Shown: positions 1 to 64,000 of the stretch, one piece after another | Layout of the letters: every line of letters starts with the position of its first letter | How positions within the stretch are numbered: the stretch's first letter is position 1 | From: a virus | Reading direction: 5' to 3' (one strand) | DNA: 64,000 bases | Virus record (IMG/VR): IMGVR_UViG_3300045988_130724 | Span: 1-64,000 of that record | Notes under the pieces: generated by a model | Database searches by the model: none | Told to the model about the DNA's origin: nothing | The model's input: only the letters and a program-made list of their open reading frames with translations | Program-made: the position numbers and the translations under genes

Positions 1-10
1 ACTTATCCTT
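1..10 (+). repeat. copy of the 10-bp direct repeat acttatcctt (candidate integrase arm-type site)
   Basis: The same 10-mer recurs at 248-257. The 8-mer acttatcc also occurs at 237-244. All copies flank the tRNA fragment and the int gene. Confidence 0.35.
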
Positions 11-92
11 GCACATTTTTTGATAACTTGCAACATACTATATTACAAGCAATTAATCTATAAACTGGATAAACATTCGTAATGAATAGGTC

Positions 93-117
93 CCGGGTTC
101 GAGTCCCGGTTTCGGCT
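93..117 (+). other. 3' fragment of a tRNA gene (T-arm, 3' acceptor strand, discriminator); candidate att core
   Basis: Canonical T-arm ccggg-ttcgagt-cccgg (93-109) is followed by tttcggc-t. The 92 nt upstream contain no matching 5' acceptor strand (gccgaaa), D-arm or anticodon arm. Confidence 0.7.
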
Positions 118-236
118 CAAAGGTAAAACCATACTAATTATCTTATACTTAGGATATTATATTAATGATTTTACTAAATAACTATTCGATTTATAGATTA
201 AAAAAAAAGGATTTTTGTCCAGTGGTGGACAAAATA

Positions 237-257
237 ACTTATCCAAAACTTATCCTT
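237..257 (+). repeat. tandem acttatcc repeats (11-bp spacing) just upstream of int; candidate arm-type or regulatory sites
   Basis: acttatcc occurs at 237-244 and 248-255. The second copy extends to acttatcctt, identical to 1-10. A palindrome ttgtcca-gtgg-tggacaa lies at 215-232. Confidence 0.35.
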
Positions 258-273
258 CAAATTTTAATCTATT

Positions 274-1524
274 ATGGCAACTATCAAATTAACAATTTTC
301 AAGGCAAAAATTTTAAAGGATGGCAGACATAAAATAAGGATAGCAGTCTGCCATAAACAGGAAACTTGCTATATTGTAACACACTTTATCATTGACAACC
401 TTTCCCAGTTTAAAAACGGACAAGTAGTAAAAAGAGCAGATGCATCCATCATAAATACCAAATTAAGAAGCATGATGAATGAACTGCAAGAAAGATTGGA
501 TAATATAAAAAACCAATCCCTATACTCTTGCAAACAAATAAAGAATATGCTTGAATCCGGAACTGGACTCAAAGGAAATGGCTATGTAACATACCAACAG
601 GCTTGTAATGTTCTTATAAAAAATCTGCAAGAGGAAGGAAGAAACAGTTATGCCATATTAATAGAAAGAAACTGTAGATACTTTACAGAATTTACAAAAG
701 GGGAAATATTAATGTCAGACATAACGCCTAATCTAATAGAGGAATTCTCAAGATTTCTCAAAGAAACGAAGAAAATAGGAAATACATCAATAGGAATGAT
801 GCTATCACAATCAAAAGCCGTTATAAACAGAAGTATCAACTCTGGAGAAGTAAGATATGACATACATCCCTTTATCAAGAAAAAAATCCCCAAATCACCA
901 CCAAGAGAACTGGATATTTCTTTGAAAAGCTTTAACGCAATAAGATGTAGCAATCCCAAAGAAAAAAAATACATTGTAGCAAGAGATCTTTTTATGTTGT
1001 CATTTTATTTAGGAGGAATGAATTTAATTGATATAATGAGTGCCAAGTTTAATGGGGACAAGGTAAGCTTTATAAGAATGAAAACAAGATTTAAAACAGA
1101 AACAGAGCAAACCTGTGTTCTTCCTATAATAGGACCCGCTAAAGAAATTATAAATAAATGGATAAACAGAAGAACGAACAAACTCGATTTTGGTTATAAA
1201 TTCTCTTATCACAATTTTTCAAGGTATGTATGCAGATCTTTATCTACATTAGCAGATAATTTAGGGATTAAAGAAAAAGTGGTATTTTATTCTGCAAGGA
1301 AATCATTTGCGCAATACGCATTCGATCTTGGAATACCTGACAGCATAATAGATTATTGCCTGGCACATTCTGACAATGGAAGAGGAGTAGTAAGATATTA
1401 TACAAAAACTAGGTTTAAACAGGCAGAAATAGCAATAAACAGAGTTGCAGATTATATAAACAACCCAAACAAATATAAAGAATATATTGAGATGAAAGCT
1501 GACATAATGCTAATGAAAATTTAA
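274..1524 (+). CDS. int: tyrosine recombinase / phage integrase (Bacteroidetes type)
   Basis: 416 aa. N-terminal arm-binding-like 'KDGRHKIRIAV'. C-terminal catalytic-type residues in 'ARKSFAQ', 'LAHSD' and 'VRYY'. It lies next to the tRNA fragment. Confidence 0.9.
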   Translation: MATIKLTIFKAKILKDGRHKIRIAVCHKQETCYIVTHFIIDNLSQFKNGQVVKRADASIINTKLRSMMNELQERLDNIKNQSLYSCKQIKNMLESGTGLKGNGYVTYQQACNVLIKNLQEEGRNSYAILIERNCRYFTEFTKGEILMSDITPNLIEEFSRFLKETKKIGNTSIGMMLSQSKAVINRSINSGEVRYDIHPFIKKKIPKSPPRELDISLKSFNAIRCSNPKEKKYIVARDLFMLSFYLGGMNLIDIMSAKFNGDKVSFIRMKTRFKTETEQTCVLPIIGPAKEIINKWINRRTNKLDFGYKFSYHNFSRYVCRSLSTLADNLGIKEKVVFYSARKSFAQYAFDLGIPDSIIDYCLAHSDNGRGVVRYYTKTRFKQAEIAINRVADYINNPNKYKEYIEMKADIMLMKI

Positions 1525-1694
1525 GCACAACAAAGCCACCTTCATCAAAACGACAAAGGGAATCATTTTATAAATCCACCTCTCTAAACGTTCCATTGTA
1601 TCATGGCTAGCAGTTGGCAGAATACCCAATGAGGAATATCATCCGATTGCTCAAGCAATATGTTCAACTTATCATCTTTCATATTATGTTAACA

Positions 1695-1729
1695 TAAAAA
1701 AAGCGGTAAAACCGTTGGGAATTACCGCT
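1695..1729 (-). terminator. intrinsic terminator downstream of the dinD-like gene
   Basis: 8-bp stem agcggtaa/ttaccgct (1702-1709 / 1722-1729). On the - strand it is followed by a T-run (A-run 1696-1701 on +). It sits between the convergent int and dinD-like genes. Confidence 0.6.
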
Positions 1730-1852
1730 TAATGTTAAATAGTTACTTTATTTATTGAAAGGCTACGTTGACCGTAGCTCATTAGTGTAGATGTATGGGG
1801 GGGTATCTTTTTTGCACCTTTAGATTGCAGACAAAACTACAATTCGAAGAAA

Positions 1853-2659
1853 TTATTTATCAATTTTTTTCATTTCCTTCGCTGTCATTTTAAGAGCCTT
1901 TTTAATTATAGGCAGTTCTTTTTCTTGTGGCAACTGTTCAGGTTTGCGCCCGGTATTTTGTTCTACTATATTTCGGACTTGTCTTCCAACAGTATAGTGT
2001 GTTTGTTCTAAATTAGCTTGTCCAGATATTTGTTTACTCTTTATAAGCTCTTCAGTTTGGGTAACACGGAATAGATTGGCAGCAAGTTCGGTACGGCTCA
2101 TTCTGTCAAATAGCTTTCCTTTTTTAATGCCACGTTTCTTTTCAAGCTTCCACGATTCCATATTATACATGCCCAGATAACCTGCATTTTGAAACTTTGC
2201 ATAATCAGTCACATTTGCGGCTTTTGCCGTTGAAGCGAGAGATTTGTTTCCATCTGCAAGTTCTTCACGTATTAGCACGCGGTCTATTTCCTGATTGTTT
2301 TCAATGTATAATTCAAATTTTCGTGTTTGCTGTGCAAAATAAGCTTGCGCCAATGCTACCTCTGGCTTTTTTGGATCGCCATTCATAGCAGCAAGGTAAC
2401 ACGCAAAACGTGTAAGTTTGAAATCTTGGAATTCAACGCCATTATTATTGCGTTTCACAGCTATTATATTTTCATAATGAGGAATGTTGAGCGAAACAAA
2501 AGCCTTTGTCGCGCGGTCAAGAACTTTACAAAATGCTTTCATATCATTATATCCAAGCATAACCATTACTTCTGAGGCCCACCAATAAACGATGCCGTTT
2601 TGGTTTTTAAAATCTTCAAAAGAAAGAATCGCATTGTTGTTTTCTTGTTCCATTTCCAT
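1853..2659 (-). CDS. dinD: DNA-damage-inducible protein D-like (Bro-N-type N-terminus)
   Basis: 268 aa. The overall pattern ('[15 protein letters not shown]', '[14 protein letters not shown]', '[12 protein letters not shown]') matches my recollection of the DinD family. Confidence 0.7.
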
Positions 2660-2821
2660 CTATAATTTAAAATTCGGCTCAAAGATAGAATAAAGTATTT
2701 GTTATTCCAATATATATTTATAATTAAGATATATAATTTTATTGGATTTTTGTATATAATTTCACGACTATTTTGTAAAAACGGTAATTCCAACAAGTCA
2801 AAGAACGCTTCTGTTCGATTA

Positions 2822-3244
2822 TTATTTTTCCATTCCCTTTCTGCAATGTTCACACAAGAATTTCTTGGCAACAGGAAACATCTTCTGACCGACATATCCG
2901 CTGAGATATTGTGCTTCCTCTCCATAAGGGTCAATCCCGAAAGCCTTGGAAATATGCCGGCATAAATGACCTTTTTCGTGGTCCCACGAATTTTGAAACT
3001 GTTCGGGGGTAGAAGTCAAAGAGAGCACCATTACCGTCTCTCTTCTCCTGTAGTCCGAATAGGTAAGTCCGGTATTCATCCTGCCTTCCATCAGGTTGCG
3101 ATACGCACGTTTGAGGGAATCCCCCCTGCATCCTATACGGTACAGGTCGGTAATGATTTCCTTAGCCCAATAAGTGTGTACCGCATAATACACCTTGACG
3201 TGCCAGTCCCCATATCTTGGTATGTAGAACTCCTGCACAATCAT
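2822..3244 (-). CDS. small HExxH protein (putative Zn metallopeptidase, possibly M78/ImmA-like)
   Basis: 140 aa with 'WDHEKGHLCRH' (HExxH). Its start overlaps the stop of the upstream gene (ATGA). Confidence 0.4.
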   Translation of the reverse strand: MIVQEFYIPRYGDWHVKVYYAVHTYWAKEIITDLYRIGCRGDSLKRAYRNLMEGRMNTGLTYSDYRRRETVMVLSLTSTPEQFQNSWDHEKGHLCRHISKAFGIDPYGEEAQYLSGYVGQKMFPVAKKFLCEHCRKGMEK

Positions 3245-3660
3245 ATCACATCCGACCAGATTACAGGAATACCTTTACCGATGCAGGTGGCAAAAAACTC
3301 GTCAAACGCCCTGCAAGGATCGCCATCAATATCATCAAGGTAGCATTTTATATGCTTGCACAAATGTGCTTCGTCAACCAATGATTTTTTGAAAAAATCC
3401 GCTTTCAACATATTTGCAACATAGGCAACGTCATATCCTTTGTCGTGTTCGATGGTAATTCCGTTTGCTTTGAGCATATCGTCCACCTCATCTTTACTCC
3501 AAGGGTCAAGTTTCTTTTCCTTGCCTGTTGCCTCGTCTTTCACTTTCATTTTTGAAACAGCCCATTCGTAAAGTTTTTTACTGAAATGGAATCCGTATGA
3601 TTCCAGGTATTCTTGCATTCCTGATGGGAATTTGCTATATGTATCTAATCTTTGTTCCAT
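3241..3660 (-). CDS. hypothetical protein, translationally coupled to the HExxH protein
   Basis: 139-aa ORF. 4-nt overlap with 2822..3244. No motif recognised. Confidence 0.55.
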   Translation of the reverse strand: MEQRLDTYSKFPSGMQEYLESYGFHFSKKLYEWAVSKMKVKDEATGKEKKLDPWSKDEVDDMLKANGITIEHDKGYDVAYVANMLKADFFKKSLVDEAHLCKHIKCYLDDIDGDPCRAFDEFFATCIGKGIPVIWSDVI

Positions 3661-3701
3661 AGCCTTAATTTAAAAAGAGGGGCGTTTCACCCCTCCTGTT
3701 A

Positions 3702-4001
3702 TTAATAGAATTCACCGTTAGAGCGTCTGCGTCTGCGTTCGCCCATTTCATCCATACGCGGATATTCAGGAAAGTATCCGGGGTATCTGCGTTCATCCAT
3801 GCCGGATGAGCTTACACCACCTGAATAACTTCTCCCACCATCACGGAAACCCATCTCTCCGCGCATCTCTCTCATGGCTTTTTCGTAACCTTTGCGGCAG
3901 CCTTCCTTGTAGGCTTCCTCCACTTCGTCACCTCTCATACCGAAGCCGCGTCCGTAATCGTCACGCCCTTCTTCTAATATTTCCCACATTCCCATAATCA
4001 T
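3702..4001 (-). CDS. Gly/Arg/Glu-rich low-complexity small protein
   Basis: 99 aa, e.g. 'GRGFGMRGDEVEE' and 'GERRRRRSNGEFY'. 4-nt overlap with the upstream ORF. Confidence 0.5.
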   Translation of the reverse strand: MIMGMWEILEEGRDDYGRGFGMRGDEVEEAYKEGCRKGYEKAMREMRGEMGFRDGGRSYSGGVSSSGMDERRYPGYFPEYPRMDEMGERRRRRSNGEFY

Positions 4002-4555
4002 TTCTTGTTTTTAGATGCTTCAACCACTCCGAGCTGTTCCATTAACTTCTGATTCTGTGCAATGAGGTCAGCCATATTTTTGCTCATTTCCTGCATGTTC
4101 TTATCCATATTGGACATTTGCCCTTTCAATGCGGATATTTCCTGCTCCTGCTGTTGCTTGGCTGCAAATTCAGGGTTCAGCATGGCAAGCATTTGGTCAC
4201 ATACCCTAAGAAAGTTCTGATGATATTCCACACTTTTTAGGACATCCTCACTTTTCTGCTTCATGGTAAGGACCTCAGTATTCATTTCGTCTCTTGACCC
4301 TGTAATCAGCATCCCTGTCTTAATATCATCGGCAATATTGGCATTAGCCGGTATCTCTTGCAAATTGACATTCTGTCCGTTTATATTCACGACAAAATCA
4401 ATAACCTGTACCGGCTGTGGATAAGGCATGTTGGGAACAGTCTTATATATGGTTTTTATGGGGCTTACATTAACGACCTGCCCACATTCCAAACTTGGAT
4501 TTGCACCTCTATGAAGAAGATATAATGTACTGTTTACTCGTAAGTTTTGAAACAT
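3998..4555 (-). CDS. hypothetical protein with Q/E/M-rich C-terminal coiled coil
   Basis: 185-aa ORF with C-terminal 'AAKQQQEQEISALKGQMSNMDKNMQEMSKNMADLIAQNQKLMEQL'. Confidence 0.55.
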   Translation of the reverse strand: MFQNLRVNSTLYLLHRGANPSLECGQVVNVSPIKTIYKTVPNMPYPQPVQVIDFVVNINGQNVNLQEIPANANIADDIKTGMLITGSRDEMNTEVLTMKQKSEDVLKSVEYHQNFLRVCDQMLAMLNPEFAAKQQQEQEISALKGQMSNMDKNMQEMSKNMADLIAQNQKLMEQLGVVEASKNKK

Positions 4556-4624
4556 GATTGTTTGATTTTAAAGGAGTGTGGCTATTCCCATTTTGGAAAT
4601 CACCACAAAACTCCATGTTAATTA

Positions 4625-5041
4625 TTACTTGCTCCTTAAAGAAGCTGTTTCTGCTGTAGGAGCCGGAGCCGTTGTCGGTCTGTATCCACCATTAACAAGA
4701 TACAATTCGTTGGTGTACTTGTTATAGTGAATTTCATAGATGCCTGTTCCGGCTAAGTTTTCAACAGTCACAGGCTCATTGTTATAAGCCATCAACGGTC
4801 TTGTGTCCCCATTAGTCCCTATCAGTATCGGAAGAGTTGCAGTCGTGCCGGCAGGTATAGCCTGACGGAGGCTGATATAGAACCCTCCAACATAATCCCT
4901 GTTACGGAATGCGTGGTTAGGAAGTTCCAAAGTAACATTCTCCGTGCCGACGGTCACAGCCACCGTAGGAAGAGTGTTGAAATTTGTTCTTCCGATTGAT
5001 GGGAATAGGGATGGGAATCCTGTAAAAAAGTTAGGCCACAT
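4625..5041 (-). CDS. hypothetical protein (start moved to the internal ATG)
   Basis: The track ORF 4625..5128 overlaps the upstream gene by 65 nt. The ATG at 5041 ('MWPNFF') removes the overlap. Confidence 0.5.
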   Translation of the reverse strand: MWPNFFTGFPSLFPSIGRTNFNTLPTVAVTVGTENVTLELPNHAFRNRDYVGGFYISLRQAIPAGTTATLPILIGTNGDTRPLMAYNNEPVTVENLAGTGIYEIHYNKYTNELYLVNGGYRPTTAPAPTAETASLRSK

Positions 5042-5063
5042 ATCTACCTCCTTTCTTACCGGA

Positions 5064-6062
5064 TTAACCCCAGTAGTTGTTGCAACCACATCCACTACGT
5101 CCGTATACAGCGTCACCCATATATGCACCGTAGGCGGCTGCGCGGAAACAATCTGTATTAATAGCGGTTAAATTGGGGTATTGAACACTCACAGTATTGG
5201 GGAGCTTGCATTTGATTCCATCAACGTCTCCTTGTAATGCCTGCAATCCGGCTGCTAAAGGAGCAATCTGTTGTCCTACTGCACTCAGGATAGTGGCGTT
5301 CTGATTACGCTGGGATATTTCGGCTGTTAAAGTAGCCTTTTCCGCAGTAAGAGATGCAATCTTGTCCTGCAATGCCTGATTTTGAATTGCATCAAGTTTG
5401 GCAAGGATAGCATTCGTATTTGCAGTAGCCCCGTCACGCAATGACAACGCATTGTTGTTCATTGTATTGGTAAGGGCATTCATTGATTCGCAATTCTGCA
5501 AACGTCCTTCATAGCCTTGTCTTTCAATAGCTGTTTGCGTTTTGCAGCAACAATCGGCAAGTTGAGTAAGGATAGACTGGTTGCCTGACTGCATAGCATT
5601 AATAATCTGGTTGGTTGACAATCCCACCTGATTACCTACTTGTGTAATGCTATTCTGAACATTGCACAATGCTGTCTGAACCTGTTGGGTAGAGCAGTTG
5701 AATGAAGAAGCCAATTGAGAGATAGCATTACCGTTACCCTGAATAGCTTGCATCAACAATTCGCGTCCTGCGTTTCCTGCCAATTCTGCCGGAAGTCCGT
5801 TAGCTCCGTTTCCTCCACGTCCACCGAACAAACCGCCACCGTTGCCGTTCCATCCAAAGATACTTGCTATCACAACAAGCCAGATAATGCTCCACCATCC
5901 GTCCTGTCCTCCAAAGCCGTTGCCGTTATTCATCAAGGCAAGCAGGTTAGGGTCTATCCCCTTGTTCCCAAACATTCCGGGAAGCATGGCGGTAATGTCA
6001 AGCTTGCTACCACCTGAACCTCCATTGCCTCCGTCTGAATTAAAAACATAAGTTCTTTCCAT
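5064..6062 (-). CDS. Gly/Asn-rich single-pass membrane protein with a long Q/N-rich coiled coil and a Cys-rich C-terminus
   Basis: 332 aa. 'GGNGGSGGS' is followed by the hydrophobic 'WWSIIWLVVIASIFGW', then 'GNGGGLFGGRGGNGANG', heptad-like Q/N/A/L repeats, 'CCCK' and a terminal 'GRSGCGCNNYWG'. Confidence 0.6.
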   Translation of the reverse strand: MERTYVFNSDGGNGGSGGSKLDITAMLPGMFGNKGIDPNLLALMNNGNGFGGQDGWWSIIWLVVIASIFGWNGNGGGLFGGRGGNGANGLPAELAGNAGRELLMQAIQGNGNAISQLASSFNCSTQQVQTALCNVQNSITQVGNQVGLSTNQIINAMQSGNQSILTQLADCCCKTQTAIERQGYEGRLQNCESMNALTNTMNNNALSLRDGATANTNAILAKLDAIQNQALQDKIASLTAEKATLTAEISQRNQNATILSAVGQQIAPLAAGLQALQGDVDGIKCKLPNTVSVQYPNLTAINTDCFRAAAYGAYMGDAVYGRSGCGCNNYWG

Positions 6063-6083
6063 AAGTATTTGTATTTTGTATCC

Positions 6084-6111
6084 CGGTCAAAATTGACCGT
6101 ATGCAAAAGTA
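6084..6111 (-). promoter_or_regulatory. candidate promoter -7 box plus operator-like palindrome upstream of the Gly-rich module
   Basis: On the - strand, TACTTTTG (6111-6104) fits TAnnTTTG. The 16-bp palindrome cggtcaa-aa-ttgaccg (6084-6099) lies at about the predicted +1. The ATG is at 6062. Confidence 0.35.
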
Positions 6112-6134
6112 CATATGTTGTAACTTATGTAAAA

Positions 6135-6428
6135 TCAGTTGTTTCCCAATGATTTCTTTATATTATCCCAATATATTCTCAACATTTTCCCACTTTCCAT
6201 CCTCTCATAGAAATTTGATATCATGTAGTTGACAGCACGTTTGGTTTTGTGGATATGAACGGCTATTTGTGAAGGGTACATGCCGCTTTCAGACAGGAGA
6301 GACACAAGAAGATACCGGGCATCCACTGTTTCCATGTTTTTATCAGAGGATAATATTTGGTCTACAGGCACTTCGGTTTCTTTTGAAACAATATTAATTA
6401 TCTTGGCAAAGATTTCTGATTTGCACAT
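6135..6428 (-). CDS. DnaA C-terminal-domain-like helix-turn-helix protein (putative regulator)
   Basis: 97 aa. 'VDARYLLVSLL...YPSQIAVHIHKTKRAVNYM' resembles the DnaA domain IV pattern. Confidence 0.55.
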   Translation of the reverse strand: MCKSEIFAKIINIVSKETEVPVDQILSSDKNMETVDARYLLVSLLSESGMYPSQIAVHIHKTKRAVNYMISNFYERMESGKMLRIYWDNIKKSLGNN

Positions 6429-6450
6429 AGTTTTTTCTAATTTTTATGCT

Positions 6451-6458
6451 TATCTTTG
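6451..6458 (+). promoter_or_regulatory. candidate -7 box (TATCTTTG) for a + strand small RNA
   Basis: Exact TAnnTTTG match on the + strand, 5 nt upstream of the long hairpin. A TTTG lies at 6420-6423, but the spacer is longer than typical. Confidence 0.35.
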
Positions 6459-6462
6459 CCTC

Positions 6463-6602
6463 GCCACATAAAACATGAGATTTTGATGAACAAAGCATAA
6501 GATATTTATGTTGAAGATATTAGCCCCCAACATCAGGTATCTTATGCTTTATCATGTTTTTATGTGGCAATATTAATATGATGTATGTTGGGGGTTTTTT
6601 TT
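6463..6602 (+). ncRNA. candidate structured small RNA (long hairpin, loop-to-3' pairing, U-tract)
   Basis: The hairpin arms 6463-6478/6552-6568 and 6493-6504/6538-6549 pair, with one bulge. The loop segment cccccaacat (6524-6533) is complementary to atgttggggg (6585-6594), which is followed by T8 (6595-6602). There is no ORF here. Confidence 0.35.
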
Positions 6603-6758
6603 AAATTCTTAGCCCCCGAAAGAACTGCTTTTGTTATTTTTGAGTAATTGCTACGCTTCTACTCGTAGCGTTGTGAGGATAATCCTCGGTATAGTGTTCT
6701 ATTTCATTTTGAACCTCCCTTCTTTTTTATATTATAATTCTGCAATTATACAAATAAA

Positions 6759-7205
6759 TTACCACACCAACAAATTATAACTAATTCCAATTCCTACATA
6801 ACTCCCCGCCGGATAACTATATCCTGCCTGAATTCCTAATCCCCATTTTTTTGATGGACATTTCGGTATGCGCACAATATCATTAGTAACCGTGACAGTT
6901 TTAGGATATACCTTCAAACTGTCCAAGTTCGGGTTATAACCACTGACATAAGCCGTATAGTTACTGTCCCGGTATATCTTCTGCTCGACAGGGAGCACCG
7001 TATCACCTACATGGATAGTATCGCCCGTGTGCCAGCAAATCAAAGGAGTAGGCAGGTAGTAGGGGACCGTATCCCTTCTTATCACAAGGCTTGAGCTGAA
7101 TACCGTATCCGTTCTTGCCTCTATAACTGCTTCGGGGGATGGCTTTGCGAACCATCCTAAACCGAAAGCGAGTACAATCAGTAATATGTAAGGAAGCCAT
7201 TTCAT
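6759..7205 (-). CDS. N-terminally membrane-anchored protein of unknown function
   Basis: 148 aa. Hydrophobic 'WLPYILLIVLAFGLGWF' with no lipobox Cys. Beta-rich, G/Y-rich C-terminus 'WGLGIQAGYSYPAGSYVGIGISY'. Confidence 0.55.
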   Translation of the reverse strand: MKWLPYILLIVLAFGLGWFAKPSPEAVIEARTDTVFSSSLVIRRDTVPYYLPTPLICWHTGDTIHVGDTVLPVEQKIYRDSNYTAYVSGYNPNLDSLKVYPKTVTVTNDIVRIPKCPSKKWGLGIQAGYSYPAGSYVGIGISYNLLVW

Positions 7206-7217
7206 TTCAATTTGGTT

Positions 7218-7877
7218 TTAGCTTGCAACATTAACATACAACCCTACCAAGCTGCTTAAGTCATGGGTCAATGCCTGACCGCTGTCCCTTGTGCAGATAT
7301 ACAATACGTCATTCTGAGTATAGTACTTGTTTTTGTATATCTCCATAGGAGGTGTATAGGGTATCGGGTCATCCTTGGTGCCTGATGCGGTCTCTACAAC
7401 CACTTCGTAGAGTGCTGCCGTAGCCATGCCGGGATATTGGCTCTCCAAAACCATAGGGATATCTTGCCGGACCTTATACAGGTGTTCCTTGTAATTAACC
7501 TTATCCCCCTTGGATAAGGATTCGTCTATGAATTCCGCCCAATCGGGATACAGCGATTTAACTTTCAAAGATTCGCTGTCTGTCAGGCTCAATGTCTGTA
7601 TCTGTTTTTTGGCGGATTCCACCATGTTTTGTGCAGATGCAGCCAATATGTAATCAGCACTATAAGGTTGCGGTTCGTGATTCCATTCTTCCGATTCCAT
7701 GATTTGTACAAATTCGGGGTCATCCATTCTGTAGGTGGGGAAGGAGTCCCTCGGGAAGAGGTTAACGAATTCTTCATGCAGCACTACTTTCGTGCCGTCT
7801 GCGTTGCTTCGCATTGTCGGCAGAGCCAACAGTCCATGTTGGGTCAGCCATTCTATCGTAACGATTGTATATCTCAT
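7218..7877 (-). CDS. hypothetical protein, possibly tail-fibre associated
   Basis: 219-aa ORF with a 4-nt overlap with the upstream gene. 'LYPDW...GDKVNYKEHLYKV' resembles small carbohydrate-binding-like motifs seen in phage fibre genes (weak). Confidence 0.45.
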   Translation of the reverse strand: MRYTIVTIEWLTQHGLLALPTMRSNADGTKVVLHEEFVNLFPRDSFPTYRMDDPEFVQIMESEEWNHEPQPYSADYILAASAQNMVESAKKQIQTLSLTDSESLKVKSLYPDWAEFIDESLSKGDKVNYKEHLYKVRQDIPMVLESQYPGMATAALYEVVVETASGTKDDPIPYTPPMEIYKNKYYTQNDVLYICTRDSGQALTHDLSSLVGLYVNVAS

Positions 7878-8983
7878 TGTCCAATTATATTAGTTAATAC
7901 GTAATCAATTAATTCTTGCTCTGTGAATCCGTCTGCCTCTGTTGGTATGGAGTCAAAGGCGATGGAGTTATAAAAAGCGATTCTAGAAAAATAGCCAGAA
8001 CTATGATGTTCGTTAGCAAAAAAAACAGGCTTTGTAGTATTGGTAGAATCGACTGTACCATTCACAATTGTAATAGTATGTTTAACATTGAATAATTCTT
8101 GGCAGTAAATAGACTTATTCAACATGCCATCTATATAAGTTACACCACTAGGGTTTATGTTATTATATGCAATTGAATTAATCTTAACATAAACCCAAAA
8201 CGGGCTGTTCATACCACTTTGAGCATAATATGCCTTACCAACGTTATCCCCTATCGGATTAACCGTCATAAACAGCATCTTCACTCCACTACTCAGATTC
8301 TCTACCAATCCGTAATCATCTACACCATCTGTCACTAATGCACCGGGATATTCGGGTATCTGAGTAATGGTGATGTCTGTGGAGTAGGGTTGGTCAGCAA
8401 CTAAAGTGATATATCTATAATTAGGACTTGGCGAGTCTGTAATATCGAATGCAACTTGATTATCGCCATTATGTAATTCAATTTTCAAATCATATTGAGT
8501 GTTGAATTGCTTTACGTATACTTTATTGCCTTCCTTTATCCCTTCTACATGCCAATTAACATGCAATATATTCCCATTATAATTTTGCACATAATAAAAG
8601 CCAAACCCTGTACCGTTTGAATTAGACAGTTTACCTCTTACATATCTGTCGTGTATTGTTTCAAATTCAATACCTTTATCTTGATTAAAAGGTATATTCT
8701 TATATCCATCTATACCCGACATGCCATTGAACAAGAAGTTGTTTAGTTTCATTCTCCTTCCTTTACCCGACAAGTCCTGCAAGTAAGCAGACTCCTTCAA
8801 TGTTTCGTTGGTCGCACCTTGCTTCTTTACGTCATAGTAGAAAACGATATGCTCCCTTATCCATTGAGGGATAGGGGAAGGCTTGGAACCACCGCCACCC
8901 GAACGGATTTCGCCAATGTGATTCAGTGCGATTGTATTCAACCGCACCGAATTTAAAGATATTGTGTTAACCTTCATAATCAC
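7874..8983 (-). CDS. hypothetical virion or receptor-binding-type protein (possible LamG/jelly-roll)
   Basis: 369 aa. 'LQDLSGKGRRMKLNNFLFNGMSGIDG' resembles LamG-type 'DLSGNGN..L.N' motifs. It is in an operon with its neighbours. Confidence 0.4.
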   Translation of the reverse strand: MIMKVNTISLNSVRLNTIALNHIGEIRSGGGGSKPSPIPQWIREHIVFYYDVKKQGATNETLKESAYLQDLSGKGRRMKLNNFLFNGMSGIDGYKNIPFNQDKGIEFETIHDRYVRGKLSNSNGTGFGFYYVQNYNGNILHVNWHVEGIKEGNKVYVKQFNTQYDLKIELHNGDNQVAFDITDSPSPNYRYITLVADQPYSTDITITQIPEYPGALVTDGVDDYGLVENLSSGVKMLFMTVNPIGDNVGKAYYAQSGMNSPFWVYVKINSIAYNNINPSGVTYIDGMLNKSIYCQELFNVKHTITIVNGTVDSTNTTKPVFFANEHHSSGYFSRIAFYNSIAFDSIPTEADGFTEQELIDYVLTNIIGQ

Positions 8984-9261
8984 TCCAAAATTAATGCCTT
9001 GACAGGCTTAACATTGCACTGAATCTTGATATGCTGCTTACCAATAACACCTTCGATGTTCTTCTGCCAAACCGACCCGACACCGTAATCGACTTCAAAC
9101 GCCACCCAACTCTCACCGTCCAAACTCTGATACAATACCACCTTGGACGGATGTGTATCGAATACCAATTGCAAACCAAATGTAGACGCAGCAGGCTGAA
9201 ACTTATACTCCTGATTGGAGCCGGATGCTGCAAAATTGCCGGTTATATCCTTTAATGCCAT
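8980..9261 (-). CDS. hypothetical small beta-rich protein
   Basis: 93-aa ORF between the endolysin gene and the 369-aa protein gene, with a 4-nt overlap downstream. Confidence 0.5.
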   Translation of the reverse strand: MALKDITGNFAASGSNQEYKFQPAASTFGLQLVFDTHPSKVVLYQSLDGESWVAFEVDYGVGSVWQKNIEGVIGKQHIKIQCNVKPVKALILE

Positions 9262-9272
9262 AATTGTAGATT

Positions 9273-9671
9273 TTATAAACTTAATACCTGTTTCCGATTC
9301 TTACCATCTGCCCTAAAGCTTACATGTACCCATGCGAAGTTGCTCTCATCAATCAACTGGTCATAAGGCAGGTTCTTGCGGATATACTCAAACAACAACT
9401 TATTCTGCTGTCTGTCTCCCGTATCGATATCGGCTGCTTCACCCTTCATGTGCTGAGAAGACTTGCTTCCCTTGACGGCTTCATTCAGCTCCGGGCAGCG
9501 ATAACCGCTGTTTACTGTTATAGGCTTTCCCCACCATGTGCGTAATGGGTCCAGTACGTTATCCACCAAGGCAGTAAGAGCCGTTACATGCTCCTGTCTG
9601 CATCTGTTGTTGATACCCAAGCGGTCGGCAGTCGTGGACTTGCACAGCTCCGCAATTGTAAAAAACTTCAT
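9273..9671 (-). CDS. endolysin, peptidase M15 (D-Ala-D-Ala carboxypeptidase-like Zn peptidase)
   Basis: 132 aa with 'NSGYRCPELN', 'SQHMKGEAADI' and 'WVHVS'. It overlaps the holin stop by 4 nt. Confidence 0.85.
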   Translation of the reverse strand: MKFFTIAELCKSTTADRLGINNRCRQEHVTALTALVDNVLDPLRTWWGKPITVNSGYRCPELNEAVKGSKSSQHMKGEAADIDTGDRQQNKLLFEYIRKNLPYDQLIDESNFAWVHVSFRADGKNRKQVLSL

Positions 9672-10138
9672 TTCTTTTCCTCCTTAATTACTTCTTTAAT
9701 ATCTTCTTTGTCAACCTTTAATGTCTTGCCGAAAATCAGCCTGAACGCTTCGACAATATTCAGCTCGATTCCCTTTGGCTTAAGTATGTTGCTGATAATC
9801 GAGCACATTTCCAAAAAACACACCATCAGGCAGGAATACATATCGATGTCGTAACGGCTGCCCGATGCCTTGTTTATCATAACCACCATGAATACAAAGC
9901 TGAAATATGTAACCATCTTGCCCATGGTTCGCCTTACCGCCCGACTGAACCGGACCTGTTCGCCCATTATAATACTCTTTCTCAGCCCGCAGGCTAAATC
10001 ACATATAATCACGGCAGCAGACACTATCAGCCACGGAATCATGTGTTCTATACTCTCCTGGACGAATGCGGCAGCTATTCCTGCCAATCCTCCGGCTACG
10101 CTCTTATCGATGCCATCTCTAACTATTGCACTAATCAT
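9668..10138 (-). CDS. holin-family membrane protein
   Basis: 156 aa with several hydrophobic helices ('IPWLIVSAAVIICDLACGL', 'MVTYFSFVFMVVMI', 'LMVCFLEMCSIISNIL') and a charged C-terminal tail. It lies immediately upstream of the endolysin gene. Confidence 0.7.
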   Translation of the reverse strand: MISAIVRDGIDKSVAGGLAGIAAAFVQESIEHMIPWLIVSAAVIICDLACGLRKSIIMGEQVRFSRAVRRTMGKMVTYFSFVFMVVMINKASGSRYDIDMYSCLMVCFLEMCSIISNILKPKGIELNIVEAFRLIFGKTLKVDKEDIKEVIKEEKK

Positions 10139-10205
10139 TTGTCGGATTAATTTTTAATGTTATATTTGCAAACCTTGTTAACCAAAACGCGAAAGCTAAT
10201 CTTGA

Positions 10206-10237
10206 TTCCCTGCCCGCCTGAGAAGGTATGCAGGGAA
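10206..10237 (-). terminator. hairpin downstream of the tail-fibre gene (possible terminator)
   Basis: 8-bp stem ttccctgc/gcagggaa with a 16-nt loop. There is no clear U-tract on the - strand. Confidence 0.3.
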
Positions 10238-10275
10238 ATTTTTCACTAAAGCAACTGATACAGTTTATTTGCATT

Positions 10276-13041
10276 CTACAATTCGTAAAGATTGAGATTT
10301 TTAGAAATACATTTTTTATTAAGGAACTCTATATAATCTCTACCTTTGTCAGAATCCTTGATATATGGCGTATAAAAATAAGGCTTGACATCATTAGCCC
10401 CCCTTAAATTATACCATGTTGTCATGTATGCTAATCTAACATCATATTGCATCAGTAACCTTAGATATAGTTGGTTGGTGTAAAAGTTGTCTCGTGATGC
10501 GAATTTATTGCCGGTCTCAGGTAAACACGGTATTTTATTTCTTAATTCCGCTGCAATCACAATTCGCCTTATTACAGGCAGAAAACTCTCTATTTTATTG
10601 CCAATATTGGGAGTTATATCTTCGCTCCAGTCAACAGAATCATTAAAATAGATATCCGAACCAACTACGTCCACATATTCATTGCCCGCATATCTTTCAA
10701 AAATGGAATCTTCACCGGATAACGGATTGACACTAGGGTTATATGCCCACAGCACATTAGTACACATTCCATTTATATGCCTAACCATTCTTCTCCAAAC
10801 TTCCTTATACTCTTCTGATGTACAGTTGTTCCACCACTTAGTCATACCGTAAGCGCATTCATGGAATGGCCTGAATATAATGGGAATTTTGTTACCTTCT
10901 TCATCGACAAGAAGGTTAAAAAAGTCTGAGGCTGATCTTAGAAAATCATCAAACCATTTTTTTGCGACACCTCCATCCTTCTCGTTAAGTATCTGATAAA
11001 AAGCATTCGGGTATGTGCTGTTGATATGGTCGTATGAACCGTCCCCATAAGGGTTGTTGGCATGGTAGCAAAATGTTATGACTCCTCCGATCTCTTTATA
11101 ATATTTTTTCACCAAAGAAATAAATGTAAGTTTGTAAAATTCGGCTAATTCATTTTCCCCGGAAAAATGAAAATTCAAATATTTGTTCAAATCCAAGGCC
11201 AATACATTACCGAACTTCCCTGCCATGTCATATATACCGCTGTTAAGCGACAAGTCTATTTCATCAGATGCTTTTTCCACCCACACATTATCAACCTTTT
11301 TAACATACAAAGGATTGGTTTCCTGATTAGCCCACGGTGTTCCATCATTTCTTATTCCGCAGGTAAAATCTTCTTCTTGCCCATACAGCACATTGTTTGT
11401 AAAGGCATTGCGTCTGAGGTTGTAATATAACGCAATAGTTTGCAATGATGCATTTTTGTTGCTGATGTACTGTTTGCAAAACTCTATCTTATCGTTTACG
11501 CTCTCTTGGGCTTGCAATTTATCTCTTACCGACAAGGCTTCACCGCTTCTGTTTATATTCTGAGATGTTATGTATGCGTATATGTAAGGACTGTTAGTTA
11601 TATCGTAACATGGCATCTTACAGTTTTTTTTGAAAGAATACATTCCATCTTTAATGCTATTTAAATCTAATAGAGCGTACCCGTACCCCCCTGCATCGGG
11701 ACCTCCACTATCCTCAACGAATTTAACGAGTGTTCTCTTACTGGCGGGTATCATCTCCCGTATAAATGATACTTGATTACCATCCTTATCTATGGCAAGC
11801 GAAATCGTATTGTCACTTATTTTTAAATACCTTAAACCGATGTTATCCTGCTCTGTCTTTCTGACGTAATAAAATTCCTTGATTATTTCACCAAGTAGGT
11901 AATCATTAAAGTATAAGCCTCCATTGATATCCTCATTCTGAATCTTATATGACAATTCGCGCATTTCTATGAATAGCTTATCATCCTGTGAAACCTGAGA
12001 ATCGTCAAAACCTACATAGACGGTAAGTGAGGCAATAGGCTTCTTATAATACAGGCAAACAGGTGTATCCAGCACGAATTGGAATGATTCGGTACTACCG
12101 TCGCTAAATCCTATTGTGTAGTACAAACCTGTGACAGGGATATTTTTTTTGCTACCTTGCGAATCTGCTATGTACATTAACAGTTTACTTGTGTTATCCA
12201 TTACATACGGCAATTGAAACGTTTTTTTAAAAAAGAAATAGCCACTTTCTTTTTGAATGGAATCAGAAATAACTGTCGAACCTTCTTTTATGATATCCAT
12301 TTCCTTAGACATTATTTCTTGCATATTAGATAACACTCTATTTTGGTCAAGAGCATATAAGTAAGGAGAATTCTTTATATTGTAAGCTGTTTTTTCAATT
12401 CTTGCTTTGGTTGCAAAATTGGAATTTTCCGGCAAGGCCGACCAGTTAACAACTAATTTGACAGTAATCTTTTCCTCGTTAATAGAGCCACTAAACTCAA
12501 GGTAGTTATCTTCTGCATAATTATTTGCAAAGAAATCTATAACGTTACCATCTTCATCGCATATTGCAACCTGCCAATACTTAATATCGGAATCGTTTTG
12601 AGCACTTGACGAACGTCTGATTTGTTTCACGAATAGTTTTTTTGTTGTTCCTTCAATGTAAAATTCTTTAATAAAAGAGGCATAAAACTTGTTTTCAACA
12701 AAAAACGGAACTTCCACAAAAAACCATTTTTGACGGTTGTTAAAACCTCCTCCTTGATACTCCCATGTTTCGATCTCCCCGGTCACTCCCACGAACGACA
12801 ACTTCAATCCATTTCTCCTAAGTCCTACGGGAACCTTATCTATGGCTGTTTCCAGCGTATATCTGTTACCGCCTTGGATATTATCGGCAGTAACACCGCC
12901 GGTCGGATAGACCACGGATACATTTATCTCGTTTATGAGCGCGTCTATCGAAGTACCTGTTCCGGGATGTTTAACTGCATCAGTGGTTGTAGCCGGGTAA
13001 ATGGTCTGACCACCTTGGGTGAGTTTGTGAATTTTAGCCAT
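10276..13041 (-). CDS. tail fibre / receptor-binding protein with a C-terminal GH26-like (clan GH-A) glycanase domain
   Basis: 921 aa. Fibre-type N-terminus 'QTIYPATTTDAVKH'. The C-terminal third carries 'FRPFHECAYGMTKWWN', 'YVDVVGSDIY' and 'LPETGN', resembling GH26 catalytic motifs. Confidence 0.65.
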   Translation of the reverse strand: MAKIHKLTQGGQTIYPATTTDAVKHPGTGTSIDALINEINVSVVYPTGGVTADNIQGGNRYTLETAIDKVPVGLRRNGLKLSFVGVTGEIETWEYQGGGFNNRQKWFFVEVPFFVENKFYASFIKEFYIEGTTKKLFVKQIRRSSSAQNDSDIKYWQVAICDEDGNVIDFFANNYAEDNYLEFSGSINEEKITVKLVVNWSALPENSNFATKARIEKTAYNIKNSPYLYALDQNRVLSNMQEIMSKEMDIIKEGSTVISDSIQKESGYFFFKKTFQLPYVMDNTSKLLMYIADSQGSKKNIPVTGLYYTIGFSDGSTESFQFVLDTPVCLYYKKPIASLTVYVGFDDSQVSQDDKLFIEMRELSYKIQNEDINGGLYFNDYLLGEIIKEFYYVRKTEQDNIGLRYLKISDNTISLAIDKDGNQVSFIREMIPASKRTLVKFVEDSGGPDAGGYGYALLDLNSIKDGMYSFKKNCKMPCYDITNSPYIYAYITSQNINRSGEALSVRDKLQAQESVNDKIEFCKQYISNKNASLQTIALYYNLRRNAFTNNVLYGQEEDFTCGIRNDGTPWANQETNPLYVKKVDNVWVEKASDEIDLSLNSGIYDMAGKFGNVLALDLNKYLNFHFSGENELAEFYKLTFISLVKKYYKEIGGVITFCYHANNPYGDGSYDHINSTYPNAFYQILNEKDGGVAKKWFDDFLRSASDFFNLLVDEEGNKIPIIFRPFHECAYGMTKWWNNCTSEEYKEVWRRMVRHINGMCTNVLWAYNPSVNPLSGEDSIFERYAGNEYVDVVGSDIYFNDSVDWSEDITPNIGNKIESFLPVIRRIVIAAELRNKIPCLPETGNKFASRDNFYTNQLYLRLLMQYDVRLAYMTTWYNLRGANDVKPYFYTPYIKDSDKGRDYIEFLNKKCISKNLNLYEL

Positions 13042-13129
13042 ATAATTTCTATTTATTATAGCTTAAGTTCCGCAAGAACTTAGGCTGCTGTTGTCTTATG
13101 TAATTATTCATTTTTCTTAAGATTAAAAA

Positions 13130-13342
13130 TTATATTGATGTCACATCGTCAATTTCCTCGGCAAGCAGATACTTCTTGTCAGCGTCTACTGTTTTCTGAT
13201 AAGGTGTTAAATCAGGTGCCACATATTTTTTTAATGCATCGGAAGATGTCCTTCCGTTTGTATTCCCTTCCTGAAAGGGTATGCTTTCCTTGCCGTTCAG
13301 TGTTGTCCGTTCGGCAAGCTCGTTAATCGTTTTTCCTGCCAT
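13130..13342 (-). CDS. short fibre-N-terminus-like protein
   Basis: 70 aa. 'INELAERTTLNGKESIPFQEG...SSDALKKYV' is typical of phage fibre or adaptor N-termini. Confidence 0.45.
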   Translation of the reverse strand: MAGKTINELAERTTLNGKESIPFQEGNTNGRTSSDALKKYVAPDLTPYQKTVDADKKYLLAEEIDDVTSI

Positions 13343-13353
13343 AATTATTTGTT

Positions 13354-13887
13354 TTACATTATAAACATTCTGCCAATCTCCGCCAATACGGTGATGCCAT
13401 TAACCTTGATTTCCCCGTCTTCATTTTTCCCGATTGCAAACTCCTTATCCGTAGGGATAACTTCCGCAATGGAAACCAAATCATCCTCTGTGAGTGCCCT
13501 TTCGCTGACTGTATAGTCATTGTCTGCCGAAGCGCATTCTCTTGCCTCTTCAAACTCGCGCATCAATGTTTTTTTCATATCAACATAAGAGAGGTATTCC
13601 TCACTCTGCTTAATCGACTCAAGCTCTTGTTTTTCTTCGTTGCTTATGTTTCCTTTCTTCTCCAATTCATTCACTCGTGGGAAGGCTTGGGCGTCATATC
13701 CTTCGGGCTTCAGCTTGGCATAGATACCGCGCATATCCTCGTTAAAGCTCTCCATTGCCTTTTCGTAGGCTACCAAATTCAAGATAATCTTCACCTTCGT
13801 TTTATTGGCAAGCGGCTCGCCCTCATCCGATTTCAGAGGCACGAGTTGCAAAAAACTCATTTTTTTGATGATTTCGTTGATTTTCAT
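13354..13887 (-). CDS. acidic hypothetical protein (tail-region accessory)
   Basis: 177-aa ORF, tightly packed within the tail operon. Confidence 0.5.
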   Translation of the reverse strand: MKINEIIKKMSFLQLVPLKSDEGEPLANKTKVKIILNLVAYEKAMESFNEDMRGIYAKLKPEGYDAQAFPRVNELEKKGNISNEEKQELESIKQSEEYLSYVDMKKTLMREFEEARECASADNDYTVSERALTEDDLVSIAEVIPTDKEFAIGKNEDGEIKVNGITVLAEIGRMFIM

Positions 13888-14123
13888 TTTGCACCTCCTT
13901 CCTTGGGAATGGAAGACAATATGCTTCTAAGCATACTCTCTATATCTTCGATGGGAACTTTCATGCCTACTGTCATGGTAAACCCTGTGGGCATGATAGA
14001 GGCTGTGCCGACATAAGCATCTCCATCCAATACGATATATTGGATATCATTGGTTGTGTTGTTTGAGACTTCACCGTTTTCATAAAGCCTTGTAATACTT
14101 TCTTTTTTTCTTATCAGTTCCAT
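13884..14123 (-). CDS. hypothetical small protein
   Basis: 79-aa ORF with a 4-nt overlap downstream. Confidence 0.5.
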   Translation of the reverse strand: MELIRKKESITRLYENGEVSNNTTNDIQYIVLDGDAYVGTASIMPTGFTMTVGMKVPIEDIESMLRSILSSIPKEGGAK

Positions 14124-14148
14124 ATCTTATAATTTAATGATTAGTATA

Positions 14149-15267
14149 TTATGGGTTAGGGTTCAAAGCCAAAGGATAAGCCTTCTTCGTGTACTTTCCG
14201 TTGGATAGTGTAACATATACATAGTACTCTTGCAAGAAATTCATCAAATCAAATTGACCCGATATCACAACCGGATTGTCCAGAGTCAAATCCTTGTCTC
14301 CTAAAGATTTTTGCTGCTCACCTGCCTGGAACGGGTCGGTCACGTCACTCGTTATGAATCGCAGACTAATCCAATTGTTGCGAAGTGTCATATTGCCATT
14401 GGTAGCCTTTAACTTGAGTTCCCACTTGACAGCCGTATTCAGACCTGTCATTGGATGCGTCACATACTCTGCATTCAGATTGATTACCAAACCACCCGCT
14501 TCTTCTTCCGATACATACTTAACCCTGCCGGGAGAGCAGTTCATAACGGGCAGGAACAAGTTAACCGAATCCAAGTCATAGATGCTATCAATCTTATTCA
14601 TGCAGAGAAACGGATATACATCATAATATTGACCTAGTGTCAGACCCCTGGCAGGCATTTCCAATGACACACCCGGCTTCACGTTCGCCAGTTTCCTTAC
14701 GATTCTGTTGGACGAGTCAACCAACATCGCCCCAAACCACCATGTTTCAAGGTTAGTCCCGAAATCTATATCGGACAACGTTATAGAGCCGGGTCCTGAC
14801 TTGTCCACATCGGTAATGTTGATTCCAACCGAACATGATATGGTTCCGGATTGGGATACTTTGGAATCGCACTGAAATGCGAATATGGGTGCCCATGCAT
14901 TATGCTTGTACAACAGAAAATCAGCCAACCTGTACGGACTCCCACTTCCTCCCCAAGGTCTCTCATAGGTATATCCGTTCATCTTGTCTTCCGTATACAG
15001 CTTGGGGATTTCCTCATAAGACGCTACAGGGGGCGGCTTAATGCCGCAATTCCTCATCGAGCCTTTCCACCACGCCCCTTCACCGTCAGATGGCATGCTC
15101 CTGTCAGGAGCGGCAGAGGCAATATGGACAGGCTTGCATCTTGACCACATATTAATCTCATGGCTCGTGCACAACCCGCTCACATTCGTTGCAGACGTCC
15201 CAAGAACGGCAGCAACGTCACTCCTCAGATTGACAGGAGACGTAATTACGTTATTCGAGTTAGCCAT
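14149..15267 (-). CDS. hypothetical virion (baseplate or tail tip) protein
   Basis: 372-aa ORF between the membrane-protein gene and the fibre genes. No motif recognised. Confidence 0.5.
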   Translation of the reverse strand: MANSNNVITSPVNLRSDVAAVLGTSATNVSGLCTSHEINMWSRCKPVHIASAAPDRSMPSDGEGAWWKGSMRNCGIKPPPVASYEEIPKLYTEDKMNGYTYERPWGGSGSPYRLADFLLYKHNAWAPIFAFQCDSKVSQSGTISCSVGINITDVDKSGPGSITLSDIDFGTNLETWWFGAMLVDSSNRIVRKLANVKPGVSLEMPARGLTLGQYYDVYPFLCMNKIDSIYDLDSVNLFLPVMNCSPGRVKYVSEEEAGGLVINLNAEYVTHPMTGLNTAVKWELKLKATNGNMTLRNNWISLRFITSDVTDPFQAGEQQKSLGDKDLTLDNPVVISGQFDLMNFLQEYYVYVTLSNGKYTKKAYPLALNPNP

Positions 15268-15268
15268 A

Positions 15269-15745
15269 TCAGTAGAGCAGTAACAGGGTTATATAAGTCG
15301 AGATAAAGGCACACATCTCCATCCAAAACACAGGCTTCTTGAACTTAAGGCATGCCAATACGATTACACCGCCAAGGAAGGTTATAAGAGGGACGTACCA
15401 AAAACTCATCAACACTTGCCATACAAGAGAGGCAAGCGCGCAGATTCCCGCGCTTACATAATGGATATTGCGGTTATAGTCCTCCTTGAACAAGGGAGCC
15501 GAGCCGACAAAAGCCAATGATGCACTTGCAATGAACGCCAGGAATTGGTATTCTTCCTTGCTGGCTTCAATAAACGATGCAACCAGCAGGGAAGATTCGG
15601 CAAGACAGAAGAGCGTGAACAGCCAACCCCTCTTTCCAAGCCGATAGTATGTGTCACTGATACTTGCAGGGATGCCATACATCCCGACTGTATATCCGAT
15701 ATAGGATACAAACAGAATAATCGAAACAATCAATAATGTAACCAT
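15269..15745 (-). CDS. polytopic membrane protein embedded in the tail operon
   Basis: 158 aa with 4-5 hydrophobic helices ('LLIVSIILFVSYIGYTVGMYG', 'WLFTLFCLAESSLLVASFI', 'FLAFIASASLAFVGSAPL', 'VSAGICALASLVWQVLMSFWYVPLITFLGGVIVLA'). Its stop abuts the next start. Confidence 0.6.
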   Translation of the reverse strand: MVTLLIVSIILFVSYIGYTVGMYGIPASISDTYYRLGKRGWLFTLFCLAESSLLVASFIEASKEEYQFLAFIASASLAFVGSAPLFKEDYNRNIHYVSAGICALASLVWQVLMSFWYVPLITFLGGVIVLACLKFKKPVFWMEMCAFISTYITLLLLY

Positions 15746-15750
15746 AGTTT

Positions 15751-18700
15751 TTAATTTATAAATTTACGTTTCAAATCATCAATCTCTTTGTGCAGCTCAA
15801 TTATCTGAGCCTGCAATACTGCCGTATATTGGGCATAGTTCACGGACAGGTAGTGTTCTTTCGTGCTGCCTTTAGACACCAGCTCAGGATACAATTCTAT
15901 CATGTTCTGTGCGATAAACCCTATACTTTCCTTTCCATCCTTGATATAGCTGACAGGGGTGATGAACCCTCTGTTCCGTAGCGGTTTTATACATGACTTT
16001 AAGCGGGCGTCCGAATAAACGGCAACCTCACCTTCTGCAAGGAAGTTTCCGGAAACAGTAAAACGCGAAGCAACAAGGTCCGCTGTACCTTCTCCGTTTA
16101 ATTGAAAATGTACGCCGTTTGTAGATCCATCATCCGAATTGGATACCGCAATCAGCATGCTTCCCCAGTTGTTTACGCGTCTAATACTACCAATTGTATA
16201 TCTCGTTATGAATCCGGCTCCACTTAATATATCTTCCCACCCAATGATAGGTCTACAAGCAGAGCCGCTGTTTGACATTACCGCCATTTGATTAGCCCCG
16301 AATACGCAGTTATCTACATTTTGGAAAATTCTCCACTCGTGCTCCCAATAGTCTGTCATCGTGCTTACGAATGATGCTCTACATTGAAGATCGTTGTAGC
16401 AATAGAGATTCGTGATATTAACAATACCATCCGGCTGGAACTGAGCTACACACCCTGCCGAAGTGTAGAAATCAATGCCATGATAACCCGACATTACGAC
16501 CCTGTTGTTGTAACTAAAATTGATCCCATGCCAAGGATTATAATCATTGTGGACATCATTAGGGTTGACGCCAATCACGTAACACCCAATCTTAGTAAAC
16601 CAACCACTATCCCACATGTGATTAACCCATCCACCGCCAAGGCTCTTGCTTCCCGATGTGGGAATCAGCCCATCAGAACCGAAACTGTAACCGAATCCCG
16701 AACCATTAAGGGATATTTTTTTGCTTCCGTAGATAGTCAAGGAATCATTAGACGCCTCCTTCAAGTATACGTAATCACCGTCACCGAAGTTTATTTTGTT
16801 ACCAAAATTCCCGGCTTTGTTCAGGACTATATTATTAGCGGTCGTAGTTCCGTTTATCGCAAGGTTGCCTGTTATCGTCCCGCCTGCCAAAGGCAGATAC
16901 TTTCCTGTTATAACATCGTCCTCCAATTGGGACAGTTTTGTCGGGTACGCAGGAAGAGGTATCACCCCATTGGATACATTATAAGGAGTCGTGCCCAGCT
17001 TTACCTGCTTGGCATATACATTGCCCAAGTCCGGTATGTGGGAAAAATGGATTCTCTTGGACGTGTCAGACTTGGCAAGCTCATCCCACATGGCATCTAT
17101 ATCCAAACCGCCACCGCCTTTTTTATTCGTCCACTTGTTTTTGATTGAGTCGTAGGTCAATACCTGTCCTTCCGATAGAGGAGTAACCAGGTCTACATCG
17201 TCCAGCATGCCCAATGAGGTTGCACCACTTCCACTACCGGTTGTCGAACCGAACGCAGCAAGGTCTCCCGTAGCGTAGAAATTAACCATAGACCCATCAT
17301 CTTTCTCTACATATACGGCATTATTGGCTGCGTCATATTTCAGCATGGCATTACCGATTTGGACAGAATTGATGGCTTTTATATGAGTGAACGGATATTG
17401 AGGTTCCAATATATATTTGAATTCTGCCGAGCGCAAGAACTTAAATGCCGACAGTAATACACCGACCGTTTCCTCACCGACAAAGAATGACAACGGGTCT
17501 GCATGGAGTGTACCATCTTCTTCCCACCAAAGTGCACCGTTGGCAAAGTAACCCGTACCGTCAAAGCGCACAAGACCTTTGGCAACGTTTTCCGGCACGC
17601 TGCTTTCCGGGTAATCGAATTTGTCCAGCATGGAACCTCCCCACCAGGAAGCAATACCTCCGCCACGCTTGTCGGATTGGTGTACACCGTTCGTACCGCT
17701 CATTATCTTGAAACCGCTTTCCGAGGTGTATCCTAAAGCTAACAATGAGGATTGAATAAGACCACCCTCAATATTGGTATATTCCTTAAGTGCTTTCGTC
17801 AGATAGGATATATCTCCTATATTCTTTGATATTTCCTTGATGGATTCGTTAAGCTTGCCCTGTATATAATTGTTCGCAGCATTGACATTGGCAATAAAAT
17901 CACCGTACTTCAAGTTGAACGCTGAATACTTGCCATCCACCATAGCCACTTCGGTCGCTGTGGTCTTACCGTCCTGAATCACACCGTTAATGGTGTTTAT
18001 AAGCTCCTGTGCCGAGCTATTGAACAAGCGGTACGCGGTTTCCAGCTCCGTCTTTACCACACCTTCATCAAGAAGCTCATTCTCTATAATCTTATTATAG
18101 GATTCTGTTACATCGTTTTTGATGGAATCAATATTATTCAGGTATTTTTTAATCGCAGCCGCTTCCCCTCTGTCTACGATACCATCATTGAATGCTTTAT
18201 CGGTAAAGTCCTTCATTGAACTTACAGTACTGTCCAGCTTTTCAGCCGCTTTCTTCGTTTCTTCGGCTATTTTCTTTGCTTCTTGCGCCAAAGTGTCATC
18301 AGTGTATTTTGATGCAAGCTCCCAATGGGAGATACTAAATGCTTCCCCTGCCTTTTTTGAAGTGTTCGCTCTGAGCATATCGTCCTTGTAAGTGCTACCA
18401 TAGGTCGCATTTACCCACATATCACCTATGTCGTATGCGTCCGAATTCTGCGGTTGTCTCACAAAGATGCGTCTTTTCCCATCTGCGGTATCCTGTGCTT
18501 TTTGAGCGTTTTCCAAAGCCTTGACAATATCCGTATCGGTAATGGCATTCCAATACCATCCCTTTTCTTGTTCATATTGGAACCGGTATGCTTTTCCCTC
18601 CTTGCTGTAATAGAGGTCTCCCAAATGATTGTTCTTCTTCTCATCTGTATCCCAATCGGATGCGGGAAGATTTTCAAGGGTGGGCACCGGGTCGTAAAAC

Positions 18701-21462
18701 CATGTTTCTATCGCACCGTCAACCTGATTCTGGATATTATCTATTTCCTGCTTGATGTACTCTTTCAGAGGGTCTAAATCCTCAATGTACTTTTCAGATG
18801 CTTTTTTGAGAGCATCTTCGATGGTGTCTCCATTGCCGATGGTAGTACCGACCGACAGCTTTCCTTTCAATTCCACGCCTTCACCTTGGGTGAACTTAAC
18901 AAAGCTGTTACCATCACGGTCCCCAATATACGCATCACCGTATACATGGAAAAACGCCTTGTTGTTAGTTTTGTCTACACCATACTCAACATACTCCTTG
19001 TTCAAGTAGGAGTAGGAGTCTATACCGTGATACAGAGTAACACTTGGGCTGAACACATCGGTAGAAGAGAAAACGATGGCATTCTGTGCGTCAATATTGC
19101 TTTCATCCGTCACGTCATTACCGCCAATGCCTTTCCATTTGATTCGTGCACCAAGGTGGGCTACAGTATCACCCTTTGCCGGAATGTCACTGCCTGTGTC
19201 GCAATCCGCCATGCTGAGGTCAATATAGTGCAATTTGTATATGCCGACATTGATAGGCTCTTTGCTTGCCCCTACACATAAACGCCAATAATAATGGTTC
19301 GCCACCTGTTGGTATTCTCCCGGCTTTTTGATATTGAAGTTTTTGCTCTGTACCTGGAAGCCTGCACGGAAGCGGTTCTCCACTTCCACACCGTCCTGCT
19401 CGGCAAGGAAGAAACATCTGTACACGCCTTCGGGAACGCCATTGTCTACCGTTTCTTTATCCATCAATTGGAGTTCACTGCCATCTGCAAGCAATATAGG
19501 ATTCCCGTCTGCCATTGAAAGTATGGGCGTTTGTTCAATGGTGCCCTTGGTCCAAACATCAATAAGCGTAACAGCACCACCCGGAGTTAGAACTATCTTT
19601 CCACCTACAGAATTTACATTTTGTATCTCCAGTGATTCGAAATAGGCTTTCATGCGGACTTTCAGTTTATCAACCTCCGCATAGGTTTGACCTGTTTCCT
19701 TATCAACCATTATGATACCACCTGTACTACCACTGACAAATTTCCCTATTTCAAAAGCTTTGTCAGAGGATAACTTGTGCGGGGTACGGTCATCTTTATC
19801 TTTCCGCAAGAACATGCTTAATGAACGCAAAGCAGAGAATGCATTATTGTCGGTAGCCGGTGTGGAATCATTTCTTTTAATCAGATAAACCCCACTGCCC
19901 CAACCGCCTGTATAAGTCTGACCTTTCAGGGTAAGAGATTCTATCTTGCCTTCGAGGTCCCCTATACGCGAGTAGGCTGCCGTCTCCCCTACTGTATAAA
20001 TCGGAGAATCATAAGGAAAGTCAAGATTAAACTCGTATCCGATAACCCTTGACTGCCTTCCGTTCTCAAAATAAGCCTTATTGATTAAGTTAACCTTCTG
20101 ACCGATGCCGTAGAGATTGTGCACTCCGTCCTCACTGTATGCGACATCGGACATCATCATACAGTTGTAAGTGTTGGGGTCTATCTTTGACTTGGCAACG
20201 TACTTCTCGGCTTTGTCCTTCAATTCCTGCTCGGCAGACGATACAAGCCCTAATTCGGCTATCTTCGTGCTGTCCCAACCGGATAGAATATAAGTATCCC
20301 CATTCTCAGGAATAAGCACTCCGTCCGGAAGCGGTCTGCCGTAGTTCTCATTTCTGACTATTTCCCAAAGTTGTTCATTCTTATTGTCAGGGTCGAATGT
20401 CACAGCGAATTCCATACCATTCAACTTGCCGGATTGGAAAATGATTTTCAATTCCTCACCGGGAAGGATATAGTCCTTTGAGAAGGTAATGCCGGTATCC
20501 TTGAAGCGGTAGGCATTCCATTTTTTCTCGGTGGTTGTGCCGTCCTCATTCTCCACCTTGTCTGTCACCTCAATAGTTGTGACATCCGACATGGTGCCGA
20601 CCCTTCGGGGATAGACTTCATCGAAGATAACCACTTGTTCAATGGCTTCCTCGGTAGTCATATCAGGATAAGCGTCTATGTACGGAGTTCCGTCGGGCAA
20701 CATTAAGCGTTTTTGCACAACGCCGTTCACAACCACCGACTCATCAACCGGACGGTAGTTGGAAGGGATATTCCTTGTGGAACCGAAAGCATATATTCGG
20801 GTGGCGTAGGTTGATTGGGAATCGGAACGTGACATCTCTACAACGTTCACCCCGATTTCAAAGTTAACCGCATCGCCAGACTCGCAACGTCCGAAATGGA
20901 TGATGTTTTCAGTCACCCAACATTCGCAATCCCATTTCTTCGCCATCTCAAAACAGGCGTCAAGGATGTTGATGTTGTCATAAGTCATCAGTAGTGCCTT
21001 ATTCTCTACAGTGCTGTCAATGGAGAAAACAAAATCCTGTCCTTTATACTTATAGCCAAGAGCTTTCAGATTTCTAAGGACTATACCGGCTTGAACATCA
21101 AGTGAAGCGGTGAGATTCCAGGACGCTTCCTGCCCTGCCGTTTCCGGGGTGTATTTGAAGACTTTGTTTTTCCATTTCCAATAATGGGAGCCAAGCTGCA
21201 ATTCATAATCATATCCTCCCGTATTGGCGTTGAAGATGGGTTTTTGCAAGTCGCACACCTCGAACAGTCCAAACTCGCATTCCACGTATGATCCTAGCTT
21301 GAAGTATATGGGGTTATCCAAAGAAAATTTCAACGTGATGTAATCTTCCTTCATCAACGTAAACTTCCGCTTGCAACCGCCATTGGGAAGGATTGAAAGG
21401 ATAATATCTCCTGATATGTTTTTAATGTCTATTAGTCCCATACAAGTATTGTATAGCTTCAT
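15751..21462 (-). CDS. giant tail tip / fibre protein with a C-terminal S74 intramolecular-chaperone domain
   Basis: 1903 aa, positioned after the tape measure and a small tail protein. The C-terminus 'SDARLKSCIKPL...IGFIAQNMIELYPELV...YAQYTAVLQAQIIELHKEIDDLK' matches the endosialidase-chaperone (peptidase S74) pattern. Confidence 0.8.
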   Translation of the reverse strand: MKLYNTCMGLIDIKNISGDIILSILPNGGCKRKFTLMKEDYITLKFSLDNPIYFKLGSYVECEFGLFEVCDLQKPIFNANTGGYDYELQLGSHYWKWKNKVFKYTPETAGQEASWNLTASLDVQAGIVLRNLKALGYKYKGQDFVFSIDSTVENKALLMTYDNINILDACFEMAKKWDCECWVTENIIHFGRCESGDAVNFEIGVNVVEMSRSDSQSTYATRIYAFGSTRNIPSNYRPVDESVVVNGVVQKRLMLPDGTPYIDAYPDMTTEEAIEQVVIFDEVYPRRVGTMSDVTTIEVTDKVENEDGTTTEKKWNAYRFKDTGITFSKDYILPGEELKIIFQSGKLNGMEFAVTFDPDNKNEQLWEIVRNENYGRPLPDGVLIPENGDTYILSGWDSTKIAELGLVSSAEQELKDKAEKYVAKSKIDPNTYNCMMMSDVAYSEDGVHNLYGIGQKVNLINKAYFENGRQSRVIGYEFNLDFPYDSPIYTVGETAAYSRIGDLEGKIESLTLKGQTYTGGWGSGVYLIKRNDSTPATDNNAFSALRSLSMFLRKDKDDRTPHKLSSDKAFEIGKFVSGSTGGIIMVDKETGQTYAEVDKLKVRMKAYFESLEIQNVNSVGGKIVLTPGGAVTLIDVWTKGTIEQTPILSMADGNPILLADGSELQLMDKETVDNGVPEGVYRCFFLAEQDGVEVENRFRAGFQVQSKNFNIKKPGEYQQVANHYYWRLCVGASKEPINVGIYKLHYIDLSMADCDTGSDIPAKGDTVAHLGARIKWKGIGGNDVTDESNIDAQNAIVFSSTDVFSPSVTLYHGIDSYSYLNKEYVEYGVDKTNNKAFFHVYGDAYIGDRDGNSFVKFTQGEGVELKGKLSVGTTIGNGDTIEDALKKASEKYIEDLDPLKEYIKQEIDNIQNQVDGAIETWFYDPVPTLENLPASDWDTDEKKNNHLGDLYYSKEGKAYRFQYEQEKGWYWNAITDTDIVKALENAQKAQDTADGKRRIFVRQPQNSDAYDIGDMWVNATYGSTYKDDMLRANTSKKAGEAFSISHWELASKYTDDTLAQEAKKIAEETKKAAEKLDSTVSSMKDFTDKAFNDGIVDRGEAAAIKKYLNNIDSIKNDVTESYNKIIENELLDEGVVKTELETAYRLFNSSAQELINTINGVIQDGKTTATEVAMVDGKYSAFNLKYGDFIANVNAANNYIQGKLNESIKEISKNIGDISYLTKALKEYTNIEGGLIQSSLLALGYTSESGFKIMSGTNGVHQSDKRGGGIASWWGGSMLDKFDYPESSVPENVAKGLVRFDGTGYFANGALWWEEDGTLHADPLSFFVGEETVGVLLSAFKFLRSAEFKYILEPQYPFTHIKAINSVQIGNAMLKYDAANNAVYVEKDDGSMVNFYATGDLAAFGSTTGSGSGATSLGMLDDVDLVTPLSEGQVLTYDSIKNKWTNKKGGGGLDIDAMWDELAKSDTSKRIHFSHIPDLGNVYAKQVKLGTTPYNVSNGVIPLPAYPTKLSQLEDDVITGKYLPLAGGTITGNLAINGTTTANNIVLNKAGNFGNKINFGDGDYVYLKEASNDSLTIYGSKKISLNGSGFGYSFGSDGLIPTSGSKSLGGGWVNHMWDSGWFTKIGCYVIGVNPNDVHNDYNPWHGINFSYNNRVVMSGYHGIDFYTSAGCVAQFQPDGIVNITNLYCYNDLQCRASFVSTMTDYWEHEWRIFQNVDNCVFGANQMAVMSNSGSACRPIIGWEDILSGAGFITRYTIGSIRRVNNWGSMLIAVSNSDDGSTNGVHFQLNGEGTADLVASRFTVSGNFLAEGEVAVYSDARLKSCIKPLRNRGFITPVSYIKDGKESIGFIAQNMIELYPELVSKGSTKEHYLSVNYAQYTAVLQAQIIELHKEIDDLKRKFIN

Positions 21463-21523
21463 ACAATGTTATGTAGCAAATATACAAATAAATCACATGA
21501 TAGCATTATATTCAAAGAAAAAA

Positions 21524-21940
21524 TCACGTTGTCCTATCCGCAGGATTAGGTTCCACTAATTTCAAGGAGAAACTAGCGATTCCCCTCATAAACTGTGTAA
21601 ATTGGTTACATGACAAATAAATAGTCTTATACACAACATTTGGCTGATATTTGCTTCTGATATGTAATACCCCAGTGGCGAGTTCTTCACAAAAAGAATT
21701 ATATCTAACAAAAAACTGATCTTCGCTTTTAGCCGTAAGATTAAATGTAAGTGTAATATTCCTTTCATCAACCCTGGGATTTGAAGTTATAACTCGCTTG
21801 CCGTTTTCCAGGCGTGACTTGTTTTCTATAAACTCTTTCATCGGCGGTGGTGTCATTAACGCCGATAAAGAAGAGGTATCCATACTTATTCCCCATGTGG
21901 TATAAGCATCCTTGTCATTTATATAAAATTCTCCTTCCAT
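21524..21940 (-). CDS. small tail protein (distal-tail-protein position)
   Basis: 138-aa ORF directly after the tape measure gene. Confidence 0.4.
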   Translation of the reverse strand: MEGEFYINDKDAYTTWGISMDTSSLSALMTPPPMKEFIENKSRLENGKRVITSNPRVDERNITLTFNLTAKSEDQFFVRYNSFCEELATGVLHIRSKYQPNVVYKTIYLSCNQFTQFMRGIASFSLKLVEPNPADRTT

Positions 21941-21941
21941 G

Positions 21942-24900
21942 TTACATATTTTTAGTATTATCTACTATCTTATCTAATTTCGATCCTAATTCAAGGATAA
22001 GCTTTGTGTATTTTACGATATCTTCCAAATAACCGTTAGTAATCACATGCTGATTCAAGATGTTACCCAACGTAGCATTGCCCTCCGTTGAGATAGAGAC
22101 CAAAGATCCTATGCCGACAACAACATTTATCATTTGGCTCTTTATTTCCTCATTTGAAATCTGCAATGCTGTAAACCTACCGCTTAGTTCTCCTGCATCT
22201 TCATGTGTCATTTCAGTGCCAAACCCTCGTTGAGAACCGCCTTGTTGGGGTGTGCTATCTCCGGTCCAACCCATAGCATCTTTTAAAGCATTCCGTTCCG
22301 CAAGAGCTTCTGCGACAATGGCGTCCCATTCCGCTTGCGACTTTTCCATTTCTTCCTTGGTTATACCTGCCTTATCATCGTTAGCCTTAGCAAAACTATC
22401 ATACCAAGCTTGCAACTTGTCTTTGTACTTATTTCCTACCATTGTAGTGAGAATAGCACGTTGCATATATTGCTCAAAATTCTTAGAGAAGTCCTCTGCG
22501 GAACTGTCCATATTTATAAGCATGTCTACAAAGCTGTCAAACACGCTGTCAAAAGACACTTGCGTAAGTTGTTCTTTGATTTGGTTCTGAATATCCTTTA
22601 TACGCTCTTCGCCATCAATAATCCCTTGCAGATATTCACGTACATCATCATCCAACTTTGACCAAAAAATATCAGCTTCTTTCAGTTTCTCAACTTGTTC
22701 TGCTGACAGGTCGAAAAGTCCTGTCATTCTTCCACTTGTCGCTTTATCAAAATCAGCTCCAAGGGCTTCACGTGCTTGTTCCCATCCTTCCTTGCTCATA
22801 CCCTTGCGGATTCGTACGCCAATAGAGTGAGAACCTGCGGATGCACCTGCGTTCAGTCTTTCTTTACCAAGAATACGGTAACTTTCAATACTTTTTTCCG
22901 CCAACTCCAATGCCTCTTTCCCGACCTTATTAGCTTCTACACCGTATGAGGTATTAATGTATTCTTTCTTTTTGTCAATCAATTCGTCCCAAATGGAGTT
23001 AAGCGTATCGTACTGTTCCTTCATAGTGTTGTAGTGCGAGTAGTCAGCACCAAACATTCCATCAAGCGCAGACACAACAGAAGAGATTCCGTTGACTGCA
23101 CTCATGGCACCACCTACGATGTCACCGCTCATAATCTGACCGACACCTGCCGCTGTTTGTCCTAAACCGCTAACAGCATCAATTGCTCCTTGTACTTTTG
23201 AATCGTCAAATCCGAAGATACTCCCTATGTTGGAGCTAAACTCTTTGAGCGGACCGGAAAATTCAACGACTGCATTTCCTATTTTCGATATTCCAATACC
23301 AATCGCATCCGTATCACCTTTAGCGTTTTTAAGGTAACTGATTCCATTTTTAATGTCCTCCGTAAACTTCTTGAACGGTGATTTACCTGAAAGCGTATCC
23401 TTTAAATTCTTGGTAGAATCGGTAATATCCTTGATGTTGATTGTGCCGTCCTCTATGCTTTTAAGGTCTTTATCGGTAAATCCTACGGTTTTCAAATCTT
23501 CAACGGTAACACCATTCTCTCCAGAAAGGTATGACACAAGTAGCTCGTACTTATCAATGACAGCTTGAATGGCGTTTACCGACTTGTCGGAAGCGTCTTC
23601 AAAGAGGTCCGCCATTGCCTTGGTTGATTTCCCATATTGTTCATCCAATGAAGATAATTCGCTTGCCTGTCTTGCCCTTGCGGATGCAATCTCTCCATTG
23701 TTACCCCCCCTCTTTATGATGTCCGCTATTTCATCTTCGTACTTCTGCGTGATAGCCTTTCTCTTTTCCTGGTAATCGCCAAACGCAATGAAGTATTCCT
23801 GCCATGCTTTTTTGTCAGCATCAAGTTTCTCTTTATTTGTGTCTTTTACATTATTCTCATATTTCTTGTAAGCGTTTTCTTCGGATTCAGCCAACTGAGC
23901 TTCCTGCTCATCAGTAAGTTTGCCTTTTTGCTTTTTATTCCATTCCTCACGTTGCTTTTCAATGGCATCAAGCTCTTTCTGATAATCCAAATCTATCTGC
24001 GCCAACTTCTTTTCAGTTCCGTCAGCCATGAGATTTATTTCGTCCTGTTGGTTCTTACGACGGATGGAAAGAAGTTCTTCAGCAAGTTGCTCTTGCTGTT
24101 TTAGTCTGTCTTCCACTTCTTTTTTGGAATGGCTTTTTTGTTTAGCCAGTTCATTTCCAGTTGCTCCACCCAACTCTTTATATGCCTTTTCAGCGGATAA
24201 CATCTTATCCCTGGATTCTTTCACCTGTTTCGATGTAGCCGCCTTATCTTTGATTAATGCCTCATATCCTTTTTTCGCTTTTTCCCATTCGGCTTTAGCA
24301 TTTGCCAAATCTTCCTGATATGTAGTTTCTTTTGTTCCCTGTTTGTTCTCAATTTCCAATTGGGCATTGATTTCCGACAAGACATCCTTTCTTGCGTTTG
24401 CCAATTCATTTTTCAGGTCTTCGATACGCTGTGCCTGAACCTTCATCTCGGAACGGTTGTTCTCCTTCTTAGCTAAATTATAAGCCCATTCCGCACTTTT
24501 TATCTGTTGTTCCAAGGACTCGACTATAGCCTGCTTTGACTGTGTTCTAGATTTTACAACTTCTTCATTATATGCCTTCCAAAAACCAATCAAATCCTGT
24601 ATATGACCTTTCTCATCAACATATTTCCTAAAGAGTGCTGGGTATAGTTCCTCAATATCTTTTAAAGCTTTTAGTTTAGTAACATCGGCTTCCACCTCGC
24701 TATTAATGGTGCTAACAAGACCTTCCAAAATACGTTTCCGATCTTCCTCGTCCGTGTTGAGTTTTTCTATTTTCTTGTTATATGAATCTAAAGCACGTTC
24801 TGCTGACGTTGTATTATCAGATAACGACCACATTGCAACTCCAAGCCCTACAACAGCAGCTGACAATAACACATACGGATTAGTAAGCATAACAGCGTTC

Positions 24901-25892
24901 AAAGCTTTTTGTGCCGTTGTTTGCAAAACCAGCCATCCGTAGTGGGCACGTTCGGCAATAGTTAGAACGGCAATACCTGAAGCTTGTAAAGCTTGCAAAG
25001 CCGTGACTGTCATCACAGCCACTTTATATACGCCATAAGTTGCTACAAGACTAATAAGGATTTTCCCTACTTTCTCATAATTCTCAACCAAATAAGAGAC
25101 ACCGGACAGAGCTTCGTTTATAATTCCTTCATTGGCTTTCCCTATCTCATTGAACATGGTGGAAACAGCATCCTCTATATTAGAAATTTGCCCAGTGATT
25201 GTCTTGGACTGTTCTTGCATAAGGTTGTAGAACATTCCTCCCTCGTTTGTAAGGTTTTGGATGACTTTCTGGACTTCCGGGAATCCCACTTTCCCTGCTT
25301 CCACTAGACTTTTTACTTCTCCTTCTGCTACTCCGAATACTTTTGCCAATTCGCGAATCATAGGAATACCACGACCTGTAAACTGATTTAAATCTGCGGT
25401 ATATAACCGTCCTTGCGTCATGGTAGTACCATACAAATACACAATATCACCAAGTGGCTGAGAAAGACCTGCGGCTATGTTTCCAAGACGTATCAAGTTG
25501 TCATTTACGTTTTCAACATTTTCTCCATAAGCAAGAAGTTGTTTAGCTCCATTTGCTACGCCTTGAAGGTCAAAAGGAGTGATAGCAGCCGTTTTTACCA
25601 ATTGCTGCATGAGGGCATTCGCCTTATCCTCACTGCCAAGCATTGTCTTAAATGCAACTTCCAATTGTTGGAATTCTCCTCGGACTTGTGCAATATTTGA
25701 AATTAATTCTTTTGCAGTAAAACCAGCTCCGAATGCTGCGGCAGCTCTAGTCATACGGTTAAACAGTTCTTCAATACCTAAACCGCTTTGCTCTATTTGC
25801 TTGGACGTGTTTTTTACACCATTCTCTACTTCACGAAGTCTACGTAAGAAATTAGAATTATCACCTGTAATGTCAAAATGTATTCCAGCCAT
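21942..25892 (-). CDS. tail tape measure protein
   Basis: 1316 aa. It has a long coiled-coil K/E-rich centre and hydrophobic, Gly-rich segments. Its position between the chaperone and tail-tip genes also fits. Confidence 0.9.
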   Translation of the reverse strand: MAGIHFDITGDNSNFLRRLREVENGVKNTSKQIEQSGLGIEELFNRMTRAAAAFGAGFTAKELISNIAQVRGEFQQLEVAFKTMLGSEDKANALMQQLVKTAAITPFDLQGVANGAKQLLAYGENVENVNDNLIRLGNIAAGLSQPLGDIVYLYGTTMTQGRLYTADLNQFTGRGIPMIRELAKVFGVAEGEVKSLVEAGKVGFPEVQKVIQNLTNEGGMFYNLMQEQSKTITGQISNIEDAVSTMFNEIGKANEGIINEALSGVSYLVENYEKVGKILISLVATYGVYKVAVMTVTALQALQASGIAVLTIAERAHYGWLVLQTTAQKALNAVMLTNPYVLLSAAVVGLGVAMWSLSDNTTSAERALDSYNKKIEKLNTDEEDRKRILEGLVSTINSEVEADVTKLKALKDIEELYPALFRKYVDEKGHIQDLIGFWKAYNEEVVKSRTQSKQAIVESLEQQIKSAEWAYNLAKKENNRSEMKVQAQRIEDLKNELANARKDVLSEINAQLEIENKQGTKETTYQEDLANAKAEWEKAKKGYEALIKDKAATSKQVKESRDKMLSAEKAYKELGGATGNELAKQKSHSKKEVEDRLKQQEQLAEELLSIRRKNQQDEINLMADGTEKKLAQIDLDYQKELDAIEKQREEWNKKQKGKLTDEQEAQLAESEENAYKKYENNVKDTNKEKLDADKKAWQEYFIAFGDYQEKRKAITQKYEDEIADIIKRGGNNGEIASARARQASELSSLDEQYGKSTKAMADLFEDASDKSVNAIQAVIDKYELLVSYLSGENGVTVEDLKTVGFTDKDLKSIEDGTINIKDITDSTKNLKDTLSGKSPFKKFTEDIKNGISYLKNAKGDTDAIGIGISKIGNAVVEFSGPLKEFSSNIGSIFGFDDSKVQGAIDAVSGLGQTAAGVGQIMSGDIVGGAMSAVNGISSVVSALDGMFGADYSHYNTMKEQYDTLNSIWDELIDKKKEYINTSYGVEANKVGKEALELAEKSIESYRILGKERLNAGASAGSHSIGVRIRKGMSKEGWEQAREALGADFDKATSGRMTGLFDLSAEQVEKLKEADIFWSKLDDDVREYLQGIIDGEERIKDIQNQIKEQLTQVSFDSVFDSFVDMLINMDSSAEDFSKNFEQYMQRAILTTMVGNKYKDKLQAWYDSFAKANDDKAGITKEEMEKSQAEWDAIVAEALAERNALKDAMGWTGDSTPQQGGSQRGFGTEMTHEDAGELSGRFTALQISNEEIKSQMINVVVGIGSLVSISTEGNATLGNILNQHVITNGYLEDIVKYTKLILELGSKLDKIVDNTKNM

Positions 25893-25938
25893 AGGTCTTT
25901 TCGATAGAAATAGTTCCGTGCAACATCACACGGCATTG

Positions 25939-25946
25939 CAAATATA
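25939..25946 (-). promoter_or_regulatory. candidate -7 box (TATATTTG on - strand) upstream of the tape measure gene
   Basis: The plus strand reads caaatata, 47 nt upstream of the ATG at 25892. The nearest -33-like TTTG has a spacer that is somewhat too long. Confidence 0.3.
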
Positions 25947-26017
25947 ACAATAAATGACATAGTTAGAGCCACAAACACACAAAATATATTCAACTGTTTA
26001 TTTTTCCTATCTTTAAT

Positions 26018-26048
26018 TTTGTTTATATTATTATATAAATTACATTTG
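26018..26048 (+). promoter_or_regulatory. Bacteroides-type promoter of the + strand moron
   Basis: TTTG at 26018-26021, a 19-nt spacer, and TACATTTG at 26041-26048 (TAnnTTTG). The ATG at 26078 lies 30 nt downstream. Confidence 0.55.
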
Positions 26049-26077
26049 TACAATATTACAAAGTAAAAAGCAGAGCA

Positions 26078-27202
26078 ATGGATTTTAAGGATCAAGTTAC
26101 ACAGCTATCTGATAATATAAAAAAACAAAAAGACAAGATAGCTACAGAAGAAGCTACAAAAAACGCATTTATAATGCCAATGATTGCAGCCTTAGGATAC
26201 GATGTTTTTAACCCTTTTGAGGTCGTGCCTGAAATGGATTGTGACTTAATAAAGAAAAAAGGAGAAAAAATCGATTATGCCATAATGAAGAATGAAAATC
26301 CTATACTTCTTATAGAATGCAAACACTGCAAGCAAGACCTAAACCTGCATGACACCCAACTACAAAAATATTTTGTAGCGTCAAAAGCGCGTTTTGGCGT
26401 GCTTACAAATGGAATAGAGTATAGATTTTACACCGACCTGGAGAAAATAAACATAATGGATGAGAAACCGTTTCTTGTCGTGAACATGCTTGACTTATCA
26501 GATGCGGATATAGAGCAACTAAAGAAATTCCATAAGTCATATTACAATGAAGAGGATGTTCTAAGTACGGCAAACGAATTGAAATACACGACAGAAATAA
26601 AATCAATATTGAATAACGAATTTGCATCACCTACAGCAGAATTTGTTCGGTTCTTTGCACGTCAAGTCTACACTTCAGGGCAAATCACATCAAAGGTGAT
26701 AGATATGTTTACCCCACTCGTTAAGAAATCTATCACATCTGTTATTAATGATATTATTTCTGATAGACTAAATACAGCTATAAAAAACAGCGAGCAAACA
26801 TCTGACTCACTCCCAACGATAGACAATACATCCATAAATACTTCCACAGAAGATACAGAAGAGAAACTCCCGGGCGGAGTTGTATACATGGATAAAGAAT
26901 CCGGTGTCGTAACAACACAAGAGGAATTAGATGCCTACAACATCGTAAGAAGCATTTTAAGAAAAAGTGTGGATGTGGCTCGCATAACCTATAAAGACTA
27001 TAAAAGCTACTTCGTTGTAAATATTGATAACAGCCAATGGTACTGGATATGCCGTATTTCTATCGGAGCAAGAAAAAAGCAAATAGGAATACCGGCAGAC
27101 CAATATAAGAGTTGTGAATGGATTCAGATAGACAACGCGGATGATATATTCAAATATGCAGACAGACTTGAAGAAGCATTAAAATTAGCAATGGGGGAAT
27201 AA
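26078..27202 (+). CDS. PD-(D/E)xK nuclease-fold protein, type I restriction HsdR-N-terminal-domain-like, with an uncharacterised C-terminal domain
   Basis: 374 aa. 'IDYAIMKNENPILLIECKH' (D...ExK) and 'FGVLTNGIEYRFY' resemble the HsdR_N family. It is on the strand opposite to the tail genes. Confidence 0.55.
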   Translation: MDFKDQVTQLSDNIKKQKDKIATEEATKNAFIMPMIAALGYDVFNPFEVVPEMDCDLIKKKGEKIDYAIMKNENPILLIECKHCKQDLNLHDTQLQKYFVASKARFGVLTNGIEYRFYTDLEKINIMDEKPFLVVNMLDLSDADIEQLKKFHKSYYNEEDVLSTANELKYTTEIKSILNNEFASPTAEFVRFFARQVYTSGQITSKVIDMFTPLVKKSITSVINDIISDRLNTAIKNSEQTSDSLPTIDNTSINTSTEDTEEKLPGGVVYMDKESGVVTTQEELDAYNIVRSILRKSVDVARITYKDYKSYFVVNIDNSQWYWICRISIGARKKQIGIPADQYKSCEWIQIDNADDIFKYADRLEEALKLAMGE

Positions 27203-27220
27203 TTATTAAAAGCGTACATT

Positions 27221-27925
27221 ATGAAAAGAATTTTATTTTTTATGGCAATGTTGCCTATGTTTTTTTTAACAGCTTGTTCAGATGACAATGAAATACAAAA
27301 AGATGGAGAGACAGGAAATGGAAATCCGCCTTTATCTTCCATTGTTGGAACTTGGGAAAGTGGAAATTATTTTGTTTCATTTGGAGAAGATGAATTTTAT
27401 TCCGCATATATAGCAGATGAATTTATTGACAGTGGAGACTATAAACAAACAGAAAACGAGGTTACATGTTCAAATAATTACTTTAATAGAAAAACAGTCT
27501 ATACTATTAAAAACATATCTAAGACAGAGATGAAGGTGCAAGTTTCATATACCGACCTGTATGGAAAAACTAATAGCAAAGACATGACTTTTACAAAGTC
27601 AAATGAAACCATAGTATCAAAAAGCAACACGTTGGCAGGTAAATCCATTACATCATATTCTTCTTACTTTGGAAATGTTACAAGAACATTTAATTCCTTT
27701 AATGCTGGGGTAAAATCAGCAACAAAAGGTAGTGCCGCAAAATATCCTTTAAATTTTTTCTATATCTATATCGGAAATAAAATGTATCATCAAGTTCTAA
27801 GAAACAACTCAATTCAAGTTCCTAGTATTGGAGGTTGGTCAACAAACTACAATGAGGTGATATGCTGGGAATTGCATTTCTCTGCCAATGGTTCTATAGA
27901 TAGTTTCGATAAAATCGAAATATAA
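27221..27925 (+). CDS. lipoprotein (lipocalin-like?)
   Basis: 234 aa. Signal peptide with lipobox 'MLPMFFLTAC'. 'GTWESGNYFVSFGEDEF' is typical of Bacteroides lipocalin-like lipoproteins. Confidence 0.7.
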   Translation: MKRILFFMAMLPMFFLTACSDDNEIQKDGETGNGNPPLSSIVGTWESGNYFVSFGEDEFYSAYIADEFIDSGDYKQTENEVTCSNNYFNRKTVYTIKNISKTEMKVQVSYTDLYGKTNSKDMTFTKSNETIVSKSNTLAGKSITSYSSYFGNVTRTFNSFNAGVKSATKGSAAKYPLNFFYIYIGNKMYHQVLRNNSIQVPSIGGWSTNYNEVICWELHFSANGSIDSFDKIEI

Positions 27926-27934
27926 AATAAATAC

Positions 27935-27965
27935 ACAATGTCATAGTTTTAAACTATGACATTGT
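27935..27965. terminator. bidirectional hairpin terminator between convergent genes
   Basis: Near-perfect inverted repeat acaatgtcatagttt / aaactatgacattgt, followed by a T-rich stretch. Confidence 0.6.
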
Positions 27966-28053
27966 TCTATTTCACCGATAAATCACGAAAGTTTTTGTAT
28001 AACCCTCGTGATTTTTTTGCCTTTTATTTGTCGCGCTGTTCTATTTGTCGTAT

Positions 28054-28767
28054 TCAGTCCCATCTCATAGCCTTAATCCTTGCCATATTTGCCGGATCAT
28101 CGGCATTGATGATATCACGGTCTTGAGGTATGTTAACTCGCTTACGTTCCTCGTCAGACAAATATATGGATGTTACGGAATCGGCAAGAAGCAATTGTAA
28201 ATTGGCATAGCTAATACCCCAAACAACATATTCAAAAGTCCATCCGTACCGTTGACAAGCTGTATCTATCAATGTGCCATATATACTTTTGCCGCCAAAT
28301 GTAAGAGAATTATTATCCTTCTTGGCTCTCATAGCTTTTGCTTGCCACTCTTTTTCCTTATCTATTCCAAGGTGTTTCATATATGCTGATATGTCTCCTT
28401 CAGGCAATACCATAACCAACAGTTGTGCCATGCTGTCATCGTCAAGCTCCTTGCAGAAGAAATCGCACCTTTCCTGTACGAGATTGCAGTCAAACAGCTC
28501 ATCTTTCTTATTGATGGTATGATAGGACAAAATACGGCACACGCTTTCTTTTTTTCCCTGACACAGTCTCAACGCTTCCATATACGGATTAGCCTTGATA
28601 ATTTCCAGATTTATGCCAAGACACTCCACAATCCTTGATATTAGGTATGTTTTTCCAAGAGTAACCGGATATAGATAAAACTGACGTTGATTTACTTTAA
28701 AACCATGCGGACGTTCAATTATAGTATCCGCAATGTCCATGTCTATAAGTTTCCCATCTTCTAACAT
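28054..28767 (-). CDS. tail assembly chaperone candidate (by position)
   Basis: 237-aa ORF between the tail tube candidate and the tape measure gene (with the moron in between). I found no slippery-site or frameshift partner. Confidence 0.35.
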   Translation of the reverse strand: MLEDGKLIDMDIADTIIERPHGFKVNQRQFYLYPVTLGKTYLISRIVECLGINLEIIKANPYMEALRLCQGKKESVCRILSYHTINKKDELFDCNLVQERCDFFCKELDDDSMAQLLVMVLPEGDISAYMKHLGIDKEKEWQAKAMRAKKDNNSLTFGGKSIYGTLIDTACQRYGWTFEYVVWGISYANLQLLLADSVTSIYLSDEERKRVNIPQDRDIINADDPANMARIKAMRWD

Positions 28768-28983
28768 AACAGTTCTTGTTTTTTTTAATTAATGCCGGAT
28801 ATCTTCACAGACAACCGGCATGAAAAGACATATGAACAACAAATCAAATTCTCAAAATCGAGCGGAAACACAGATTCGGACTGTGACCTCATATCTGGTT
28901 GATATGTGTGCATCCATTACACCATTTCCGCAAAACACGTGAGTACAAAGCCCCCACGCTTGGCATTACCTATCAAAAACTTA

Positions 28984-29526
28984 TTACCCACCGGGATTGG
29001 GAGCAACTTCAAATTTATCTCCATCTCCGGATGTGTCTTCCGGATCACATTCAATCTTAGTTGGCTTACCAGAAGCAGGCGTTGTTATAATCTTGCCCCA
29101 TTGAATCTGTTTTTTGTCCGAACCCGGTTTCAAGGCATCAAAAGTATACGCCCAAATACCACCATCTGCCGCTGTAAATGAATCCTCAACAGAAACGGTA
29201 GTTTTCTCCATACAGAATCCCTGAACATCAGGATCTTCGGGCTGCAAAGCAACAGCATAATTATGTGCTACCACTCCATCACTATCACTTATAGGACGCT
29301 TACGCCCTTTTGCAGCACGAATATTGAAAGTAAGAGCATAGGTGTTTTTTCCATACTTTACATCCTCGTTCTCTCCTCCTTCAATCTTTGCTTCTTTCTT
29401 GTCACCTTTTGTTGTTGTCAACTGTGTGGAATCCTCTACCGGAGTAGGCAATTCTTCCCATGAAGGTGATACTGCATCAAGGTCTTTAATAAAAATACGG
29501 GGCTTACCCCATCCGATTACTGCCAT
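28984..29526 (-). CDS. major tail (tube) protein candidate
   Basis: 180 aa. The call rests on its position after the head-tail joining genes and its beta-rich composition. Confidence 0.5.
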   Translation of the reverse strand: MAVIGWGKPRIFIKDLDAVSPSWEELPTPVEDSTQLTTTKGDKKEAKIEGGENEDVKYGKNTYALTFNIRAAKGRKRPISDSDGVVAHNYAVALQPEDPDVQGFCMEKTTVSVEDSFTAADGGIWAYTFDALKPGSDKKQIQWGKIITTPASGKPTKIECDPEDTSGDGDKFEVAPNPGG

Positions 29527-29555
29527 AGTTCTATATTGCTTAATATAGTTAATAC

Positions 29556-29981
29556 TTATTCGTTATTTATTTCAATATACAGTTTGTTGTTGATGAAATG
29601 TTCCATGTGTCCATCCTCAAAAGAAACACCTGTTGGATTGGTTTTCTGACTGCATTTCGAAGGCACAGTATGATACTCATCTTTCCGTATAAAAAAAAGG
29701 AACTTGCATAATTCGCATAATTCACCGACACGTTGGGTATTCTTTTCCCATGCCTTTGTTCTAGCATTCCATTGGTCCCTAACATAAACATTGACATTCA
29801 CATAAGCCCGCTGAATCTGACCGCATCCTTCATTAGCAAGAACAGATATAACAATATCCTCTCTGTCTGACTTGTTAGGTCTTCCCCTGTCACTCAATTT
29901 TCCAGTAATATCACTTTCAAGGCTGCTACCTTTAATCTTGTGATAAACGAACTTTGCAATATCAATATCTGATTTCATCAT
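29556..29981 (-). CDS. tail completion / terminator protein candidate
   Basis: 141-aa ORF with a 4-nt overlap with the upstream gp10-like gene. Confidence 0.4.
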   Translation of the reverse strand: MMKSDIDIAKFVYHKIKGSSLESDITGKLSDRGRPNKSDREDIVISVLANEGCGQIQRAYVNVNVYVRDQWNARTKAWEKNTQRVGELCELCKFLFFIRKDEYHTVPSKCSQKTNPTGVSFEDGHMEHFINNKLYIEINNE

Positions 29982-30439
29982 TTGGCAATCTGTCTCTTTA
30001 ATTTTTCAAGCATCTTGGGAACTTGGTCTATTGACCATAATTCCGTTGATGCAAGCACATCCTTGTTATCCATCGCTTCCACGTATTCAGCATAGTTCAT
30101 TCCGGCAACTATAACAAGAACATAGTCATTGGGATATCTTCTAGCCAGTTCTTCTGCCAAGTCTTTGCCGACTTTTACACCTTCTGAACCCTGCTTCACC
30201 TGATTAAAGTCCGAGTATTGGATAATACTGCCATTATGGGCTATTACATAGCCAACTGAACTACGCAGATTACCGGACTGGTCATACCAACTTTTGTCAC
30301 CACCTCTATCACGTACCCTGATAACACATTGTTCACCAAGATACGACAAGGCGCGTATTGTCAGCCTCTCAACCCGTTCTGCCTCTTTCATCAGTATTTT
30401 ATGAATCTCATCCAGTTTGGAAGTCATTCTTATTCCCAT
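29978..30439 (-). CDS. HK97 gp10-like head-tail joining protein
   Basis: 153 aa. 'SGNLRSSVGYVI' resembles the gp10-family 'TGNLRSSI' motif. Confidence 0.55.
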   Translation of the reverse strand: MGIRMTSKLDEIHKILMKEAERVERLTIRALSYLGEQCVIRVRDRGGDKSWYDQSGNLRSSVGYVIAHNGSIIQYSDFNQVKQGSEGVKVGKDLAEELARRYPNDYVLVIVAGMNYAEYVEAMDNKDVLASTELWSIDQVPKMLEKLKRQIAK

Positions 30440-30442
30440 ATA

Positions 30443-30772
30443 CTAAACCCAAATCTTGCACTGAAGTTGGTAACGATGAAAACCTTTCACATTAAACTCT
30501 CTTTCAATTCCTCCAAGCAAAATCAACTTTACCCTATCACCTATTGTGAAATTACGGCAGTCCGGAGGAAGGTTGTACACCTCATAAGAGTATTTTCGTG
30601 TTACACCGTCTTCAAACTCCTTTTCATCTGCCTTACCGGAAGGAACAGCATCACAAGGAATATCACCTTCCCAATGGTCTTCTCCAGGATGGTAATCTCC
30701 GTTTCCATCCTCATACCCCGAAGCGGAAACGAGGTACTGTAATCTGTTAGAATTTCTGTTCAATACCGCCAT
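30443..30772 (-). CDS. head-tail adaptor / head closure protein candidate
   Basis: The track ORF starts at 30790. The ATG at 30772 ('MAVLNRN') avoids overlap with the upstream stop. The function is assigned by position. Confidence 0.4.
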   Translation of the reverse strand: MAVLNRNSNRLQYLVSASGYEDGNGDYHPGEDHWEGDIPCDAVPSGKADEKEFEDGVTRKYSYEVYNLPPDCRNFTIGDRVKLILLGGIEREFNVKGFHRYQLQCKIWV

Positions 30773-30773
30773 T

Positions 30774-31112
30774 CTACAATAAACAATCACCTACATATAC
30801 CGTTGGTTTTGCCTCCAGTTCTACTAAAGGTTCACCAATAGTCTTGTAAATGGAGTTAACACGTAAAAGTATCCGTTCTTTATCTTTATCAGATAAAGCC
30901 CCGAAGGACTTGTCTGCTTCAGAGAAATTGATAGCCTGGACCAAAGACCAAAGACAATCAGCTAAAGCTCCCTGGTATTCGTTAGAATGATCTATATCAT
31001 GACCAAACTCATCATCACCATTAAGATTACGTTTAATCATCACATTCTCTACAAAACCGATAGAAATCGGATAGTGTATTTCGTCTATGAGAGCTTGCTG
31101 TATTGTCTTCAT
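30774..31112 (-). CDS. head-tail connector (gp6-like) candidate
   Basis: 112-aa ORF directly after the capsid gene. Confidence 0.4.
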   Translation of the reverse strand: MKTIQQALIDEIHYPISIGFVENVMIKRNLNGDDEFGHDIDHSNEYQGALADCLWSLVQAINFSEADKSFGALSDKDKERILLRVNSIYKTIGEPLVELEAKPTVYVGDCLL

Positions 31113-31115
31113 GGG

Positions 31116-32453
31116 TTACGATGCTTTATGTGATTCAACCGCTTTTTTCAATGCTTCTTCGTCTGCGTCACTTAATCTGTTGACTGCTGCGATCAGCTTA
31201 TCGTCAGAAACGGTGGGAGTAAGGTTCCTGCCTGCAATCTTATTATATTCCGTCACAAACTCCGGTTTTTTGTAAGTTACTCCCCAAATTGTAATCTTAA
31301 CATCAGAAGAATCTTCCCCTTCTTTTGTTGTGTCTACTGTTTGGGCTTCTAATATATCCAAAGAGTAGATTTGATCTACATTTTCGATAACCGGTAAGCA
31401 AATAGCCTGTCCGCTTGTAAATTCCCGTAACGGATCTGTCTTAGAGTAACGGCTAATCAACTTGTATTCATCAACGGTAGTATATTCAACTCCATTAACA
31501 GGATTAGTCGCTTCAGCCAAAGTTCCCCATACAAAAGAACCTACATTATCGGCAGAAGGGAGAAATATCAATTTATTCGCATTCCACGGTTTATAAGATA
31601 CCCTTCGACCGTTCTTTTCATAAGTTACTGAACGGTCAATTTTCAGGAATGAGATACCGTTATATTGGTCAGAGAACGCTTCATCAAATAATGTAGAAGT
31701 AGGTACAGGCAGCTTAGTATCATTATTAAAGGTTTGACCTTGATAATTTGCAGCTAGCTCCTTTGCCCATTGAGACTGACGCATTTTGTTATATGTAGAT
31801 AAAGCCAGCATAATAACTGAAATACTGTTACCGTCATCGTTAGCTTTACTTATAACTCTTTCAATATCATCTCCTGTAACTTCACCAGTAGTAACAACAC
31901 CAAAGCTATGTTCTGGCAAATAACCATAATCAACACGAAGACCTATACCAGTATTTTTATCATCATCACCCTCAACAATGATGATGCCATCGGAGAGTCC
32001 TGTAAGGAAATTTGCTTCATTTCTCTCATCAATACCAATAGAGCAAGCCGTTCCATCGTCTAACACGCGAGTGATTATGCGGTTAAGGACAGATTTCTTA
32101 GCTGCATCCGTACTGGCATTGGATAAATGAGCTCTCATGATGTTGATGGCATTAATTTGACTCTCTTTTAGATTCTTTTTAATTCCGATCTTAGGCAATT
32201 CCCCGTTTGACCGTGCGATAGAATCTCGCTTTTTAGGTGAAAGCGGAGAGTCCATAGCTACCATATCAGCAGCTACATATGTAGTATTAGCAGATGTGCC
32301 TTCCCATTTTTGATCAGGAGAATATACATTAGTAAGCATCGTTTTGTGAAGATAGGTCAATTTCTTGTTTGTTTTATTGATCTTTTCTTTCACATATAGA
32401 CTCAATTTAGGCCATATTCTTCTTACATATTCAATAAATAATGATTCATTCAT
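31116..32453 (-). CDS. major capsid protein
   Basis: 445 aa. It is the largest head-module ORF and is preceded by the scaffold-like and decoration-like genes. Confidence 0.7.
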   Translation of the reverse strand: MNESLFIEYVRRIWPKLSLYVKEKINKTNKKLTYLHKTMLTNVYSPDQKWEGTSANTTYVAADMVAMDSPLSPKKRDSIARSNGELPKIGIKKNLKESQINAINIMRAHLSNASTDAAKKSVLNRIITRVLDDGTACSIGIDERNEANFLTGLSDGIIIVEGDDDKNTGIGLRVDYGYLPEHSFGVVTTGEVTGDDIERVISKANDDGNSISVIMLALSTYNKMRQSQWAKELAANYQGQTFNNDTKLPVPTSTLFDEAFSDQYNGISFLKIDRSVTYEKNGRRVSYKPWNANKLIFLPSADNVGSFVWGTLAEATNPVNGVEYTTVDEYKLISRYSKTDPLREFTSGQAICLPVIENVDQIYSLDILEAQTVDTTKEGEDSSDVKITIWGVTYKKPEFVTEYNKIAGRNLTPTVSDDKLIAAVNRLSDADEEALKKAVESHKAS

Positions 32454-32466
32454 CTTTCACCTCCTT

Positions 32467-32868
32467 TTAATCGTGTAAAAAAGTTAGTTGTGGCAATGCC
32501 GTTTTTAATTCAGCCCTAATGCTGTCAATAGGATAAGGACTTGCCACGTCATTCACTTCACCAGCATACATGATACCAACGAATGGTTTGTCGGCAGGCT
32601 TGGAACAAACAACAACACCGACATATTCATGACTTTCCGGCAATGATTCGTAGGCTGTACCTGCTGAATTAACAGGCATTGGCTTATAAGTATCGTTTTC
32701 TGTATCGCGGATGACAATGTGCCCAGCTTTGATCACAGGCTGTTTAAATTCAGTCATATCTAGCGTCCGACCATTCATAATTCCGCCTAAATAGTTACGA
32801 ATAACAATCGAATCCATTCCGGTTAAGATTGTTTCTTGTTCGTTTACTAAATCAGCTTTTGCACCCAT
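32467..32868 (-). CDS. head decoration / cement protein candidate
   Basis: 133-aa ORF between the scaffold and capsid genes. Confidence 0.35.
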   Translation of the reverse strand: MGAKADLVNEQETILTGMDSIVIRNYLGGIMNGRTLDMTEFKQPVIKAGHIVIRDTENDTYKPMPVNSAGTAYESLPESHEYVGVVVCSKPADKPFVGIMYAGEVNDVASPYPIDSIRAELKTALPQLTFLHD

Positions 32869-32885
32869 TTTTAATTTGTTTTTGA

Positions 32886-33596
32886 TTAAAGGCCTTTAGC
32901 TATTGCTATGACCTCTTCGTCAGTTAATACTTCATTTTTTTCTTGTTTCTTACTACCTGGACCTGGAGGATTACCTAAACTAGAAAGCCCTGCATCGGCA
33001 CGTTCTTGGTTGTAAGATTTCAAATCTTCCTCAACTTCGGAATAGAATTCTTCAAATTCTTCATCATTTTCAAACTTCATTTTATTGAAGGATTTTAATG
33101 TGCGAGCTCCGAATGTACCAGCGTCTTTCAATAAGGATTCAAGTTTTTCTTTACGTGTAGTGGTAACTTTTTCACCTTTCAATGCTGCGATTTCGTCATT
33201 CAGTGTTTGCACTGTCTGAACCAAACCTTTAGCCCATTCCGGAGTATCATCATTCTTTCCTCTGTTTTTGGGATTTTTTTTGTTTAAACCCGGCTGGCGA
33301 TTAGTGGGATTTGATGGGCCATCGTCATCATCGTCATCGGGTTCATCGTCGTCGTCATTCTTTTTGCGGTTTTCTTCGATTACTCGATTTGCAAAAGACT
33401 GGCTGACTTGCAGGTAGGGGAGAACCGCATCGATAGCTGCTTCAATTTCTGCGTTTACGTCCTCATCGGAGACGTCATCTGTGGAGGTTAGGTTATCGGC
33501 AATTCTAGCAGCGATACCCATCACCTCTTTTTTATTGAACCCGAACGCCTTCACTTTCGGTTTCAATTTCAGCAAAACCTGTTGTTTTCTATCCAT
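32886..33596 (-). CDS. scaffolding protein
   Basis: 236 aa. Highly charged and helical, with an acidic run 'DDDDEPDDDDDD'. It lies immediately upstream of the capsid genes. Confidence 0.6.
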   Translation of the reverse strand: MDRKQQVLLKLKPKVKAFGFNKKEVMGIAARIADNLTSTDDVSDEDVNAEIEAAIDAVLPYLQVSQSFANRVIEENRKKNDDDDEPDDDDDDGPSNPTNRQPGLNKKNPKNRGKNDDTPEWAKGLVQTVQTLNDEIAALKGEKVTTTRKEKLESLLKDAGTFGARTLKSFNKMKFENDEEFEEFYSEVEEDLKSYNQERADAGLSSLGNPPGPGSKKQEKNEVLTDEEVIAIAKGL

Positions 33597-33733
33597 TGTA
33601 CAATGTTTTAATTAATAAAAACGGCCTGCAAAACATTACATGCAAGCAGACCGTCAACCTTCTTAATCATACATTAAGAGCAATGAATGTATTCACGACA
33701 AGTTCGGTTGCATGTAACTTCACATGCTTTATG

Positions 33734-33741
33734 CAAATATA
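33734..33741 (-). promoter_or_regulatory. candidate -7 box (TATATTTG on - strand) for the scaffold-capsid operon
   Basis: The plus strand reads caaatata, downstream of the terminator at 33786-33830. I saw no -33 TTTG. Confidence 0.3.
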
Positions 33742-33785
33742 CGAAAAGTGATTCTTTTTACTTCACTTTAAGTGTTAAACTATTA

Positions 33786-33830
33786 TAATAAAACACACGG
33801 CACGAAAGTAATCTTGTACTCCGTGCCGTG
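33786..33830 (-). terminator. intrinsic terminator after the HD-hydrolase gene
   Basis: 9-bp stem cacggcacg/cgtgccgtg (33796-33804 / 33822-33830). On the - strand it is followed by TGTTTTATT. Confidence 0.65.
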
Positions 33831-33857
33831 AAACTGAATGTAATTGTACATCAGTAG

Positions 33858-34289
33858 TTATTCTTTGAGATACTTATAAGCCTTTAGATATTTATTCAGC
33901 CTTGATAAATCGCTCTCTGTAATTTGCTCCAGTCGGGTAATGTCCATATTATCTTCTAAATCGTGTAACTTTACTTGTCTTCCAATCGGATTAAAGCGGG
34001 AACGCTTGATAAAATCTTCATAGCTTTCATCTTTGTTGCGGGTGACAGAAAGAATGGCATCAACGATATTACGAGGAAAGCCTTCCATTAGTAAATATTC
34101 AGCAGTAACTTCAGTATCTTCTATCGTATCGTGCAACAAAGCAACAATTCTTTCTTCATCAGTAGAGCATCTGTTTGAAACACGGATAGGATGGAAAATA
34201 TAAGGTGCTCCAGCTTTGTCAGCTTGATAAAGATGCGCATCAGTTGCTATTTGAAGAGCTTTTTCTAATAGTGAATTAGTAGTTTCCAT
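33858..34289 (-). CDS. HD-domain (p)ppGpp hydrolase (small alarmone hydrolase, RelA/SpoT hydrolase-domain-like)
   Basis: 'APYIFHPIRV' and 'ALLHDTIEDT' match RSH hydrolase motifs. The start is set at the ATG at 34289 ('METTNSLL'). The track start at 34328 would overlap the upstream gene. Confidence 0.8.
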   Translation of the reverse strand: METTNSLLEKALQIATDAHLYQADKAGAPYIFHPIRVSNRCSTDEERIVALLHDTIEDTEVTAEYLLMEGFPRNIVDAILSVTRNKDESYEDFIKRSRFNPIGRQVKLHDLEDNMDITRLEQITESDLSRLNKYLKAYKYLKE

Positions 34290-34300
34290 ATTCCATAAGT

Positions 34301-34561
34301 TTATCTTCCATTGTCTGAATACTCCCATTTTTTATCCCGTTCATACACAGTGTCACATACCTGTCCTTTAATGGGTGAGTTGTGTTTCTGTGTGCCTCTA
34401 AGCAATTCGTCAGGAATACCATCAGGGTAAGCAGAGCAATAATAGTCATCTGCATGAAAATGTTTACAGTATGCGCATTGTGAAGCATACAGATTTAATA
34501 TTTCATGCCTGTCATCTGTACATGAATAATTGTCACCGTTTTTATATAATCTCTTAACCAT
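34301..34561 (-). CDS. Cys-rich small protein
   Basis: 86 aa with 'CAYCKHF...YYCSAYPDG'. It lies immediately upstream of the HD hydrolase gene. Confidence 0.5.
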   Translation of the reverse strand: MVKRLYKNGDNYSCTDDRHEILNLYASQCAYCKHFHADDYYCSAYPDGIPDELLRGTQKHNSPIKGQVCDTVYERDKKWEYSDNGR

Positions 34562-34574
34562 AATGCGAATATAG

Positions 34575-36227
34575 CTATTTAGTCTTCATTTTAGAATAAT
34601 CGAATCCCAGTTTTTTTGATAACCTCTTCCATAATATATGAAAATGAGTTGCACTTGCCTGTGATATTGTAAGTGTGTCTTTATTTATCCTTCTTGTAAA
34701 TTCTAACCGCAGATTTCGATTTTCATCATTATATAATTTCATTAATTCCTCTACGCTTATTCCCCAGCCTCCATCAGGCCTTTTCATTGAAAAGGTATAA
34801 TTAGGGGTTACGGCCCTCATTTCTGCAAGATTATTTCCAACAGCCAATGCTATATCTTGTATGCTGAAAGAATTTCCTATACGCATAATATCGTTTTCCG
34901 AATATCCCCATGCACCCGGATGATTATGGGTAAATATTCCGTCATTCATTAAGAGACATTCATCTTTTGTGAATTGAACACTACGACTTCCTCCCCTCTT
35001 ATCAATCACAATATTACCATCCTTATTGAACAATACACCTGTCTCATGGCTTTTATTTTGCCGTATATTAGATTCCACATCAGATACAGCCTTAGTAAGC
35101 TCGTAATTACTTCCGTCAAGGACTGAAAGCTGCTCCATACCCTCAATCTTATAAACTGTAAATGTCGAAGTTGGTGTATAATCAAGTATACTGTCAATTC
35201 GTTTTTGATTATCCCTAACAAAATATGGTAGCGTCCTTCTTTTCTTGGCTTCTTCTATACGGTAAGCATTTGCTCCCACCCACTGTTTGAAAGCGTCCGG
35301 TACATCCTTGACCTCATTCACGCTTTCTGTAGAAACATCGCTCCGTCCATCCCATTCCCAAAATTCTTCCTCTGTTTTGAGGATGGGGATTTTATAACAA
35401 AGGTCATTCGGATGCCAGCCAGTCCAAACGAAATCTTTAGGATATTTACCTGCTAACCTATCGCATATATCCCCATGTGGCATACGGTGATGATGTGAAG
35501 AGCTTAGCTTTATTTCGTACCCCACAACGAAATCCATTTGTTTCCAACGCTCATTTTCAGCAGTCCGGTAAGCCATGTTAATTTCAGATCGAGCCAGTCG
35601 GATAGAACGGTATTCGCAATCCAGCAAATGCATCGCACTTCCATACTTCTCTTTGTAGTCTTTTTGCAGCGATGGGAAGTCGAGCAGGTATTTGGAGATT
35701 TGCTTGCTTAACGTAATCGCACTTGTGCCTTTCTGGATGGCACAAGAAATGGCAGCTTCCAGTTCTTCTTTGTAGATGGTCGATTGCTTCCAAAGTTTAT
35801 CTGATATATTGAACCCCTTATCCTTTCTGCTCTGAAAGCTTTTCAGAGCATCGGAGTTTGTCTGATACAGCACCGTGTATTTTTTCTTATCCACAATGGC
35901 ATCGTATGCTTGTAGCACCTTGTCAGCCATCAAATCCTGTACCTCGTTACTATTCTTCCATTCCTCGGATGTTCCTCGATAGATAACTGAATGAATATCA
36001 TCAACGAACTGCATTTGAATGTCAGCTATCTGTTTTCTTGTTTGAGGGTAGTCAGACCATTTGAAAGGCTTGTCGCTTTCAGCGGAGTAATCGGTACACG
36101 ACACGGCTTTGGCGACTTCCAAGTTAAGAGTGTCGTAGATTTGCTCAACAAGGGCGACATACCTGTTCAGCCGGTTGTTGAGTTCCTGATACTTCTTCTT
36201 TTGGTTGGGGATTTTAGGCTTTGCCAT
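34575..36227 (-). CDS. MuF / SPP1 gp7-like minor capsid (head morphogenesis) protein with a C-terminal extension
   Basis: 550 aa. The MuF-type core includes 'HHHRMPHGDICD' and 'GWHPNDLCY'. The last ~180 aa form an extra domain with 'HETGVL' and 'THNHPGAWGYSENDI'. Confidence 0.75.
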   Translation of the reverse strand: MAKPKIPNQKKKYQELNNRLNRYVALVEQIYDTLNLEVAKAVSCTDYSAESDKPFKWSDYPQTRKQIADIQMQFVDDIHSVIYRGTSEEWKNSNEVQDLMADKVLQAYDAIVDKKKYTVLYQTNSDALKSFQSRKDKGFNISDKLWKQSTIYKEELEAAISCAIQKGTSAITLSKQISKYLLDFPSLQKDYKEKYGSAMHLLDCEYRSIRLARSEINMAYRTAENERWKQMDFVVGYEIKLSSSHHHRMPHGDICDRLAGKYPKDFVWTGWHPNDLCYKIPILKTEEEFWEWDGRSDVSTESVNEVKDVPDAFKQWVGANAYRIEEAKKRRTLPYFVRDNQKRIDSILDYTPTSTFTVYKIEGMEQLSVLDGSNYELTKAVSDVESNIRQNKSHETGVLFNKDGNIVIDKRGGSRSVQFTKDECLLMNDGIFTHNHPGAWGYSENDIMRIGNSFSIQDIALAVGNNLAEMRAVTPNYTFSMKRPDGGWGISVEELMKLYNDENRNLRLEFTRRINKDTLTISQASATHFHILWKRLSKKLGFDYSKMKTK

Positions 36228-36230
36228 ACA

Positions 36231-36401
36231 CTACTTCTTCTTGAACTTGTCACATATATCTCTATTCAAAAACTTACTCCATTTAAAGAAAGGGCAACGG
36301 CACATGAAGAACTCGCCTTTTAAATTTTTCTCGTGCCAGTCGTAACTATGCGCACAATCCCGGCAATGATAATTGGATTGAGGTGTTACTTTCTTTGCCA
36401 T
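36231..36401 (-). CDS. unannotated 56-aa zinc-ribbon-like miniprotein
   Basis: My own translation: MAKKVTPQSNYHCRDCAHSYDWHEKNLKGEFFMCRCPFFKWSKFLNRDICDKFKKK. The ATG shares one nt with the upstream TAA (TAATG). It is below the 60-aa track cutoff. Confidence 0.45.
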   Translation of the reverse strand: MAKKVTPQSNYHCRDCAHSYDWHEKNLKGEFFMCRCPFFKWSKFLNRDICDKFKKK

Positions 36402-36760
36402 TATTCTTCAATTCTATCGGGTGCGGGCATTTCCAATAGACGGATAGCCTTAATCGTCTCTTTGCCTTCCAAGATGGCTTTGCACAGTCTATGATAACCA
36501 TCTGCTATTTGCCCTACCTCATCCAATAGGATAGGATAATCAAGGGAACAGTCACGCACACGCTTGCATTGAAATATGAAGTTGTGAAGCTGGCTGCACT
36601 CAAACGGCTCTGTCGTCAAGTCGATATTCCAAAGTGGCATATCCATAACTGGATACTCTTTTGCCTTAGCAAAATCGTACAACGTTTGGGCATTCCATAT
36701 TTTGTTACCTCTATGATATTCGCTTTCGGCAAACGTCATTTCATCTATTGGAACTTTCAT
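36401..36760 (-). CDS. ParB/sulfiredoxin-fold-like small protein
   Basis: 119 aa. 'PILLDEVGQIADGYHRLCKAILEG' resembles the ParB N-terminal 'DG.HR' motif. Confidence 0.45.
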   Translation of the reverse strand: MKVPIDEMTFAESEYHRGNKIWNAQTLYDFAKAKEYPVMDMPLWNIDLTTEPFECSQLHNFIFQCKRVRDCSLDYPILLDEVGQIADGYHRLCKAILEGKETIKAIRLLEMPAPDRIEE

Positions 36761-37109
36761 GCGATTCTTTTTTTATATATACTTTAATTTCACCGGTAAC
36801 ATGAAGTGCGTCACCGACTTTTTCAACAAAATATTCTATTAACCCTCTTTGAATGATAGAGTTTATAATCGATTGGCGGACTTCATTTTTTACTTCTTTG
36901 ATAAGCATTTCATCTGATTTCCGATTAGACCAACCTTCGTCAAGTTTCATCTTCTTACGATAATCCTTGATTTCTTTCTTGGTCCGTGTAAGACATATGC
37001 CTAGTTTCTTTGCTTCGTAGTTATCAACTTGTTCAATACTACTTAGTCTTTCTTGTGGGTTGATCTTCAATGCTAATCTAATAAGCCAGTTTGATATTTT
37101 TTTCTTCAT
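36741..37109 (-). CDS. hypothetical protein
   Basis: 122-aa basic ORF with a 20-nt overlap with the downstream gene. Confidence 0.5.
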   Translation of the reverse strand: MKKKISNWLIRLALKINPQERLSSIEQVDNYEAKKLGICLTRTKKEIKDYRKKMKLDEGWSNRKSDEMLIKEVKNEVRQSIINSIIQRGLIEYFVEKVGDALHVTGEIKVYIKKESHESSNR

Positions 37110-37184
37110 GATTTTAAGTTTTAAGCCAGCAGCATAAACAGATGCCTACGCTGCCTTTAACTTGTCTACAACTTGGCAGATAGG

Positions 37185-37475
37185 CTATAAACCTTCATAT
37201 TCATAAGCCATCTTTGCACTCATGACGCCTACCTGACTTACTATTTTGACGGACAGCCCCTTTTGTACATCAAGCTCAAAAATCACATTATCATTAAATT
37301 GAGCAGAAGAGTATTGATACAACAGTGCATAATCCATACCTTCCAATTTTGCGTATATACTAAGTATGCCACTATACTCTCTGTCTATCTGTATTACACA
37401 TTTCCCAACAGAAATAAATTCACAGGAGTAACCTTGTTTTTCTTTACTAAATTCTAGTACATCAGTTTTTGCCAT
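37185..37475 (-). CDS. hypothetical protein
   Basis: 96-aa ORF just downstream of the portal gene. Confidence 0.5.
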   Translation of the reverse strand: MAKTDVLEFSKEKQGYSCEFISVGKCVIQIDREYSGILSIYAKLEGMDYALLYQYSSAQFNDNVIFELDVQKGLSVKIVSQVGVMSAKMAYEYEGL

Positions 37476-37495
37476 AATATTTATATTTTAGATTA

Positions 37496-38896
37496 TTATT
37501 CTGATTGTTCGAATATATTGCTTATCCTGCTTTTGGAAGCCTCTGCATCTTCTTTTTGAATTTGAGAGAGAGTCTTTTGCGGATCGGTAGAAATACCCAA
37601 GTTCTTGATGGCCTCTAATTGACTGACAACCGCTTTCCCCCCACTGGCTGTAACCCACTTCTCTATTTCTGACTTTTCATCATTTTGGATAAACGGAGTA
37701 ATAACATGCTCAACTTCAACATTATCTACCTCACCTTTCCAAGAAACATTCATCATTTTCAAGAAAGCTTTGATTACGCTACATTCACGTTCAAATGCTT
37801 CTATCCATGCACCACTTTCATCTCCAACCTTTAAATGAGCGTCAGTAAGTAAAGTCTGCCTTGCATCAAATCCGATGTTGCCAAGAGACTTCATGTTTTC
37901 AAAAGAAATATCCGGCATTTGTGATTGTGACCAAAATAACTTAATAAGGGTATCGACATGATATTTTAACGCTTCGATAGATTGCGCCCATGAAACATAA
38001 GAAACATCTCCGCCGTTTTCGACACGATAAACTCTACGACTTTCTCCCTTGTCTTCTTTTCCTTGAGTTGCGCCTGCTACTTTGAGAATAGGAGCACTAT
38101 TATATGCGATCACGTCACTATTGCGTGAAAGGGTGTATTCGATTTCTTTTCTGATATAGGAAAGACCGTGATAAATGGGAACAGGACGATAAGCGTATAC
38201 TCCAGGTATCTTCAGAATAACGACCGATTCTGATTTAACTAATTCCCAGCCGTTCCCCTGTTGTTTCCATTTATAATGAATGTTTGCTGTGTATGTCTCG
38301 AAATAGGTAACTTCTTCATTTTTGGCTTTTTTTGTGTATTCAAAAGACATTGCGATCATATCACCAAGCTCATCAAGTAAAGGGTATAACCTAACACCGT
38401 CCATTGGTGAGTAGGTCTTACATTTTAGCTTATACTTACTTTTAAAGCCGTATAGGGTGTTGGGGCTCTCAACTGTGTACCAAATGGTGAACATTTCGCA
38501 TGAAGCAAAGTAAGCATTGCCCCGATTAGTATTCTCGCTATCAATACGGGCATACTTATATATCGCTTCAATCGCTTTCGCAATACTTTGGCGGATTTCA
38601 TTGTCTTCTATATTGTGATATACACGTTTAATTGGGATAGCAAACATGAATTCAGTCATTCGTTTGGTGAGAAGTTTTTCAAGCCCAATGTAGATACGGG
38701 AAGCTTTTTCTATATCTCCATTAGATCGAATCTTGTCTTTACGAGTAACTGTGTCAGATACTATCTCATGTTCTGTTGGTTCGTAGTCTTTGATAAGTTT
38801 ATCCCAGGAGGGGACATAGACTGACTTTCCTTTTAAGTCGTTGATAATATTATCAACGGGTCGGGTACTGTCTAATATAGCTGTTATTTCGTCCAT
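37496..38896 (-). CDS. portal protein (SPP1 gp6-like)
   Basis: 466 aa. The size and its position upstream of the MuF-like gene fit a portal. Confidence 0.75.
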   Translation of the reverse strand: MDEITAILDSTRPVDNIINDLKGKSVYVPSWDKLIKDYEPTEHEIVSDTVTRKDKIRSNGDIEKASRIYIGLEKLLTKRMTEFMFAIPIKRVYHNIEDNEIRQSIAKAIEAIYKYARIDSENTNRGNAYFASCEMFTIWYTVESPNTLYGFKSKYKLKCKTYSPMDGVRLYPLLDELGDMIAMSFEYTKKAKNEEVTYFETYTANIHYKWKQQGNGWELVKSESVVILKIPGVYAYRPVPIYHGLSYIRKEIEYTLSRNSDVIAYNSAPILKVAGATQGKEDKGESRRVYRVENGGDVSYVSWAQSIEALKYHVDTLIKLFWSQSQMPDISFENMKSLGNIGFDARQTLLTDAHLKVGDESGAWIEAFERECSVIKAFLKMMNVSWKGEVDNVEVEHVITPFIQNDEKSEIEKWVTASGGKAVVSQLEAIKNLGISTDPQKTLSQIQKEDAEASKSRISNIFEQSE

Positions 38897-38938
38897 AAAT
38901 ATAGTAAAGTGTCACTTGACACCCTTTTTTTATATTGA

Positions 38939-39700
38939 TTATTTAGATAGGAATTTATTCACGAAATATATTTGTCCTTTGCCGGTTACTTTGGTAGTGG
39001 TCGTTACCAATACCGAACCATCCGGCTTGGTGATTGATGTTTTCTTTAACTCGAAAAGTCCCAATTTCATAGATTTCTGCGTCGGCTGATTGTAGTAGTC
39101 ACCCTTTTGACAAAGATAACCATTCTCGCGCATCCAGCTAAACAAACGGTTCTGACCGATATTTACCCCATTTTGTTGTAATATTTTAGCCAGTTCAGCA
39201 ATTAAACAAGAGCGATGTGAAGTTGAGACAGCATCAGCAAAAAGGACTTTAGGAGCATCTTTTTGGATCTTCCGCTCAGCCTCTATAAGACGCTGTTCTT
39301 TTCGTTTCAGTGTTTCTTGTGCCACAATAAGCGCACGTGCCATGATTTCTTCTGGAGTGTCGTCCATTTTGGTAGCGATGTAGCCACCTGTCTTACGGAT
39401 ACATGGCAACACTTCGCTTGTTACCCATTTGCGGAACTTTTTAGCTTCAGGCTTACGACTATCCAATATTGTATCATACAAACCATCCTCATCAACAAAA
39501 TTTGCCTGTTGGATTCCACCGGCTGTTTCAAGGGGATACTTTGAAAGTACATCCTTATCTAATCTTTGCGCTACCTTACTGGGAATCAAATCCAAAATCT
39601 GGCATACATCTGCCAAGCAAAAGAAAGGTTCGTTATTTTCACTCATCGCAATTCTTACCTTTCCGAATTGCTCATTCTCAAAAATTTTAATTGTGTTCAT
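38939..39700 (-). CDS. Bro-N / KilAC-domain antirepressor
   Basis: 253 aa. N-terminal 'IFENEQFGKVRI...FCLADVCQIL...KFRKWVTSEVLP' (Bro-N). C-terminal 'LAKILQQNGVNIGQNRLFSWMRENGYL' (KilAC/ANT-like). Confidence 0.8.
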   Translation of the reverse strand: MNTIKIFENEQFGKVRIAMSENNEPFFCLADVCQILDLIPSKVAQRLDKDVLSKYPLETAGGIQQANFVDEDGLYDTILDSRKPEAKKFRKWVTSEVLPCIRKTGGYIATKMDDTPEEIMARALIVAQETLKRKEQRLIEAERKIQKDAPKVLFADAVSTSHRSCLIAELAKILQQNGVNIGQNRLFSWMRENGYLCQKGDYYNQPTQKSMKLGLFELKKTSITKPDGSVLVTTTTKVTGKGQIYFVNKFLSK

Positions 39701-39826
39701 AATGTAGTTCCGTACTCCTTCATACGGTGATTAGTTACACATGATACTGCTCCATAAAGAAACCGGATAGCACAATACGTATACCCGAGAACATGAAAGG
39801 ATACGTTAGCATCAGATGCTATGGTG

Positions 39827-39834
39827 CAAATATA
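39827..39834 (-). promoter_or_regulatory. candidate -7 box (TATATTTG on - strand) upstream of the antirepressor gene
   Basis: The plus strand reads caaatata, about 125 nt upstream of the ATG at 39700. Confidence 0.3.
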
Positions 39835-39888
39835 ACAAAAGTGACATTTATTATGCCACTTTTAAACAAAAAAAATAATAATATTTAT

Positions 39889-40158
39889 CTAATAACCTAC
39901 CATTTTTACAGCTTCATGCATATAATATGGAAAGTTAATGCCAGCAATTTCACCAGAATATCCACAACGCCATAATTCAGCTTGCCAATCTTGGATTTCA
40001 TCACGTTCATCAATATTGTACCTTTTCATCAAATCTCGCATAATGGCACAATCTTCGTATTTTTCTAGCGCCTTTGCGGATGAATACAGATTGAGAAACA
40101 CGTACTGTCCGTACAGACAAAGAACTTTCTGAAATACATCAAAACGATTTTGTTCCAT
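39889..40158 (-). CDS. hypothetical protein
   Basis: 89-aa ORF in the AT-rich block between terL and the portal gene. Confidence 0.5.
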   Translation of the reverse strand: MEQNRFDVFQKVLCLYGQYVFLNLYSSAKALEKYEDCAIMRDLMKRYNIDERDEIQDWQAELWRCGYSGEIAGINFPYYMHEAVKMVGY

Positions 40159-40159
40159 A

Positions 40160-40519
40160 TTAAGGTATAGCTATACAGTGTCCGACAGCTTTTATTTCAC
40201 TATAATCTCCTTCAATAACCCGAAGCATTGCTTCAATTATATACCGATAAGTGTTCTTATAGTCACTATATCCAAATTCCAAGTAAGTGCTGCTATATTT
40301 TAAGGGAATATCATCGTTATATAAATATCCTATGTAATATTTCTCTCCATTATATGACACATTTTCCACTATTTCAATATTATATCCTATTTTGCCATTA
40401 ACAACTATCGCATACCAATATCTATCATTATCTAATGAACGAGGTACAACAAATCTATGGCTAATGATTTTTATCCTTGGTTGTAATATACTTCGACTGT
40501 TTATGTTATCTGAGCTCAT
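40160..40519 (-). CDS. hypothetical protein
   Basis: 119-aa ORF. Its stop abuts the next start. Confidence 0.5.
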   Translation of the reverse strand: MSSDNINSRSILQPRIKIISHRFVVPRSLDNDRYWYAIVVNGKIGYNIEIVENVSYNGEKYYIGYLYNDDIPLKYSSTYLEFGYSDYKNTYRYIIEAMLRVIEGDYSEIKAVGHCIAIP

Positions 40520-40529
40520 AGTTGTGTAT

Positions 40530-40847
40530 TTAAAAGTCGCACATTATGGTATATTTAGTTTGCAGAATCTTTAGGACTTTTTCTGTTACAGAAATTATAT
40601 CTTCATTATACCTTCTTACGTTTCTGCCATATCCTTTTATATCTTTGCTTATCTTCCGGCGAAGTGTAGCATTTTTAGGCAAACAGATTTCATAGAAACT
40701 GCCATCAATTGAAGTTATCAACATATCAGCTTTCTTCTTTTGATAATCCAGTTCAGTTTCTTTGTATTCACCTTTAGGAATGAAATTGGGATTGGGAACT
40801 AAATAGCCTTCTGCTACTACATTGCCATTTATATCATATACTTTCAT
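40530..40847 (-). CDS. hypothetical protein
   Basis: 105-aa ORF in the same block. Confidence 0.5.
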   Translation of the reverse strand: MKVYDINGNVVAEGYLVPNPNFIPKGEYKETELDYQKKKADMLITSIDGSFYEICLPKNATLRRKISKDIKGYGRNVRRYNEDIISVTEKVLKILQTKYTIMCDF

Positions 40848-40858
40848 AATCGTGTGTA

Positions 40859-41041
40859 TTAAGCGTTAATACCAATTGATTTTCTCATAAAGTCACTTGC
40901 TTGCTCTACTGACATATTCAGTTTCTTTTGAATCAGGATAAGCATACAGCTTACTTGTTCTTCTGTATCTAAGTTACCTTGTACAAACTCTGACATGATG
41001 AACTTTTCTATTATTCTCTGTTGGATTATTGTTGCTTTCAT
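40859..41041 (-). CDS. hypothetical small protein
   Basis: 60-aa ORF. It is the first gene behind the repeated promoter cassette. Confidence 0.45.
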   Translation of the reverse strand: MKATIIQQRIIEKFIMSEFVQGNLDTEEQVSCMLILIQKKLNMSVEQASDFMRKSIGINA

Positions 41042-41129
41042 TGCTCTTGTCTTTTAATTGTTAGTATTATTGGTTTCTTTTTGTATTGTAAAGATAGTCA
41101 TTATCAACGAGTTAGCCAAACATTTGCAC
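41031..41129 (-). repeat. 99-bp promoter/leader cassette, copy A (partner at 51885..51983)
   Basis: 90 of 99 positions are identical in my hand alignment. On the - strand it contains TTTG (41120-41117), a 20-nt spacer, TATCTTTACA (41096-41087), a leader, and the ATG at 41041. Confidence 0.7.
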
Positions 41130-41228
41130 TTTTATTTTTATCACAAACATCTCTAAATCAAAGATTTAACTTTTGACATAGAACAAAAATGGCACCGACT
41201 TTCACAAGCCAGTGCACATAAGAGCAAT

Positions 41229-41251
41229 GAAAACACAAAAGAAGTGTTTTC
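41229..41251 (-). terminator. hairpin terminator after terL
   Basis: 8-bp stem gaaaacac/gtgttttc with a 7-nt loop, about 30 nt downstream of the terL stop. Confidence 0.45.
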
Positions 41252-41279
41252 GGTTACAAAGGTACTAAAAGAAACACAA

Positions 41280-42791
41280 CTACAAAAAATCTTTGAGCAG
41301 CTCTTCATCGCTAATAAAGCTGTAATCCCTAGGATAGAATGTATTCGCTAATGCATCCATATAGTCAGGAGAACGCTTGATACGTTTTTTTATGTCTTCT
41401 TTAGCCTCAATGATAACCTTTCCATTACTGAGAAACTTCCATTTAGTTTCAGTCGCTTCTTCCATTAACTGGTCACATGGAGGTAAAGCTGCACCAAATC
41501 CATTTTTAGGATTGAGCCAGTCGCGCAAAGCCCAATACAAATATGCGCGCATATTGGCAAATTCATATTCTCCGGTAATATCATGCAACCCATCCGCACC
41601 TTCTGAATATTTACATGAAAAAGCATTTGTAAATTTTTCCTCCAATAAGCGGGAATAAACACCTGCCCCCTCTCCTATCGTATCAACAAATGCTTTTGCC
41701 CCTTTCTTCTTTAGGTAGGGAATCATCATACCTACCACGTGCATGTGGTCCGCACGTCCGGCAGATTGATGCACCTCAAACTGCGGCACATAATTACCAT
41801 ATCGGAGACAAAGCACGCTATTATCGCGTCCCATACCGGCCACGTCAACACCTAACTTACAAGATTTGGCTGGAATAAAACCGTTTGCTTGTAATTCTTG
41901 CCAATTCCTGTTTGCTATCTCTATCCATTCATAAGGTATAAGTACATCTTCAGAAACTTTCGGGAACATACCAAGTACCTTAACTCGAAATAAATCATTA
42001 GGTCTGTATAGTTTACCTTCCCAATTGAAATCGCCTTCTCCCTCATTGAAATCTGTTTTTTGAATGGGAGAACACCAATTTATTACCTTGTCTTTTACCC
42101 ATTCATAATCCACTTGACCGGGTATTACTATTTGCTTCTTTACTACATTTTCTGCATTTAGAGAGCTAAGCCTGAATTTCGCAAAACGGTCAGACTTCAT
42201 GGCACGAGCTGCGTAACCGGTAGTAACATTAGGATTGAACACTATGAGAAAGCGGGAATTACCCTGTAAGTTACCTTCAATAGCGTTGTATGTCGCTTCT
42301 GATATACCGGAAGCTTCAGTAACAACAAACATGGTATTTACAGCATGGAAACCGGACCATGCTTCTGTGTTGTCATCACCAGCTTTGAACCCCGTTAGAA
42401 ACCACTCTTCGTAATCTGTTTTAATTCCGGAAGACAGTAGACGTCCGGGCAAGAACCCTGCATTTCTAAATAAACGAGATATTTCAGGTATCATTATATT
42501 TTGAACCTGACGAGCTGTAGGAGCTGTCATAGCAATCTTGGTATTCTTAACTAACTTACCTTCTTTCCAACGTGGAGTAAGATACATAAAGCACATAGAT
42601 GCACAAGCTGCAATGTAATCTTTCCCACGAGCTGTGCCCGATGCTACAGCAGTCATTGGATTATGCTGAACGGATTGAAGAATAGCTTGTTGCTCTCTGT
42701 CTAGCCTTGAATGAAGAACATCATGAGCAAACTTGCACCAATCCTCTCGCCATGCTTTCATGTATCGTATAGACTTTTCATCTTTGCTCAT
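41280..42791 (-). CDS. terL: terminase large subunit
   Basis: 503 aa. Walker-A-like 'VASGTARGKD'. It has a 4-nt overlap with the terS-like gene. Confidence 0.85.
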   Translation of the reverse strand: MSKDEKSIRYMKAWREDWCKFAHDVLHSRLDREQQAILQSVQHNPMTAVASGTARGKDYIAACASMCFMYLTPRWKEGKLVKNTKIAMTAPTARQVQNIMIPEISRLFRNAGFLPGRLLSSGIKTDYEEWFLTGFKAGDDNTEAWSGFHAVNTMFVVTEASGISEATYNAIEGNLQGNSRFLIVFNPNVTTGYAARAMKSDRFAKFRLSSLNAENVVKKQIVIPGQVDYEWVKDKVINWCSPIQKTDFNEGEGDFNWEGKLYRPNDLFRVKVLGMFPKVSEDVLIPYEWIEIANRNWQELQANGFIPAKSCKLGVDVAGMGRDNSVLCLRYGNYVPQFEVHQSAGRADHMHVVGMMIPYLKKKGAKAFVDTIGEGAGVYSRLLEEKFTNAFSCKYSEGADGLHDITGEYEFANMRAYLYWALRDWLNPKNGFGAALPPCDQLMEEATETKWKFLSNGKVIIEAKEDIKKRIKRSPDYMDALANTFYPRDYSFISDEELLKDFL

Positions 42792-43153
42792 TCGTCATCG
42801 TCCGGCAATTCCTGCATCAATTTTTCAAACTGATTCACATTCACATCCTGCTCCACTTTTTCAACATAACCTCTATGCTTCATTTTGGTCTTGCTTAGCC
42901 AAATAAGCATAGTATTATCTTGTTCCGTCAGAGCTTTGGCAAACATTGTCGTTTCTAGCTTATCATAGAAACTTTCTTCTACTTCTTTCCATTTTTCGGC
43001 AAAATCTGGATCATTCGCTTTCCATTTATAAGCGATTGAGCGTGATATTTCCACAGCCTCACAAGCTGCGGTAACATTCAACATCCTTGCGTCCAAAGCT
43101 TTTAAGAATTTCGCTTTCTTTTGCCTTGTATTAAGCCTGTACTTCTGTGCCAT
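42788..43153 (-). CDS. terS: terminase small subunit (HTH)
   Basis: 'MAQKYRLNTRQKKAKFL...VTAACEAVEISRSIAYKWK'. An alternative upstream ATG lies at 43174. Confidence 0.6.
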   Translation of the reverse strand: MAQKYRLNTRQKKAKFLKALDARMLNVTAACEAVEISRSIAYKWKANDPDFAEKWKEVEESFYDKLETTMFAKALTEQDNTMLIWLSKTKMKHRGYVEKVEQDVNVNQFEKLMQELPDDDE

Positions 43154-43841
43154 CTTTATTTCCCTCCAATACATTGTTTACGATTTCCAACATTTTACAA
43201 ATACTCAAAGCTTGAGCCTTGATTTTATACTTGGCTTGCACTTTAGCTGATACTTCATTCAACCGGTGCATTGTATCCATATCCACCAAAGTTAGATTAC
43301 CAAGCTCTTTTTCTGAATAACATTCCAACGTTTCCATGAGTTTATCAAACGAAACCTTCTGCGTATCAACAAACATAAGAGTTACAGGAACGATTTCGTT
43401 ATTCGGCATTTCAACCGTATAGTTGATATCCTTTACACTTTCCAGAACTTCATTGCTGATATGCGCATACTCTTTCAGTGCGACATCTGTTATTTCATCA
43501 AGCAATTGCTTCAGAATCTCCGCATCGTCCTGCCCAACTATACTGTTATGTGACAATTGTGTTGCCAGCAACCAATCGTTTGTAGTTTCCTCTTCATCTA
43601 TGTACATAACATGGATGGAAGTAAGCCCAGCCATTTTTGCCGCTTGCGTCCGGTGATTACCACTCACCACCGTATAAGAGCCATCCGAATGCCTTACACA
43701 AAACGGTACGGACGACAATTGACCGTCCCTACGAATATTATTTACCAAGGCATTAAACGTGTCCTGTTGCATGAAATGCGCATTTTTCTTGACCAGCTTA
43801 ATGTCTGATAACTGTACTTCCGCTATCTTGAATTTTCCCAT
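43131..43841 (-). CDS. ParB N-terminal-domain (ParB-like nuclease/CTPase fold) protein
   Basis: 236 aa. 'VQLSDIKLVKKNAHFM' and 'YTVVSGNHRTQAAKMAG' fit the ParB/Srx motif. Confidence 0.7.
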   Translation of the reverse strand: MGKFKIAEVQLSDIKLVKKNAHFMQQDTFNALVNNIRRDGQLSSVPFCVRHSDGSYTVVSGNHRTQAAKMAGLTSIHVMYIDEEETTNDWLLATQLSHNSIVGQDDAEILKQLLDEITDVALKEYAHISNEVLESVKDINYTVEMPNNEIVPVTLMFVDTQKVSFDKLMETLECYSEKELGNLTLVDMDTMHRLNEVSAKVQAKYKIKAQALSICKMLEIVNNVLEGNKDGTEVQA

Positions 43842-43844
43842 ACA

Positions 43845-45932
43845 TTACTCCTTTCTCGGCTCATCACCGTATTTTTTTACAAAAGCTTTTAAAATATCAT
43901 CCAATTTTCCACGAATACCCGCATCTTGTATGTAATGGAGTTTACCAACACAGCGTTCATGCAGTCTGAACACTCCCCGATACTTCATACTTACCGGTTT
44001 ATCGGTAAATACAGAAGTGGCAATCACCCCACATTCATGTTTATACCTTATACCCAACTCTGATTTAAATTCTGATGAAAGAACGCCCATTATTAGTAAT
44101 CGGCTTAACTTAGGCAGAGGGTGGTCTATGACAAAATCCGATTTCATCCAAACTGCATCCATGCCGTATTTGCTGACCTTCAGGAAGTCAAACATACAAG
44201 CTCCGAACACGTAATCATCCAAGAACCACAAATAACAGAACGGAGCTGATCCGAGTATGATGCCTTTCTTCAAGTAAATCATGCGCAGATAATCAATTTC
44301 TGCCATAGAAGCACGAACAAACCGGAGTTTGCTATTATTTGTAAGTACGTAATCGTCTGGCAACCGTTTATATTTTAGAGGGATGATAGTTCGCTTGTTA
44401 AAACTGCTGTCTCCACTTTCTACCACATTAGACCAAATATATGTGCGTTGGTCTTTGAATACCTCTCTTCTGCCCATAAATCCATGCTGCGAGAGAGCCA
44501 TGTAATTAACTTGTTCTTCATCTATTTCTGCATATTTCGTTTTAGTTCGTTCTTGAGATCCAAAATCATCCAATAAGAAACGCTGTAATGCGTTGCTTGT
44601 GGCTTTCATACCGGAATGAAATTCATTCTGATAGATTAATATGTCATTCTCTTTGCAGTTAAGAATTGCATCTGATATATCAGCACAATAAAATACTTCA
44701 ATAGACTTACTTTTAAGGCTGTCTACGAGCTTTTGGTAACGTTCCGTATACTTTTTATGGTAATGCTCCAATTTTGCCATAAAATCGTCATAAAGCGACT
44801 TATGGTAAATATCTTGTGAGTTCTTATGCTTCTTGATGGCATTGAACAGATGGATAGTGGCAATAATTTCAGCCGGACTTTCAGACTTGATATTCAGAAA
44901 CTCATATTCATCATTAAAACGCAGTTCTTTTATCTCTCCCTTGATTGCTTTATACATCATGTAGATAAAATACTCCTTTGTATACACCTTAATCTCACGG
45001 TTGGTAAGTATTTGCTCTATATCCATATAGTATGAGTTTACCACATGGGCTACATCAAACTTGGCCGCTTCTTTCTTGATGAAAGAAAGCATACGATTTG
45101 ACTTCTTGAACATGGAACCCACTATCGTAACATTATCCGAATGTTCTGCCGCCCAAAGCAACGGTTTGTGCCTTTGGGGAACTTTAGAATAATCAATATG
45201 GAACGCTTCAATACATTTATCAATTGTAGTGAGTTGCTTATATTCCTCCATGTCTTCATGTAGATAGGCATACTCCACGAATGAATACATGAATTTGATT
45301 GTTTCCAGAATTTTATCGAAATCCCAGGAGCTATTGAAGATCCTAAACTCTGCCGTTCCTATCTTTTCAATAGAACATAAATTAAGCCAGTACCGGATGT
45401 GTCCTCTATCTGAACCATTGCTAAAAACTTTCAGTAGATTTTCAATAGTATCTGCTTCCAATACACGCTTCACTACATCCCAAGGAGGGCTTGGTACGAG
45501 ATATTTTGTTTCCCACCACTCCGCAATATCGAATATCCGTTTGATTGGATATGCAGTATAATAAGAGAGAACAAACATACGCTTGATAACATTTAAGTCC
45601 ATGTCCTTGATGTACAGATGCGCATCAAAGCCTTCATTCCACATAAGATAGCTCCCTGCATCTTTCATGGTCTGAATAAACTCCTTCATTTCTTGTAAAT
45701 CTTCTGCGCAATAATGGTACGGTCGAGTATTTATCTCACCGCCAAACTGGCCGTGATGTGTAACTGCTGAACCGTCTGAGTTATTCATCATGGTCAGCTT
45801 GTTATCCGTCCACTTGTAACCTGATGGAAGTGGTATGCGTTGTTTGTCACCATCCGCAAACTCTAGTTCCATACCAAATGTTCGATTGGATATGTAGCCT
45901 ATCCACCTTTTATCTATATTCATGTTCTGCAT
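43845..45932 (-). CDS. amidoligase (glutamine-synthetase-like COOH-NH2 ligase, Amidoligase_2-type) fused to a large uncharacterised C-terminal region
   Basis: 695 aa. The N-terminal ~230 aa carry 'FGMELEF', 'GGEINTRP', 'GFDAHLYI' and 'GTAEFRIFNSS'. The last ~170 aa ('FGACMFDF...KLSRLLIMG...TSVFTDKPVSMKYRGVF') weakly resemble Mom/GNAT-like acyltransferases. Confidence 0.65.
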   Translation of the reverse strand: MQNMNIDKRWIGYISNRTFGMELEFADGDKQRIPLPSGYKWTDNKLTMMNNSDGSAVTHHGQFGGEINTRPYHYCAEDLQEMKEFIQTMKDAGSYLMWNEGFDAHLYIKDMDLNVIKRMFVLSYYTAYPIKRIFDIAEWWETKYLVPSPPWDVVKRVLEADTIENLLKVFSNGSDRGHIRYWLNLCSIEKIGTAEFRIFNSSWDFDKILETIKFMYSFVEYAYLHEDMEEYKQLTTIDKCIEAFHIDYSKVPQRHKPLLWAAEHSDNVTIVGSMFKKSNRMLSFIKKEAAKFDVAHVVNSYYMDIEQILTNREIKVYTKEYFIYMMYKAIKGEIKELRFNDEYEFLNIKSESPAEIIATIHLFNAIKKHKNSQDIYHKSLYDDFMAKLEHYHKKYTERYQKLVDSLKSKSIEVFYCADISDAILNCKENDILIYQNEFHSGMKATSNALQRFLLDDFGSQERTKTKYAEIDEEQVNYMALSQHGFMGRREVFKDQRTYIWSNVVESGDSSFNKRTIIPLKYKRLPDDYVLTNNSKLRFVRASMAEIDYLRMIYLKKGIILGSAPFCYLWFLDDYVFGACMFDFLKVSKYGMDAVWMKSDFVIDHPLPKLSRLLIMGVLSSEFKSELGIRYKHECGVIATSVFTDKPVSMKYRGVFRLHERCVGKLHYIQDAGIRGKLDDILKAFVKKYGDEPRKE

Positions 45933-46788
45933 ATCTCAACTTGACTAATGATTTATAATTGGGAACAAACGTAACCACATCACCAATGCAATAATTTGAG
46001 ACATAGTCACACTCCATAATTGAGTATTCACTAGAACTATCTACAAACTTCAAATTGGTACAATCACTAATTTGACACTTATCTAAGTCTACCATTGAAT
46101 AGCCACAATCCAAAATCAATTGATTACGTTCTGGGTAAATACCTATAATCCTTGTTTCGATTTCTATACCATTAAGACCCTTTCTCACCTCATAATTACA
46201 ATATGGGATTGTGCCAAACAACATATATTCACCAATACGAACATCACTTATGAAACTAGGCAGTTTACTATTTTGCCCAAGCCAAAAACTACCTCCCAAG
46301 CTGATAGACTCAATATCATTACGCAGGAGATTCCAGATACGGAACAGTTCTTTTTCCGAAGGGTGATTTTCATTCAGACAACCGGAAGTAATCAAACCAT
46401 ATATATGGGAGCTTGAAAGTGTCCTTATTTCATTGGCCAACTTACTTGCTTCATAAATGCTTAAGCCTTCTCTATTATCACATGCATTAATCGGAATATA
46501 AAAATTATGTATTCCTTGGCACGCATTTCCATTGATAGTAAGATATTTCCAAACATCCGCAAATGATGTAACCACAGCGCCGCTATTCCCCTTTACTGCC
46601 TTTCCGATAGAATAGCATATACTGTCTTTTAAATGGAGTCCAAAAATCTTATTTCTTATTTTATCCGATATATGCTCATAAATATCTTCATAAAAATCCT
46701 TGAACATTAACGAAATAGGAACATTAACAAGTGTTCGGGATTTCTCGATATTCTCAATGATATTTTTGGTATAAACTATAACTTTCAT
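45910..46788 (-). CDS. alanine-racemase-fold, predicted amino-acid racemase-like (COG3457/YhfX-like) protein
   Basis: Motif series 'GKAVKGNSG', 'CDNREGL', 'ISLGGSFWL', 'DVRIGEYMLFG', 'DSSSEYSIMEC', 'IGDVVTFVPNYKSL'. The start is set at the ATG at 46788 (ATGA coupling). The track start at 46797 is a GTG. Confidence 0.55.
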   Translation of the reverse strand: MKVIVYTKNIIENIEKSRTLVNVPISLMFKDFYEDIYEHISDKIRNKIFGLHLKDSICYSIGKAVKGNSGAVVTSFADVWKYLTINGNACQGIHNFYIPINACDNREGLSIYEASKLANEIRTLSSSHIYGLITSGCLNENHPSEKELFRIWNLLRNDIESISLGGSFWLGQNSKLPSFISDVRIGEYMLFGTIPYCNYEVRKGLNGIEIETRIIGIYPERNQLILDCGYSMVDLDKCQISDCTNLKFVDSSSEYSIMECDYVSNYCIGDVVTFVPNYKSLVKLRYAEHEYR

Positions 46789-47714
46789 AGCTCCCACTTT
46801 AAGATTAGACGTTCAATCCCTTTGTATTTGATATCTCTTTTGAATGAGAACCCTGCATTGATGAAGCTCTTCATGCTTGCCTCATTCTTGGGTGATGTCA
46901 TAGCAAATATCTCTTGTACACCATTAGAAACCAATTTTGCTATATTTGCATTAATAAGTATATACTGGAATCCGTTACCCCTATAATCAGCATGAACAAA
47001 ACATTTATCCACGTAGGCAGTACCATATTCAGTAAAGTACGTAAGAGAATAGGCAACCAGCTTGTCATTTACCAGTAACCCGAAACTGCAACCGGATTGC
47101 AGGCATTTCACTATATCTTCCTTTTCAGAAGGAAAACACATATCAGGATTAACAAAAAGAGTTTGCTCCATTTTTTCAATATCGGATGTATCAGATATAG
47201 ACAATACTTTCACTTGTATCTTATACTCAATATTTCCTTTTTTTACTGGAAACAATGGTTCGTAACGGTCAATCCATGCTTTAGATAGGAATGTGTCTAT
47301 GTCAGTTTTAGGCAACAATGCTTTTCTGTAACTGTCAAAGATGCCCAATACAAACTCTTTATGTTTGGTAAGTTGTTCATTCTTCAACGGACACTTACCA
47401 CTACGAAAGACAAAACTTTTCTTTACCGATTTTACCCACAAGGGGTAAGTACGACACATGATAGGCTTATAACCATTGTCACATGACTTACAGTCTCTGG
47501 CGAAACATTTTGCCTTTTTACCGCCAAAATAATCATCGTCTATAATCTGCAAATGGGAGATTTCTTCTTGGTGCCCATCAAGTTCATGGGGCAATATTAC
47601 AATATGCCCGTCCGACCCGAACGAACAACATTTCCAACCGCAACCGGAGTTTTCACATGCTCTTATTAGTCCTTTTTCGTCCATATATTTGGTTGTATAT
47701 AACTTCATATACAT
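46785..47714 (-). CDS. YkgJ-type Cys-cluster domain fused to a GNAT acyltransferase
   Basis: 309 aa. N-terminal 'CENSGCGWKCCSF' and 'KPIMCRTYPLW'. C-terminal GNAT motif A 'HADYRGNGFQYIL' and 'SMKSFINAGF'. Confidence 0.7.
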   Translation of the reverse strand: MYMKLYTTKYMDEKGLIRACENSGCGWKCCSFGSDGHIVILPHELDGHQEEISHLQIIDDDYFGGKKAKCFARDCKSCDNGYKPIMCRTYPLWVKSVKKSFVFRSGKCPLKNEQLTKHKEFVLGIFDSYRKALLPKTDIDTFLSKAWIDRYEPLFPVKKGNIEYKIQVKVLSISDTSDIEKMEQTLFVNPDMCFPSEKEDIVKCLQSGCSFGLLVNDKLVAYSLTYFTEYGTAYVDKCFVHADYRGNGFQYILINANIAKLVSNGVQEIFAMTSPKNEASMKSFINAGFSFKRDIKYKGIERLILKWEL

Positions 47715-47908
47715 TTTGCGTTAAATGCCTGCCGAGCGTATTCCCGACAGGCTTAACACAAAATTCAATCATCTATAAGTCACTCACAAGAACACCTATG
47801 CAATCTATTCGGCTTCTTTACAGTCGTGTCAGATGGCAATTACCATCACCCCGTAAACTGCACAAGCTTTTATGTTCTTGCTTCTGCTTATCGCTACTAT
47901 AAGGGTTG

Positions 47909-47978
47909 AGCGGAAACAGGGAGTCGACCCCCACTCTTTGGCTGGAATGCCAACGCTCTACCGATGAGCTATTTCCGC
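47909..47978 (-). tRNA. tRNA-Gly(UCC)-like gene with non-canonical architecture (possibly non-proteinogenic or a pseudo-tRNA)
   Basis: - strand sequence: GCGGAAA-TA-GCTC-ATCGGTA-GAGC-G-TTGGC-ATTCCA-GCCAA-AGAG-TGGGG-GTCGACT-CCCTG-TTTCCGC-T. The acceptor and D stems are perfect. The anticodon loop has only 6 nt, the variable loop has 4 nt, position 54 is G, and no CCA is encoded. Confidence 0.5.
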
Positions 47979-48100
47979 AATTGTCTATGCTGTCAAACCA
48001 CCGCTTGCTTGGCAAATTTGGCAGCATTCCATCAAACGCTATTGATGGTTGGCTAATATTTTTTCTAACTTATCAAGAATCTTATCAAACTTTAGTTCCT

Positions 48101-48129
48101 TGCAGAAGACTTTAAAAAAGTCTTCTGCA
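48101..48129 (-). terminator. hairpin downstream of the DUF488-like gene
   Basis: 11-bp perfect stem tgcagaagact/agtcttctgca with a 7-nt A/T loop. There is no clear U-tract. Confidence 0.4.
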
Positions 48130-48183
48130 GGCATTACCAAATTCTACTACGCTTTCCTGTAAGGTCATAATATCAAAACAAAC

Positions 48184-48588
48184 TTAGAACAAACTTGCTT
48201 GTTCGTACTTAGGTTCTTTCTTCTCAACTACTCCAAATTCTGTTATCTCAATGCCAGTCTTTTCAGTAAGCCACTTTGCCAAAATATGCCGATGGCAGAA
48301 ATCACCTGGTTTTTCATAACAGCAGAGAGCAACATCTTTACCTTCACTGTGTCGTTGGATAGTTTGAATCAATTCTTGCGGATTGACTTTTGCAAGAACA
48401 TCATTCAAATACATACTCGTGTACTCTTCATAAGTCCATTTATCATCCAACATGTATCTTCTTGGTGCAACCTCTATGATCTGAGGTGCATTATAAAATC
48501 TTGGCCTCCCTAACGCAACACATATCATTTTTACGTTTGCAGCTGCTAGTTTTCTGTAATTCCCGAAATAACTTGTATAAATCCTCAT
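48184..48588 (-). CDS. DUF488-family protein
   Basis: 'MRIYTSYFGN' and 'CCYEKPGDFCHRHILAKWL'. The start is set at the ATG at 48588; the track start is 48639. Confidence 0.65.
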   Translation of the reverse strand: MRIYTSYFGNYRKLAAANVKMICVALGRPRFYNAPQIIEVAPRRYMLDDKWTYEEYTSMYLNDVLAKVNPQELIQTIQRHSEGKDVALCCYEKPGDFCHRHILAKWLTEKTGIEITEFGVVEKKEPKYEQASLF

Positions 48589-48657
48589 TGCTTTATTTTT
48601 ATGGTGTAAAGATACTAAATATGGCGTAAAAAGCGCCACATTTAGTCATAAATTTAT

Positions 48658-48843
48658 CTAATTTGATGATTTTATTATCTCAACCTTGTAACATGTCATC
48701 ATGTGGTCTGTTTCGCGCCCCATATTGAAAATATTGCCGAGATAATATTTGCGTACTTCTTGCTCTGATAAGTTGATAGGGGTGACGAACCAGTCTTCAT
48801 TACCTTGTTCGTCTCTTAAATACACTTTTACCGTTGTTTCCAT
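48658..48843 (-). CDS. hypothetical small protein
   Basis: 61-aa ORF in the packed early operon. Confidence 0.45.
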   Translation of the reverse strand: METTVKVYLRDEQGNEDWFVTPINLSEQEVRKYYLGNIFNMGRETDHMMTCYKVEIIKSSN

Positions 48844-48854
48844 TGCTTTTAATC

Positions 48855-49283
48855 CTAAAAATGCGGGTCAATATAATGACTTTGATAATGAAGCATAAGC
48901 AAAACACCGTCCTTGTACGATTGTCCATCTGCTACCCAACAGCCGTTTCTTCTTTTAGTGAACACCTTTGCTCCACCTTCAAGTGTTGGTAAAATCCTAT
49001 AATCACCAGCATAGTAGTCGATACATTCCGTTTGATTAAATGTAACCTCAATCTTGCATGGAGAAATAATTTTGGTAACAGTAGCTGCTCTCCTATCAGA
49101 ATAGTAGCATACAGTACACCCTAGCCCGATTTCAGGAATTAAGTTTTTGATGGCTTCTGTCTTCTGTCTATCCCTTTCTTCTCTCCATTCGGAATACTTA
49201 ACCCCATCCGGACATTTTCTGCTTTCGATTTCTCTCAGGATAGCAAAGCTTTCTTTGCTTGTTAATTTGTTCGATGTTCTCAT
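48855..49283 (-). CDS. hypothetical protein
   Basis: 142-aa ORF in the early operon. Confidence 0.5.
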   Translation of the reverse strand: MRTSNKLTSKESFAILREIESRKCPDGVKYSEWREERDRQKTEAIKNLIPEIGLGCTVCYYSDRRAATVTKIISPCKIEVTFNQTECIDYYAGDYRILPTLEGGAKVFTKRRNGCWVADGQSYKDGVLLMLHYQSHYIDPHF

Positions 49284-49294
49284 TGCCCTATATT

Positions 49295-49579
49295 TTATCC
49301 ATTATATGATGCTGTTATTTCTTCGGCTTTAAGCTCAGTCTTCAGTTCGCCATTCTTATACATTCTTACTGCTACGACACGAACGGTTTCAGATAAGAAT
49401 CTGCCTAAGTCATTTCTAACTTTTTGATCCAGCTTAATAGCCTTTGCCAAATCCTTAGTCCGCTTTCTAATGGTTTTCCTGAAACCGAAAACATAATCTT
49501 CCGTGTCAATCTCAAACTGGTATGTAGTTGAATGCAATACCCGGTTAAGCTCTTCTGTCATTTGTTGTACCCTATTCAT
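49295..49579 (-). CDS. hypothetical protein
   Basis: 94-aa ORF. It is the first gene behind promoter copy C. Confidence 0.5.
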   Translation of the reverse strand: MNRVQQMTEELNRVLHSTTYQFEIDTEDYVFGFRKTIRKRTKDLAKAIKLDQKVRNDLGRFLSETVRVVAVRMYKNGELKTELKAEEITASYNG

Positions 49580-49611
49580 TGCTCTTATTATTTAAGTTGT
49601 TATTTTTGATA

Positions 49612-49621
49612 TGTAAAGATA
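49612..49621 (-). promoter_or_regulatory. early promoter-type box TATCTTTACA (copy C)
   Basis: Exact tgtaaagata on the plus strand, 33 nt upstream of the ATG at 49579. The leader ends in AAGAGCAATG, as in the other copies. Confidence 0.4.
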
Positions 49622-49693
49622 CAAATAATATATTGAATATCAGTATTTTACATCTTAAATATCGCAAGCTTAAACTTTGTTTAACTTATTCAT

Positions 49694-49924
49694 TTACTGA
49701 TACTTAGTTAACAGAATAGATTTACTTTTCTCTATTTCGCCATTGGTATCAATACCAATTTGCTGGTAGAACCCGGCATTACCAGAAAGACATTCATACG
49801 CAATTTTCAATGTTCTGCGTTCTTCTTTGGTAAATCCAATGCGAAAAGTGGAGAAAATAGCCAGTGCGGCTTTAAAATCACCGCACCGGAGTAATGAGAT
49901 TGCTTTATTGGTTTTCGTTTCCAT
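49694..49924 (-). CDS. hypothetical protein
   Basis: The start is set at the ATG at 49924 ('METKTNK'); the track start is 49948. Confidence 0.45.
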   Translation of the reverse strand: METKTNKAISLLRCGDFKAALAIFSTFRIGFTKEERRTLKIAYECLSGNAGFYQQIGIDTNGEIEKSKSILLTKYQ

Positions 49925-50084
49925 AAAGATAAAATTCTCTCCCTTCAAAATCGTCTGCTGTCAACACAATATCTTCACAGTTTACCATGTCTTCCACTTT
50001 CTCAAAAGCATCATCTTTATCTTCCGCTTCCACCTCTACCACTTTAGAAAGAGTTTCTACTACTTTAATTCTGTACTTTTTCAT
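49905..50084 (-). CDS. unannotated 59-aa DpnD/PcfM-like miniprotein
   Basis: My own translation: MKKYRIKVVETLSKVVEVEAEDKDDAFEKVEDMVNCEDIVLTADDFEGREFYLYGNENQ. The pattern recalls the DpnD/PcfM family. It is just under the track cutoff. Confidence 0.45.
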   Translation of the reverse strand: MKKYRIKVVETLSKVVEVEAEDKDDAFEKVEDMVNCEDIVLTADDFEGREFYLYGNENQ

Positions 50085-50087
50085 TCC

Positions 50088-50417
50088 TTAATTCCTTTTT
50101 TTTAGTTCTTCAATAAGTGCATCAGCTAACATTACAGAATGTCGTACAAGTTGTTGTATGCTTGGATTTGGGTCTACTCCATCTACAACAGGAGCGGCCA
50201 AATTTCCAATCATTGCAGTTTTTGCTATCTCATACCTACGTTGTTCCCAATCAATACAATCGGACTTTTCCTGCATTATTTCAAGCTCGTCACAATCATA
50301 TACATCTTCTGAATTAGATACGTTCACATACCCTTTTGCTATAATTTCATTGCCTAATCTTACGTTCAAGTGACGTACTTCTATGATTTCTCCTGTTTTC
50401 TTTATCTTTGCTTTCAT
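50088..50417 (-). CDS. hypothetical protein, paralog of 53510..53806
   Basis: Shared 'MKA+IK.TG' N-terminus and shared 'IDWEQRRYEIAKTAM' / 'IEWEQRRYELAKSAM' core. Confidence 0.55.
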   Translation of the reverse strand: MKAKIKKTGEIIEVRHLNVRLGNEIIAKGYVNVSNSEDVYDCDELEIMQEKSDCIDWEQRRYEIAKTAMIGNLAAPVVDGVDPNPSIQQLVRHSVMLADALIEELKKRN

Positions 50418-50920
50418 GCTGTATAATTTATGATTTGACCACTAAAACTACATATAATATCATCGTATTCATTGGCAGGTATTAATTCATCTATTTCCTC
50501 AAAATCTTTATGTAACTCTTCAGAAAGATTGGTTATAATATCAACGTAAATATCCTTTGCTTTATCACGAACAGCTTCATCGTAGTCATCTTCGTTCATC
50601 CATCCTTCTTGGTAAACGAAACATGGTTTGAACCGTTTCTTGACTTCATCTATCAAATGGTAGTTCAAGAGTATTTCGACTTCCGTCTTTTCAATAGAAG
50701 ATTGGAAACTAATCCCGTCATACTCAACACCGTGCTTTCGCTGGTAACTACTTATACCATCATGTCCTGACTCTATTGCATTGAATATATCCCCCTTTTG
50801 GTAATTCTTATCACCCCTAATTTTTACAGTGTTGATGTATTTTGAACCTTGCACATCGAAATACTCAACAATACAGCCATTTTCACAGACAATCCTTTCT
50901 TCTAATATCAACTGTATCAT
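50414..50920 (-). CDS. hypothetical protein
   Basis: The start is set at the ATG at 50920 (ATGA coupling with the upstream stop). The track start at 50935 is a GTG. Confidence 0.5.
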   Translation of the reverse strand: MIQLILEERIVCENGCIVEYFDVQGSKYINTVKIRGDKNYQKGDIFNAIESGHDGISSYQRKHGVEYDGISFQSSIEKTEVEILLNYHLIDEVKKRFKPCFVYQEGWMNEDDYDEAVRDKAKDIYVDIITNLSEELHKDFEEIDELIPANEYDDIICSFSGQIINYTA

Positions 50921-51567
50921 AAATCCTCTCCCCACAACTTTTTAGCCAGCTCGTATTTCTTTTGCAGTTCGTTTACCTCTTTCTTGGCATAAGTGAGAGT
51001 GTACGCATGTTCACGTGGGTATTTGCCAGACTTTACGCCTTCATGGTATTCTTTAGCTTGTTCCAATTTATGCTCGTAGAAGTCTATACTTTCAGGCATT
51101 GAGAGATTAATCATATTGGCTCTTTCTTCCCAATATTTGGCTACCCTTTCATGTTCATTAGTCTTATCACTGAACTCAACGCTTTTACCCATGTTGTTCC
51201 AAGCATCATCTATCATTTTGCGATGCCGCTTTTCGCTATGATGTCCTACTTTGATAGGTTCACCGAGAGAAAGAAAATCAGCATCCTTATTTGACTTGTT
51301 ATAAAATTCAGTACTTTTGCGTTCTGCGGATACAGCCCATTCACGTCTGCGCTCCGCTCTTTGCTTTGCCCATTCCTGAACATTAAAACCGTCGGCTCTG
51401 ATGATGGAATAGTAATAGAAGCCATCTTTCTCAAAAATCAGATTAAAAACGATGCTTTCATTTTCTTTGCCATACTTGGTGGTAACTAGAATTTCTTCAC
51501 CTCTTTCGTACTTTTCTTCGCACTTTGCCAAAAATACGTTTGGCGCAAATTTGTAATATGTGTTCAT
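50917..51567 (-). CDS. DUF3560-like protein
   Basis: 216 aa. 'GEPIKVGHHSEKRHRKM' resembles the DUF3560 signature seen in mobile elements. Confidence 0.55.
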   Translation of the reverse strand: MNTYYKFAPNVFLAKCEEKYERGEEILVTTKYGKENESIVFNLIFEKDGFYYYSIIRADGFNVQEWAKQRAERRREWAVSAERKSTEFYNKSNKDADFLSLGEPIKVGHHSEKRHRKMIDDAWNNMGKSVEFSDKTNEHERVAKYWEERANMINLSMPESIDFYEHKLEQAKEYHEGVKSGKYPREHAYTLTYAKKEVNELQKKYELAKKLWGEDL

Positions 51568-51610
51568 TGCTCTTATGTGTTATGCAGGGCTTTCGCCCTG
51601 CTGGTTAAAC

Positions 51611-51895
51611 TTATCTTTTATCTATCACTAAGTAATGGTCAGCCAAACACTTTACCCATTGTATTCTATACTTTCTTGAAGCACATCTAAATTCAATATC
51701 TCTTATAGCAGAAAGAATATCAGACACGCTTTCATTATAATATTTTGCGAGTATAGTTAGTACATGATAGCTTTCTTGCGGTGTAAAGTGCAAAGAACTT
51801 CTGTATCTCTTTGCTGTCTCATATACTCTTTTAGAAAAAGATTCTATAGTTTCAAATTCTTCTAATCTATAATTGAATAAATCTGTTGCTTTCAT
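51611..51895 (-). CDS. hypothetical protein
   Basis: 94-aa ORF. It is the first gene behind promoter cassette copy B. Confidence 0.5.
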   Translation of the reverse strand: MKATDLFNYRLEEFETIESFSKRVYETAKRYRSSLHFTPQESYHVLTILAKYYNESVSDILSAIRDIEFRCASRKYRIQWVKCLADHYLVIDKR

Positions 51896-51983
51896 CGCTC
51901 TTGTCTTTTAATTGTTAGTAATATTGGTTTCTTTTAGTATTGTAAAGATACTCATTATCAATGAATTAGCCAAGTATTTACAC
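51885..51983 (-). repeat. 99-bp promoter/leader cassette, copy B (partner at 41031..41129)
   Basis: Contains TATCTTTACA (51950-51941 on the - strand) and the shared leader. Similarity stops a few codons into the downstream genes (both begin MKAT). Confidence 0.7.
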
Positions 51984-52086
51984 AATTATTTTAGTCGTAA
52001 AACACTCATAACCAAAGATTTAACCTTTAGAGTAAAACAGCAAACATAATACAGATGATGCATCGGAAATGGTTACTTTGTACAGT

Positions 52087-52341
52087 TTATCCATTCCACT
52101 TTTTTAATTTATCTAAAAACTTGCTATCCCCTGAGTAATCAGCACTGATAGCCTTCTTGCTTTCGATAATCTGCTCTAAAAGTATTATACATTCCTTTCT
52201 TATCTCTTCGGTTTCATTATAACCGCAAGCGTTGTCAACCATTATCTCTATGTTTGATTTTGGCTTAGAAAGTTGTTTGCAGAGAATTTTCAACCGCCAG
52301 TAACAGAAATCAATTGTGGCTATGTGTTCTAACTTGTTCAT
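52087..52341 (-). CDS. hypothetical protein
   Basis: 84-aa ORF with a 4-nt overlap with the upstream gene. Confidence 0.5.
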   Translation of the reverse strand: MNKLEHIATIDFCYWRLKILCKQLSKPKSNIEIMVDNACGYNETEEIRKECIILLEQIIESKKAISADYSGDSKFLDKLKKWNG

Positions 52342-52577
52342 TTCTTTTTAAGTATTTCAATACATTCCTTTACTCCATCATCGAAACCTTGTTTATACCC
52401 TTTGGTATAATCCCCTATAGTATATACCGCCATTGACAGAAAAAATAGAAGGATACCTAAAGCCTTATGCCAACCGGGCAGCGAGATAGAAAACGGCTTA
52501 AATGTAATTGTGAGATCTCCAACCCATAATAGGGCGATAATACATATGATTGTAAATATAATTGTTTTCATAATCAT
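52338..52577 (-). CDS. small two-helix membrane protein
   Basis: 79 aa with 'IIFTIICIIALLWVG' and 'ALGILLFFLSMAVYTIG'. ATGA coupling at both ends. Confidence 0.5.
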   Translation of the reverse strand: MIMKTIIFTIICIIALLWVGDLTITFKPFSISLPGWHKALGILLFFLSMAVYTIGDYTKGYKQGFDDGVKECIEILKKK

Positions 52578-52945
52578 ATAAGTTTTAATGCTTCCTGTAA
52601 TCCTGCTTCAAGTGCGTCTTCGTAGATATCCCATTTACTACCATCATTTGTTCCTTCATAAACAGAACTGGCTATATGAGTTCCATTGTCAGCTTTAGAT
52701 ATTTCGTATCCATAACCACAAGCACAGTTATATACACATATATGAATGTTTTTGGTTTCACGTAACCACTTTTGGGCGATGGATTGTGTAGGGCAAGAAT
52801 AAAATAATTTAGGTAAATCCTTACTAGTTCTAAATATGGTTTCCATCATTATACCCTTATGATTAATAATATCTTTGCAATACTCATTAAACCCTTTCTC
52901 TTTCAGCAACTTCGCTGTTTCTAATGTTACAAGTTCTTCGGTCAT
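52574..52945 (-). CDS. hypothetical protein
   Basis: 123-aa ORF in the early operon. Confidence 0.5.
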   Translation of the reverse strand: MTEELVTLETAKLLKEKGFNEYCKDIINHKGIMMETIFRTSKDLPKLFYSCPTQSIAQKWLRETKNIHICVYNCACGYGYEISKADNGTHIASSVYEGTNDGSKWDIYEDALEAGLQEALKLI

Positions 52946-52947
52946 AA

Positions 52948-53292
52948 CTATTTCTTGTTTAACTCATCCAACACTTTCTTTACTAATTCATAGCGTGGTA
53001 ATTGCCAATTCTTCGCAATATCATCTATTTTATCATCATAATGATTGTCGTAAACATACTGATTTAAGTTGTCAACAAACCCATCACTATCAAGTCCTTC
53101 ATCGCAATCATCAAACATATCAAGTTCACAGGCTAACTTGGAGCATTCACAGTGGGTTACCCAGTCATAAACACGACCGTCATAAACATTGGTCTGTCTG
53201 TTATATTTTTCTCCAACGGAAATTACTTCACCGCAAAAATCGCACCTGTGTTCTTTGCGAGCGACAGGAGTTTCATTTCTTAATACTTTCAT
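52948..53292 (-). CDS. Cys-rich putative zinc-binding protein
   Basis: 114 aa with 'HRCDFCGEVI' and 'VTHCECSKLAC'. Confidence 0.5.
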   Translation of the reverse strand: MKVLRNETPVARKEHRCDFCGEVISVGEKYNRQTNVYDGRVYDWVTHCECSKLACELDMFDDCDEGLDSDGFVDNLNQYVYDNHYDDKIDDIAKNWQLPRYELVKKVLDELNKK

Positions 53293-53294
53293 AG

Positions 53295-53507
53295 TTATCT
53301 ACTCTTTAAAGCATTAGCAAGCATATCTTCACAATGCAGCTTATAAGCATGGGCAAACATTTTCAAAGTAACAGGCTCAAAGTGAAAATCTGCCTGTTTC
53401 CCTTCTAAAACAACAGAAATATATAATTGTCCATCGCAAAAGTCAATATATGCTTCACCACCTCCATCCCCTTTAATGGAAAAGGTTTGTGTCTGTACAC
53501 TATCCAT
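53295..53507 (-). CDS. hypothetical small protein
   Basis: 70-aa ORF in the early operon. Confidence 0.45.
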   Translation of the reverse strand: MDSVQTQTFSIKGDGGGEAYIDFCDGQLYISVVLEGKQADFHFEPVTLKMFAHAYKLHCEDMLANALKSR

Positions 53508-53509
53508 AG

Positions 53510-53806
53510 CTATTCTCCTTTCAGTTTCCTTATTAGCGCATCAGCGAAACCAAGACTCCATTCTGCTATCATATCTGAACCAGCACTCATTATCTGTTCA
53601 TGTGGATTGCTGCAAAATCCTTGCATCGCGGATTTAGCTAGTTCATATCGCCTCTGTTCCCATTCGATAGCTGAAAAATCAAGTTCGTATTCCTTGAAAA
53701 CCATGTTATCACATACATATAAATAATCTCTGCTATGTTGAGAGTTGATGTTTAATTGGGGAGTTACATCTACCAAAACTCCTGTTGATTTTACTCTTGC
53801 TTTCAT
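53510..53806 (-). CDS. hypothetical protein, paralog of 50088..50417
   Basis: Carries the 'IEWEQRRYELAKSAM' core and a similar C-terminal 'ADALI..LK' segment. Confidence 0.55.
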   Translation of the reverse strand: MKARVKSTGVLVDVTPQLNINSQHSRDYLYVCDNMVFKEYELDFSAIEWEQRRYELAKSAMQGFCSNPHEQIMSAGSDMIAEWSLGFADALIRKLKGE

Positions 53807-53963
53807 ATTTAATATTCTGATTTAATAATAGTACCAAATGAACGATACCTACGCCAAACTATATTTCCACGCTGAATACTAGTAAGCCAATCACAAGCCT
53901 TAAACACTTATCCTACATTATATAAAAATGGTCGTTTTTGTATTTTTCTTTTTATTCTTGCTT

Positions 53964-54419
53964 TCATAATTCCTTCTTTGTTTTAAAGTGTTCAATCAGT
54001 TCATTTACGGTAGCCTTACGGAAATTTCCTGAAATAATTGTTGCATTTTGATATTCTATACCCCAAAAGAAGAAGCTACCTTTAGGCTCTATGAAATAAT
54101 GGTCATTACCAATAGCATCTCCAAAAGAAACGCTAAGTGAAGATTCTGCTATAAACCACTGCATATAGTTACTATCATCCCTTAATGCAGCTATAGCCAG
54201 AAAAAGTTCCTCATTCGTTCCACAATCAACACTATCGGTTTCGTCAGGATGTGGAATATTACTGAAAAACTCAATACTATATAGACCGTATTCGGGTTCA
54301 GTGAAAATACATAAATCTTCGTTAAGTTCCGCTCCAAACAATCTATATCCCAACTCATCTAATTTCTTTTTAATTTTATAGGTACTCTTGCGAATAAAAC
54401 ACGGTGTTGTAAATCCCAT
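53964..54419 (-). CDS. hypothetical protein
   Basis: 151-aa ORF in the early operon. Confidence 0.5.
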   Translation of the reverse strand: MGFTTPCFIRKSTYKIKKKLDELGYRLFGAELNEDLCIFTEPEYGLYSIEFFSNIPHPDETDSVDCGTNEELFLAIAALRDDSNYMQWFIAESSLSVSFGDAIGNDHYFIEPKGSFFFWGIEYQNATIISGNFRKATVNELIEHFKTKKEL

Positions 54420-54421
54420 AG

Positions 54422-54619
54422 TTATTCCTCCTTCTCTATTTTTACTTTTCCGCGGTTAACAAAGCCATCACAGTTCATCAAAGCACAAAGACAGACGGAA
54501 TATTCTTCCTTTTCTGACTTACTGCAAATGCGCAACAGTGAGCATTGGTTGCATGGGACATTTTCACTCGTCATCTCATGCAACACTCCATTTATTATTA
54601 TTCCGTTCTTTATTTCCAT
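54422..54619 (-). CDS. Cys-rich small protein
   Basis: 65 aa with 'PCNQCSLLRIC' and 'CLCALMNC'. Confidence 0.45.
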   Translation of the reverse strand: MEIKNGIIINGVLHEMTSENVPCNQCSLLRICSKSEKEEYSVCLCALMNCDGFVNRGKVKIEKEE

Positions 54620-54622
54620 ATC

Positions 54623-55024
54623 TCAATCTCCTTTCTCTTTAATTCGTTCCAGTACATCCCTGTTGGATTCTAGTATCTCATCGAAAGACGGTATTGGCAT
54701 CCAATAGATTACATCATCTCTATGATAACTCTCACTTGCAGCGCAGTCATACCAAAAGTGATATTCCATATCTTCGTTGTAATCTTCATCATAATGCGCT
54801 ATTCTTATTGTTCCATCTTCAAGCGCCACTAATTTTTCGTTTGTATCTTCCGGCAACCGTTCCTTAACGCTTATCCACGGGGATTGCTTGGACTGCCACT
54901 CAGCACCTTGGATGAAATTTATCTCTCCAAACCTTGCCAAATCTTTACCAAACAAAGTCCTGTCAACTGTCCTGTGATTAAACAAGATATTTTCCCTTGC
55001 CGCTTCTTCTACTGTCTGTTTCAT
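54623..55024 (-). CDS. DUF551-like phage protein
   Basis: 133 aa. 'WISVKERLPED' is typical of DUF551. The N-terminal 'MKQTVEEAARE...GAEWQSKQ' module is shared with 55769..56017. Confidence 0.5.
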   Translation of the reverse strand: MKQTVEEAARENILFNHRTVDRTLFGKDLARFGEINFIQGAEWQSKQSPWISVKERLPEDTNEKLVALEDGTIRIAHYDEDYNEDMEYHFWYDCAASESYHRDDVIYWMPIPSFDEILESNRDVLERIKEKGD

Positions 55025-55035
55025 AATTTAATCAA

Positions 55036-55257
55036 TTAGGGGTGATGTGGTTGAATGTTCAATTCGTTCTCTATAAATTTCTGTAACTTATGGGCGCATT
55101 CCGAGCATAAGTCGGCTTCTTGGATGAATATATCTTCCCTTCCACCAACAGAACCACCATCCCATTTATCCACCTTGAAATCCAATCTTGCGCTGCGGAA
55201 ATACGATGGCTGTATCTCTCTTCCGCATGCATCACATATTATCGTTACTTTTTTCAT
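55036..55257 (-). CDS. zinc-ribbon small protein
   Basis: 73 aa with 'CDACGREI' and 'CSECAHKL'. Confidence 0.5.
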   Translation of the reverse strand: MKKVTIICDACGREIQPSYFRSARLDFKVDKWDGGSVGGREDIFIQEADLCSECAHKLQKFIENELNIQPHHP

Positions 55258-55274
55258 ATTTGTTCTGTTTTAAA

Positions 55275-55532
55275 TCAAATACAAGCTAAATGTCCGTAGG
55301 CGCATTCTGACATGTTGCCATGTTTATTTACATGGTCAATAAAATCCTCCAAAGGAACGGCATCTATCTCTTCTCTTGCTTTTACAATGGGAGCACCGCC
55401 ACCAGTGATACTTACTTGAACAGTATCCCAAGAAACGTACTTCTGACATTCTTTGGTCAATTCACTTTCTATTACTGCTAGTCGAGCAAAGGTGGAGTTA
55501 TATTCTCCAGCCAATTTTTCTATCTTATTCAT
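55275..55532 (-). CDS. hypothetical protein
   Basis: 85-aa ORF in the early operon. Confidence 0.5.
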   Translation of the reverse strand: MNKIEKLAGEYNSTFARLAVIESELTKECQKYVSWDTVQVSITGGGAPIVKAREEIDAVPLEDFIDHVNKHGNMSECAYGHLACI

Positions 55533-55627
55533 ATTTATCTTGTTACAAGTTAAAATATTTTCCTTTTTTTGCGCCTACGTTGAAAATCCAACATAAATTT
55601 TTTCCTACCATTAAGAGTACGTGACAT

Positions 55628-55750
55628 TTAAATGATCATATATATTATCAAAATAAATACAATGACAGATGAAATACCTACGGCAATCATATATGTACGT
55701 ACTAATCCCGTCAATCCGGATTGATTCAAATAGTCAATAAGTTCTTTCAT
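55628..55750 (-). CDS. possible 40-aa tail-anchored membrane peptide (unannotated)
   Basis: My own translation: MKELIDYLNQSGLTGLVRTYMIAVGISSVIVFILIIYMII. It starts 19 nt after the upstream stop. Confidence 0.3.
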   Translation of the reverse strand: MKELIDYLNQSGLTGLVRTYMIAVGISSVIVFILIIYMII

Positions 55751-55768
55751 AATCAATCTCCTTTCTCT

Positions 55769-56017
55769 TTAATCCGCTCCAATACATCCTTGTTGGTTCA
55801 ATAGCTCACTAATGTTATCTATGACTTCCCCATCTGTCAACGTATCATCCAGGATGATAGATTTAATCTGACTTGAAAGCCATGATGTGCCATTTTCAAA
55901 ACTAAGAGCAATCATGTCTTTAATATCGGAAACACCATTCGGAATTCCGTTTGTCCCGAATGAATCAATTACTGATTCTGCATATTCTTTTGCTGCTTCT
56001 TCTAACTTCTGTTTCAT
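55769..56017 (-). CDS. hypothetical protein sharing the N-terminal module with 54623..55024; its 3' end is frameshifted relative to the paralog
   Basis: 'MKQKLEEAAKE...NGTSWLSSQ'. The DNA at 55753-55803 is homologous to the paralog's 3' end but is read in another frame. Confidence 0.5.
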   Translation of the reverse strand: MKQKLEEAAKEYAESVIDSFGTNGIPNGVSDIKDMIALSFENGTSWLSSQIKSIILDDTLTDGEVIDNISELLNQQGCIGAD

Positions 56018-56035
56018 ATCTATCTTGGTTATACG

Positions 56036-56530
56036 TTAAACCTCTATCTCAAACTGCTCACTTTTTGCCGATGGCATACAATCAAGAAGAGAAGAACCTA
56101 CTGAGACATAATAGATACCATCTTTTTCAAACGGGAGCCAATGGAAGTAGCGTCCTGTTTCTTCGTGCATTACCGGAATCCCAAATTTATTAAGGAGCCG
56201 ACCATTTATACCTCGAAACTTTCTACGCCATCTATCAATGAATTCACGACCTTCTTTCTTTCGTTTATCGATTTTCCAACACGGATGCTTCTTATCATCA
56301 TTATTCGGAATCAGTTTCTCAGGAACAAACTCCTTATCATCAAATCCAATAAGAGTATAAAGCCACTCAGCGGTTATTCCAAATGCCCATCCATATCCGA
56401 GGCTATCCGGTCTTGAACCACAATATTCTTGAATCATATCTTTAGCTTCGTTTTGTTCGCGCATAAGCTGTTCATTCATTTGTTTCAGTAGCTTCTCAAG
56501 CTCTGAACCTTGTTTTGCTATTATCTTCAT
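56036..56530 (-). CDS. hypothetical protein
   Basis: 164-aa ORF in the early operon. Confidence 0.5.
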   Translation of the reverse strand: MKIIAKQGSELEKLLKQMNEQLMREQNEAKDMIQEYCGSRPDSLGYGWAFGITAEWLYTLIGFDDKEFVPEKLIPNNDDKKHPCWKIDKRKKEGREFIDRWRRKFRGINGRLLNKFGIPVMHEETGRYFHWLPFEKDGIYYVSVGSSLLDCMPSAKSEQFEIEV

Positions 56531-56542
56531 TTCTTATCTGAT

Positions 56543-56887
56543 TTATACTAATTCAATTATAACCTTTTTTAAATTAACAAATAAAGGTATTGCTGACATG
56601 CCCCCATTGCAATCCAACTGTCTTAAAGAGGGAACAACCTCTCCGTCATCATCAATCTCATAATCTGCAATATAGGCTAACATCTTCGTTTTGGGGACCA
56701 ATATCCTTTCATTGCTCAAAGGAGAAAACCTTTCATGAACCGGGACCGTTATACAGACCTTGCTTCCAATAGGGAACCCTTGGTTGGATTCAATGTATTC
56801 CTTTTCCAACTTCCCCTTTTCGCCATTCAATTCTTTTAGCTTTAAATCAATGGCATTTCTTTTGCTCAAAAATTCTTCCTTATTCAT
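56543..56887 (-). CDS. hypothetical protein
   Basis: 114-aa ORF downstream of the methyltransferase gene. Confidence 0.5.
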   Translation of the reverse strand: MNKEEFLSKRNAIDLKLKELNGEKGKLEKEYIESNQGFPIGSKVCITVPVHERFSPLSNERILVPKTKMLAYIADYEIDDDGEVVPSLRQLDCNGGMSAIPLFVNLKKVIIELV

Positions 56888-56896
56888 GTTTTTGTT

Positions 56897-57631
56897 TTAC
56901 TCTAATTGTTTATCGAAAATCTTAATACATTCAAATAAATAGTGCGCAATTATAGGTTGTACTGCATTGCCTATACACTCCGTTCTGTCCACCCTATCGG
57001 GAAGTTCATTAGACTTTCCAGCAAATCGGGGTGAGGGTATTGACTGTCTTGTTCTCCATCCCGGATATACTCGTGTATATTGCCCCGATAGGTAGGGCTT
57101 CCGAAATATCGATTCTTGGATGCTCCTTTTGCTGTTGATTTCACAGGAGTAGGCAATACAATATAATCGCTCCCGACCCTGTTGTATACCAAAGTCGGTG
57201 CCTGATAAACATTGCCATTCTGCATCATACCCGATTTCGGAAAGGTCGCATAAGACCCGTTCAAATCCCCGAATAAGGAGCATTGGACTGTTTTCAATGA
57301 TGATGTATTTAGGTCTAACTTCCCGTATAACTCGGTACATTTCAGTCCATAAGCCACTTCTTTCACCGACAATTCCGACACCTTTTCCAGCAACGCTGAT
57401 GTCTTGGCAAGGGAATCCACCGCTGATGATGTCAACAAATGTTGGATTTGAATACGTTCTAATATCTCTGTTGATTTCATGGTTTTCTCCAAAATTTTTT
57501 TTGATTATACTTGCTTGATAGTCTTCATATTCGCAGCTCCAAAGTGTTTTTATTCCGGCAAACGCTGCGCCCAAGCCGAAACCTTCTATCCCACTAAACA
57601 GAGAGCCATGAGTCAATTTACTTTGCTTCAT
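56897..57631 (-). CDS. DNA (cytosine-5)-methyltransferase, compact form
   Basis: Motifs 'LFSGIEGFGLG' (I), 'GGFPCQDIS' (IV), 'ENSPML' (VI), 'QGRERLY' (VIII) and 'GNAVQP' (X). The start is set at the ATG at 57631 ('MKQSKL'); the track start is 57706. Confidence 0.85.
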   Translation of the reverse strand: MKQSKLTHGSLFSGIEGFGLGAAFAGIKTLWSCEYEDYQASIIKKNFGENHEINRDIRTYSNPTFVDIISGGFPCQDISVAGKGVGIVGERSGLWTEMYRVIREVRPKYIIIENSPMLLIRGFERVLCDLSEIGYDAEWQCLSGTDFGIQQGRERLYCIAYSCEINSKRSIQESIFRKPYLSGQYTRVYPGWRTRQSIPSPRFAGKSNELPDRVDRTECIGNAVQPIIAHYLFECIKIFDKQLE

Positions 57632-57650
57632 CTCTATATCGTTTTGAGGG

Positions 57651-57881
57651 TTATTCACTATCGTATTCTGACATGATTTCCAAAATATCGCTTTGTATAT
57701 TTTCATCAGTTAACATGTGCTCAACTAATTCTTTTTGCTGCGAGGGTGTGGCTATAATACACTTCACTATTTTATTGCTATCGGTAGCCATTATTATAAT
57801 TCCACCTTCGCGAGTCTTAGGTAGGCGTACTGCTATTTCTTTAGCAAATGCCTCTACGTCTTGAATAAATTGACATTCCAT
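57651..57881 (-). CDS. hypothetical small protein
   Basis: 76-aa ORF upstream of the methyltransferase gene. Confidence 0.5.
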   Translation of the reverse strand: MECQFIQDVEAFAKEIAVRLPKTREGGIIIMATDSNKIVKCIIATPSQQKELVEHMLTDENIQSDILEIMSEYDSE

Positions 57882-57921
57882 ATTAGTTCCTTTCTTTCTC
57901 GGTTTTAATTAATTACTCCCG

Positions 57922-59103
57922 CTAAGCCTCCTTAAGCTCTCCATTGACTAGCATATACCATGTGTCAGCCTTAACCTTTTCCCCGTCAACTTCAAACGCC
58001 TTGACCTCCTTAATCGGGTAGGTATTACCGTTCCATTCTCCACGTTCTGCGAGGACTATCCAGCAACCTATAGCTCCCTTAGCCTTACACCCGTATCCGG
58101 CAGCAAGAGCAATGCTATCCTTGCCTGTGGCTGATGCTGCACCTCGGTCGCCGGTGGCTGATGCTGCACCATAGTTGCCGGTGGCTGATGCTGCACCTCG
58201 GTAGCCTGTGGCTGATGCTGCACCATAGTTGCCGGTAGCTGATGCTGCACCTCGGTCGCCGGTGGCTGATGCTGCACCTTGGTAGCCGGTGGCTGATGCT
58301 GCACCTTGGTAGCCTGTGGCTGATGCTGCACCTTGGTAGCCGGTGGCTGATGCTGCACCTTGGTAGCCTGTGGCTGTCTTACCCTTCTTCCACTTGCATT
58401 TTTCAAACGTAAACTTAACGGCTGCGTCTACAATACTCTTAATACTTAGTTCCGCTCCTATGTGGATTTTTGAGCAAGCAATTTTCGTATCATCCGTATC
58501 TACGTCCATATCGCCAGTCCCCTCAACCTCGTGAAACTTATTCATACCAACTGTGGCAGGTGGATAGTAACCGAACACGTCCAACGGATGGAGGCAGAAG
58601 TGAAATCCGTTACCGCAAGCCGTTATATCGCCTGTTTCTTCATAGTCCTTACCTTCTTCGTATTGGAAATCCCTACATGTCATATCGGGGTTAAAACCTT
58701 TGTAGCCTTTGATTTTGACAAACTCCTTTGGCAGGGTAACGTTATCCGGCAAGTTTGCTCTAAGTACCATGTACGCCATGTAGCTGGCATCAAATCCGGC
58801 TATCCCGGTGCCAATGGCAGTTAGGAGAAATTCCTTTTCTGGGTGCTCGTTAGCGTAATTCCCGAAGTTCCCTAAAAATACGACCAACTCTTCTTCGGTA
58901 ACTTTCTGCATATCCTTGTCCAGCGTAGGAATGGCATAGGACTGACCTTGTATTCCTTCTGCCTGCCCCATAATTGCGCCAAATTTCTCAACTGCCAATC
59001 TAGCTGCACCTCCGGCGTGATTGCCGTTCATGTTGCTTCCAAAAACGAATATTTGATTTTCTTTCAGTTCCTGAATATTCTCAGGTGTTAATTCTCTTTT
59101 CAT
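57922..59103 (-). CDS. three-part phage protein: Rossmann-like 'IFVFGSN' domain, Cys/His middle domain, and a 9-aa repeat array
   Basis: 393 aa. 'IFVFGSNMNGNHAGGAARLA...GQSYAIPT' is recalled from phage non-structural proteins. It is followed by 'CGNGFHFCLHP' and then roughly nine 'ATG..GAAS' nonapeptide repeats. Confidence 0.6.
   Translation of the reverse strand: MKRELTPENIQELKENQIFVFGSNMNGNHAGGAARLAVEKFGAIMGQAEGIQGQSYAIPTLDKDMQKVTEEELVVFLGNFGNYANEHPEKEFLLTAIGTGIAGFDASYMAYMVLRANLPDNVTLPKEFVKIKGYKGFNPDMTCRDFQYEEGKDYEETGDITACGNGFHFCLHPLDVFGYYPPATVGMNKFHEVEGTGDMDVDTDDTKIACSKIHIGAELSIKSIVDAAVKFTFEKCKWKKGKTATGYQGAASATGYQGAASATGYQGAASATGYQGAASATGDRGAASATGNYGAASATGYRGAASATGNYGAASATGDRGAASATGKDSIALAAGYGCKAKGAIGCWIVLAERGEWNGNTYPIKEVKAFEVDGEKVKADTWYMLVNGELKEA
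58123..58376. repeat. 27-bp tandem repeat array (about 9-10 units) inside the CDS
   Basis: Units resemble ggtggctgatgctgcaccttggtagcc, with point variants. The array is in frame and encodes the ATGYQGAAS-type repeats. Confidence 0.9.
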
Positions 59104-59133
59104 GATTCTTGTTTATTTCTGTATTACTTTTAA

Positions 59134-59484
59134 TTAATGGTTCCTACAAACTTCTCTAGGTTTCCACTCTGACGGTACTTTAGCCCACTCTCTGAATGCT
59201 TTATCAAACCCATCAAGGTCAGAGAACATATCCATCTTGGCGGTATCAGTAGTAACGAGGGTGGAGAATTCCTTGAAATACTTATCGGCAACTTTTACGA
59301 AGTCATTGTGCAACTTTTTTAAATCTCCAAGCAGAAGGGAGTTCTCTGCCATTAAATCGCTCGCTTCCTCTACTAAGTTATTGGCTTCGCAATTCAACAG
59401 GTGAGCGGCTGAAAGCAGCATATTCAATCTATCTATGCTACCATTGGCTATGGCGGCATCTATTATTTTTTTCTTTGGTTTCAT
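59134..59484 (-). CDS. hypothetical protein
   Basis: 116-aa ORF in the early operon. Confidence 0.5.
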   Translation of the reverse strand: MKPKKKIIDAAIANGSIDRLNMLLSAAHLLNCEANNLVEEASDLMAENSLLLGDLKKLHNDFVKVADKYFKEFSTLVTTDTAKMDMFSDLDGFDKAFREWAKVPSEWKPREVCRNH

Positions 59485-59496
59485 AATTGTATATTT

Positions 59497-59682
59497 TCAC
59501 TTTACATTTCCTTTCATGCGGTTAATACTTTCGTTCTCCTTTTTATTAATTTTGTCAATCCACCTTTGGAATTTGGCAGCTACAAGAGGACAGTGGATGC
59601 GCAGGTTCCTGTCGCGTTCCGCTTCCCATTCACGTATCTTTATTAGCGTTTCGGTATTCATGATTCTTTTATTTTGTTTCAT
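59497..59682 (-). CDS. hypothetical small protein
   Basis: 61-aa ORF whose start context is AAGAGCAATG. Confidence 0.45.
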   Translation of the reverse strand: MKQNKRIMNTETLIKIREWEAERDRNLRIHCPLVAAKFQRWIDKINKKENESINRMKGNVK

Positions 59683-59858
59683 TGCTCTTATGTTTTATAT
59701 ATTTCTGATTTACAGATATAAAGTTAGCTAATTTGCCATTTGTAAACAAACATTACTTCTTTTGTTTACACGGCTTTACAATTAATCAACATACTGAAAA
59801 TCAGGCATTTATATTATTACCATTATACTTTAATTGTTCGCTACAAATTAGGCTACCC

Positions 59859-60512
59859 TCATGGTGACATCAGCATTTTTCTGGCTTCCTCATCTCCAGA
59901 TTCCGCCCGACGTTTCAATTCGTTGTACAAAGTCAAAGAAGAATACCCTTCAGGTGGAATAAATTTTCTGTTCTCTATCTCATCCTGCACCCTTTTTCGG
60001 TTTATCGCGTCCAGTTCATAATTTCTTTCGGAATAGAACTCTTTGAAGAAGGCATTGCCTATTCTTCTGGCATCAAAGGATGCGAATGAATTATCATACT
60101 TCCCGGCCTTGTAGCGTGCAAAAAACAGCATCAGTTCAGAAAGCTTGTAAGCCTTGACCTGTGAGGCAAAGGACTGACAAAAGATTCTTATCCCATCGGC
60201 AACGCCCTTTTCCTTGCTGTTGGAAGCCCCGAATATGCCGGACACCTGTATGTCAATCCAATATTCGGAAGAGCCATAGCCGTAAAGCGCATCATACTGC
60301 ATCAGCGATGGACAGTCTGCCATATAAGCTTTTTCCGGGTTCTGAAGGACATACCCCCACTGGACTGGTGAAAATACTCTTTCAACCTCAGAACGGTCTT
60401 TCCATTTGGTCAACCAGACCTTCTTCGAGGTCTCGCTTATGTTGTTGCAGCAAGCCAAGAGCGTAGGCGTTAGCTTCTTGTTTGCTTGTATAACTGCTCC
60501 GATTGTTTCCAT
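59859..60512 (-). CDS. hypothetical protein, replication-module associated
   Basis: 217-aa ORF. Its ATG lies 125 nt inside the upstream gene, so the true start is uncertain. Confidence 0.45.
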   Translation of the reverse strand: METIGAVIQANKKLTPTLLACCNNISETSKKVWLTKWKDRSEVERVFSPVQWGYVLQNPEKAYMADCPSLMQYDALYGYGSSEYWIDIQVSGIFGASNSKEKGVADGIRIFCQSFASQVKAYKLSELMLFFARYKAGKYDNSFASFDARRIGNAFFKEFYSERNYELDAINRKRVQDEIENRKFIPPEGYSSLTLYNELKRRAESGDEEARKMLMSP

Positions 60513-61326
60513 TGTTTCGTTGTTTTAGTTCAAATAATCCAGCCCAATTATTAGCCATAGACTGCTCAATTATCTGTGTTGCAACATTGGGATTGTTGTC
60601 GCAGAGCCTTAAAAGTTGCTTATAGCAGCTTTGCAAAGATTTCTCAGACTTATAGCTTTCTTTTCTTTGTCGTTTATATTCAAGCCATGTATTGAATATT
60701 TCCCGAAATTCATCTGCTACGAAATCAATCTTTGGCGGTTTCACTTCAGATGCTTTTATTGCAACCTCTCGCTTAATCAATTCCTGTTCTCGAGTATTAA
60801 GTCTTTCTTCCCAATCAGATAATTCCTTCTGCTTTTGAAGAATCTCCTCATCCCCAATTAGGGGGATTATAGGGGGGATATTATTATTTTCTTCTTCTAC
60901 TTCTTCTTCTATTTTAGGAATGGATTGTTCCGTGATTAATCCGTGATTAATCCGTGATTGTTCAGTGATTTTATCTAAATTCTTAAATAATATCCCTTTA
61001 GGTACATTTACATCTTCAAAATTTGGCTTATTTATCTTTTGGTGCAGACTAAATTTAGGCAGATAGTAGAATTTCTCGTTGCGATACGAAAACAGACTAA
61101 TAAATCCATTTCTTAGAATCTCCTGACAAATCTTCTCAAACTGTTGAATCTGTATTTGGTCAAAAGGAAATATTTTAGACTTCAACCAAACCACATCGGC
61201 ACGAATAATACCTAAGTCATCACAAAAATTCCACATACCTATATAGAGAAGCCGAGCATCCCTACTAATCTTAGCTATTTTAGAATCATCCCAAAACTGA
61301 GGCTTTATCATCCGATTTCTTGGCAT
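60388..61326 (-). CDS. replication initiation / replisome-organizer-like protein
   Basis: 312 aa. N-terminal 'MIKPQFWDDSKI...LLYIGMWNFCDDLGI' is recalled from phage replication-organizer N-terminal domains. An acidic linker ('EEEVEEE') and a helical C-terminus follow. Confidence 0.45.
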   Translation of the reverse strand: MPRNRMIKPQFWDDSKIAKISRDARLLYIGMWNFCDDLGIIRADVVWLKSKIFPFDQIQIQQFEKICQEILRNGFISLFSYRNEKFYYLPKFSLHQKINKPNFEDVNVPKGILFKNLDKITEQSRINHGLITEQSIPKIEEEVEEENNNIPPIIPLIGDEEILQKQKELSDWEERLNTREQELIKREVAIKASEVKPPKIDFVADEFREIFNTWLEYKRQRKESYKSEKSLQSCYKQLLRLCDNNPNVATQIIEQSMANNWAGLFELKQRNNGNNRSSYTSKQEANAYALGLLQQHKRDLEEGLVDQMERPF

Positions 61327-61331
61327 AACAA

Positions 61332-61778
61332 TTACTGTATTTCATCCATACCAATATCAGCCCTGCGTTTTATTAATCTTTCAAAAATTCCACATTCAGC
61401 AGGGTGTAATTTATTATAAGTCTGAATCATACTATCATTAGGATCGGCTTCAATTCCACAAGAATATCTGCCTATATAAAACATTATCTCTTTATTGGTA
61501 AATCCATAATACCTCATGTTGGTTATTATTTGATTAACCAATTCAGCATACTCATAATGTTCTTTATTATGGCAATCTTCACACAGTGTTATAAGCTGGT
61601 TATCTTTATACTCCCATATTTTTCTTTTAGGGATATAAATAGTATGGTGAACATGAAGAGTCTTCTCTTTACAACCGCATATCTGACAAGTAAAATTATC
61701 CCTATTTAGGATTTCAAGACGCCTTTTCTGCCATTTAGGAGATTTAATTTGTTCCAAATAATAATTGTTATTGTCCAT
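61332..61778 (-). CDS. HNH endonuclease
   Basis: 'CQICG', 'LHVHH' and 'CEDCHNKEH'. The start is set at the ATG at 61778. The track start at 61799 is a TTG. Confidence 0.7.
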   Translation of the reverse strand: MDNNNYYLEQIKSPKWQKRRLEILNRDNFTCQICGCKEKTLHVHHTIYIPKRKIWEYKDNQLITLCEDCHNKEHYEYAELVNQIITNMRYYGFTNKEIMFYIGRYSCGIEADPNDSMIQTYNKLHPAECGIFERLIKRRADIGMDEIQ

Positions 61779-61974
61779 ATAAAAAGTAATGGCTTTCAAG
61801 TTTCTATACCTTTGAAGTGGTGTTAAGGTATATACTCCGAGAAAGCCAGTTTAATATCTTATTTATCATCGAACACCACTAAGATGATTTATTATTTTCA
61901 CGGTGTAAAGCTAATAAAAGTGGAGTAAAAACAATCACTTTATAACTATTATTTTTCCGTGATTAACTTTTTTT

Positions 61975-62364
61975 CTAATATCCAGTCTTATTTAACCGCA
62001 AAGCTTCCTTTTCATAGCTTAGCAAAGTGCGTAATGCATCTAACTGATGTGAAGTAGATGCACATAATCTTTCAAGCCTATCAACAACGAAGCATTCTTC
62101 TTCCGCTATACTATCAAGAAGAGCGTTTTGGACTTTCGCAGACAAACAATTCTCCCGAGCAATTTGGAGAATGGTATTCTGTATTTCATCAGACTTTCGC
62201 TTTCTTAGTTCTCGTTTAGCTTCAGCAAGCATTTCTCCACTTCTTATCGAATATACCATAATAGTAGATATACGGTCTTGTATTTCTACCGGATTATTTG
62301 AACAAGTAATTTTCATATAATCACTCATTTCATCTATTTCTCTATAAAAATCTGTTGTTATCAT
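61975..62364 (-). CDS. hypothetical protein
   Basis: 129-aa helical ORF. Confidence 0.5.
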   Translation of the reverse strand: MITTDFYREIDEMSDYMKITCSNNPVEIQDRISTIMVYSIRSGEMLAEAKRELRKRKSDEIQNTILQIARENCLSAKVQNALLDSIAEEECFVVDRLERLCASTSHQLDALRTLLSYEKEALRLNKTGY

Positions 62365-62414
62365 ATTATTTAGTTTTAAATTACAATATACGCTTAGAAC
62401 CAGTTATCTAATGC

Positions 62415-62624
62415 TCAATTCATACAGAAGTCAAGAAAAAACAGATTGCCTTTCTCTGCCCCGTATTTATCTATATGAGAGCCACAAGATTTCAGTTCTG
62501 ATACCTTATGCTTTAAATTTTCGTTTTCAGCTTGCAAGCGATAACATTCTGCTTTGCATTGGGCATATTCCGTAAACGCCTTCAGCATTGCCATGTAATG
62601 ACTATAATCTATCTCTATCTTCAT
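62415..62624 (-). CDS. hypothetical small coiled-coil protein
   Basis: 69-aa ORF. Confidence 0.45.
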   Translation of the reverse strand: MKIEIDYSHYMAMLKAFTEYAQCKAECYRLQAENENLKHKVSELKSCGSHIDKYGAEKGNLFFLDFCMN

Positions 62625-62819
62625 AACAATGTGTTTTTACTGTGATAATTACTCTAAACCTACCGCCCGAATTGACGGTAGGGTGTCATAAATGATAACG
62701 TTGGTTAACCCCCATACGGCACTTACGCTTTTTATATGTGGCAAAATATTTCTCATCAAACCTGCCCTAGGAATTACTTAGGGCAGGACACTTCCACGTG
62801 CTTCCATTGCTCTTAAATT

Positions 62820-62972
62820 CTATTCCCTGACCTTGTTTATTGAAAGTTCCGGGAACTTATTTCCTTTAACCTGCTCTGCCATTACATACATATAGCAGAA
62901 ATCGGCTGCTTGCTTATAAGTTTCAAACTTGAAAACAACATTTGAACCCTTTTTTGAGACCTTGTATTTCAT
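62820..62972 (-). CDS. possible 50-aa ORF (unannotated)
   Basis: My own translation: MKYKVSKKGSNVVFKFETYKQAADFCYMYVMAEQVKGNKFPELSINKVRE. It starts 10 nt after the upstream stop. Confidence 0.35.
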   Translation of the reverse strand: MKYKVSKKGSNVVFKFETYKQAADFCYMYVMAEQVKGNKFPELSINKVRE

Positions 62973-62982
62973 TGTATGTAGT

Positions 62983-63393
62983 TTATATTGGTTTCATTAT
63001 AGCTCCATTAAGACGCTGTGTAGTTCTTATGTAATCATCAAGAAGCTCTTGTAATATGAAGTCCGGATAAACGTTCACAACACCGAAACGGTCTATGTTC
63101 ACCTTATTTACCGGATACCCCCTTTTCCTACACAGACGTGTAGCGTCATTGCCGAGCTTCGAAATGTCACTTACATAAATGGGGAGCTTATGCCTCTGCA
63201 CGTATGCAGACATAGTGGAACACCCATATTCACCAATAGCTTTTCGGGAAAGTTTTTTAACCTCATCTTCTAGCGCGCCTAACCTTAGTTCTGTAGATTT
63301 TAGCCTGTTTTCCTGTTCCACATTGGTTTTGGCCAGTTGAAGAATCAATTCTGCCTGGCTCATTTCAACGGTTGAATTCAAAATATGATCCAT
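62983..63393 (-). CDS. hypothetical early protein
   Basis: 136-aa ORF, the second gene of the early operon. Confidence 0.5.
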   Translation of the reverse strand: MDHILNSTVEMSQAELILQLAKTNVEQENRLKSTELRLGALEDEVKKLSRKAIGEYGCSTMSAYVQRHKLPIYVSDISKLGNDATRLCRKRGYPVNKVNIDRFGVVNVYPDFILQELLDDYIRTTQRLNGAIMKPI

Positions 63394-63425
63394 TGCTCTA
63401 TATTTTTATATTAAAGTATTGTGTT

Positions 63426-63716
63426 TTATAAATTCATCGAACGGTTTATCGCTGTTCTTATATCGTTACGATAATCACGGTTCCAATCATTACGTCCCAT
63501 GCGTGAACCGTAATAGGAACGGTAGTTTCTATAGTCACGATTGCCGTACTTCGATTTGTATTCGGCTGCACGCTTGGCGTTTTCTTCATTAATCTTTGCT
63601 GCTTCCTTAGCTTCAGCCCATGCTTTTTTAAGGCAGTAACTAAATGTAGCATTGAAGGTATGATTGAAAATGTAATGCGCTCTCTTCATTATGTCTGATA
63701 AATTGTAACGTTTCAT
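63426..63716 (-). CDS. first early-operon protein, R/Y/N-rich C-terminus
   Basis: 96 aa with 'YKSKYGNRDYRNYRSYYGSRMGRNDWNRDYRND'. No HTH recognised. Confidence 0.5.
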   Translation of the reverse strand: MKRYNLSDIMKRAHYIFNHTFNATFSYCLKKAWAEAKEAAKINEENAKRAAEYKSKYGNRDYRNYRSYYGSRMGRNDWNRDYRNDIRTAINRSMNL

Positions 63717-63754
63717 ATGGTTAGGAGTTAATTGTTATTAGTTCTTTTATTTGA

Positions 63755-63788
63755 TGTAAAGATACAGTATTTACTGTATATTGCCAAA
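63755..63788 (-). promoter_or_regulatory. early (lytic) promoter, copy D of the TATCTTTACA family
   Basis: On the - strand: TTTG (63788-63785), a 20-nt spacer, then TATCTTTACA (63764-63755). The ATG of the first early gene is at 63716. Confidence 0.55.
63762..63779. promoter_or_regulatory. operator O1: perfect 18-bp palindrome atacagta-tt-tactgtat
   Basis: It lies within the spacer of the early promoter and overlaps its -7 box. Confidence 0.55.
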
Positions 63789-63827
63789 CAAAACAACTAT
63801 AATATACTATCTCTTTTACATAAATTA

Positions 63828-63845
63828 ATATAGTATATACTGTAT
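63828..63845. promoter_or_regulatory. operator O2: atatagta-ta-tactgtat (one mismatch to O1)
   Basis: Same half-site, tactgtat. The centre is 66 bp from the O1 centre. It lies just upstream of the repressor-gene -7 box. Confidence 0.45.
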
Positions 63846-63862
63846 TCTTCATAAATAATCTG

Positions 63863-63870
63863 TATTTTTG
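63863..63870 (+). promoter_or_regulatory. -7 box TATTTTTG for the repressor gene
   Basis: Exact TAnnTTTG match, 18 nt upstream of the ATG at 63888. Confidence 0.45.
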
Positions 63871-63887
63871 AAATCAAAAAGATAATT

Positions 63888-64000
63888 ATGAGAATAAAGG
63901 AACTTTTAAAAGAGAAACATTACACACAACAAGAATTAGCAGATAAAATGAATGTAAGCCTATCTGCTGTTAGACAAATGGTTGCTGCTGAATCATTGAC
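63888..64000 (+). CDS. XRE/CI-type HTH repressor, 5' part only (runs off the window)
   Basis: My own translation: MRIKELLKEKHYTQQELADKMNVSLSAVRQMVAAESL. It is divergent from the early operon. It is absent from the ORF track because no stop codon falls within the window. Confidence 0.7.
   Translation, partial: MRIKELLKEKHYTQQELADKMNVSLSAVRQMVAAESL

Follow-up and report, generated by a model that had tools for sequence, protein, structure and literature searches.

The block of minus-strand genes next to the terminase genes in the window, that is, the whole stretch of 64,000 nucleotides of viral DNA that was analysed, is, most probably, an operon for the hypermodification of DNA bases, and its central enzyme has a Dam-like domain fused to a GNAT domain. 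By analogy with the Mom protein of phage Mu, we give about an even chance to a Mom-like reaction in which glycine passes from tRNA to adenine in the DNA ahead of packaging, the adduct being tailored afterwards. The features of the window used in this analysis were as follows.

28860..28931, minus strand: second member of the tRNA-Gly-like RNA class (R1 covariance model, 56.4 bits, E 1.7e-8)
41280..42791, minus strand: large terminase subunit gene terL, a context gene (phrog_2, E 2e-27)
42788..43174, minus strand: small terminase subunit gene terS, a context gene (phrog_4044, E 1e-12)
43131..43841, minus strand: ParB N-terminal-domain protein with a GNHR box (ParB_N, E 1e-6, 29 bits; phrog_7405, E 2e-56)
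43845..44420, minus strand: GNAT-phage-like domain of the 695-aa protein, aa ~505-695 (PF22559)
44433..45155, minus strand: Dam/DpnM-like Rossmann domain at aa ~260-500 of the 695-aa protein, containing a helical insert (Foldseek; Pfam DAM-like-phage1)
45168..45932, minus strand: amidoligase (glutamine-synthetase-like) domain at aa 1-255 of the 695-aa protein (Amidoligase_2)
45910..46788, minus strand: fold-type III (alanine-racemase-fold) PLP enzyme, 292 aa (NCBIfam Orr)
46785..47714, minus strand: protein with a Cys-rich N-terminal domain and an acetyl-CoA-type GNAT domain (Acetyltransf_1, E 3e-7; RGNG motif), here called the small GNAT
47908..47978, minus strand: tRNA-Gly-like RNA (Rfam tRNA, 47 bits; no CCA encoded)
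48184..48639, minus strand: DUF488-N3a protein (Pfam DUF488-N3a, E 4e-10; likely start M18, 48588)

An earlier note on this DNA had described the four genes between the tRNA-like gene and terS as a candidate amino-acid-conjugating system with overlapping stop and start codons. All four ORFs were present at the coordinates it gave, and every motif it quoted was found in the translations. Overlaps were observed between the small GNAT and PLP genes (4 nt, ATGA, the PLP gene probably starting at ATG 46788) and between the PLP and 695-aa genes (23 nt), but the 695-aa and ParB genes are separated by a 3-nt gap. The ParB gene overlaps terS by 44 nt, and terS overlaps terL by 4 nt. The small GNAT probably starts at 47684 rather than at 47714, because most of its homologues are 299 aa long. 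Gene order was identical in all adequately flanked loci among 80 IMG/VR relatives and was also kept in relatives down to 30% identity. The block is thus real, closely packed and conserved, and, since its order recurs in every adequately flanked relative, the arrangement is far beyond chance.

Profile and structure searches upheld the amidoligase, alanine-racemase, GNAT and ParB folds proposed earlier. The Pfam matches of the 695-aa protein were PF12224, PF22555 and PF22559. Its N-terminal domain matched Amidoligase_2 (PF12224) with an E-value of 1.5e-8 (35.2 bits against a cut-off of 22) and gave structural matches in BFVD to phage amidoligases. Residues E22, E24, E66, N68, R70, H105, R180, E195 and R197 were invariant in the alignment, and the catalytic residues are intact as judged from the sequence. 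The middle ~240 residues, whose fold the earlier reading of the protein had missed, are a degenerate DNA-adenine-methylase fold. In an AF2 model of the protein (pLDDT 86.9) this domain matched E. coli Dam and DpnM by Foldseek. Its match to DAM-like-phage1 (E 1e-5, 25.4 bits) was slightly below the cut-off of 27, and relatives scored 9e-86 and 1e-125. The methylase motifs are lost in the clade of the window (motif I reads HVVNSYY and motif IV reads IYQNEF), and the two-domain relatives, which have the Dam-like and GNAT domains, carry VGCSGNF, SNDVS and FPPTY at the motif positions. In other phages, this locus is held by members of the DNA adenine methylase clade to which the domain belongs. We propose that it is a DNA- or adenine-binding module; being degenerate, it could also have a role away from DNA.

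The C-terminal domain matched the GNAT-phage-like family PF22559 with an E-value of 3.5e-25. Its motifs SDF, LSKL and SMKYRG were invariant in 81 diverse relatives, and the polar residues S598-D599, S648, K650, Y651 and R652 were unchanged in very distant ones. The weak resemblance of the C-terminus to Mom/GNAT-type proteins noted earlier stands at the level of the fold, since the Foldseek GNAT matches include Mom (8bv8_B). A relation to Mom at the sequence level did not emerge, as a profile search of the PDB gave no match at E<=10. The conservation of these polar residues bears on the view that the Dam-like-GNAT protein is catalytically dead and forms, with ParB, an accessory of DNA recognition or packaging initiation, the other genes being unrelated morons. 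The loss of the canonical methylase motifs and the position of the genes directly upstream of terS and terL would fit such a role, but the amidoligase catalytic residues are also invariant, and two distinct extended versions each show strict co-inheritance of their enzyme genes; we consider this view very improbable.

About 600 IMG/VR matches were obtained for the enzyme family, and its distribution shows that the four genes singled out by the earlier note are not the functional unit. The widespread core consists of DUF488, a tRNA-Gly or tRNA-Gly-like RNA, the Dam-like-GNAT enzyme and a ParB-like protein. In 76 of 80 sampled two-domain loci, ParB lies directly downstream of the enzyme, and the pair also occurs in Gordonia phage Sting and mycobacteriophage Taptic. 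The ParB protein of the window, assigned to the ParB N-terminal-domain family as previously read, belongs to the subfamily that co-occurs with the enzyme and is 36% identical to Taptic gp91. DUF488, overlooked earlier, is a conserved member of the module: it was found just upstream in all three-domain loci with flanks reaching that far and, by single-sequence phmmer, in 46/80 two-domain loci.

The tRNA-like gene, previously taken as a boundary of the block, is instead part of this pattern. Taptic, a Cluster W mycobacteriophage, has a single tRNA, a tRNA-Gly (PMC5356062), and this gene abuts the enzyme gene on its upstream side. An unbiased ARAGORN search of the 80 two-domain loci found 21 tRNAs, 14 of them Gly-like, an excess that among unique tRNA sequences has a binomial P of ~1e-9 at a 6% background. 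A covariance model search of the same loci gave 33 Gly-like matches in 32/80, all on the enzyme strand, 11 of them 15-27 nt upstream of the enzyme gene and 5 right after ParB; a co-oriented tRNA-Gly-like RNA was present in 29/63 well-flanked two-domain loci. Genomes replicated the link (17/80 loci, including 10 of ~15 three-domain prophages), and the enzyme was encoded in 0/120 control IMG/VR loci with canonical tRNA-Gly genes. In the linked RNAs, G1:C72, C2:G71, G3:C70, U73 and CC-A are near-invariant and the other stem pairs covary: 94% of cells were paired, 15/16 pairs were compensatory and 0/500 shuffles reached the observed value. Their anticodon loops are usually 5-6 nt long or lack U33. 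Across phyla, then, the enzyme family has a specific link to a tRNA-Gly-like RNA, which probably functions within the module as the supplier of glycine.

No linked tRNA-Gly-like gene was found in about half of the well-flanked two-domain loci, even with filters off, or in three-domain clades at 64-72% and 30% identity (loci L001, L005-8 and L078-89). These gaps are among the points in favour of a different donor, in which DNA is still modified but the GNAT uses acyl-CoA or an acyl-phosphate that the amidoligase produces, the tRNA-Gly serving translation or anti-defence and being irrelevant to the chemistry. In the tRNA-less three-domain clades the enzyme carries a fused domain for ATP-dependent activation of carboxylates, the GNAT domain finds its best structural counterparts in CoA-dependent protein N-terminal acetyltransferases (with Mom in 13th place), and ordinary tRNAs (Phe, Ser, Cys) have also been gained and lost at the same spot in the lineage of the window. 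However, the Q/RxxGxG/A loop for the CoA pyrophosphate is not evident after beta4, where SDF...PKLSKL is found instead, and the link is specific to tRNA-Gly, crosses phyla, is co-oriented and often close to the enzyme gene. It also involves RNAs that commonly have non-decoding loops and ACC 'anticodons', and it is absent from the control loci. We regard an acyl-CoA or acyl-phosphate donor as rather unlikely and propose that the GNAT-phage-like domain is an aminoacyl (glycyl) transferase.

The tRNA-like gene of the window is real, scoring 47 bits against the Rfam cut-off of 29. Its anticodon loop has 6 nt (AUUCCA), no anticodon could be assigned by ARAGORN, and this short-loop form is conserved in ~65 related loci. 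Because it keeps the GlyRS identity elements (G1:C72, C2:G71, G3:C70, U73 and C35-C36), the RNA is probably still chargeable with glycine; because of its 6-nt loop it should be unfit for decoding. An RNA with both properties would be a dedicated glycyl carrier, the role proposed for it here. The second copy, 28860..28931, lies outside and far from the module; it has a GCGGAAA/UUUCCGC acceptor stem, U73 and a 6-bp stem with a 5-nt loop (AACCA), and is labelled 'Gly(acc)' by ARAGORN. In the short loops the A that follows CC is invariant, which could also point to the RNA, or host tRNA-Gly, as the substrate rather than the donor, the module manipulating translation or countering tRNA-targeting defences. 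In that case an RNA adenine, for instance A37 or A76, would occupy the Dam-like pocket, or the GNATs would act like TacT-type toxins and acylate the aminoacyl group. TacT-type GNAT toxins act on Gly-tRNAGly, as cited in PMC13219725, and a gene for the RNA ligase RtcB is inserted within the module in L007/L008. This appears improbable, as the enzyme always has a ParB-like DNA-binding protein for a partner and lies beside the terminase genes, its Dam-like domain comes from a DNA adenine methylase clade found at the same locus elsewhere, and a tRNA-like gene is missing altogether from half of the loci.

The amidoligase domain, the PLP enzyme and the small GNAT are a clade-specific extension outside the core. 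Throughout the clade of the window, down to 30% identity, the amidoligase fusion comes with the PLP enzyme and the small GNAT, and none of the three was found with two-domain enzymes (0/80 loci). A sister three-domain clade has an opine dehydrogenase in the slot held here by the PLP enzyme and small GNAT. The alanine-racemase fold read earlier in the PLP enzyme was supported by NCBIfam Orr racemase (E 2e-7) and by Foldseek with an AF2 model (pLDDT 90.5), at TMq 0.70-0.75 to D-Ser dehydratase, D-Thr aldolase and Ala/Lys racemases (3anv, 3wqc, 6qkb, 7yqa, 2dy3, 4dza), but racemase is just one of several possible activities. K30, R184 and Y278 are invariant in the alignment, and the enzyme lacks the His/Cys metal site known from D-Ser dehydratases (PNYKS). 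For the small GNAT, the acetyltransferase domain was confirmed, whereas the YkgJ assignment holds only at the level of motifs: its N-terminal domain has 8 conserved Cys and YkgJ-like motifs, Pfam gave no match to PF03692 (YkgJ/CxxCxxCC) at E<=1, and hhalign to that family was weak (E 0.0037, probability 9%). We propose that this protein N-acetylates a free amine on the adduct. Tailoring on a free alpha-amino group, common to all three accessory enzyme types, fits an aminoacyl adduct.

These accessory enzymes could also be read as tagging a protein (terminase, portal, virion or host) with an amino acid or peptide, or as making a small metabolite, with DNA left untouched. Such a role has been predicted for phage amidoligase systems; Iyer et al. 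reportedly proposed in 2009 that Amidoligase_2 proteins act on peptides or proteins. The intact amidoligase residues, the protein N-acetyltransferases among the structural neighbours of the GNAT domain and the ordinary amino-acid-metabolism folds of the PLP enzyme, opine dehydrogenase and acetyltransferase agree with it. We hold it to be of low probability, given that the three extra activities are missing from the widespread core and cannot define its function, and that the core enzyme has a Dam/DpnM-like fold and is always found with ParB.

Of the four targets offered earlier (DNA bases, a nucleotide precursor, a cell-wall precursor, a virion protein), phage DNA is best supported, by the Dam/DpnM-like domain and by the match to ParB-terminase (Tls) loci with linked DNA methyltransferases described in phages by Iyer and Aravind (PMC4738411). 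Those loci likewise have a ParB-family gene beside terS/terL, a neighbouring gene that encodes a Dam/DpnM-clade domain and a predicted action on phage DNA around packaging; the module differs in having lost the FxGxG and DPPY methylase motifs, in its fused GNAT (here with an amidoligase) and in including a tRNA-Gly-like RNA and DUF488. Mom is a GNAT that moves Gly from Gly-tRNAGly to adenine N6 in dsDNA, with selectivity for the body of tRNA-Gly (PMC13219725). The module shares with it the GNAT fold, expression with or near late genes, a genomic tRNA-Gly link that matches the demonstrated donor of Mom, and a predicted adenine target. In contrast to Mom, its GNAT has no sequence similarity to Mom and is fused to a Dam-like domain in place of the HTH-like insertion, it has an obligate ParB-like and a frequent DUF488 partner, and the clade of the window adds amidoligase, PLP and acetyltransferase activities. 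Mu uses host tRNAs, whereas many module phages bring their own, often non-decoding, tRNA-Gly-like RNA. In thymidine hypermodification (M6, ViI, PaMx11), amino acids attached to the base are processed further by PLP enzymes and a GNAT (PMC8989533). There, too, an amino acid is appended to a base after replication and tailored on DNA, clusters contain amidoligase genes, and accessory enzymes vary combinatorially between phages; however, the module genes showed no dUMP hydroxymethylase, 5-HMU DNA kinase or aGPT-Pplase, and their predicted target is a purine (adenine) and their proposed donor an aminoacyl-tRNA. Compared with other phage Amidoligase_2 proteins (PF12224), with which the N-terminal domain shares a score above the Pfam cut-off and matches to many predicted structures, that of the module is fused to Dam-like and GNAT domains and lacks the glutamine amidotransferase partner that some phages have, e.g. 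Mycobacterium phage Tesla.

Dedicated glycine tRNAs are known from Staphylococcus, where non-proteinogenic tRNA-Gly isoacceptors feed the Fem transferases of cell-wall synthesis and avoid translation via T-arm changes that weaken EF-Tu binding. Both systems would use a tRNA-Gly kept from translation as glycine donor to a GNAT-fold, aminoacyl-tRNA-dependent transferase; the Fem target is peptidoglycan, whereas the module genes are phage-encoded and their RNA would escape through a shortened or U33-less anticodon loop. No published description of the present gene combination was found, in agreement with the earlier note, and the Dam-like-GNAT fusion is an unstudied enzyme.

The general idea of an amino-acid-conjugating hypermodification system beside the packaging genes fits the evidence, and the following course is proposed. 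The operon, adjoining the terminase genes, would be expressed late, with its catalytic core in the C-terminal two-thirds of the 695-aa protein. The Dam/DpnM-derived domain, lacking SAM-binding and DPPY motifs, would bind DNA and present an adenine, and the fused GNAT-fold transferase would, by analogy with Mu Mom, move glycine to the base from glycyl-tRNA, with the phage's own tRNA-Gly-like RNA (47908..47978) as donor. The ParB-like protein, like DUF488 an obligate or frequent partner of the enzyme, may load or position it on DNA prior to packaging. In the clade of the window, three extra activities may then modify or extend the adduct via its free alpha-amino group or carboxylate: an ATP-dependent amide bond formed by the amidoligase domain, alpha-carbon chemistry of the racemase/epimerase or aldolase type by the PLP enzyme, and N-acetylation by the small GNAT, with the order in which they act, their chemistry and the product all being predicted. 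That the enzyme adjoins a glycine tRNA, often an apparently non-decoding one, in many unrelated phages points to tRNA-carried glycine as the building block.

The gene block lies on the minus strand of the window, directly before the terminase genes, and comprises the following ORFs:

46785..47714, minus strand, first gene (Cys-rich domain and GNAT domain)
45910..46797, with an ATG at 46788, minus strand, PLP enzyme
43845..45932, minus strand, 695-aa protein
43131..43841, minus strand, ParB protein
42788..43174, minus strand, terS
41280..42791, minus strand, terL

The first four genes were present as described in an earlier note, and all motifs quoted there were found in the translations. Its claim of tight coupling held for the overlaps of 4-44 nt, but the ParB gene is preceded by a 3-nt gap. 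The window belongs to a temperate siphovirus-like (pro)phage: a tape-measure protein, a portal of the SPP1 type and an integrase (274..1524) are encoded on it. The phage has no close cultured relative, and a megablast search with the block retrieved none of 50,697 phage records. A 96%-identical protein bears the catalogue name 'Amidoligase enzyme [Siphoviridae sp. ct4Uy2]', and close homologues of individual genes occur in genomes of Parabacteroides and Paraprevotella. Elsewhere in the window, a two-gene, plus-strand island of low GC (0.33) at 26078..27925 lies within the minus-strand structural genes. Its first protein has a nuclease-like domain of the HSDR_N type (N-terminal region of the R subunit of type I restriction enzymes), and the island probably represents a moron or cargo for defence. 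At 10276..13041 (minus strand), a glycosyl hydrolase family 26 domain was found in a 921-aa protein, which is encoded downstream of a 1903-aa tail-fibre-like protein with a Peptidase_S74 chaperone domain and is probably a receptor-degrading tail enzyme. Sequestin/Tad2-like Pfam matches (anti-Thoeris sponge family) could also be observed in the related locus L009 at 13117..13830, after the portal gene and a collagen-like gene.

The 695-aa protein was modelled with AF2 (pLDDT 86.9) and showed three domains. The N-terminal amidoligase domain proposed earlier was confirmed: residues 1-255 are glutamine-synthetase-like, Pfam Amidoligase_2 (PF12224) matched residues 62-218 with 35.2 bits (cut-off 22), and structural matches were obtained to predicted structures of many phage amidoligases (BFVD). 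The catalytic-type residues E22, E24, E66, N68, R70, H105, R180, E195 and R197 showed no variation among 23 sequences with identities as low as 28%, and we take them to map onto the GS active site. ATP-dependent amide-bond formation would be predicted for this domain. Residues ~260-500 form a Dam-like domain, i.e. a Rossmann fold with a helical target-recognition insert as in E. coli Dam/DpnM, with Foldseek matches to 4rtm, 2g1p, 2ore and 2dpm (TMt 0.37-0.44). Pfam 'DAM-like-phage1' (PF22555) scored 25.4 bits for the window protein, just below the cut-off of 27, and the same domain of relatives reached 288 bits (PF22555) and 416 bits (PF22556). Both SAM-binding motif I (FxGxG) and motif IV (D/N/S-P-P-Y/F/W) were absent from the Dam-like domain of the window's clade, where HVVNSYY and IYQNEF stand in their places, and from that of the two-domain relatives, which consist of the Dam-like and GNAT domains and have VGCSGNF, SNDVS and FPPTY, the catalytic D/N/S being missing. 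An enzyme of this make-up could, less probably, be a non-catalytic packaging factor, a reading to be set against the state of its third domain. Residues ~505-695 matched PF22559 (GNAT-phage-like) with 89.1 bits (cut-off 27, E 3.5e-25) and many GNATs in Foldseek with a probability of 1.0 (TMt 0.48-0.56), and the motifs SDF, LSKL and SMKYRG were invariant in 81 diverse relatives.

The C-terminal part had earlier been said to resemble Mom/GNAT-type acyltransferases. The GNAT fold stood, and Mu Mom (8bv8_B) was among the structural matches, ranking 13 in Foldseek (E 1.3e-3, TMt 0.49) and not above Naa50/Naa60; a relationship to Mom at the sequence level did not emerge. The PDB includes Mom (8bv8), yet a profile of 23 family members matched none of the PDB chains at E<=10. 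PDB sequence searches that started from the 695-aa protein, singly or as a profile, or from the DUF488 protein (encoded at 48184..48639, minus strand) gave nothing useful. The GNAT domain may use an acyl-CoA or acyl-phosphate as donor instead of an aminoacyl-tRNA; an argument from the CoA loop was treated as weak on this point, because an earlier paper had reported acetyl-CoA binding by Mom.

The gene following the 695-aa protein encodes a ParB N-terminal-domain protein, as had been noted before: ParB_N (PF02195) matched with 29.0 bits (cut-off 26.3), a GxxR box is present in SGNHRTQAA, and the protein belongs to the specific subfamily phrog_7405 (E 2e-56). The order 695-aa protein, ParB, terS, terL is conserved in relatives of the window. 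ParB-terminase DNA-modification loci described by Iyer and Aravind include Dam/DpnM-clade methylases (PMC4738411), and the window is alike in having ParB beside the terminase genes with a Dam/DpnM-clade gene adjacent. This position of the locus fits a modification of phage DNA around packaging.

A profile of the 695-aa protein retrieved 1380 cluster representatives at E<=0.001, ~25 of which were three-domain proteins, while many others were, by their listed lengths, two-domain proteins of ~430-460 aa; about 600 matches of the enzyme were found in IMG/VR. Its carriers are prophages of Bacteroidota, Proteobacteria, Firmicutes, Leptospira and one Methanobacterium, and phages infecting Actinobacteria. 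Cultured carriers are the Gordonia phages Sting, Soos, Jollymon and Clawz, the Cluster W mycobacteriophages and Faecalibacterium phage FP_Brigit; in the Gordonia phages the enzyme is annotated as 'DNA methyltransferase' or hypothetical and is followed by ParB. Among 80 diverse two-domain IMG/VR loci, a ParB-like gene followed the enzyme in 76 and DUF488 was near it in at least 46, but the amidoligase, PLP enzyme, small GNAT and Cys-rich domain were found in none. The four genes had been regarded as one linked unit. This was borne out in the window's clade, where all adequately flanked loci among 80 IMG/VR relatives showed the order DUF488, (tRNAs), GNAT, PLP enzyme, 695-aa-type protein, ParB, terS, terL, kept down to 30% identity; it did not extend to the two-domain loci, all 80 of which lack amidoligase, PLP enzyme and small GNAT.

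In a second three-domain clade (Prevotella, Bacteroidaceae, a Clostridia MAG), an opine dehydrogenase replaces the PLP enzyme and the GNAT. 'Perfect' co-inheritance of the amidoligase with PLP enzyme and GNAT was ruled out by this clade and by a Capnocytophaga locus with neither. In the latter (L362, C. catalasegens), the amidoligase part (2989-3375) and the Dam-like-GNAT part (3379-5016) of the region 2989..5016 are separate ORFs, with DUF488 directly upstream and without PLP enzyme, small GNAT or opine dehydrogenase; the locus may have been split or may have decayed. Between the three-domain gene and ParB of the 72%-identity clade, an RtcB RNA ligase gene and two small ORFs could be observed (loci L007/L008, 8057..9805, and L078-L086). 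Six related loci (L153, L159, L162, L166, L169 and L170) have terL and flanking genes near-identical to those of the window but carry the simple two-domain module and a terS that differs from the window's. Three of them (L159, L162, L170) retain the window's odd tRNA, a tRNA-Gly-like RNA, which in L159 and L162 lies 224 nt upstream, i.e. at the window's spacing. A two-domain instead of an extended module beside nearly the same terL indicates that the modules are exchanged as cassettes within one phage lineage.

The second gene of the block, earlier described as racemase-like, encodes a PLP enzyme of 292 aa with the alanine-racemase fold (AF2 pLDDT 90.5; TIM-barrel plus beta-domain, fold-type III). 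Foldseek matched it with E 6e-13 to 1e-9 and TMq 0.70-0.75 to 3anv, 3wqc, 6qkb, 7yqa, 2dy3 and 4dza, which are D-Ser dehydratase, D-threo-3-hydroxyaspartate dehydratase, beta-hydroxyaspartate and D-Thr aldolases, and Ala/Lys racemases. K30 (in SLMFKDFYE; 25 sequences), R184 and Y278 were invariant, and K30 is read as the N-terminal Schiff-base lysine, being placed like the racemase lysine. The His/Cys metal site of D-Ser dehydratase and D-Thr aldolase, which has the motif PNHxC, was absent: PNYKS is found there, with Y278 invariant. The Lys/Tyr pair would be compatible with two-base racemisation, and aldolase or other chemistry also fits, so that the fold is retained from the earlier description and racemase activity is only possible. 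In the product of the first gene, a domain with eight conserved cysteines precedes a GNAT of the acetyl-CoA type (RGNG motif; Acetyltransf_1), and thus the GNAT part of the 'YkgJ-style cluster fused to a GNAT' was upheld, but the YkgJ part at the motif level only. The pattern CxxCGxxCC ... KPxxCRxYP aligned with a genuine PF03692 protein from the related locus L001, but the PF03692 (CxxCxxCC/YkgJ) profile gave no match at E<=1 to the window protein and 18 homologues, and hhalign of the domain against the CxxCxxCC family was weak (E 0.0037, probability 9%, 40 columns); the YkgJ filing was dropped on these grounds. The Cys-rich domain varies by clade, being fused, separate, displaced or absent. 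PDB sequence searches with the PLP enzyme and the small GNAT gave nothing useful except weak fold-type III matches.

The odd tRNA lies at 47908..47978 (minus strand) and matched the Rfam tRNA family RF00005 with 47 bits (gathering cut-off 29). Its anticodon stem UUGGC/GCCAA closes a 6-nt loop, AUUCCA; neither a 7-nt loop with U33 nor a readable anticodon is present, and ARAGORN returned '???'. About 65 related loci of the window's lineage retain the short loop with compensatory stem changes, while the ordinary tRNAs beside it (Phe, Ser, Cys) come and go. Across the RNA class to which it belongs, G1:C72, C2:G71, G3:C70, U73 and a loop CC-A (C35, C36) were near-invariant, and all are present in 47908..47978. 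The other stem pairs covaried freely (94% of cells paired, 15 of 16 pairs compensatory), pairing and covariation that none of 500 shuffles equalled. In most RNAs of the class, a long stem closes a loop of 5 nt (NNCCA), and CCA is encoded in many; taken as a 7-nt loop, this region lacks U33, contains a C32:G38 pair and gives 'anticodons' such as ACC. In some loci, a canonical tRNA-Gly(UCC/CCC) replaces the odd RNA. The retained positions correspond to the bacterial GlyRS identity set, and those lost are needed for decoding. A second tRNA-Gly-like RNA was observed in the window at 28860..28931 (minus strand), among tail-region genes and next to a low-GC plus-strand island; it has a 6-bp stem, a 5-nt loop AACCA, the acceptor GCGGAAA/UUUCCGC and U73, was called tRNA-Gly(acc) by ARAGORN and was not reported by Rfam at the gathering threshold. 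In L009, an 85%-identity relative, a split tRNA-like sequence (3900..4128) lies just downstream of the odd tRNA, with the 5' half GACATAGTGGCGAAATTGGTAGACGC and the 3' half GCAGGTTCGAATCCTGCCTATGTCA ~180 nt apart; this tRNA might contain an intron or be interrupted in some other way.

The link between tRNA-Gly and the enzyme recurred in other phages. ARAGORN tRNAs in two-domain loci were Gly-like in 14 of 21 cases, and with a covariance model built from the tRNAs of these loci, 32 of 80 loci yielded Gly-like elements, 33 in total and without exception on the enzyme strand; 11 of the 33 precede the enzyme gene by 15-27 nt, and five come directly after ParB. The frequency was 29/63 among well-flanked two-domain loci. 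In genome assemblies, 17 of 80 loci had a tRNA-Gly-like RNA, among them 10 of about 15 three-domain prophages, in which it heads the operon. In mycobacteriophage Taptic the sole tRNA, annotated tRNA-Gly(tcc), abuts the enzyme gene (PMC5356062), and the ParB-like gene after the enzyme is 36% identical to the window's. A control of 120 IMG/VR loci with canonical tRNA-Gly genes, from which enzyme co-occurrence and ARAGORN anticodon calls were taken, contained the enzyme in none. An attP remnant was ruled out as the origin of the odd tRNA, which is a complete cloverleaf 46 kb from the integrase (274..1524); its co-orientation with, and position abutting, the enzyme gene in unrelated phages likewise oppose this reading. 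With filters off, no tRNA-Gly-like gene was found within +-7 kb in the three-domain clades of 64-72% and 30% identity, and it was missing in about half of the two-domain loci, which rules out the tRNA as a universal component. Where no tRNA is linked, the phage could draw on the tRNA-Gly of its host, as in Mu, or, no less plausibly, the link might be dispensable. Tandem, apparently canonical tRNA-Gly genes were also observed in two Prevotella prophages (L297, 1727..1882, CCC and UCC; L302, 1730..1882, two UCC), immediately before the genes for the opine dehydrogenase and the three-domain protein. Gordonia phage Sting (L010, 5731..5802; PQ201089.1, about 12801..12872) has a weak tRNA-Gly-like match (18.5 bits, E 0.15), with the acceptor GCGCGAC/GUCGCGC and U73, in an unannotated gap shortly before gp28, its two-domain enzyme.

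Mom, a GNAT, attaches glycine to N6 of adenine in dsDNA; its donor is Gly-tRNAGly, and it shows selectivity for the tRNA-Gly body (PMC13219725). Given the tRNA-Gly linkage, a Mom-like action of the Dam-like-GNAT enzymes is the most economical reading, and the DNA target, glycine donor and adenine chemistry are proposed. Gly-tRNAGly as donor and dsDNA adenine as acceptor are suggested indirectly, by the linkage and by the fused Dam-like domain; the tRNA may instead be the target of the module, or the module may modify a protein. In the Mom-like reading, the methylase-derived domain would bind DNA and present the adenine, and the GNAT domain would move glycine to it from charged tRNA-Gly, the donor often being a private, non-decoding carrier RNA encoded beside the enzyme. 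Phage DNA would be modified around packaging, with ParB and DUF488 as partners. The PLP enzyme and N-acetyltransferase, or the opine dehydrogenase, all need a free alpha-amino group, which fits a glycyl adduct, and the fused amidoligase would form a further amide bond at the expense of ATP. In thymidine hypermodification, PLP enzymes and a GNAT tailor amino acids tethered on DNA, and amidoligase genes of unknown role co-occur in those clusters too (PMC8989533). We tentatively suggest, with limited confidence, that a phage non-decoding tRNA-Gly mimic carries glycine to a Dam-like-GNAT enzyme which, with ParB and DUF488, aminoacylates DNA before packaging, and that Bacteroidota clades enlarge the glycyl-adenine adduct. 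The clade with amidoligase, PLP enzyme and acetyltransferase would form a peptide-like product and the opine dehydrogenase sister clade an opine-like one.

The domains are already catalogued in Pfam, and the ParB-terminase locus concept and the Mom mechanism are published. A literature search revealed no account of the function of the enzyme family, the tRNA-Gly link, the non-decoding tRNA-Gly class or the extended operons, in agreement with the earlier impression that the four-gene combination is not a described system. The only tRNA-dependent DNA-modifying enzyme found in that search was Mom of phage Mu, the mechanism of which was published in 2026. The prediction is directly testable in culture, with Cluster W mycobacteriophages on M. 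smegmatis and with the Gordonia phages Sting, Soos and Clawz. If true, the adducts would bear on sequencing artefacts in gut viromes, and the enzymes would be tools for site-directed DNA derivatisation. tRNA-dependent DNA aminoacylation would be widespread and carried out by an architecture unrelated to Mom, and private glycyl-carrier RNAs bypassing the ribosome would represent a new role for virus-encoded tRNAs, the purpose of which is often unclear. The extended versions would predict new, larger adenine adducts and thus a new family of adenine hypermodifications, which would bear on the evasion of restriction and of other DNA-targeting defences.

Follow-up and report, generated by a model that had tools for sequence, protein, structure and literature searches.

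Staphylococcus has non-proteinogenic tRNA-Gly species which feed the FemXAB peptidoglycan transferases. They possess a normal 7-nt UCC loop, G18G19 is replaced and their T-stem pairs weaken EF-Tu binding. In phages, the Mom protein of Mu transfers glycine from Gly-tRNA-Gly to N6-adenine in dsDNA (Silva et al., Nat Commun 2026, PMC13219725; preprint 10.1101/2023.03.24.534169). Any Gly isoacceptor can serve Mom as donor, whereas Gly-tRNA-Ala cannot, and the authors speculate that the 3' acceptor end is what Mom recognises (PMC13219725). They frame this use of tRNA as a scavenging of host resources and mention no phage tRNA (PMC13219725). Mu Mom with a host tRNA is the sole established case of tRNA-dependent DNA modification, and a recent one.

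The window analysed here, a stretch of 64,000 nucleotides of viral DNA, contains a tRNA-Gly-like gene for which a preliminary description had proposed the role of dedicated aminoacyl donor. Mu Mom using host tRNA-Gly being already known, the element appears to belong to a previously unrecognised class of phage-encoded aberrant tRNA-Gly; literature searches on phage tRNAs with 6-nt loops, on the names of the Pfam domains and on phage tRNA together with Mom yielded no earlier description. Members of this class adjoin Mom-type enzymes, for which charged tRNA-Gly is a known source of glycine; comparison of the sequences therefore suggests that the phage probably has a glycine carrier of its own, one that takes no part in translation and serves to decorate its DNA.

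The RNA element and its gene neighbourhood

The Rfam tRNA model RF00005 matched positions 47909..47978 of the minus strand over its full length, with a score of 47 bits (E = 6.7e-7 for the whole window) that exceeds the gathering threshold of 29 bits. One model position is absent from the alignment, in the anticodon loop. ARAGORN reported 47908..47978 (-) as 'tRNA-???' with a 2-base anticodon 'tc', corresponding to a 6-nt loop, and the minimum free energy fold (-29.5 kcal/mol, z = -3.0) was a cloverleaf whose anticodon arm has a stem of 5 bp and a loop of 6 nt. The Rfam score and this cloverleaf confirm the tRNA-like fold, with its 7-bp acceptor and 5-bp anticodon stems, that had been drawn for the minus strand.

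The sequence divides into a 7-bp acceptor stem (GCGGAAA/TTTCCGC), a D arm with GG kept in the loop (GCTC-ATCGGTA-GAGC), an anticodon arm (TTGGC-ATTCCA-GCCAA), a variable loop (AGAG), a T arm containing U49:G65, G50:U64 and G54 (TGGGG-GTCGACT-CCCTG), and a discriminator T followed by CAA. The 4-nt variable loop and the lack of an encoded CCA are as previously noted. The anticodon loop can have 6 nt (5-bp stem) or 8 nt (4-bp stem), and a loop of 7 nt is impossible, as had been claimed from the ATTCCA motif and as the 2-base call of ARAGORN also indicates. A canonical elongator has a 7-nt loop, U33 and a non-Watson-Crick 32/38 combination, a pattern from which the window element departs. The identity set of bacterial GlyRS reportedly consists of G1:C72, C2:G71, G3:C70, U73, C35 and C36; this set is complete in the window element.

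The RNA family considered below was defined by a GCG...CGC-U acceptor, a complementary pair closing (N)N-[U/A]-C-C-A, and an adjacent Mom, GNAT-phage-like or DruA-like gene. The window element fits this definition as a member of the 'C-ATTCCA-G' class, with a C31:G39 closing pair around ATTCCA, and lies in the module that carries PF22559. ATTCCA closed by C:G is the commonest loop class (CATTCCAG), with 34 unique sequences in a raw count that includes some chance matches. A scan for sigma-70 promoters and terminators gave nothing above chance, the sigma-70 scan being unsuited to Bacteroidota.

All neighbouring genes of the module lie on the minus strand. Upstream, a DUF488-N3a gene (48184..48639; Pfam PF22751, E = 4e-10) is a conserved neighbour, and synteny among relatives always places the RNA element between this gene and the GNAT genes. 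Downstream, a 309-aa protein (46785..47714) consists of a Cys-rich N-terminal domain (C..GCGWxCC, 8 invariant Cys) and an acetyl-CoA-type GNAT (Pfam Acetyltransf_1). The element had been placed 195 nt from this GNAT fusion. It is indeed close, at 194 nt from the ATG at 47714; since the start codon of homologues lies 10 codons further on, 47684 is the probable start and the gap then about 224 nt. Among relatives this distance ranges from ~30 to ~1000 nt. The module continues with a 295-aa conserved protein of unassigned function (45910..46797), which has a weak D-Ser-dehydratase-like Pfam match below the cutoff (E = 6e-4), and with a 695-aa enzyme (43845..45932) combining GS-like amidoligase, Dam-like and GNAT-phage-like domains (Pfam PF12224, PF22555 and PF22559). 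Next to it, a ParB_N (ParB/sulfiredoxin-like) gene (43131..43841; Pfam PF02195) is a constant partner of GNAT-phage-like modules and also of Mom modules, as detected with a local HMM at the Mom loci carrying the element.

A second family member, tRNA-Gly(ACC)-like with a C-AACCA-G loop (A33), was identified with ARAGORN and from its sequence at 28861..28931 (-). Its acceptor stem is identical to that of the first element, its fold has a z of -2.4 and its score is under the Rfam threshold. It sits among unannotated late genes, which may be tail genes, 19 kb from the module and from any recognised GNAT. This second element was found in 19 viral contigs, of which at least 9 also carry the module.

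A 4.1-Mb Paraprevotella contig encodes a close homologue of the 309-aa protein, which suggests that the window phage is temperate. The host is probably a member of the Bacteroidota, judging from the names attached to the matching proteins (Paraprevotella xylaniphila and a Bacteroidetes MAG). The RNA pattern and the 695-aa protein had no match in species-representative genomes, nor did megablast of the region yield a match among GenBank phages.

Conservation and covariation of the RNA family

The 6-nt ATTCCA loop is kept in all ~145 related loci examined that have DNA upstream of the gene cluster. In the diverged relative L133 (79% protein identity), compensatory changes occur in all four stems, and ATTCCA, G1-G3 and U73 are kept. 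A sequencing error or a recent decay is ruled out, the loop being identical in all relatives and preserved through compensatory changes. The comparison with homologous phages called for in the preliminary description thus turned out in its favour: the closest relatives have no normal 7-nt loop and the region is conserved.

The same data settle the alternative of a decayed tRNA pseudogene or an attachment-site relic. One missing loop base and an apparently temperate phage would fit such an origin, but ~145 loci have the identical loop, diverged relatives show compensatory changes, the family numbers > 100 distinct sequences with 98% pairing, and the element is internal, beside terminase genes and not at a prophage end. 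Conservation and covariation effectively refute this alternative.

Two other features that had been emphasised are present in the window but are not shared. G54 is peculiar to the window and one other variant (3 of 144 matching locus records), the T-loop of the other variants starting with TTCGA, and in place of the G-U wobbles at 49:65 and 50:64 relatives have U49:A65, G50:C64 and A51:U63. The argument on EF-Tu affinity drawn from these G-U pairs and from G54 therefore rests on non-conserved features.

At larger distances, tRNA-Gly-like elements occupy the slot between the DUF488 and GNAT genes down to ~40% protein identity (L148/149, L158-160, L170, L171, L229, L239, L240 and L241). Several of these divergent elements are missed by ARAGORN and Rfam; standard tools generally miss these genes or label them 'tRNA-???', and they are unannotated in the cultured phage genome OQ059336.

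Covariation was calculated on 25 diverse family members. In their alignment 98.1% of the cells are paired, with a covariation score of 0.86 as compared with 0.25 for shuffled and at most 0.19 for slid alignments. The pairs 1:72, 2:71 and 3:70 are invariant, whereas pairs 4-7 vary freely. The glycine identity set recognised at the outset in the window (G1:C72, C2:G71, G3:C70, U73 and xCC) is invariant in 25 of 25 members. A covarying Watson-Crick pair links positions 32 and 38, C:G in 20 members, U:A in 3 and A:U in 1, and this pair narrows the anticodon loop to 5-6 nt across the family; canonical phage tRNA-Gly genes have an unpaired 32/38 combination (CTTCCAA, CTTCCAC). Position 34 is U or A and C35-C36-A37 is invariant. 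U33 is often replaced by A, and the variable base lies 5' of position 33, outside the anticodon. Some members have degenerate T loops, T stems with a bulged A or no D arm, and the cultured Psychrobacter phage vB_PmaS_Y8A has, between its Mom homologue and TerS, two D-arm-less minis with an encoded CCA. Across the family, decoding features degenerate while the GlyRS identity set stays invariant.

This pattern bears on two explanations in which the RNA would act in translation. It could be a recoding tRNA whose 6- or 8-nt loop reads two or four bases at GG-rich sites, producing -1/+1 frameshifts in phage genes. An altered loop size is indeed the classic frameshift-suppressor route (e.g. sufD), glyT mutants give -1 shifts, and the second element lies among genes that may encode tail proteins. 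However, the 32:38 covariation leaves only 5-6 nt in the loop, U33 is not conserved, the extra base is not in the anticodon, T arms are degenerate, versions devoid of a D arm exist, and the element is linked to Mom/GNAT genes, not to a slippery site; we regard recoding as quite improbable. Alternatively, the element could be an ordinary tRNA-Gly supplementing codon usage, its odd loop being tolerated. Canonical tRNA-Phe, Ser and Cys genes directly upstream in many relatives mark the site as a small tRNA cluster, and in L158 and L255 the same slot is filled by canonical versions with a 7-nt loop. That explanation is nevertheless very unlikely given that the window element is unable to form a 7-nt loop, that in the family U33 can be lost, 32 pairs with 38, some anticodons are ACC and T arms may be bulged or degenerate, and that canonical phage tRNA-Gly genes are unlinked to Mom/GNAT enzymes.

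Linkage to Mom-type and GNAT-phage-like genes

In an RNA-first search, viral contigs were scanned with the RNA pattern alone. Aberrant-loop elements were found 0-24 nt from genes scoring 1e-32 to 6e-50 against the Pfam Mom family PF25680, and one of these neighbours matches Mu Mom itself (tblastn 2e-19). With the same pattern, 17 aberrant loops were near a module and 5 were not, whereas canonical tRNA-Gly loops were near one in 1 case and not in 25 (Fisher p = 9.5e-8, a value that overstates the independence of the evidence because the loci are phylogenetically non-independent). A protein-first search was then confined to a zone of -150..+500 nt from the end of the Mom ORF. The element was present at 76 of the 80 loci of one Mom (PF25680) subfamily, as against 0/1600 shuffles and 0/73 upstream regions. 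All ARAGORN tRNAs within 1.5 kb of these Mom genes were Gly(tcc), Gly(acc) or 2-base 'tc'/'ac'. Family members also adjoin DAM-like + GNAT-phage-like proteins, as in the window, and a DruA-like protein. The expected linkage with GNAT/amidoligase genes is strong. At L254 and L255 (DAM-like + GNAT-phage-like only) and at L281 (HNH + GNAT-phage-like), the element occurs without any other GNAT, the domain content of these shorter homologues of the 695-aa protein being taken from Pfam.

The arrangement of the loci might suggest a cis-acting punctuation, the tRNA shape being cut by RNase P/Z in a polycistronic mRNA to set its ends or stability and the released RNA having no role. Throughout the window group the element lies between ORFs and shares the strand of the genes, and in many Mom loci it begins within ~20 nt of the stop codon. 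Yet 32 of the 76 Mom-linked elements are on the strand opposite Mom, and any tRNA shape would do for such a purpose, although all are of Gly type with invariant GlyRS determinants and C35-C36-A37. Punctuation is accordingly a highly improbable function.

The coupling is not obligate. Many lineages have the same gene module but no element (L150-157, L161-169, L172 and L228), and several cultured Mom phages, Mu included, lack it too. We conclude that it is accessory, host Gly-tRNA evidently sufficing in these cases. The module of L153-155 contains RtcB, an RNA repair ligase.

Two proteins of the window were considered as users of a charged RNA. A Fem-type transferase was defined by two GNAT-like domains, the lack of a CoA loop and structural similarity to FemX/FemA. 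The 309-aa fusion has a single GNAT domain with a YRGNGFQ CoA motif. Its AF2 model (pLDDT 83) is closest by foldseek to Naa30, Naa50, PaiA and RimI, with TM up to 0.85, and each of the best 50 matches listed is an acetyltransferase of the acyl-CoA type, Fem and L/F-transferases being absent from this set. Its CoA motif and its acetyl-CoA-type structural matches rule it out as a Fem-like tRNA user.

The AF2 model of the 695-aa protein (pLDDT 87) matches GNATs, E. coli Dam and PafA by foldseek. Its C-terminal domain has a GNAT fold (PF22559, E = 3e-26) and, by sequence, lacks the CoA-binding glycine loop (Q/RxxGxG/A). For this domain foldseek returned Naa60 and 2oh1, Mu Mom (8bv8_B) being at rank 5 with E = 1.2e-3 and a TM of 0.49. 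PF25680 had no match in the GNAT domains of the window, a local Mom HMM found nothing in the window, hhalign of the domain against Mom gave E-values of 0.59 and 0.044, which are not significant, and phmmer and profile searches of the PDB with the domain found nothing. Homology of the GNAT-phage-like domain to Mom is thus not demonstrable, the foldseek similarity being that of a generic GNAT with Mom at rank 5. GNATs of the tRNA-dependent aminoacyl-transferase kind (Fem, L/F-transferase, Mom) draw on aminoacyl-tRNA in place of acyl-CoA, and the missing CoA loop of the domain and its linkage to the tRNA-Gly-like gene are indirect evidence for such a use here. From these features, the user of the charged RNA is likely to be the GNAT-phage-like domain of the 695-aa protein and not the adjacent acetyl-CoA-type GNAT.

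A proposed glycyl donor compared with known systems

As Mu Mom moves glycine from Gly-tRNA-Gly to DNA adenine, a glycyl donor is the best reading of the element, which we consider likely to be a functional phage gene for a non-decoding tRNA-Gly mimic serving DNA hypermodification. The role of dedicated glycyl-tRNA donor for a linked GNAT, as first speculated, has strong comparative support at the sequence level, except that the GNAT fusion then named is of acetyl-CoA type. We infer that the element would be transcribed and trimmed, with CCA added by host enzymes, and that host GlyRS would glycylate it, the bacterial identity set being complete. The Watson-Crick pair at the 32:38-equivalent position would pinch the loop to 5-6 nt and so keep the RNA off the ribosome. 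The glycyl-RNA would serve as acyl donor for a phage GNAT-fold DNA-modifying enzyme, here most likely the GNAT-phage-like domain of the 695-aa protein, whose Dam-like domain would present the adenine in a Mu Mom-like reaction. Elaboration of the glycyl adduct could then be the work of the amidoligase and of the neighbouring acetyl-CoA GNAT. With such a private carrier, glycine would be available in stoichiometric amounts for modifying the whole genome, and translation would be neither drained nor perturbed.

The mimic might instead be a decoy or a regulator, binding a protein without giving glycine to DNA. Its partner could be the GNAT enzyme, whose toxic activity would be restrained, GlyRS, or a toxin or defence nuclease directed at host tRNA-Gly. 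GNAT toxins acting on Gly-tRNA-Gly are known (TacT, cited in PMC13219725). The tight GNAT linkage and the conserved acceptor and C35-C36 would suit a binding decoy equally well, and RtcB in the L153-155 module could be seen in the same light. However, what is conserved coincides exactly with the GlyRS identity set, an indication that charging matters, and Mom chemistry already needs Gly-tRNA-Gly as co-substrate. Moreover, the elements of the Psychrobacter phage include CCA, which is lacking in those with a probable Bacteroidota host; as an encoded CCA is usual for the tRNA genes of Proteobacteria, this distribution looks like maturation as a real acceptor. We therefore hold a decoy to be unlikely.

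Extending the glycyl-donor reading beyond this locus, we lean slightly towards the view that many dsDNA phages encode aminoacylatable, non-decoding tRNA-Gly mimics as private glycyl donors for tRNA-dependent DNA hypermodification. These phages would be those of Bacteroidota, Proteobacteria and mostly unassigned hosts, and the mimics would range from near-complete cloverleaves closed at 32:38 to D-arm-less minis. If so, a supply line of aminoacyl-RNA devoted to DNA chemistry would have arisen in viruses, a parallel to the staphylococcal cell-wall tRNA-Gly that avoids the ribosome in another way. Aminoacyl transfer from tRNA, as by Mom, would then also be the activity of the PF22559 proteins that contain Dam-like and amidoligase domains and of at least some DruA-like (PF14236) proteins. 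The RNA would be a genomic marker predicting aminoacyl-tRNA-using GNAT families (PF22559 fusions, DruA-like) whose chemistry is directly testable. It would also reveal natural minimal determinants for GlyRS charging and Mom recognition (the acceptor stem and C35/C36), useful for engineering orthogonal carriers.

Among known systems, Mu Mom shares with this locus a GNAT-fold phage enzyme; genuine PF25680 genes directly adjoin many members of the RNA family, and ParB_N and the late/terminase-proximal placement recur. Mu, however, encodes no tRNA and uses host isoacceptors, whereas the window phage has its own aberrant tRNA-Gly, and the window enzyme, in which a PF22559 domain is joined to Dam-like and amidoligase domains, belongs to another family, without sequence homology to Mom that we could detect. 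The staphylococcal tRNA-Gly species would be alike in being dedicated glycine carriers for GNAT-fold aminoacyl-transferases, retaining Gly identity while staying out of translation. They are cellular, their acceptor is a peptidoglycan precursor and they escape through D/T-loop changes and weak EF-Tu binding, whereas the phage RNA is viral, its presumed acceptor is DNA and its loop is closed by the 32:38 pair. The window element does not fit the staphylococcal type, as its D-loop GG is kept, its loop has 6 nt and its T-stem G-U pairs are not conserved in relatives.

Frameshift suppressors such as sufD (8-nt loop) likewise show a non-7-nt anticodon loop in a tRNA-Gly background. Their extra base is within the anticodon, with U33 and an open loop kept, whereas the phage RNA has its variable base on the 5' side of position 33, can do without U33 and pairs 32 with 38. 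Ordinary phage tRNA genes and clusters resemble the element in genomic style, with canonical tRNA-Phe, Ser and Cys beside it in relatives, but ordinary phage tRNA-Gly is near Mom/GNAT genes in only 1 of 26 cases in the same search and its 32/38 positions are unpaired. Finally, the tRNA-like structures of plant RNA viruses (TYMV, BMV, TMV) are aminoacylatable 3' genome ends acting in cis in replication and translation. The phage RNA would be, as they are, a virus-encoded tRNA mimic that keeps synthetase identity elements and a CCA end without decoding; it differs in being a free-standing gene of a dsDNA phage, linked to DNA-modifying enzymes.

Structure and conservation of the tRNA-Gly-like element

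The element at window positions 47909-47978 (- strand) matches the Rfam tRNA model over its full length with 47 bits (gathering threshold 29; window-wide E = 6.7e-7); in the anticodon loop, a single consensus position is left unmatched. ARAGORN reported it as 'tRNA-???' with the two-base anticodon 'tc', its notation for a 6-nt loop. Minimum-energy folding gives a cloverleaf whose anticodon stem has 5 bp and whose anticodon loop has 6 nt (-29.5 kcal/mol, z = -3.0); this loop can have 6 or 8 nt and no other size. All anatomical details listed in the preliminary description can be read directly in the window: an acceptor stem GCGGAAA/TTTCCGC, a D arm with GG in its loop, an anticodon arm TTGGC-ATTCCA-GCCAA, a variable loop of 4 nt, a T arm TGGGG-GTCGACT-CCCTG, U as discriminator and no encoded CCA.

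About 147 related viral loci (79-100% protein identity) were retrieved by a protein-guided search, and in every one of them that includes the upstream sequence the element is present, lies on the gene strand and has this loop. The 20 sequence variants carry ATTCCA in 19 cases and GTTCCA in one. In the most diverged locus (L133), all four stems (acceptor, D, anticodon, T) have pairs altered on both sides, while ATTCCA, G1-C2-G3 and U73 are retained. The loop shared by all relatives and these paired stem changes rule out a sequencing error or decay. The decayed tRNA or att relic first proposed as alternatives are countered by the same conservation and covariation, which leave a pseudogene or att relic with hardly any probability. 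Two of the deviations first described, G54 and the two G-U pairs of the T stem, lack conservation and carry no weight: G54 is found in the window and one other variant only (3 of 144 matching locus records), the T loop of the remaining variants starting with TTCGA, and the G-U pairs are Watson-Crick in relatives.

Among 25 diverse members of the family, pairing is observed in 98.1% of cells and the covariation score is 0.86, shuffled controls scoring 0.25 and slid controls no more than 0.19. The first three acceptor pairs (1:72, 2:71, 3:70) are G:C, C:G and G:C in every member, whereas pairs 4-7 are free to vary. At the equivalent of 32:38, 20 members have C:G, 3 have U:A and 1 has A:U; the sole exception is the window row, where a one-base shift in the alignment makes the same C:G pair C31:G39. 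Both U and A occur at position 34. Positions 35-37 are always C, C and A, and the G or A at position 38 changes in step with position 32. The bases between positions 32 and 34 vary in number and identity, U33 often being A. Judging from these invariant and variable positions, the conserved part is the bacterial GlyRS identity set, reportedly described by Giege et al. in 1998. What various members have lost is required for decoding, namely the open 7-nt loop, U33, and the regular T arm and elbow. A recoding tRNA is quite improbable given the 32:38 pair, the loss of U33 and the degenerate arms.

Gene neighbourhood and candidate enzyme

Every gene from DUF488-N3a to the large terminase lies on the strand of the window element. 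The DUF488-N3a gene is upstream; downstream come, in order, a 309-aa protein combining a Cys-rich domain with an Acetyltransf_1 GNAT (46785-47714), a 295-aa protein (45910-46797), a 695-aa protein with Amidoligase_2, DAM-like-phage1 and GNAT-phage-like (PF22559) domains (43845-45932), a ParB_N protein, and the small and large terminases. Homologues of the 695-aa protein were found down to 28% identity, and the module order DUF488 / small GNAT / ~290-aa / ~680-aa / ParB_N / terminase is conserved. In relatives, the element and the next gene are roughly 30 to 1000 nt apart. Many relatives have canonical genes for tRNA-Phe, tRNA-Ser or tRNA-Cys immediately upstream of the element; the companion tRNA-Phe has the anticodon AAA, not GAA, in L036 and L038 (3140-3213), and in other relatives this small tRNA cluster holds Phe(GAA), Ser(GCT) or Cys(GCA).

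A tRNA-Gly-like element also lies between the DUF488 and GNAT genes in several lineages at 40-50% identity. Most of these were missed by ARAGORN and Rfam and found with nhmmer or by eye. Their loops are TTTCCAA in L158-160 (canonical; Rfam 61.5 bits), CTTCCAG in L171, L229 and L240, CATCCAG with A at position 33 in L148/149 and L170, CATTCCAG in L241 and TAGTCCAA in L239; the L148 element has a degenerate T loop and a D loop without GG. No element was found in L150-157, L161-169, L172 and L228, where DUF488 abuts the GNAT gene. The RNA in this slot is therefore recurrent, but not obligatory.

Several further features were observed around the module. An RtcB RNA ligase gene lies directly 3' of the 684-aa modification enzyme in L153-L155 (9057-10133; also in L161), a lineage without the tRNA-like element. 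Sequences of HNH-type endonucleases accompany the slot in L170 and L281: a 164-aa ORF, homing-endonuclease-like by eye, separates the element from the GNAT gene in L170 (4266-4760), and the HNH fusion of L281 is described below. Upstream of the L171 element is a 117-nt Rfam tRNA match (170-286; 32.9 bits) with a 43-nt insertion and no ARAGORN call, and just past the big gene, on the opposite strand, ARAGORN called an 86-nt 'tRNA-Ile(gat)' in L165 (8106-8191, -) and L233 (6951-7036, -). A second family member in the window (28861-28931, - strand), tRNA-Gly(ACC)-like with loop C-AACCA-G and A33, has the same acceptor stem as the element at 47909-47978. It is flanked by unannotated late genes (180 aa, 28984-29526; 237 aa, 28054-28767), far from any recognised GNAT, and occurs in 19 viral contigs, at least 9 of which also carry the module. 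Finally, the low-GC stretch 26000-28000 includes an island of 33% GC in which the GC skew is reversed. The opposite strand there encodes a 374-aa protein (26078-27202, +) whose HSDR_N domain is of the type I restriction kind; this ORF resembles a moron or a piece of defence cargo.

The downstream GNAT fusion was considered as a Fem-like tRNA user. The 309-aa protein carries a YRGNGFQ motif, and its model (pLDDT 83) best matches Naa30/Naa50, PaiA and RimI (TM up to 0.85). It is an acetyl-CoA-type GNAT by motif and fold, not Fem-like, and was rejected as a poor candidate for using tRNA; speculatively, it might acetylate an amine on the adduct. Its residues ~1-160 contain 8 invariant Cys (C..GCGWxCC ... 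C, C, C, C). This domain has no Pfam match, is absent from the 50 best PDB fold matches listed, and forms a separate ORF in some lineages (L158, L148); L152 has a PF03692 CxxCxxCC protein 3' of ParB. The Cys-rich domain may bind a metal or an Fe-S cluster within the pathway.

A better candidate for the tRNA user is the 695-aa protein, through its GNAT-phage-like domain. The AlphaFold model (pLDDT 87) supports three domains, and Foldseek returned GNATs (Mu Mom 8bv8 fifth), E. coli Dam and the Pup ligase PafA. The GNAT-phage-like domain lacks the CoA glycine loop and is fused to the Dam-like, adenine-handling domain, and L254, L255 and L281 contain no other GNAT. Homology to Mom was not demonstrable for this domain, so we infer that it works like Mom and claim no membership of the Mom family.

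Linkage with Mom and other GNAT-type genes

Viral contigs were scanned for the RNA itself (acceptor GCG, AGGTGT...GCAY D arm, TCCA), yielding at least 120 loci, which were filtered with an nhmmer profile before their neighbours were annotated. Among the matches listed, neighbours split aberrant from canonical loops cleanly. The aberrant loops CATTCCAG, CAATCCAG, CTATCCAG and CATCCAG lie 0-24 nt downstream of Mom-like genes, whereas canonical tRNA-Gly genes (CTTCCAA, CTTCCAC and so on) have no Mom/GNAT-module neighbour, with 1 exception in 26 when unique sequences are counted. In that count, again among the matches listed, 17 aberrant loops are near a module and 5 are not, versus 1 and 25 for canonical loops (odds ratio 85; Fisher p = 9.5e-8, a generous value since the loci are related). 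The genes beside aberrant-loop elements match Pfam Mom PF25680 at 1e-32 to 6e-50, one of them matching Mu Mom itself (tblastn 2e-19), and these loci have a ParB_N gene just upstream and terminase genes just downstream. The loop anomalies and the canonical controls make an ordinary translational tRNA very improbable. A decoy or regulator would be compatible with the linkage, but accounts less well for the charging-related features and seems unlikely.

The elements of L254 and L255 adjoin DAM-like plus GNAT-phage-like proteins without amidoligase, and that of L281 an HNH plus GNAT-phage-like protein; in the latter (678-1460) the HNH domain (PF01844) is fused to the GNAT-phage-like domain, with an element on each side. 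In L250, L326 and L272, a pair of elements brackets the start of a DruA-like (PF14236) gene, a hint that DruA-like proteins may also use glycyl-tRNA. These pairs (L250 5785-5930, L326 3087-3232, L272 6477-6549), whose loops are CTTTCCAG and ATTCCAT, sit in the gap separating a dUTPase gene from the 385-aa DruA-like gene, near an intein-containing ribonucleotide reductase and DNA polymerase B.

Starting from the protein, we mined relatives with a Mom-subfamily alignment and kept the best 80 of more than 582. Within 1.5 kb of these genes, ARAGORN called only 18 Gly(tcc), 8 '???(tc)', 3 Gly(acc) and 1 '???(ac)'. A structural finder (7-bp GCG/CGC-U acceptor, D stem, at least 5/6 anticodon-arm pairs around CCA including 32:38) placed an element between -150 and +500 nt relative to the end of the Mom ORF at 76 of these 80 loci, with no hit in 1600 shuffled or 73 upstream regions. 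The strand is that of Mom in 44 of the 76 and opposite in 32, a distribution that favours an RNA working in trans over a signal acting in cis on the mRNA. A cis processing signal is highly unlikely in view of these opposite-strand cases and of the Gly specificity. In the Mom-linked subfamily (e.g. L367-L446; L362), the 3' strand of the T stem contains a bulged A that is conserved (GGCGG...CCGACC, GGGG...CCACC); in the window subfamily the T stem is regular.

The cultured Psychrobacter phage vB_PmaS_Y8A (OQ059336) has two tandem tRNA-Gly-like mini-tRNAs (L362 3162-3229 and 3234-3302) in the 165-nt gap that separates its Mom homologue (49% identity) from the small terminase. They have no GenBank annotation and were not found by ARAGORN. 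In both, the acceptor stem (GCG...) has 7 bp, U73 precedes an encoded CCA, the D arm is missing, the anticodon stem has 7 bp and the loop TTCCC, and an A is bulged out of the T arm. The donor hypothesis is directly testable in vB_PmaS_Y8A. In several further cultured Mom phages, including Mu, there is no room for the element.

Proposed role and relation to known systems

Mom of phage Mu is a GNAT enzyme transferring glycine from Gly-tRNA-Gly to adenine N6 in dsDNA, followed by an on-base rearrangement, so that tRNA-dependent DNA modification is already known (Silva et al., Nat Commun 2026, PMC13219725; preprint 2023). Mu Mom can use all three E. coli Gly isoacceptors but not Gly-tRNA-Ala; recognition at the 3' acceptor end is the authors' speculation, and they frame the reaction as scavenging of host resources, phage tRNA being unmentioned (PMC13219725).

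We consider it rather probable, from sequence and by analogy with Mom, that the phage-encoded RNA is a tRNA-Gly mimic which would be charged by GlyRS, would not decode, and would supply glycyl groups to a GNAT-fold DNA-modifying enzyme. Our literature searches found no description of such a phage tRNA-Gly-like gene, and no report of a virus-encoded carrier, of disabling by loop closure or of the Mom/GNAT linkage. What appears new is that the carrier is encoded by the virus, that it is putatively made unfit for decoding by closure of the anticodon loop, and that it is systematically linked to Mom and two other GNAT-type families.

Dedicated non-translational tRNA-Gly donors are already known from the Staphylococcus/Fem system. 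The phage family would resemble them as such a donor, but differs in being virus-encoded and in having a closed anticodon loop. Phages with these elements resemble Mu in having GNAT-type enzymes, and differ from Mu, which encodes no tRNA, in carrying a tRNA-Gly-like gene of their own.
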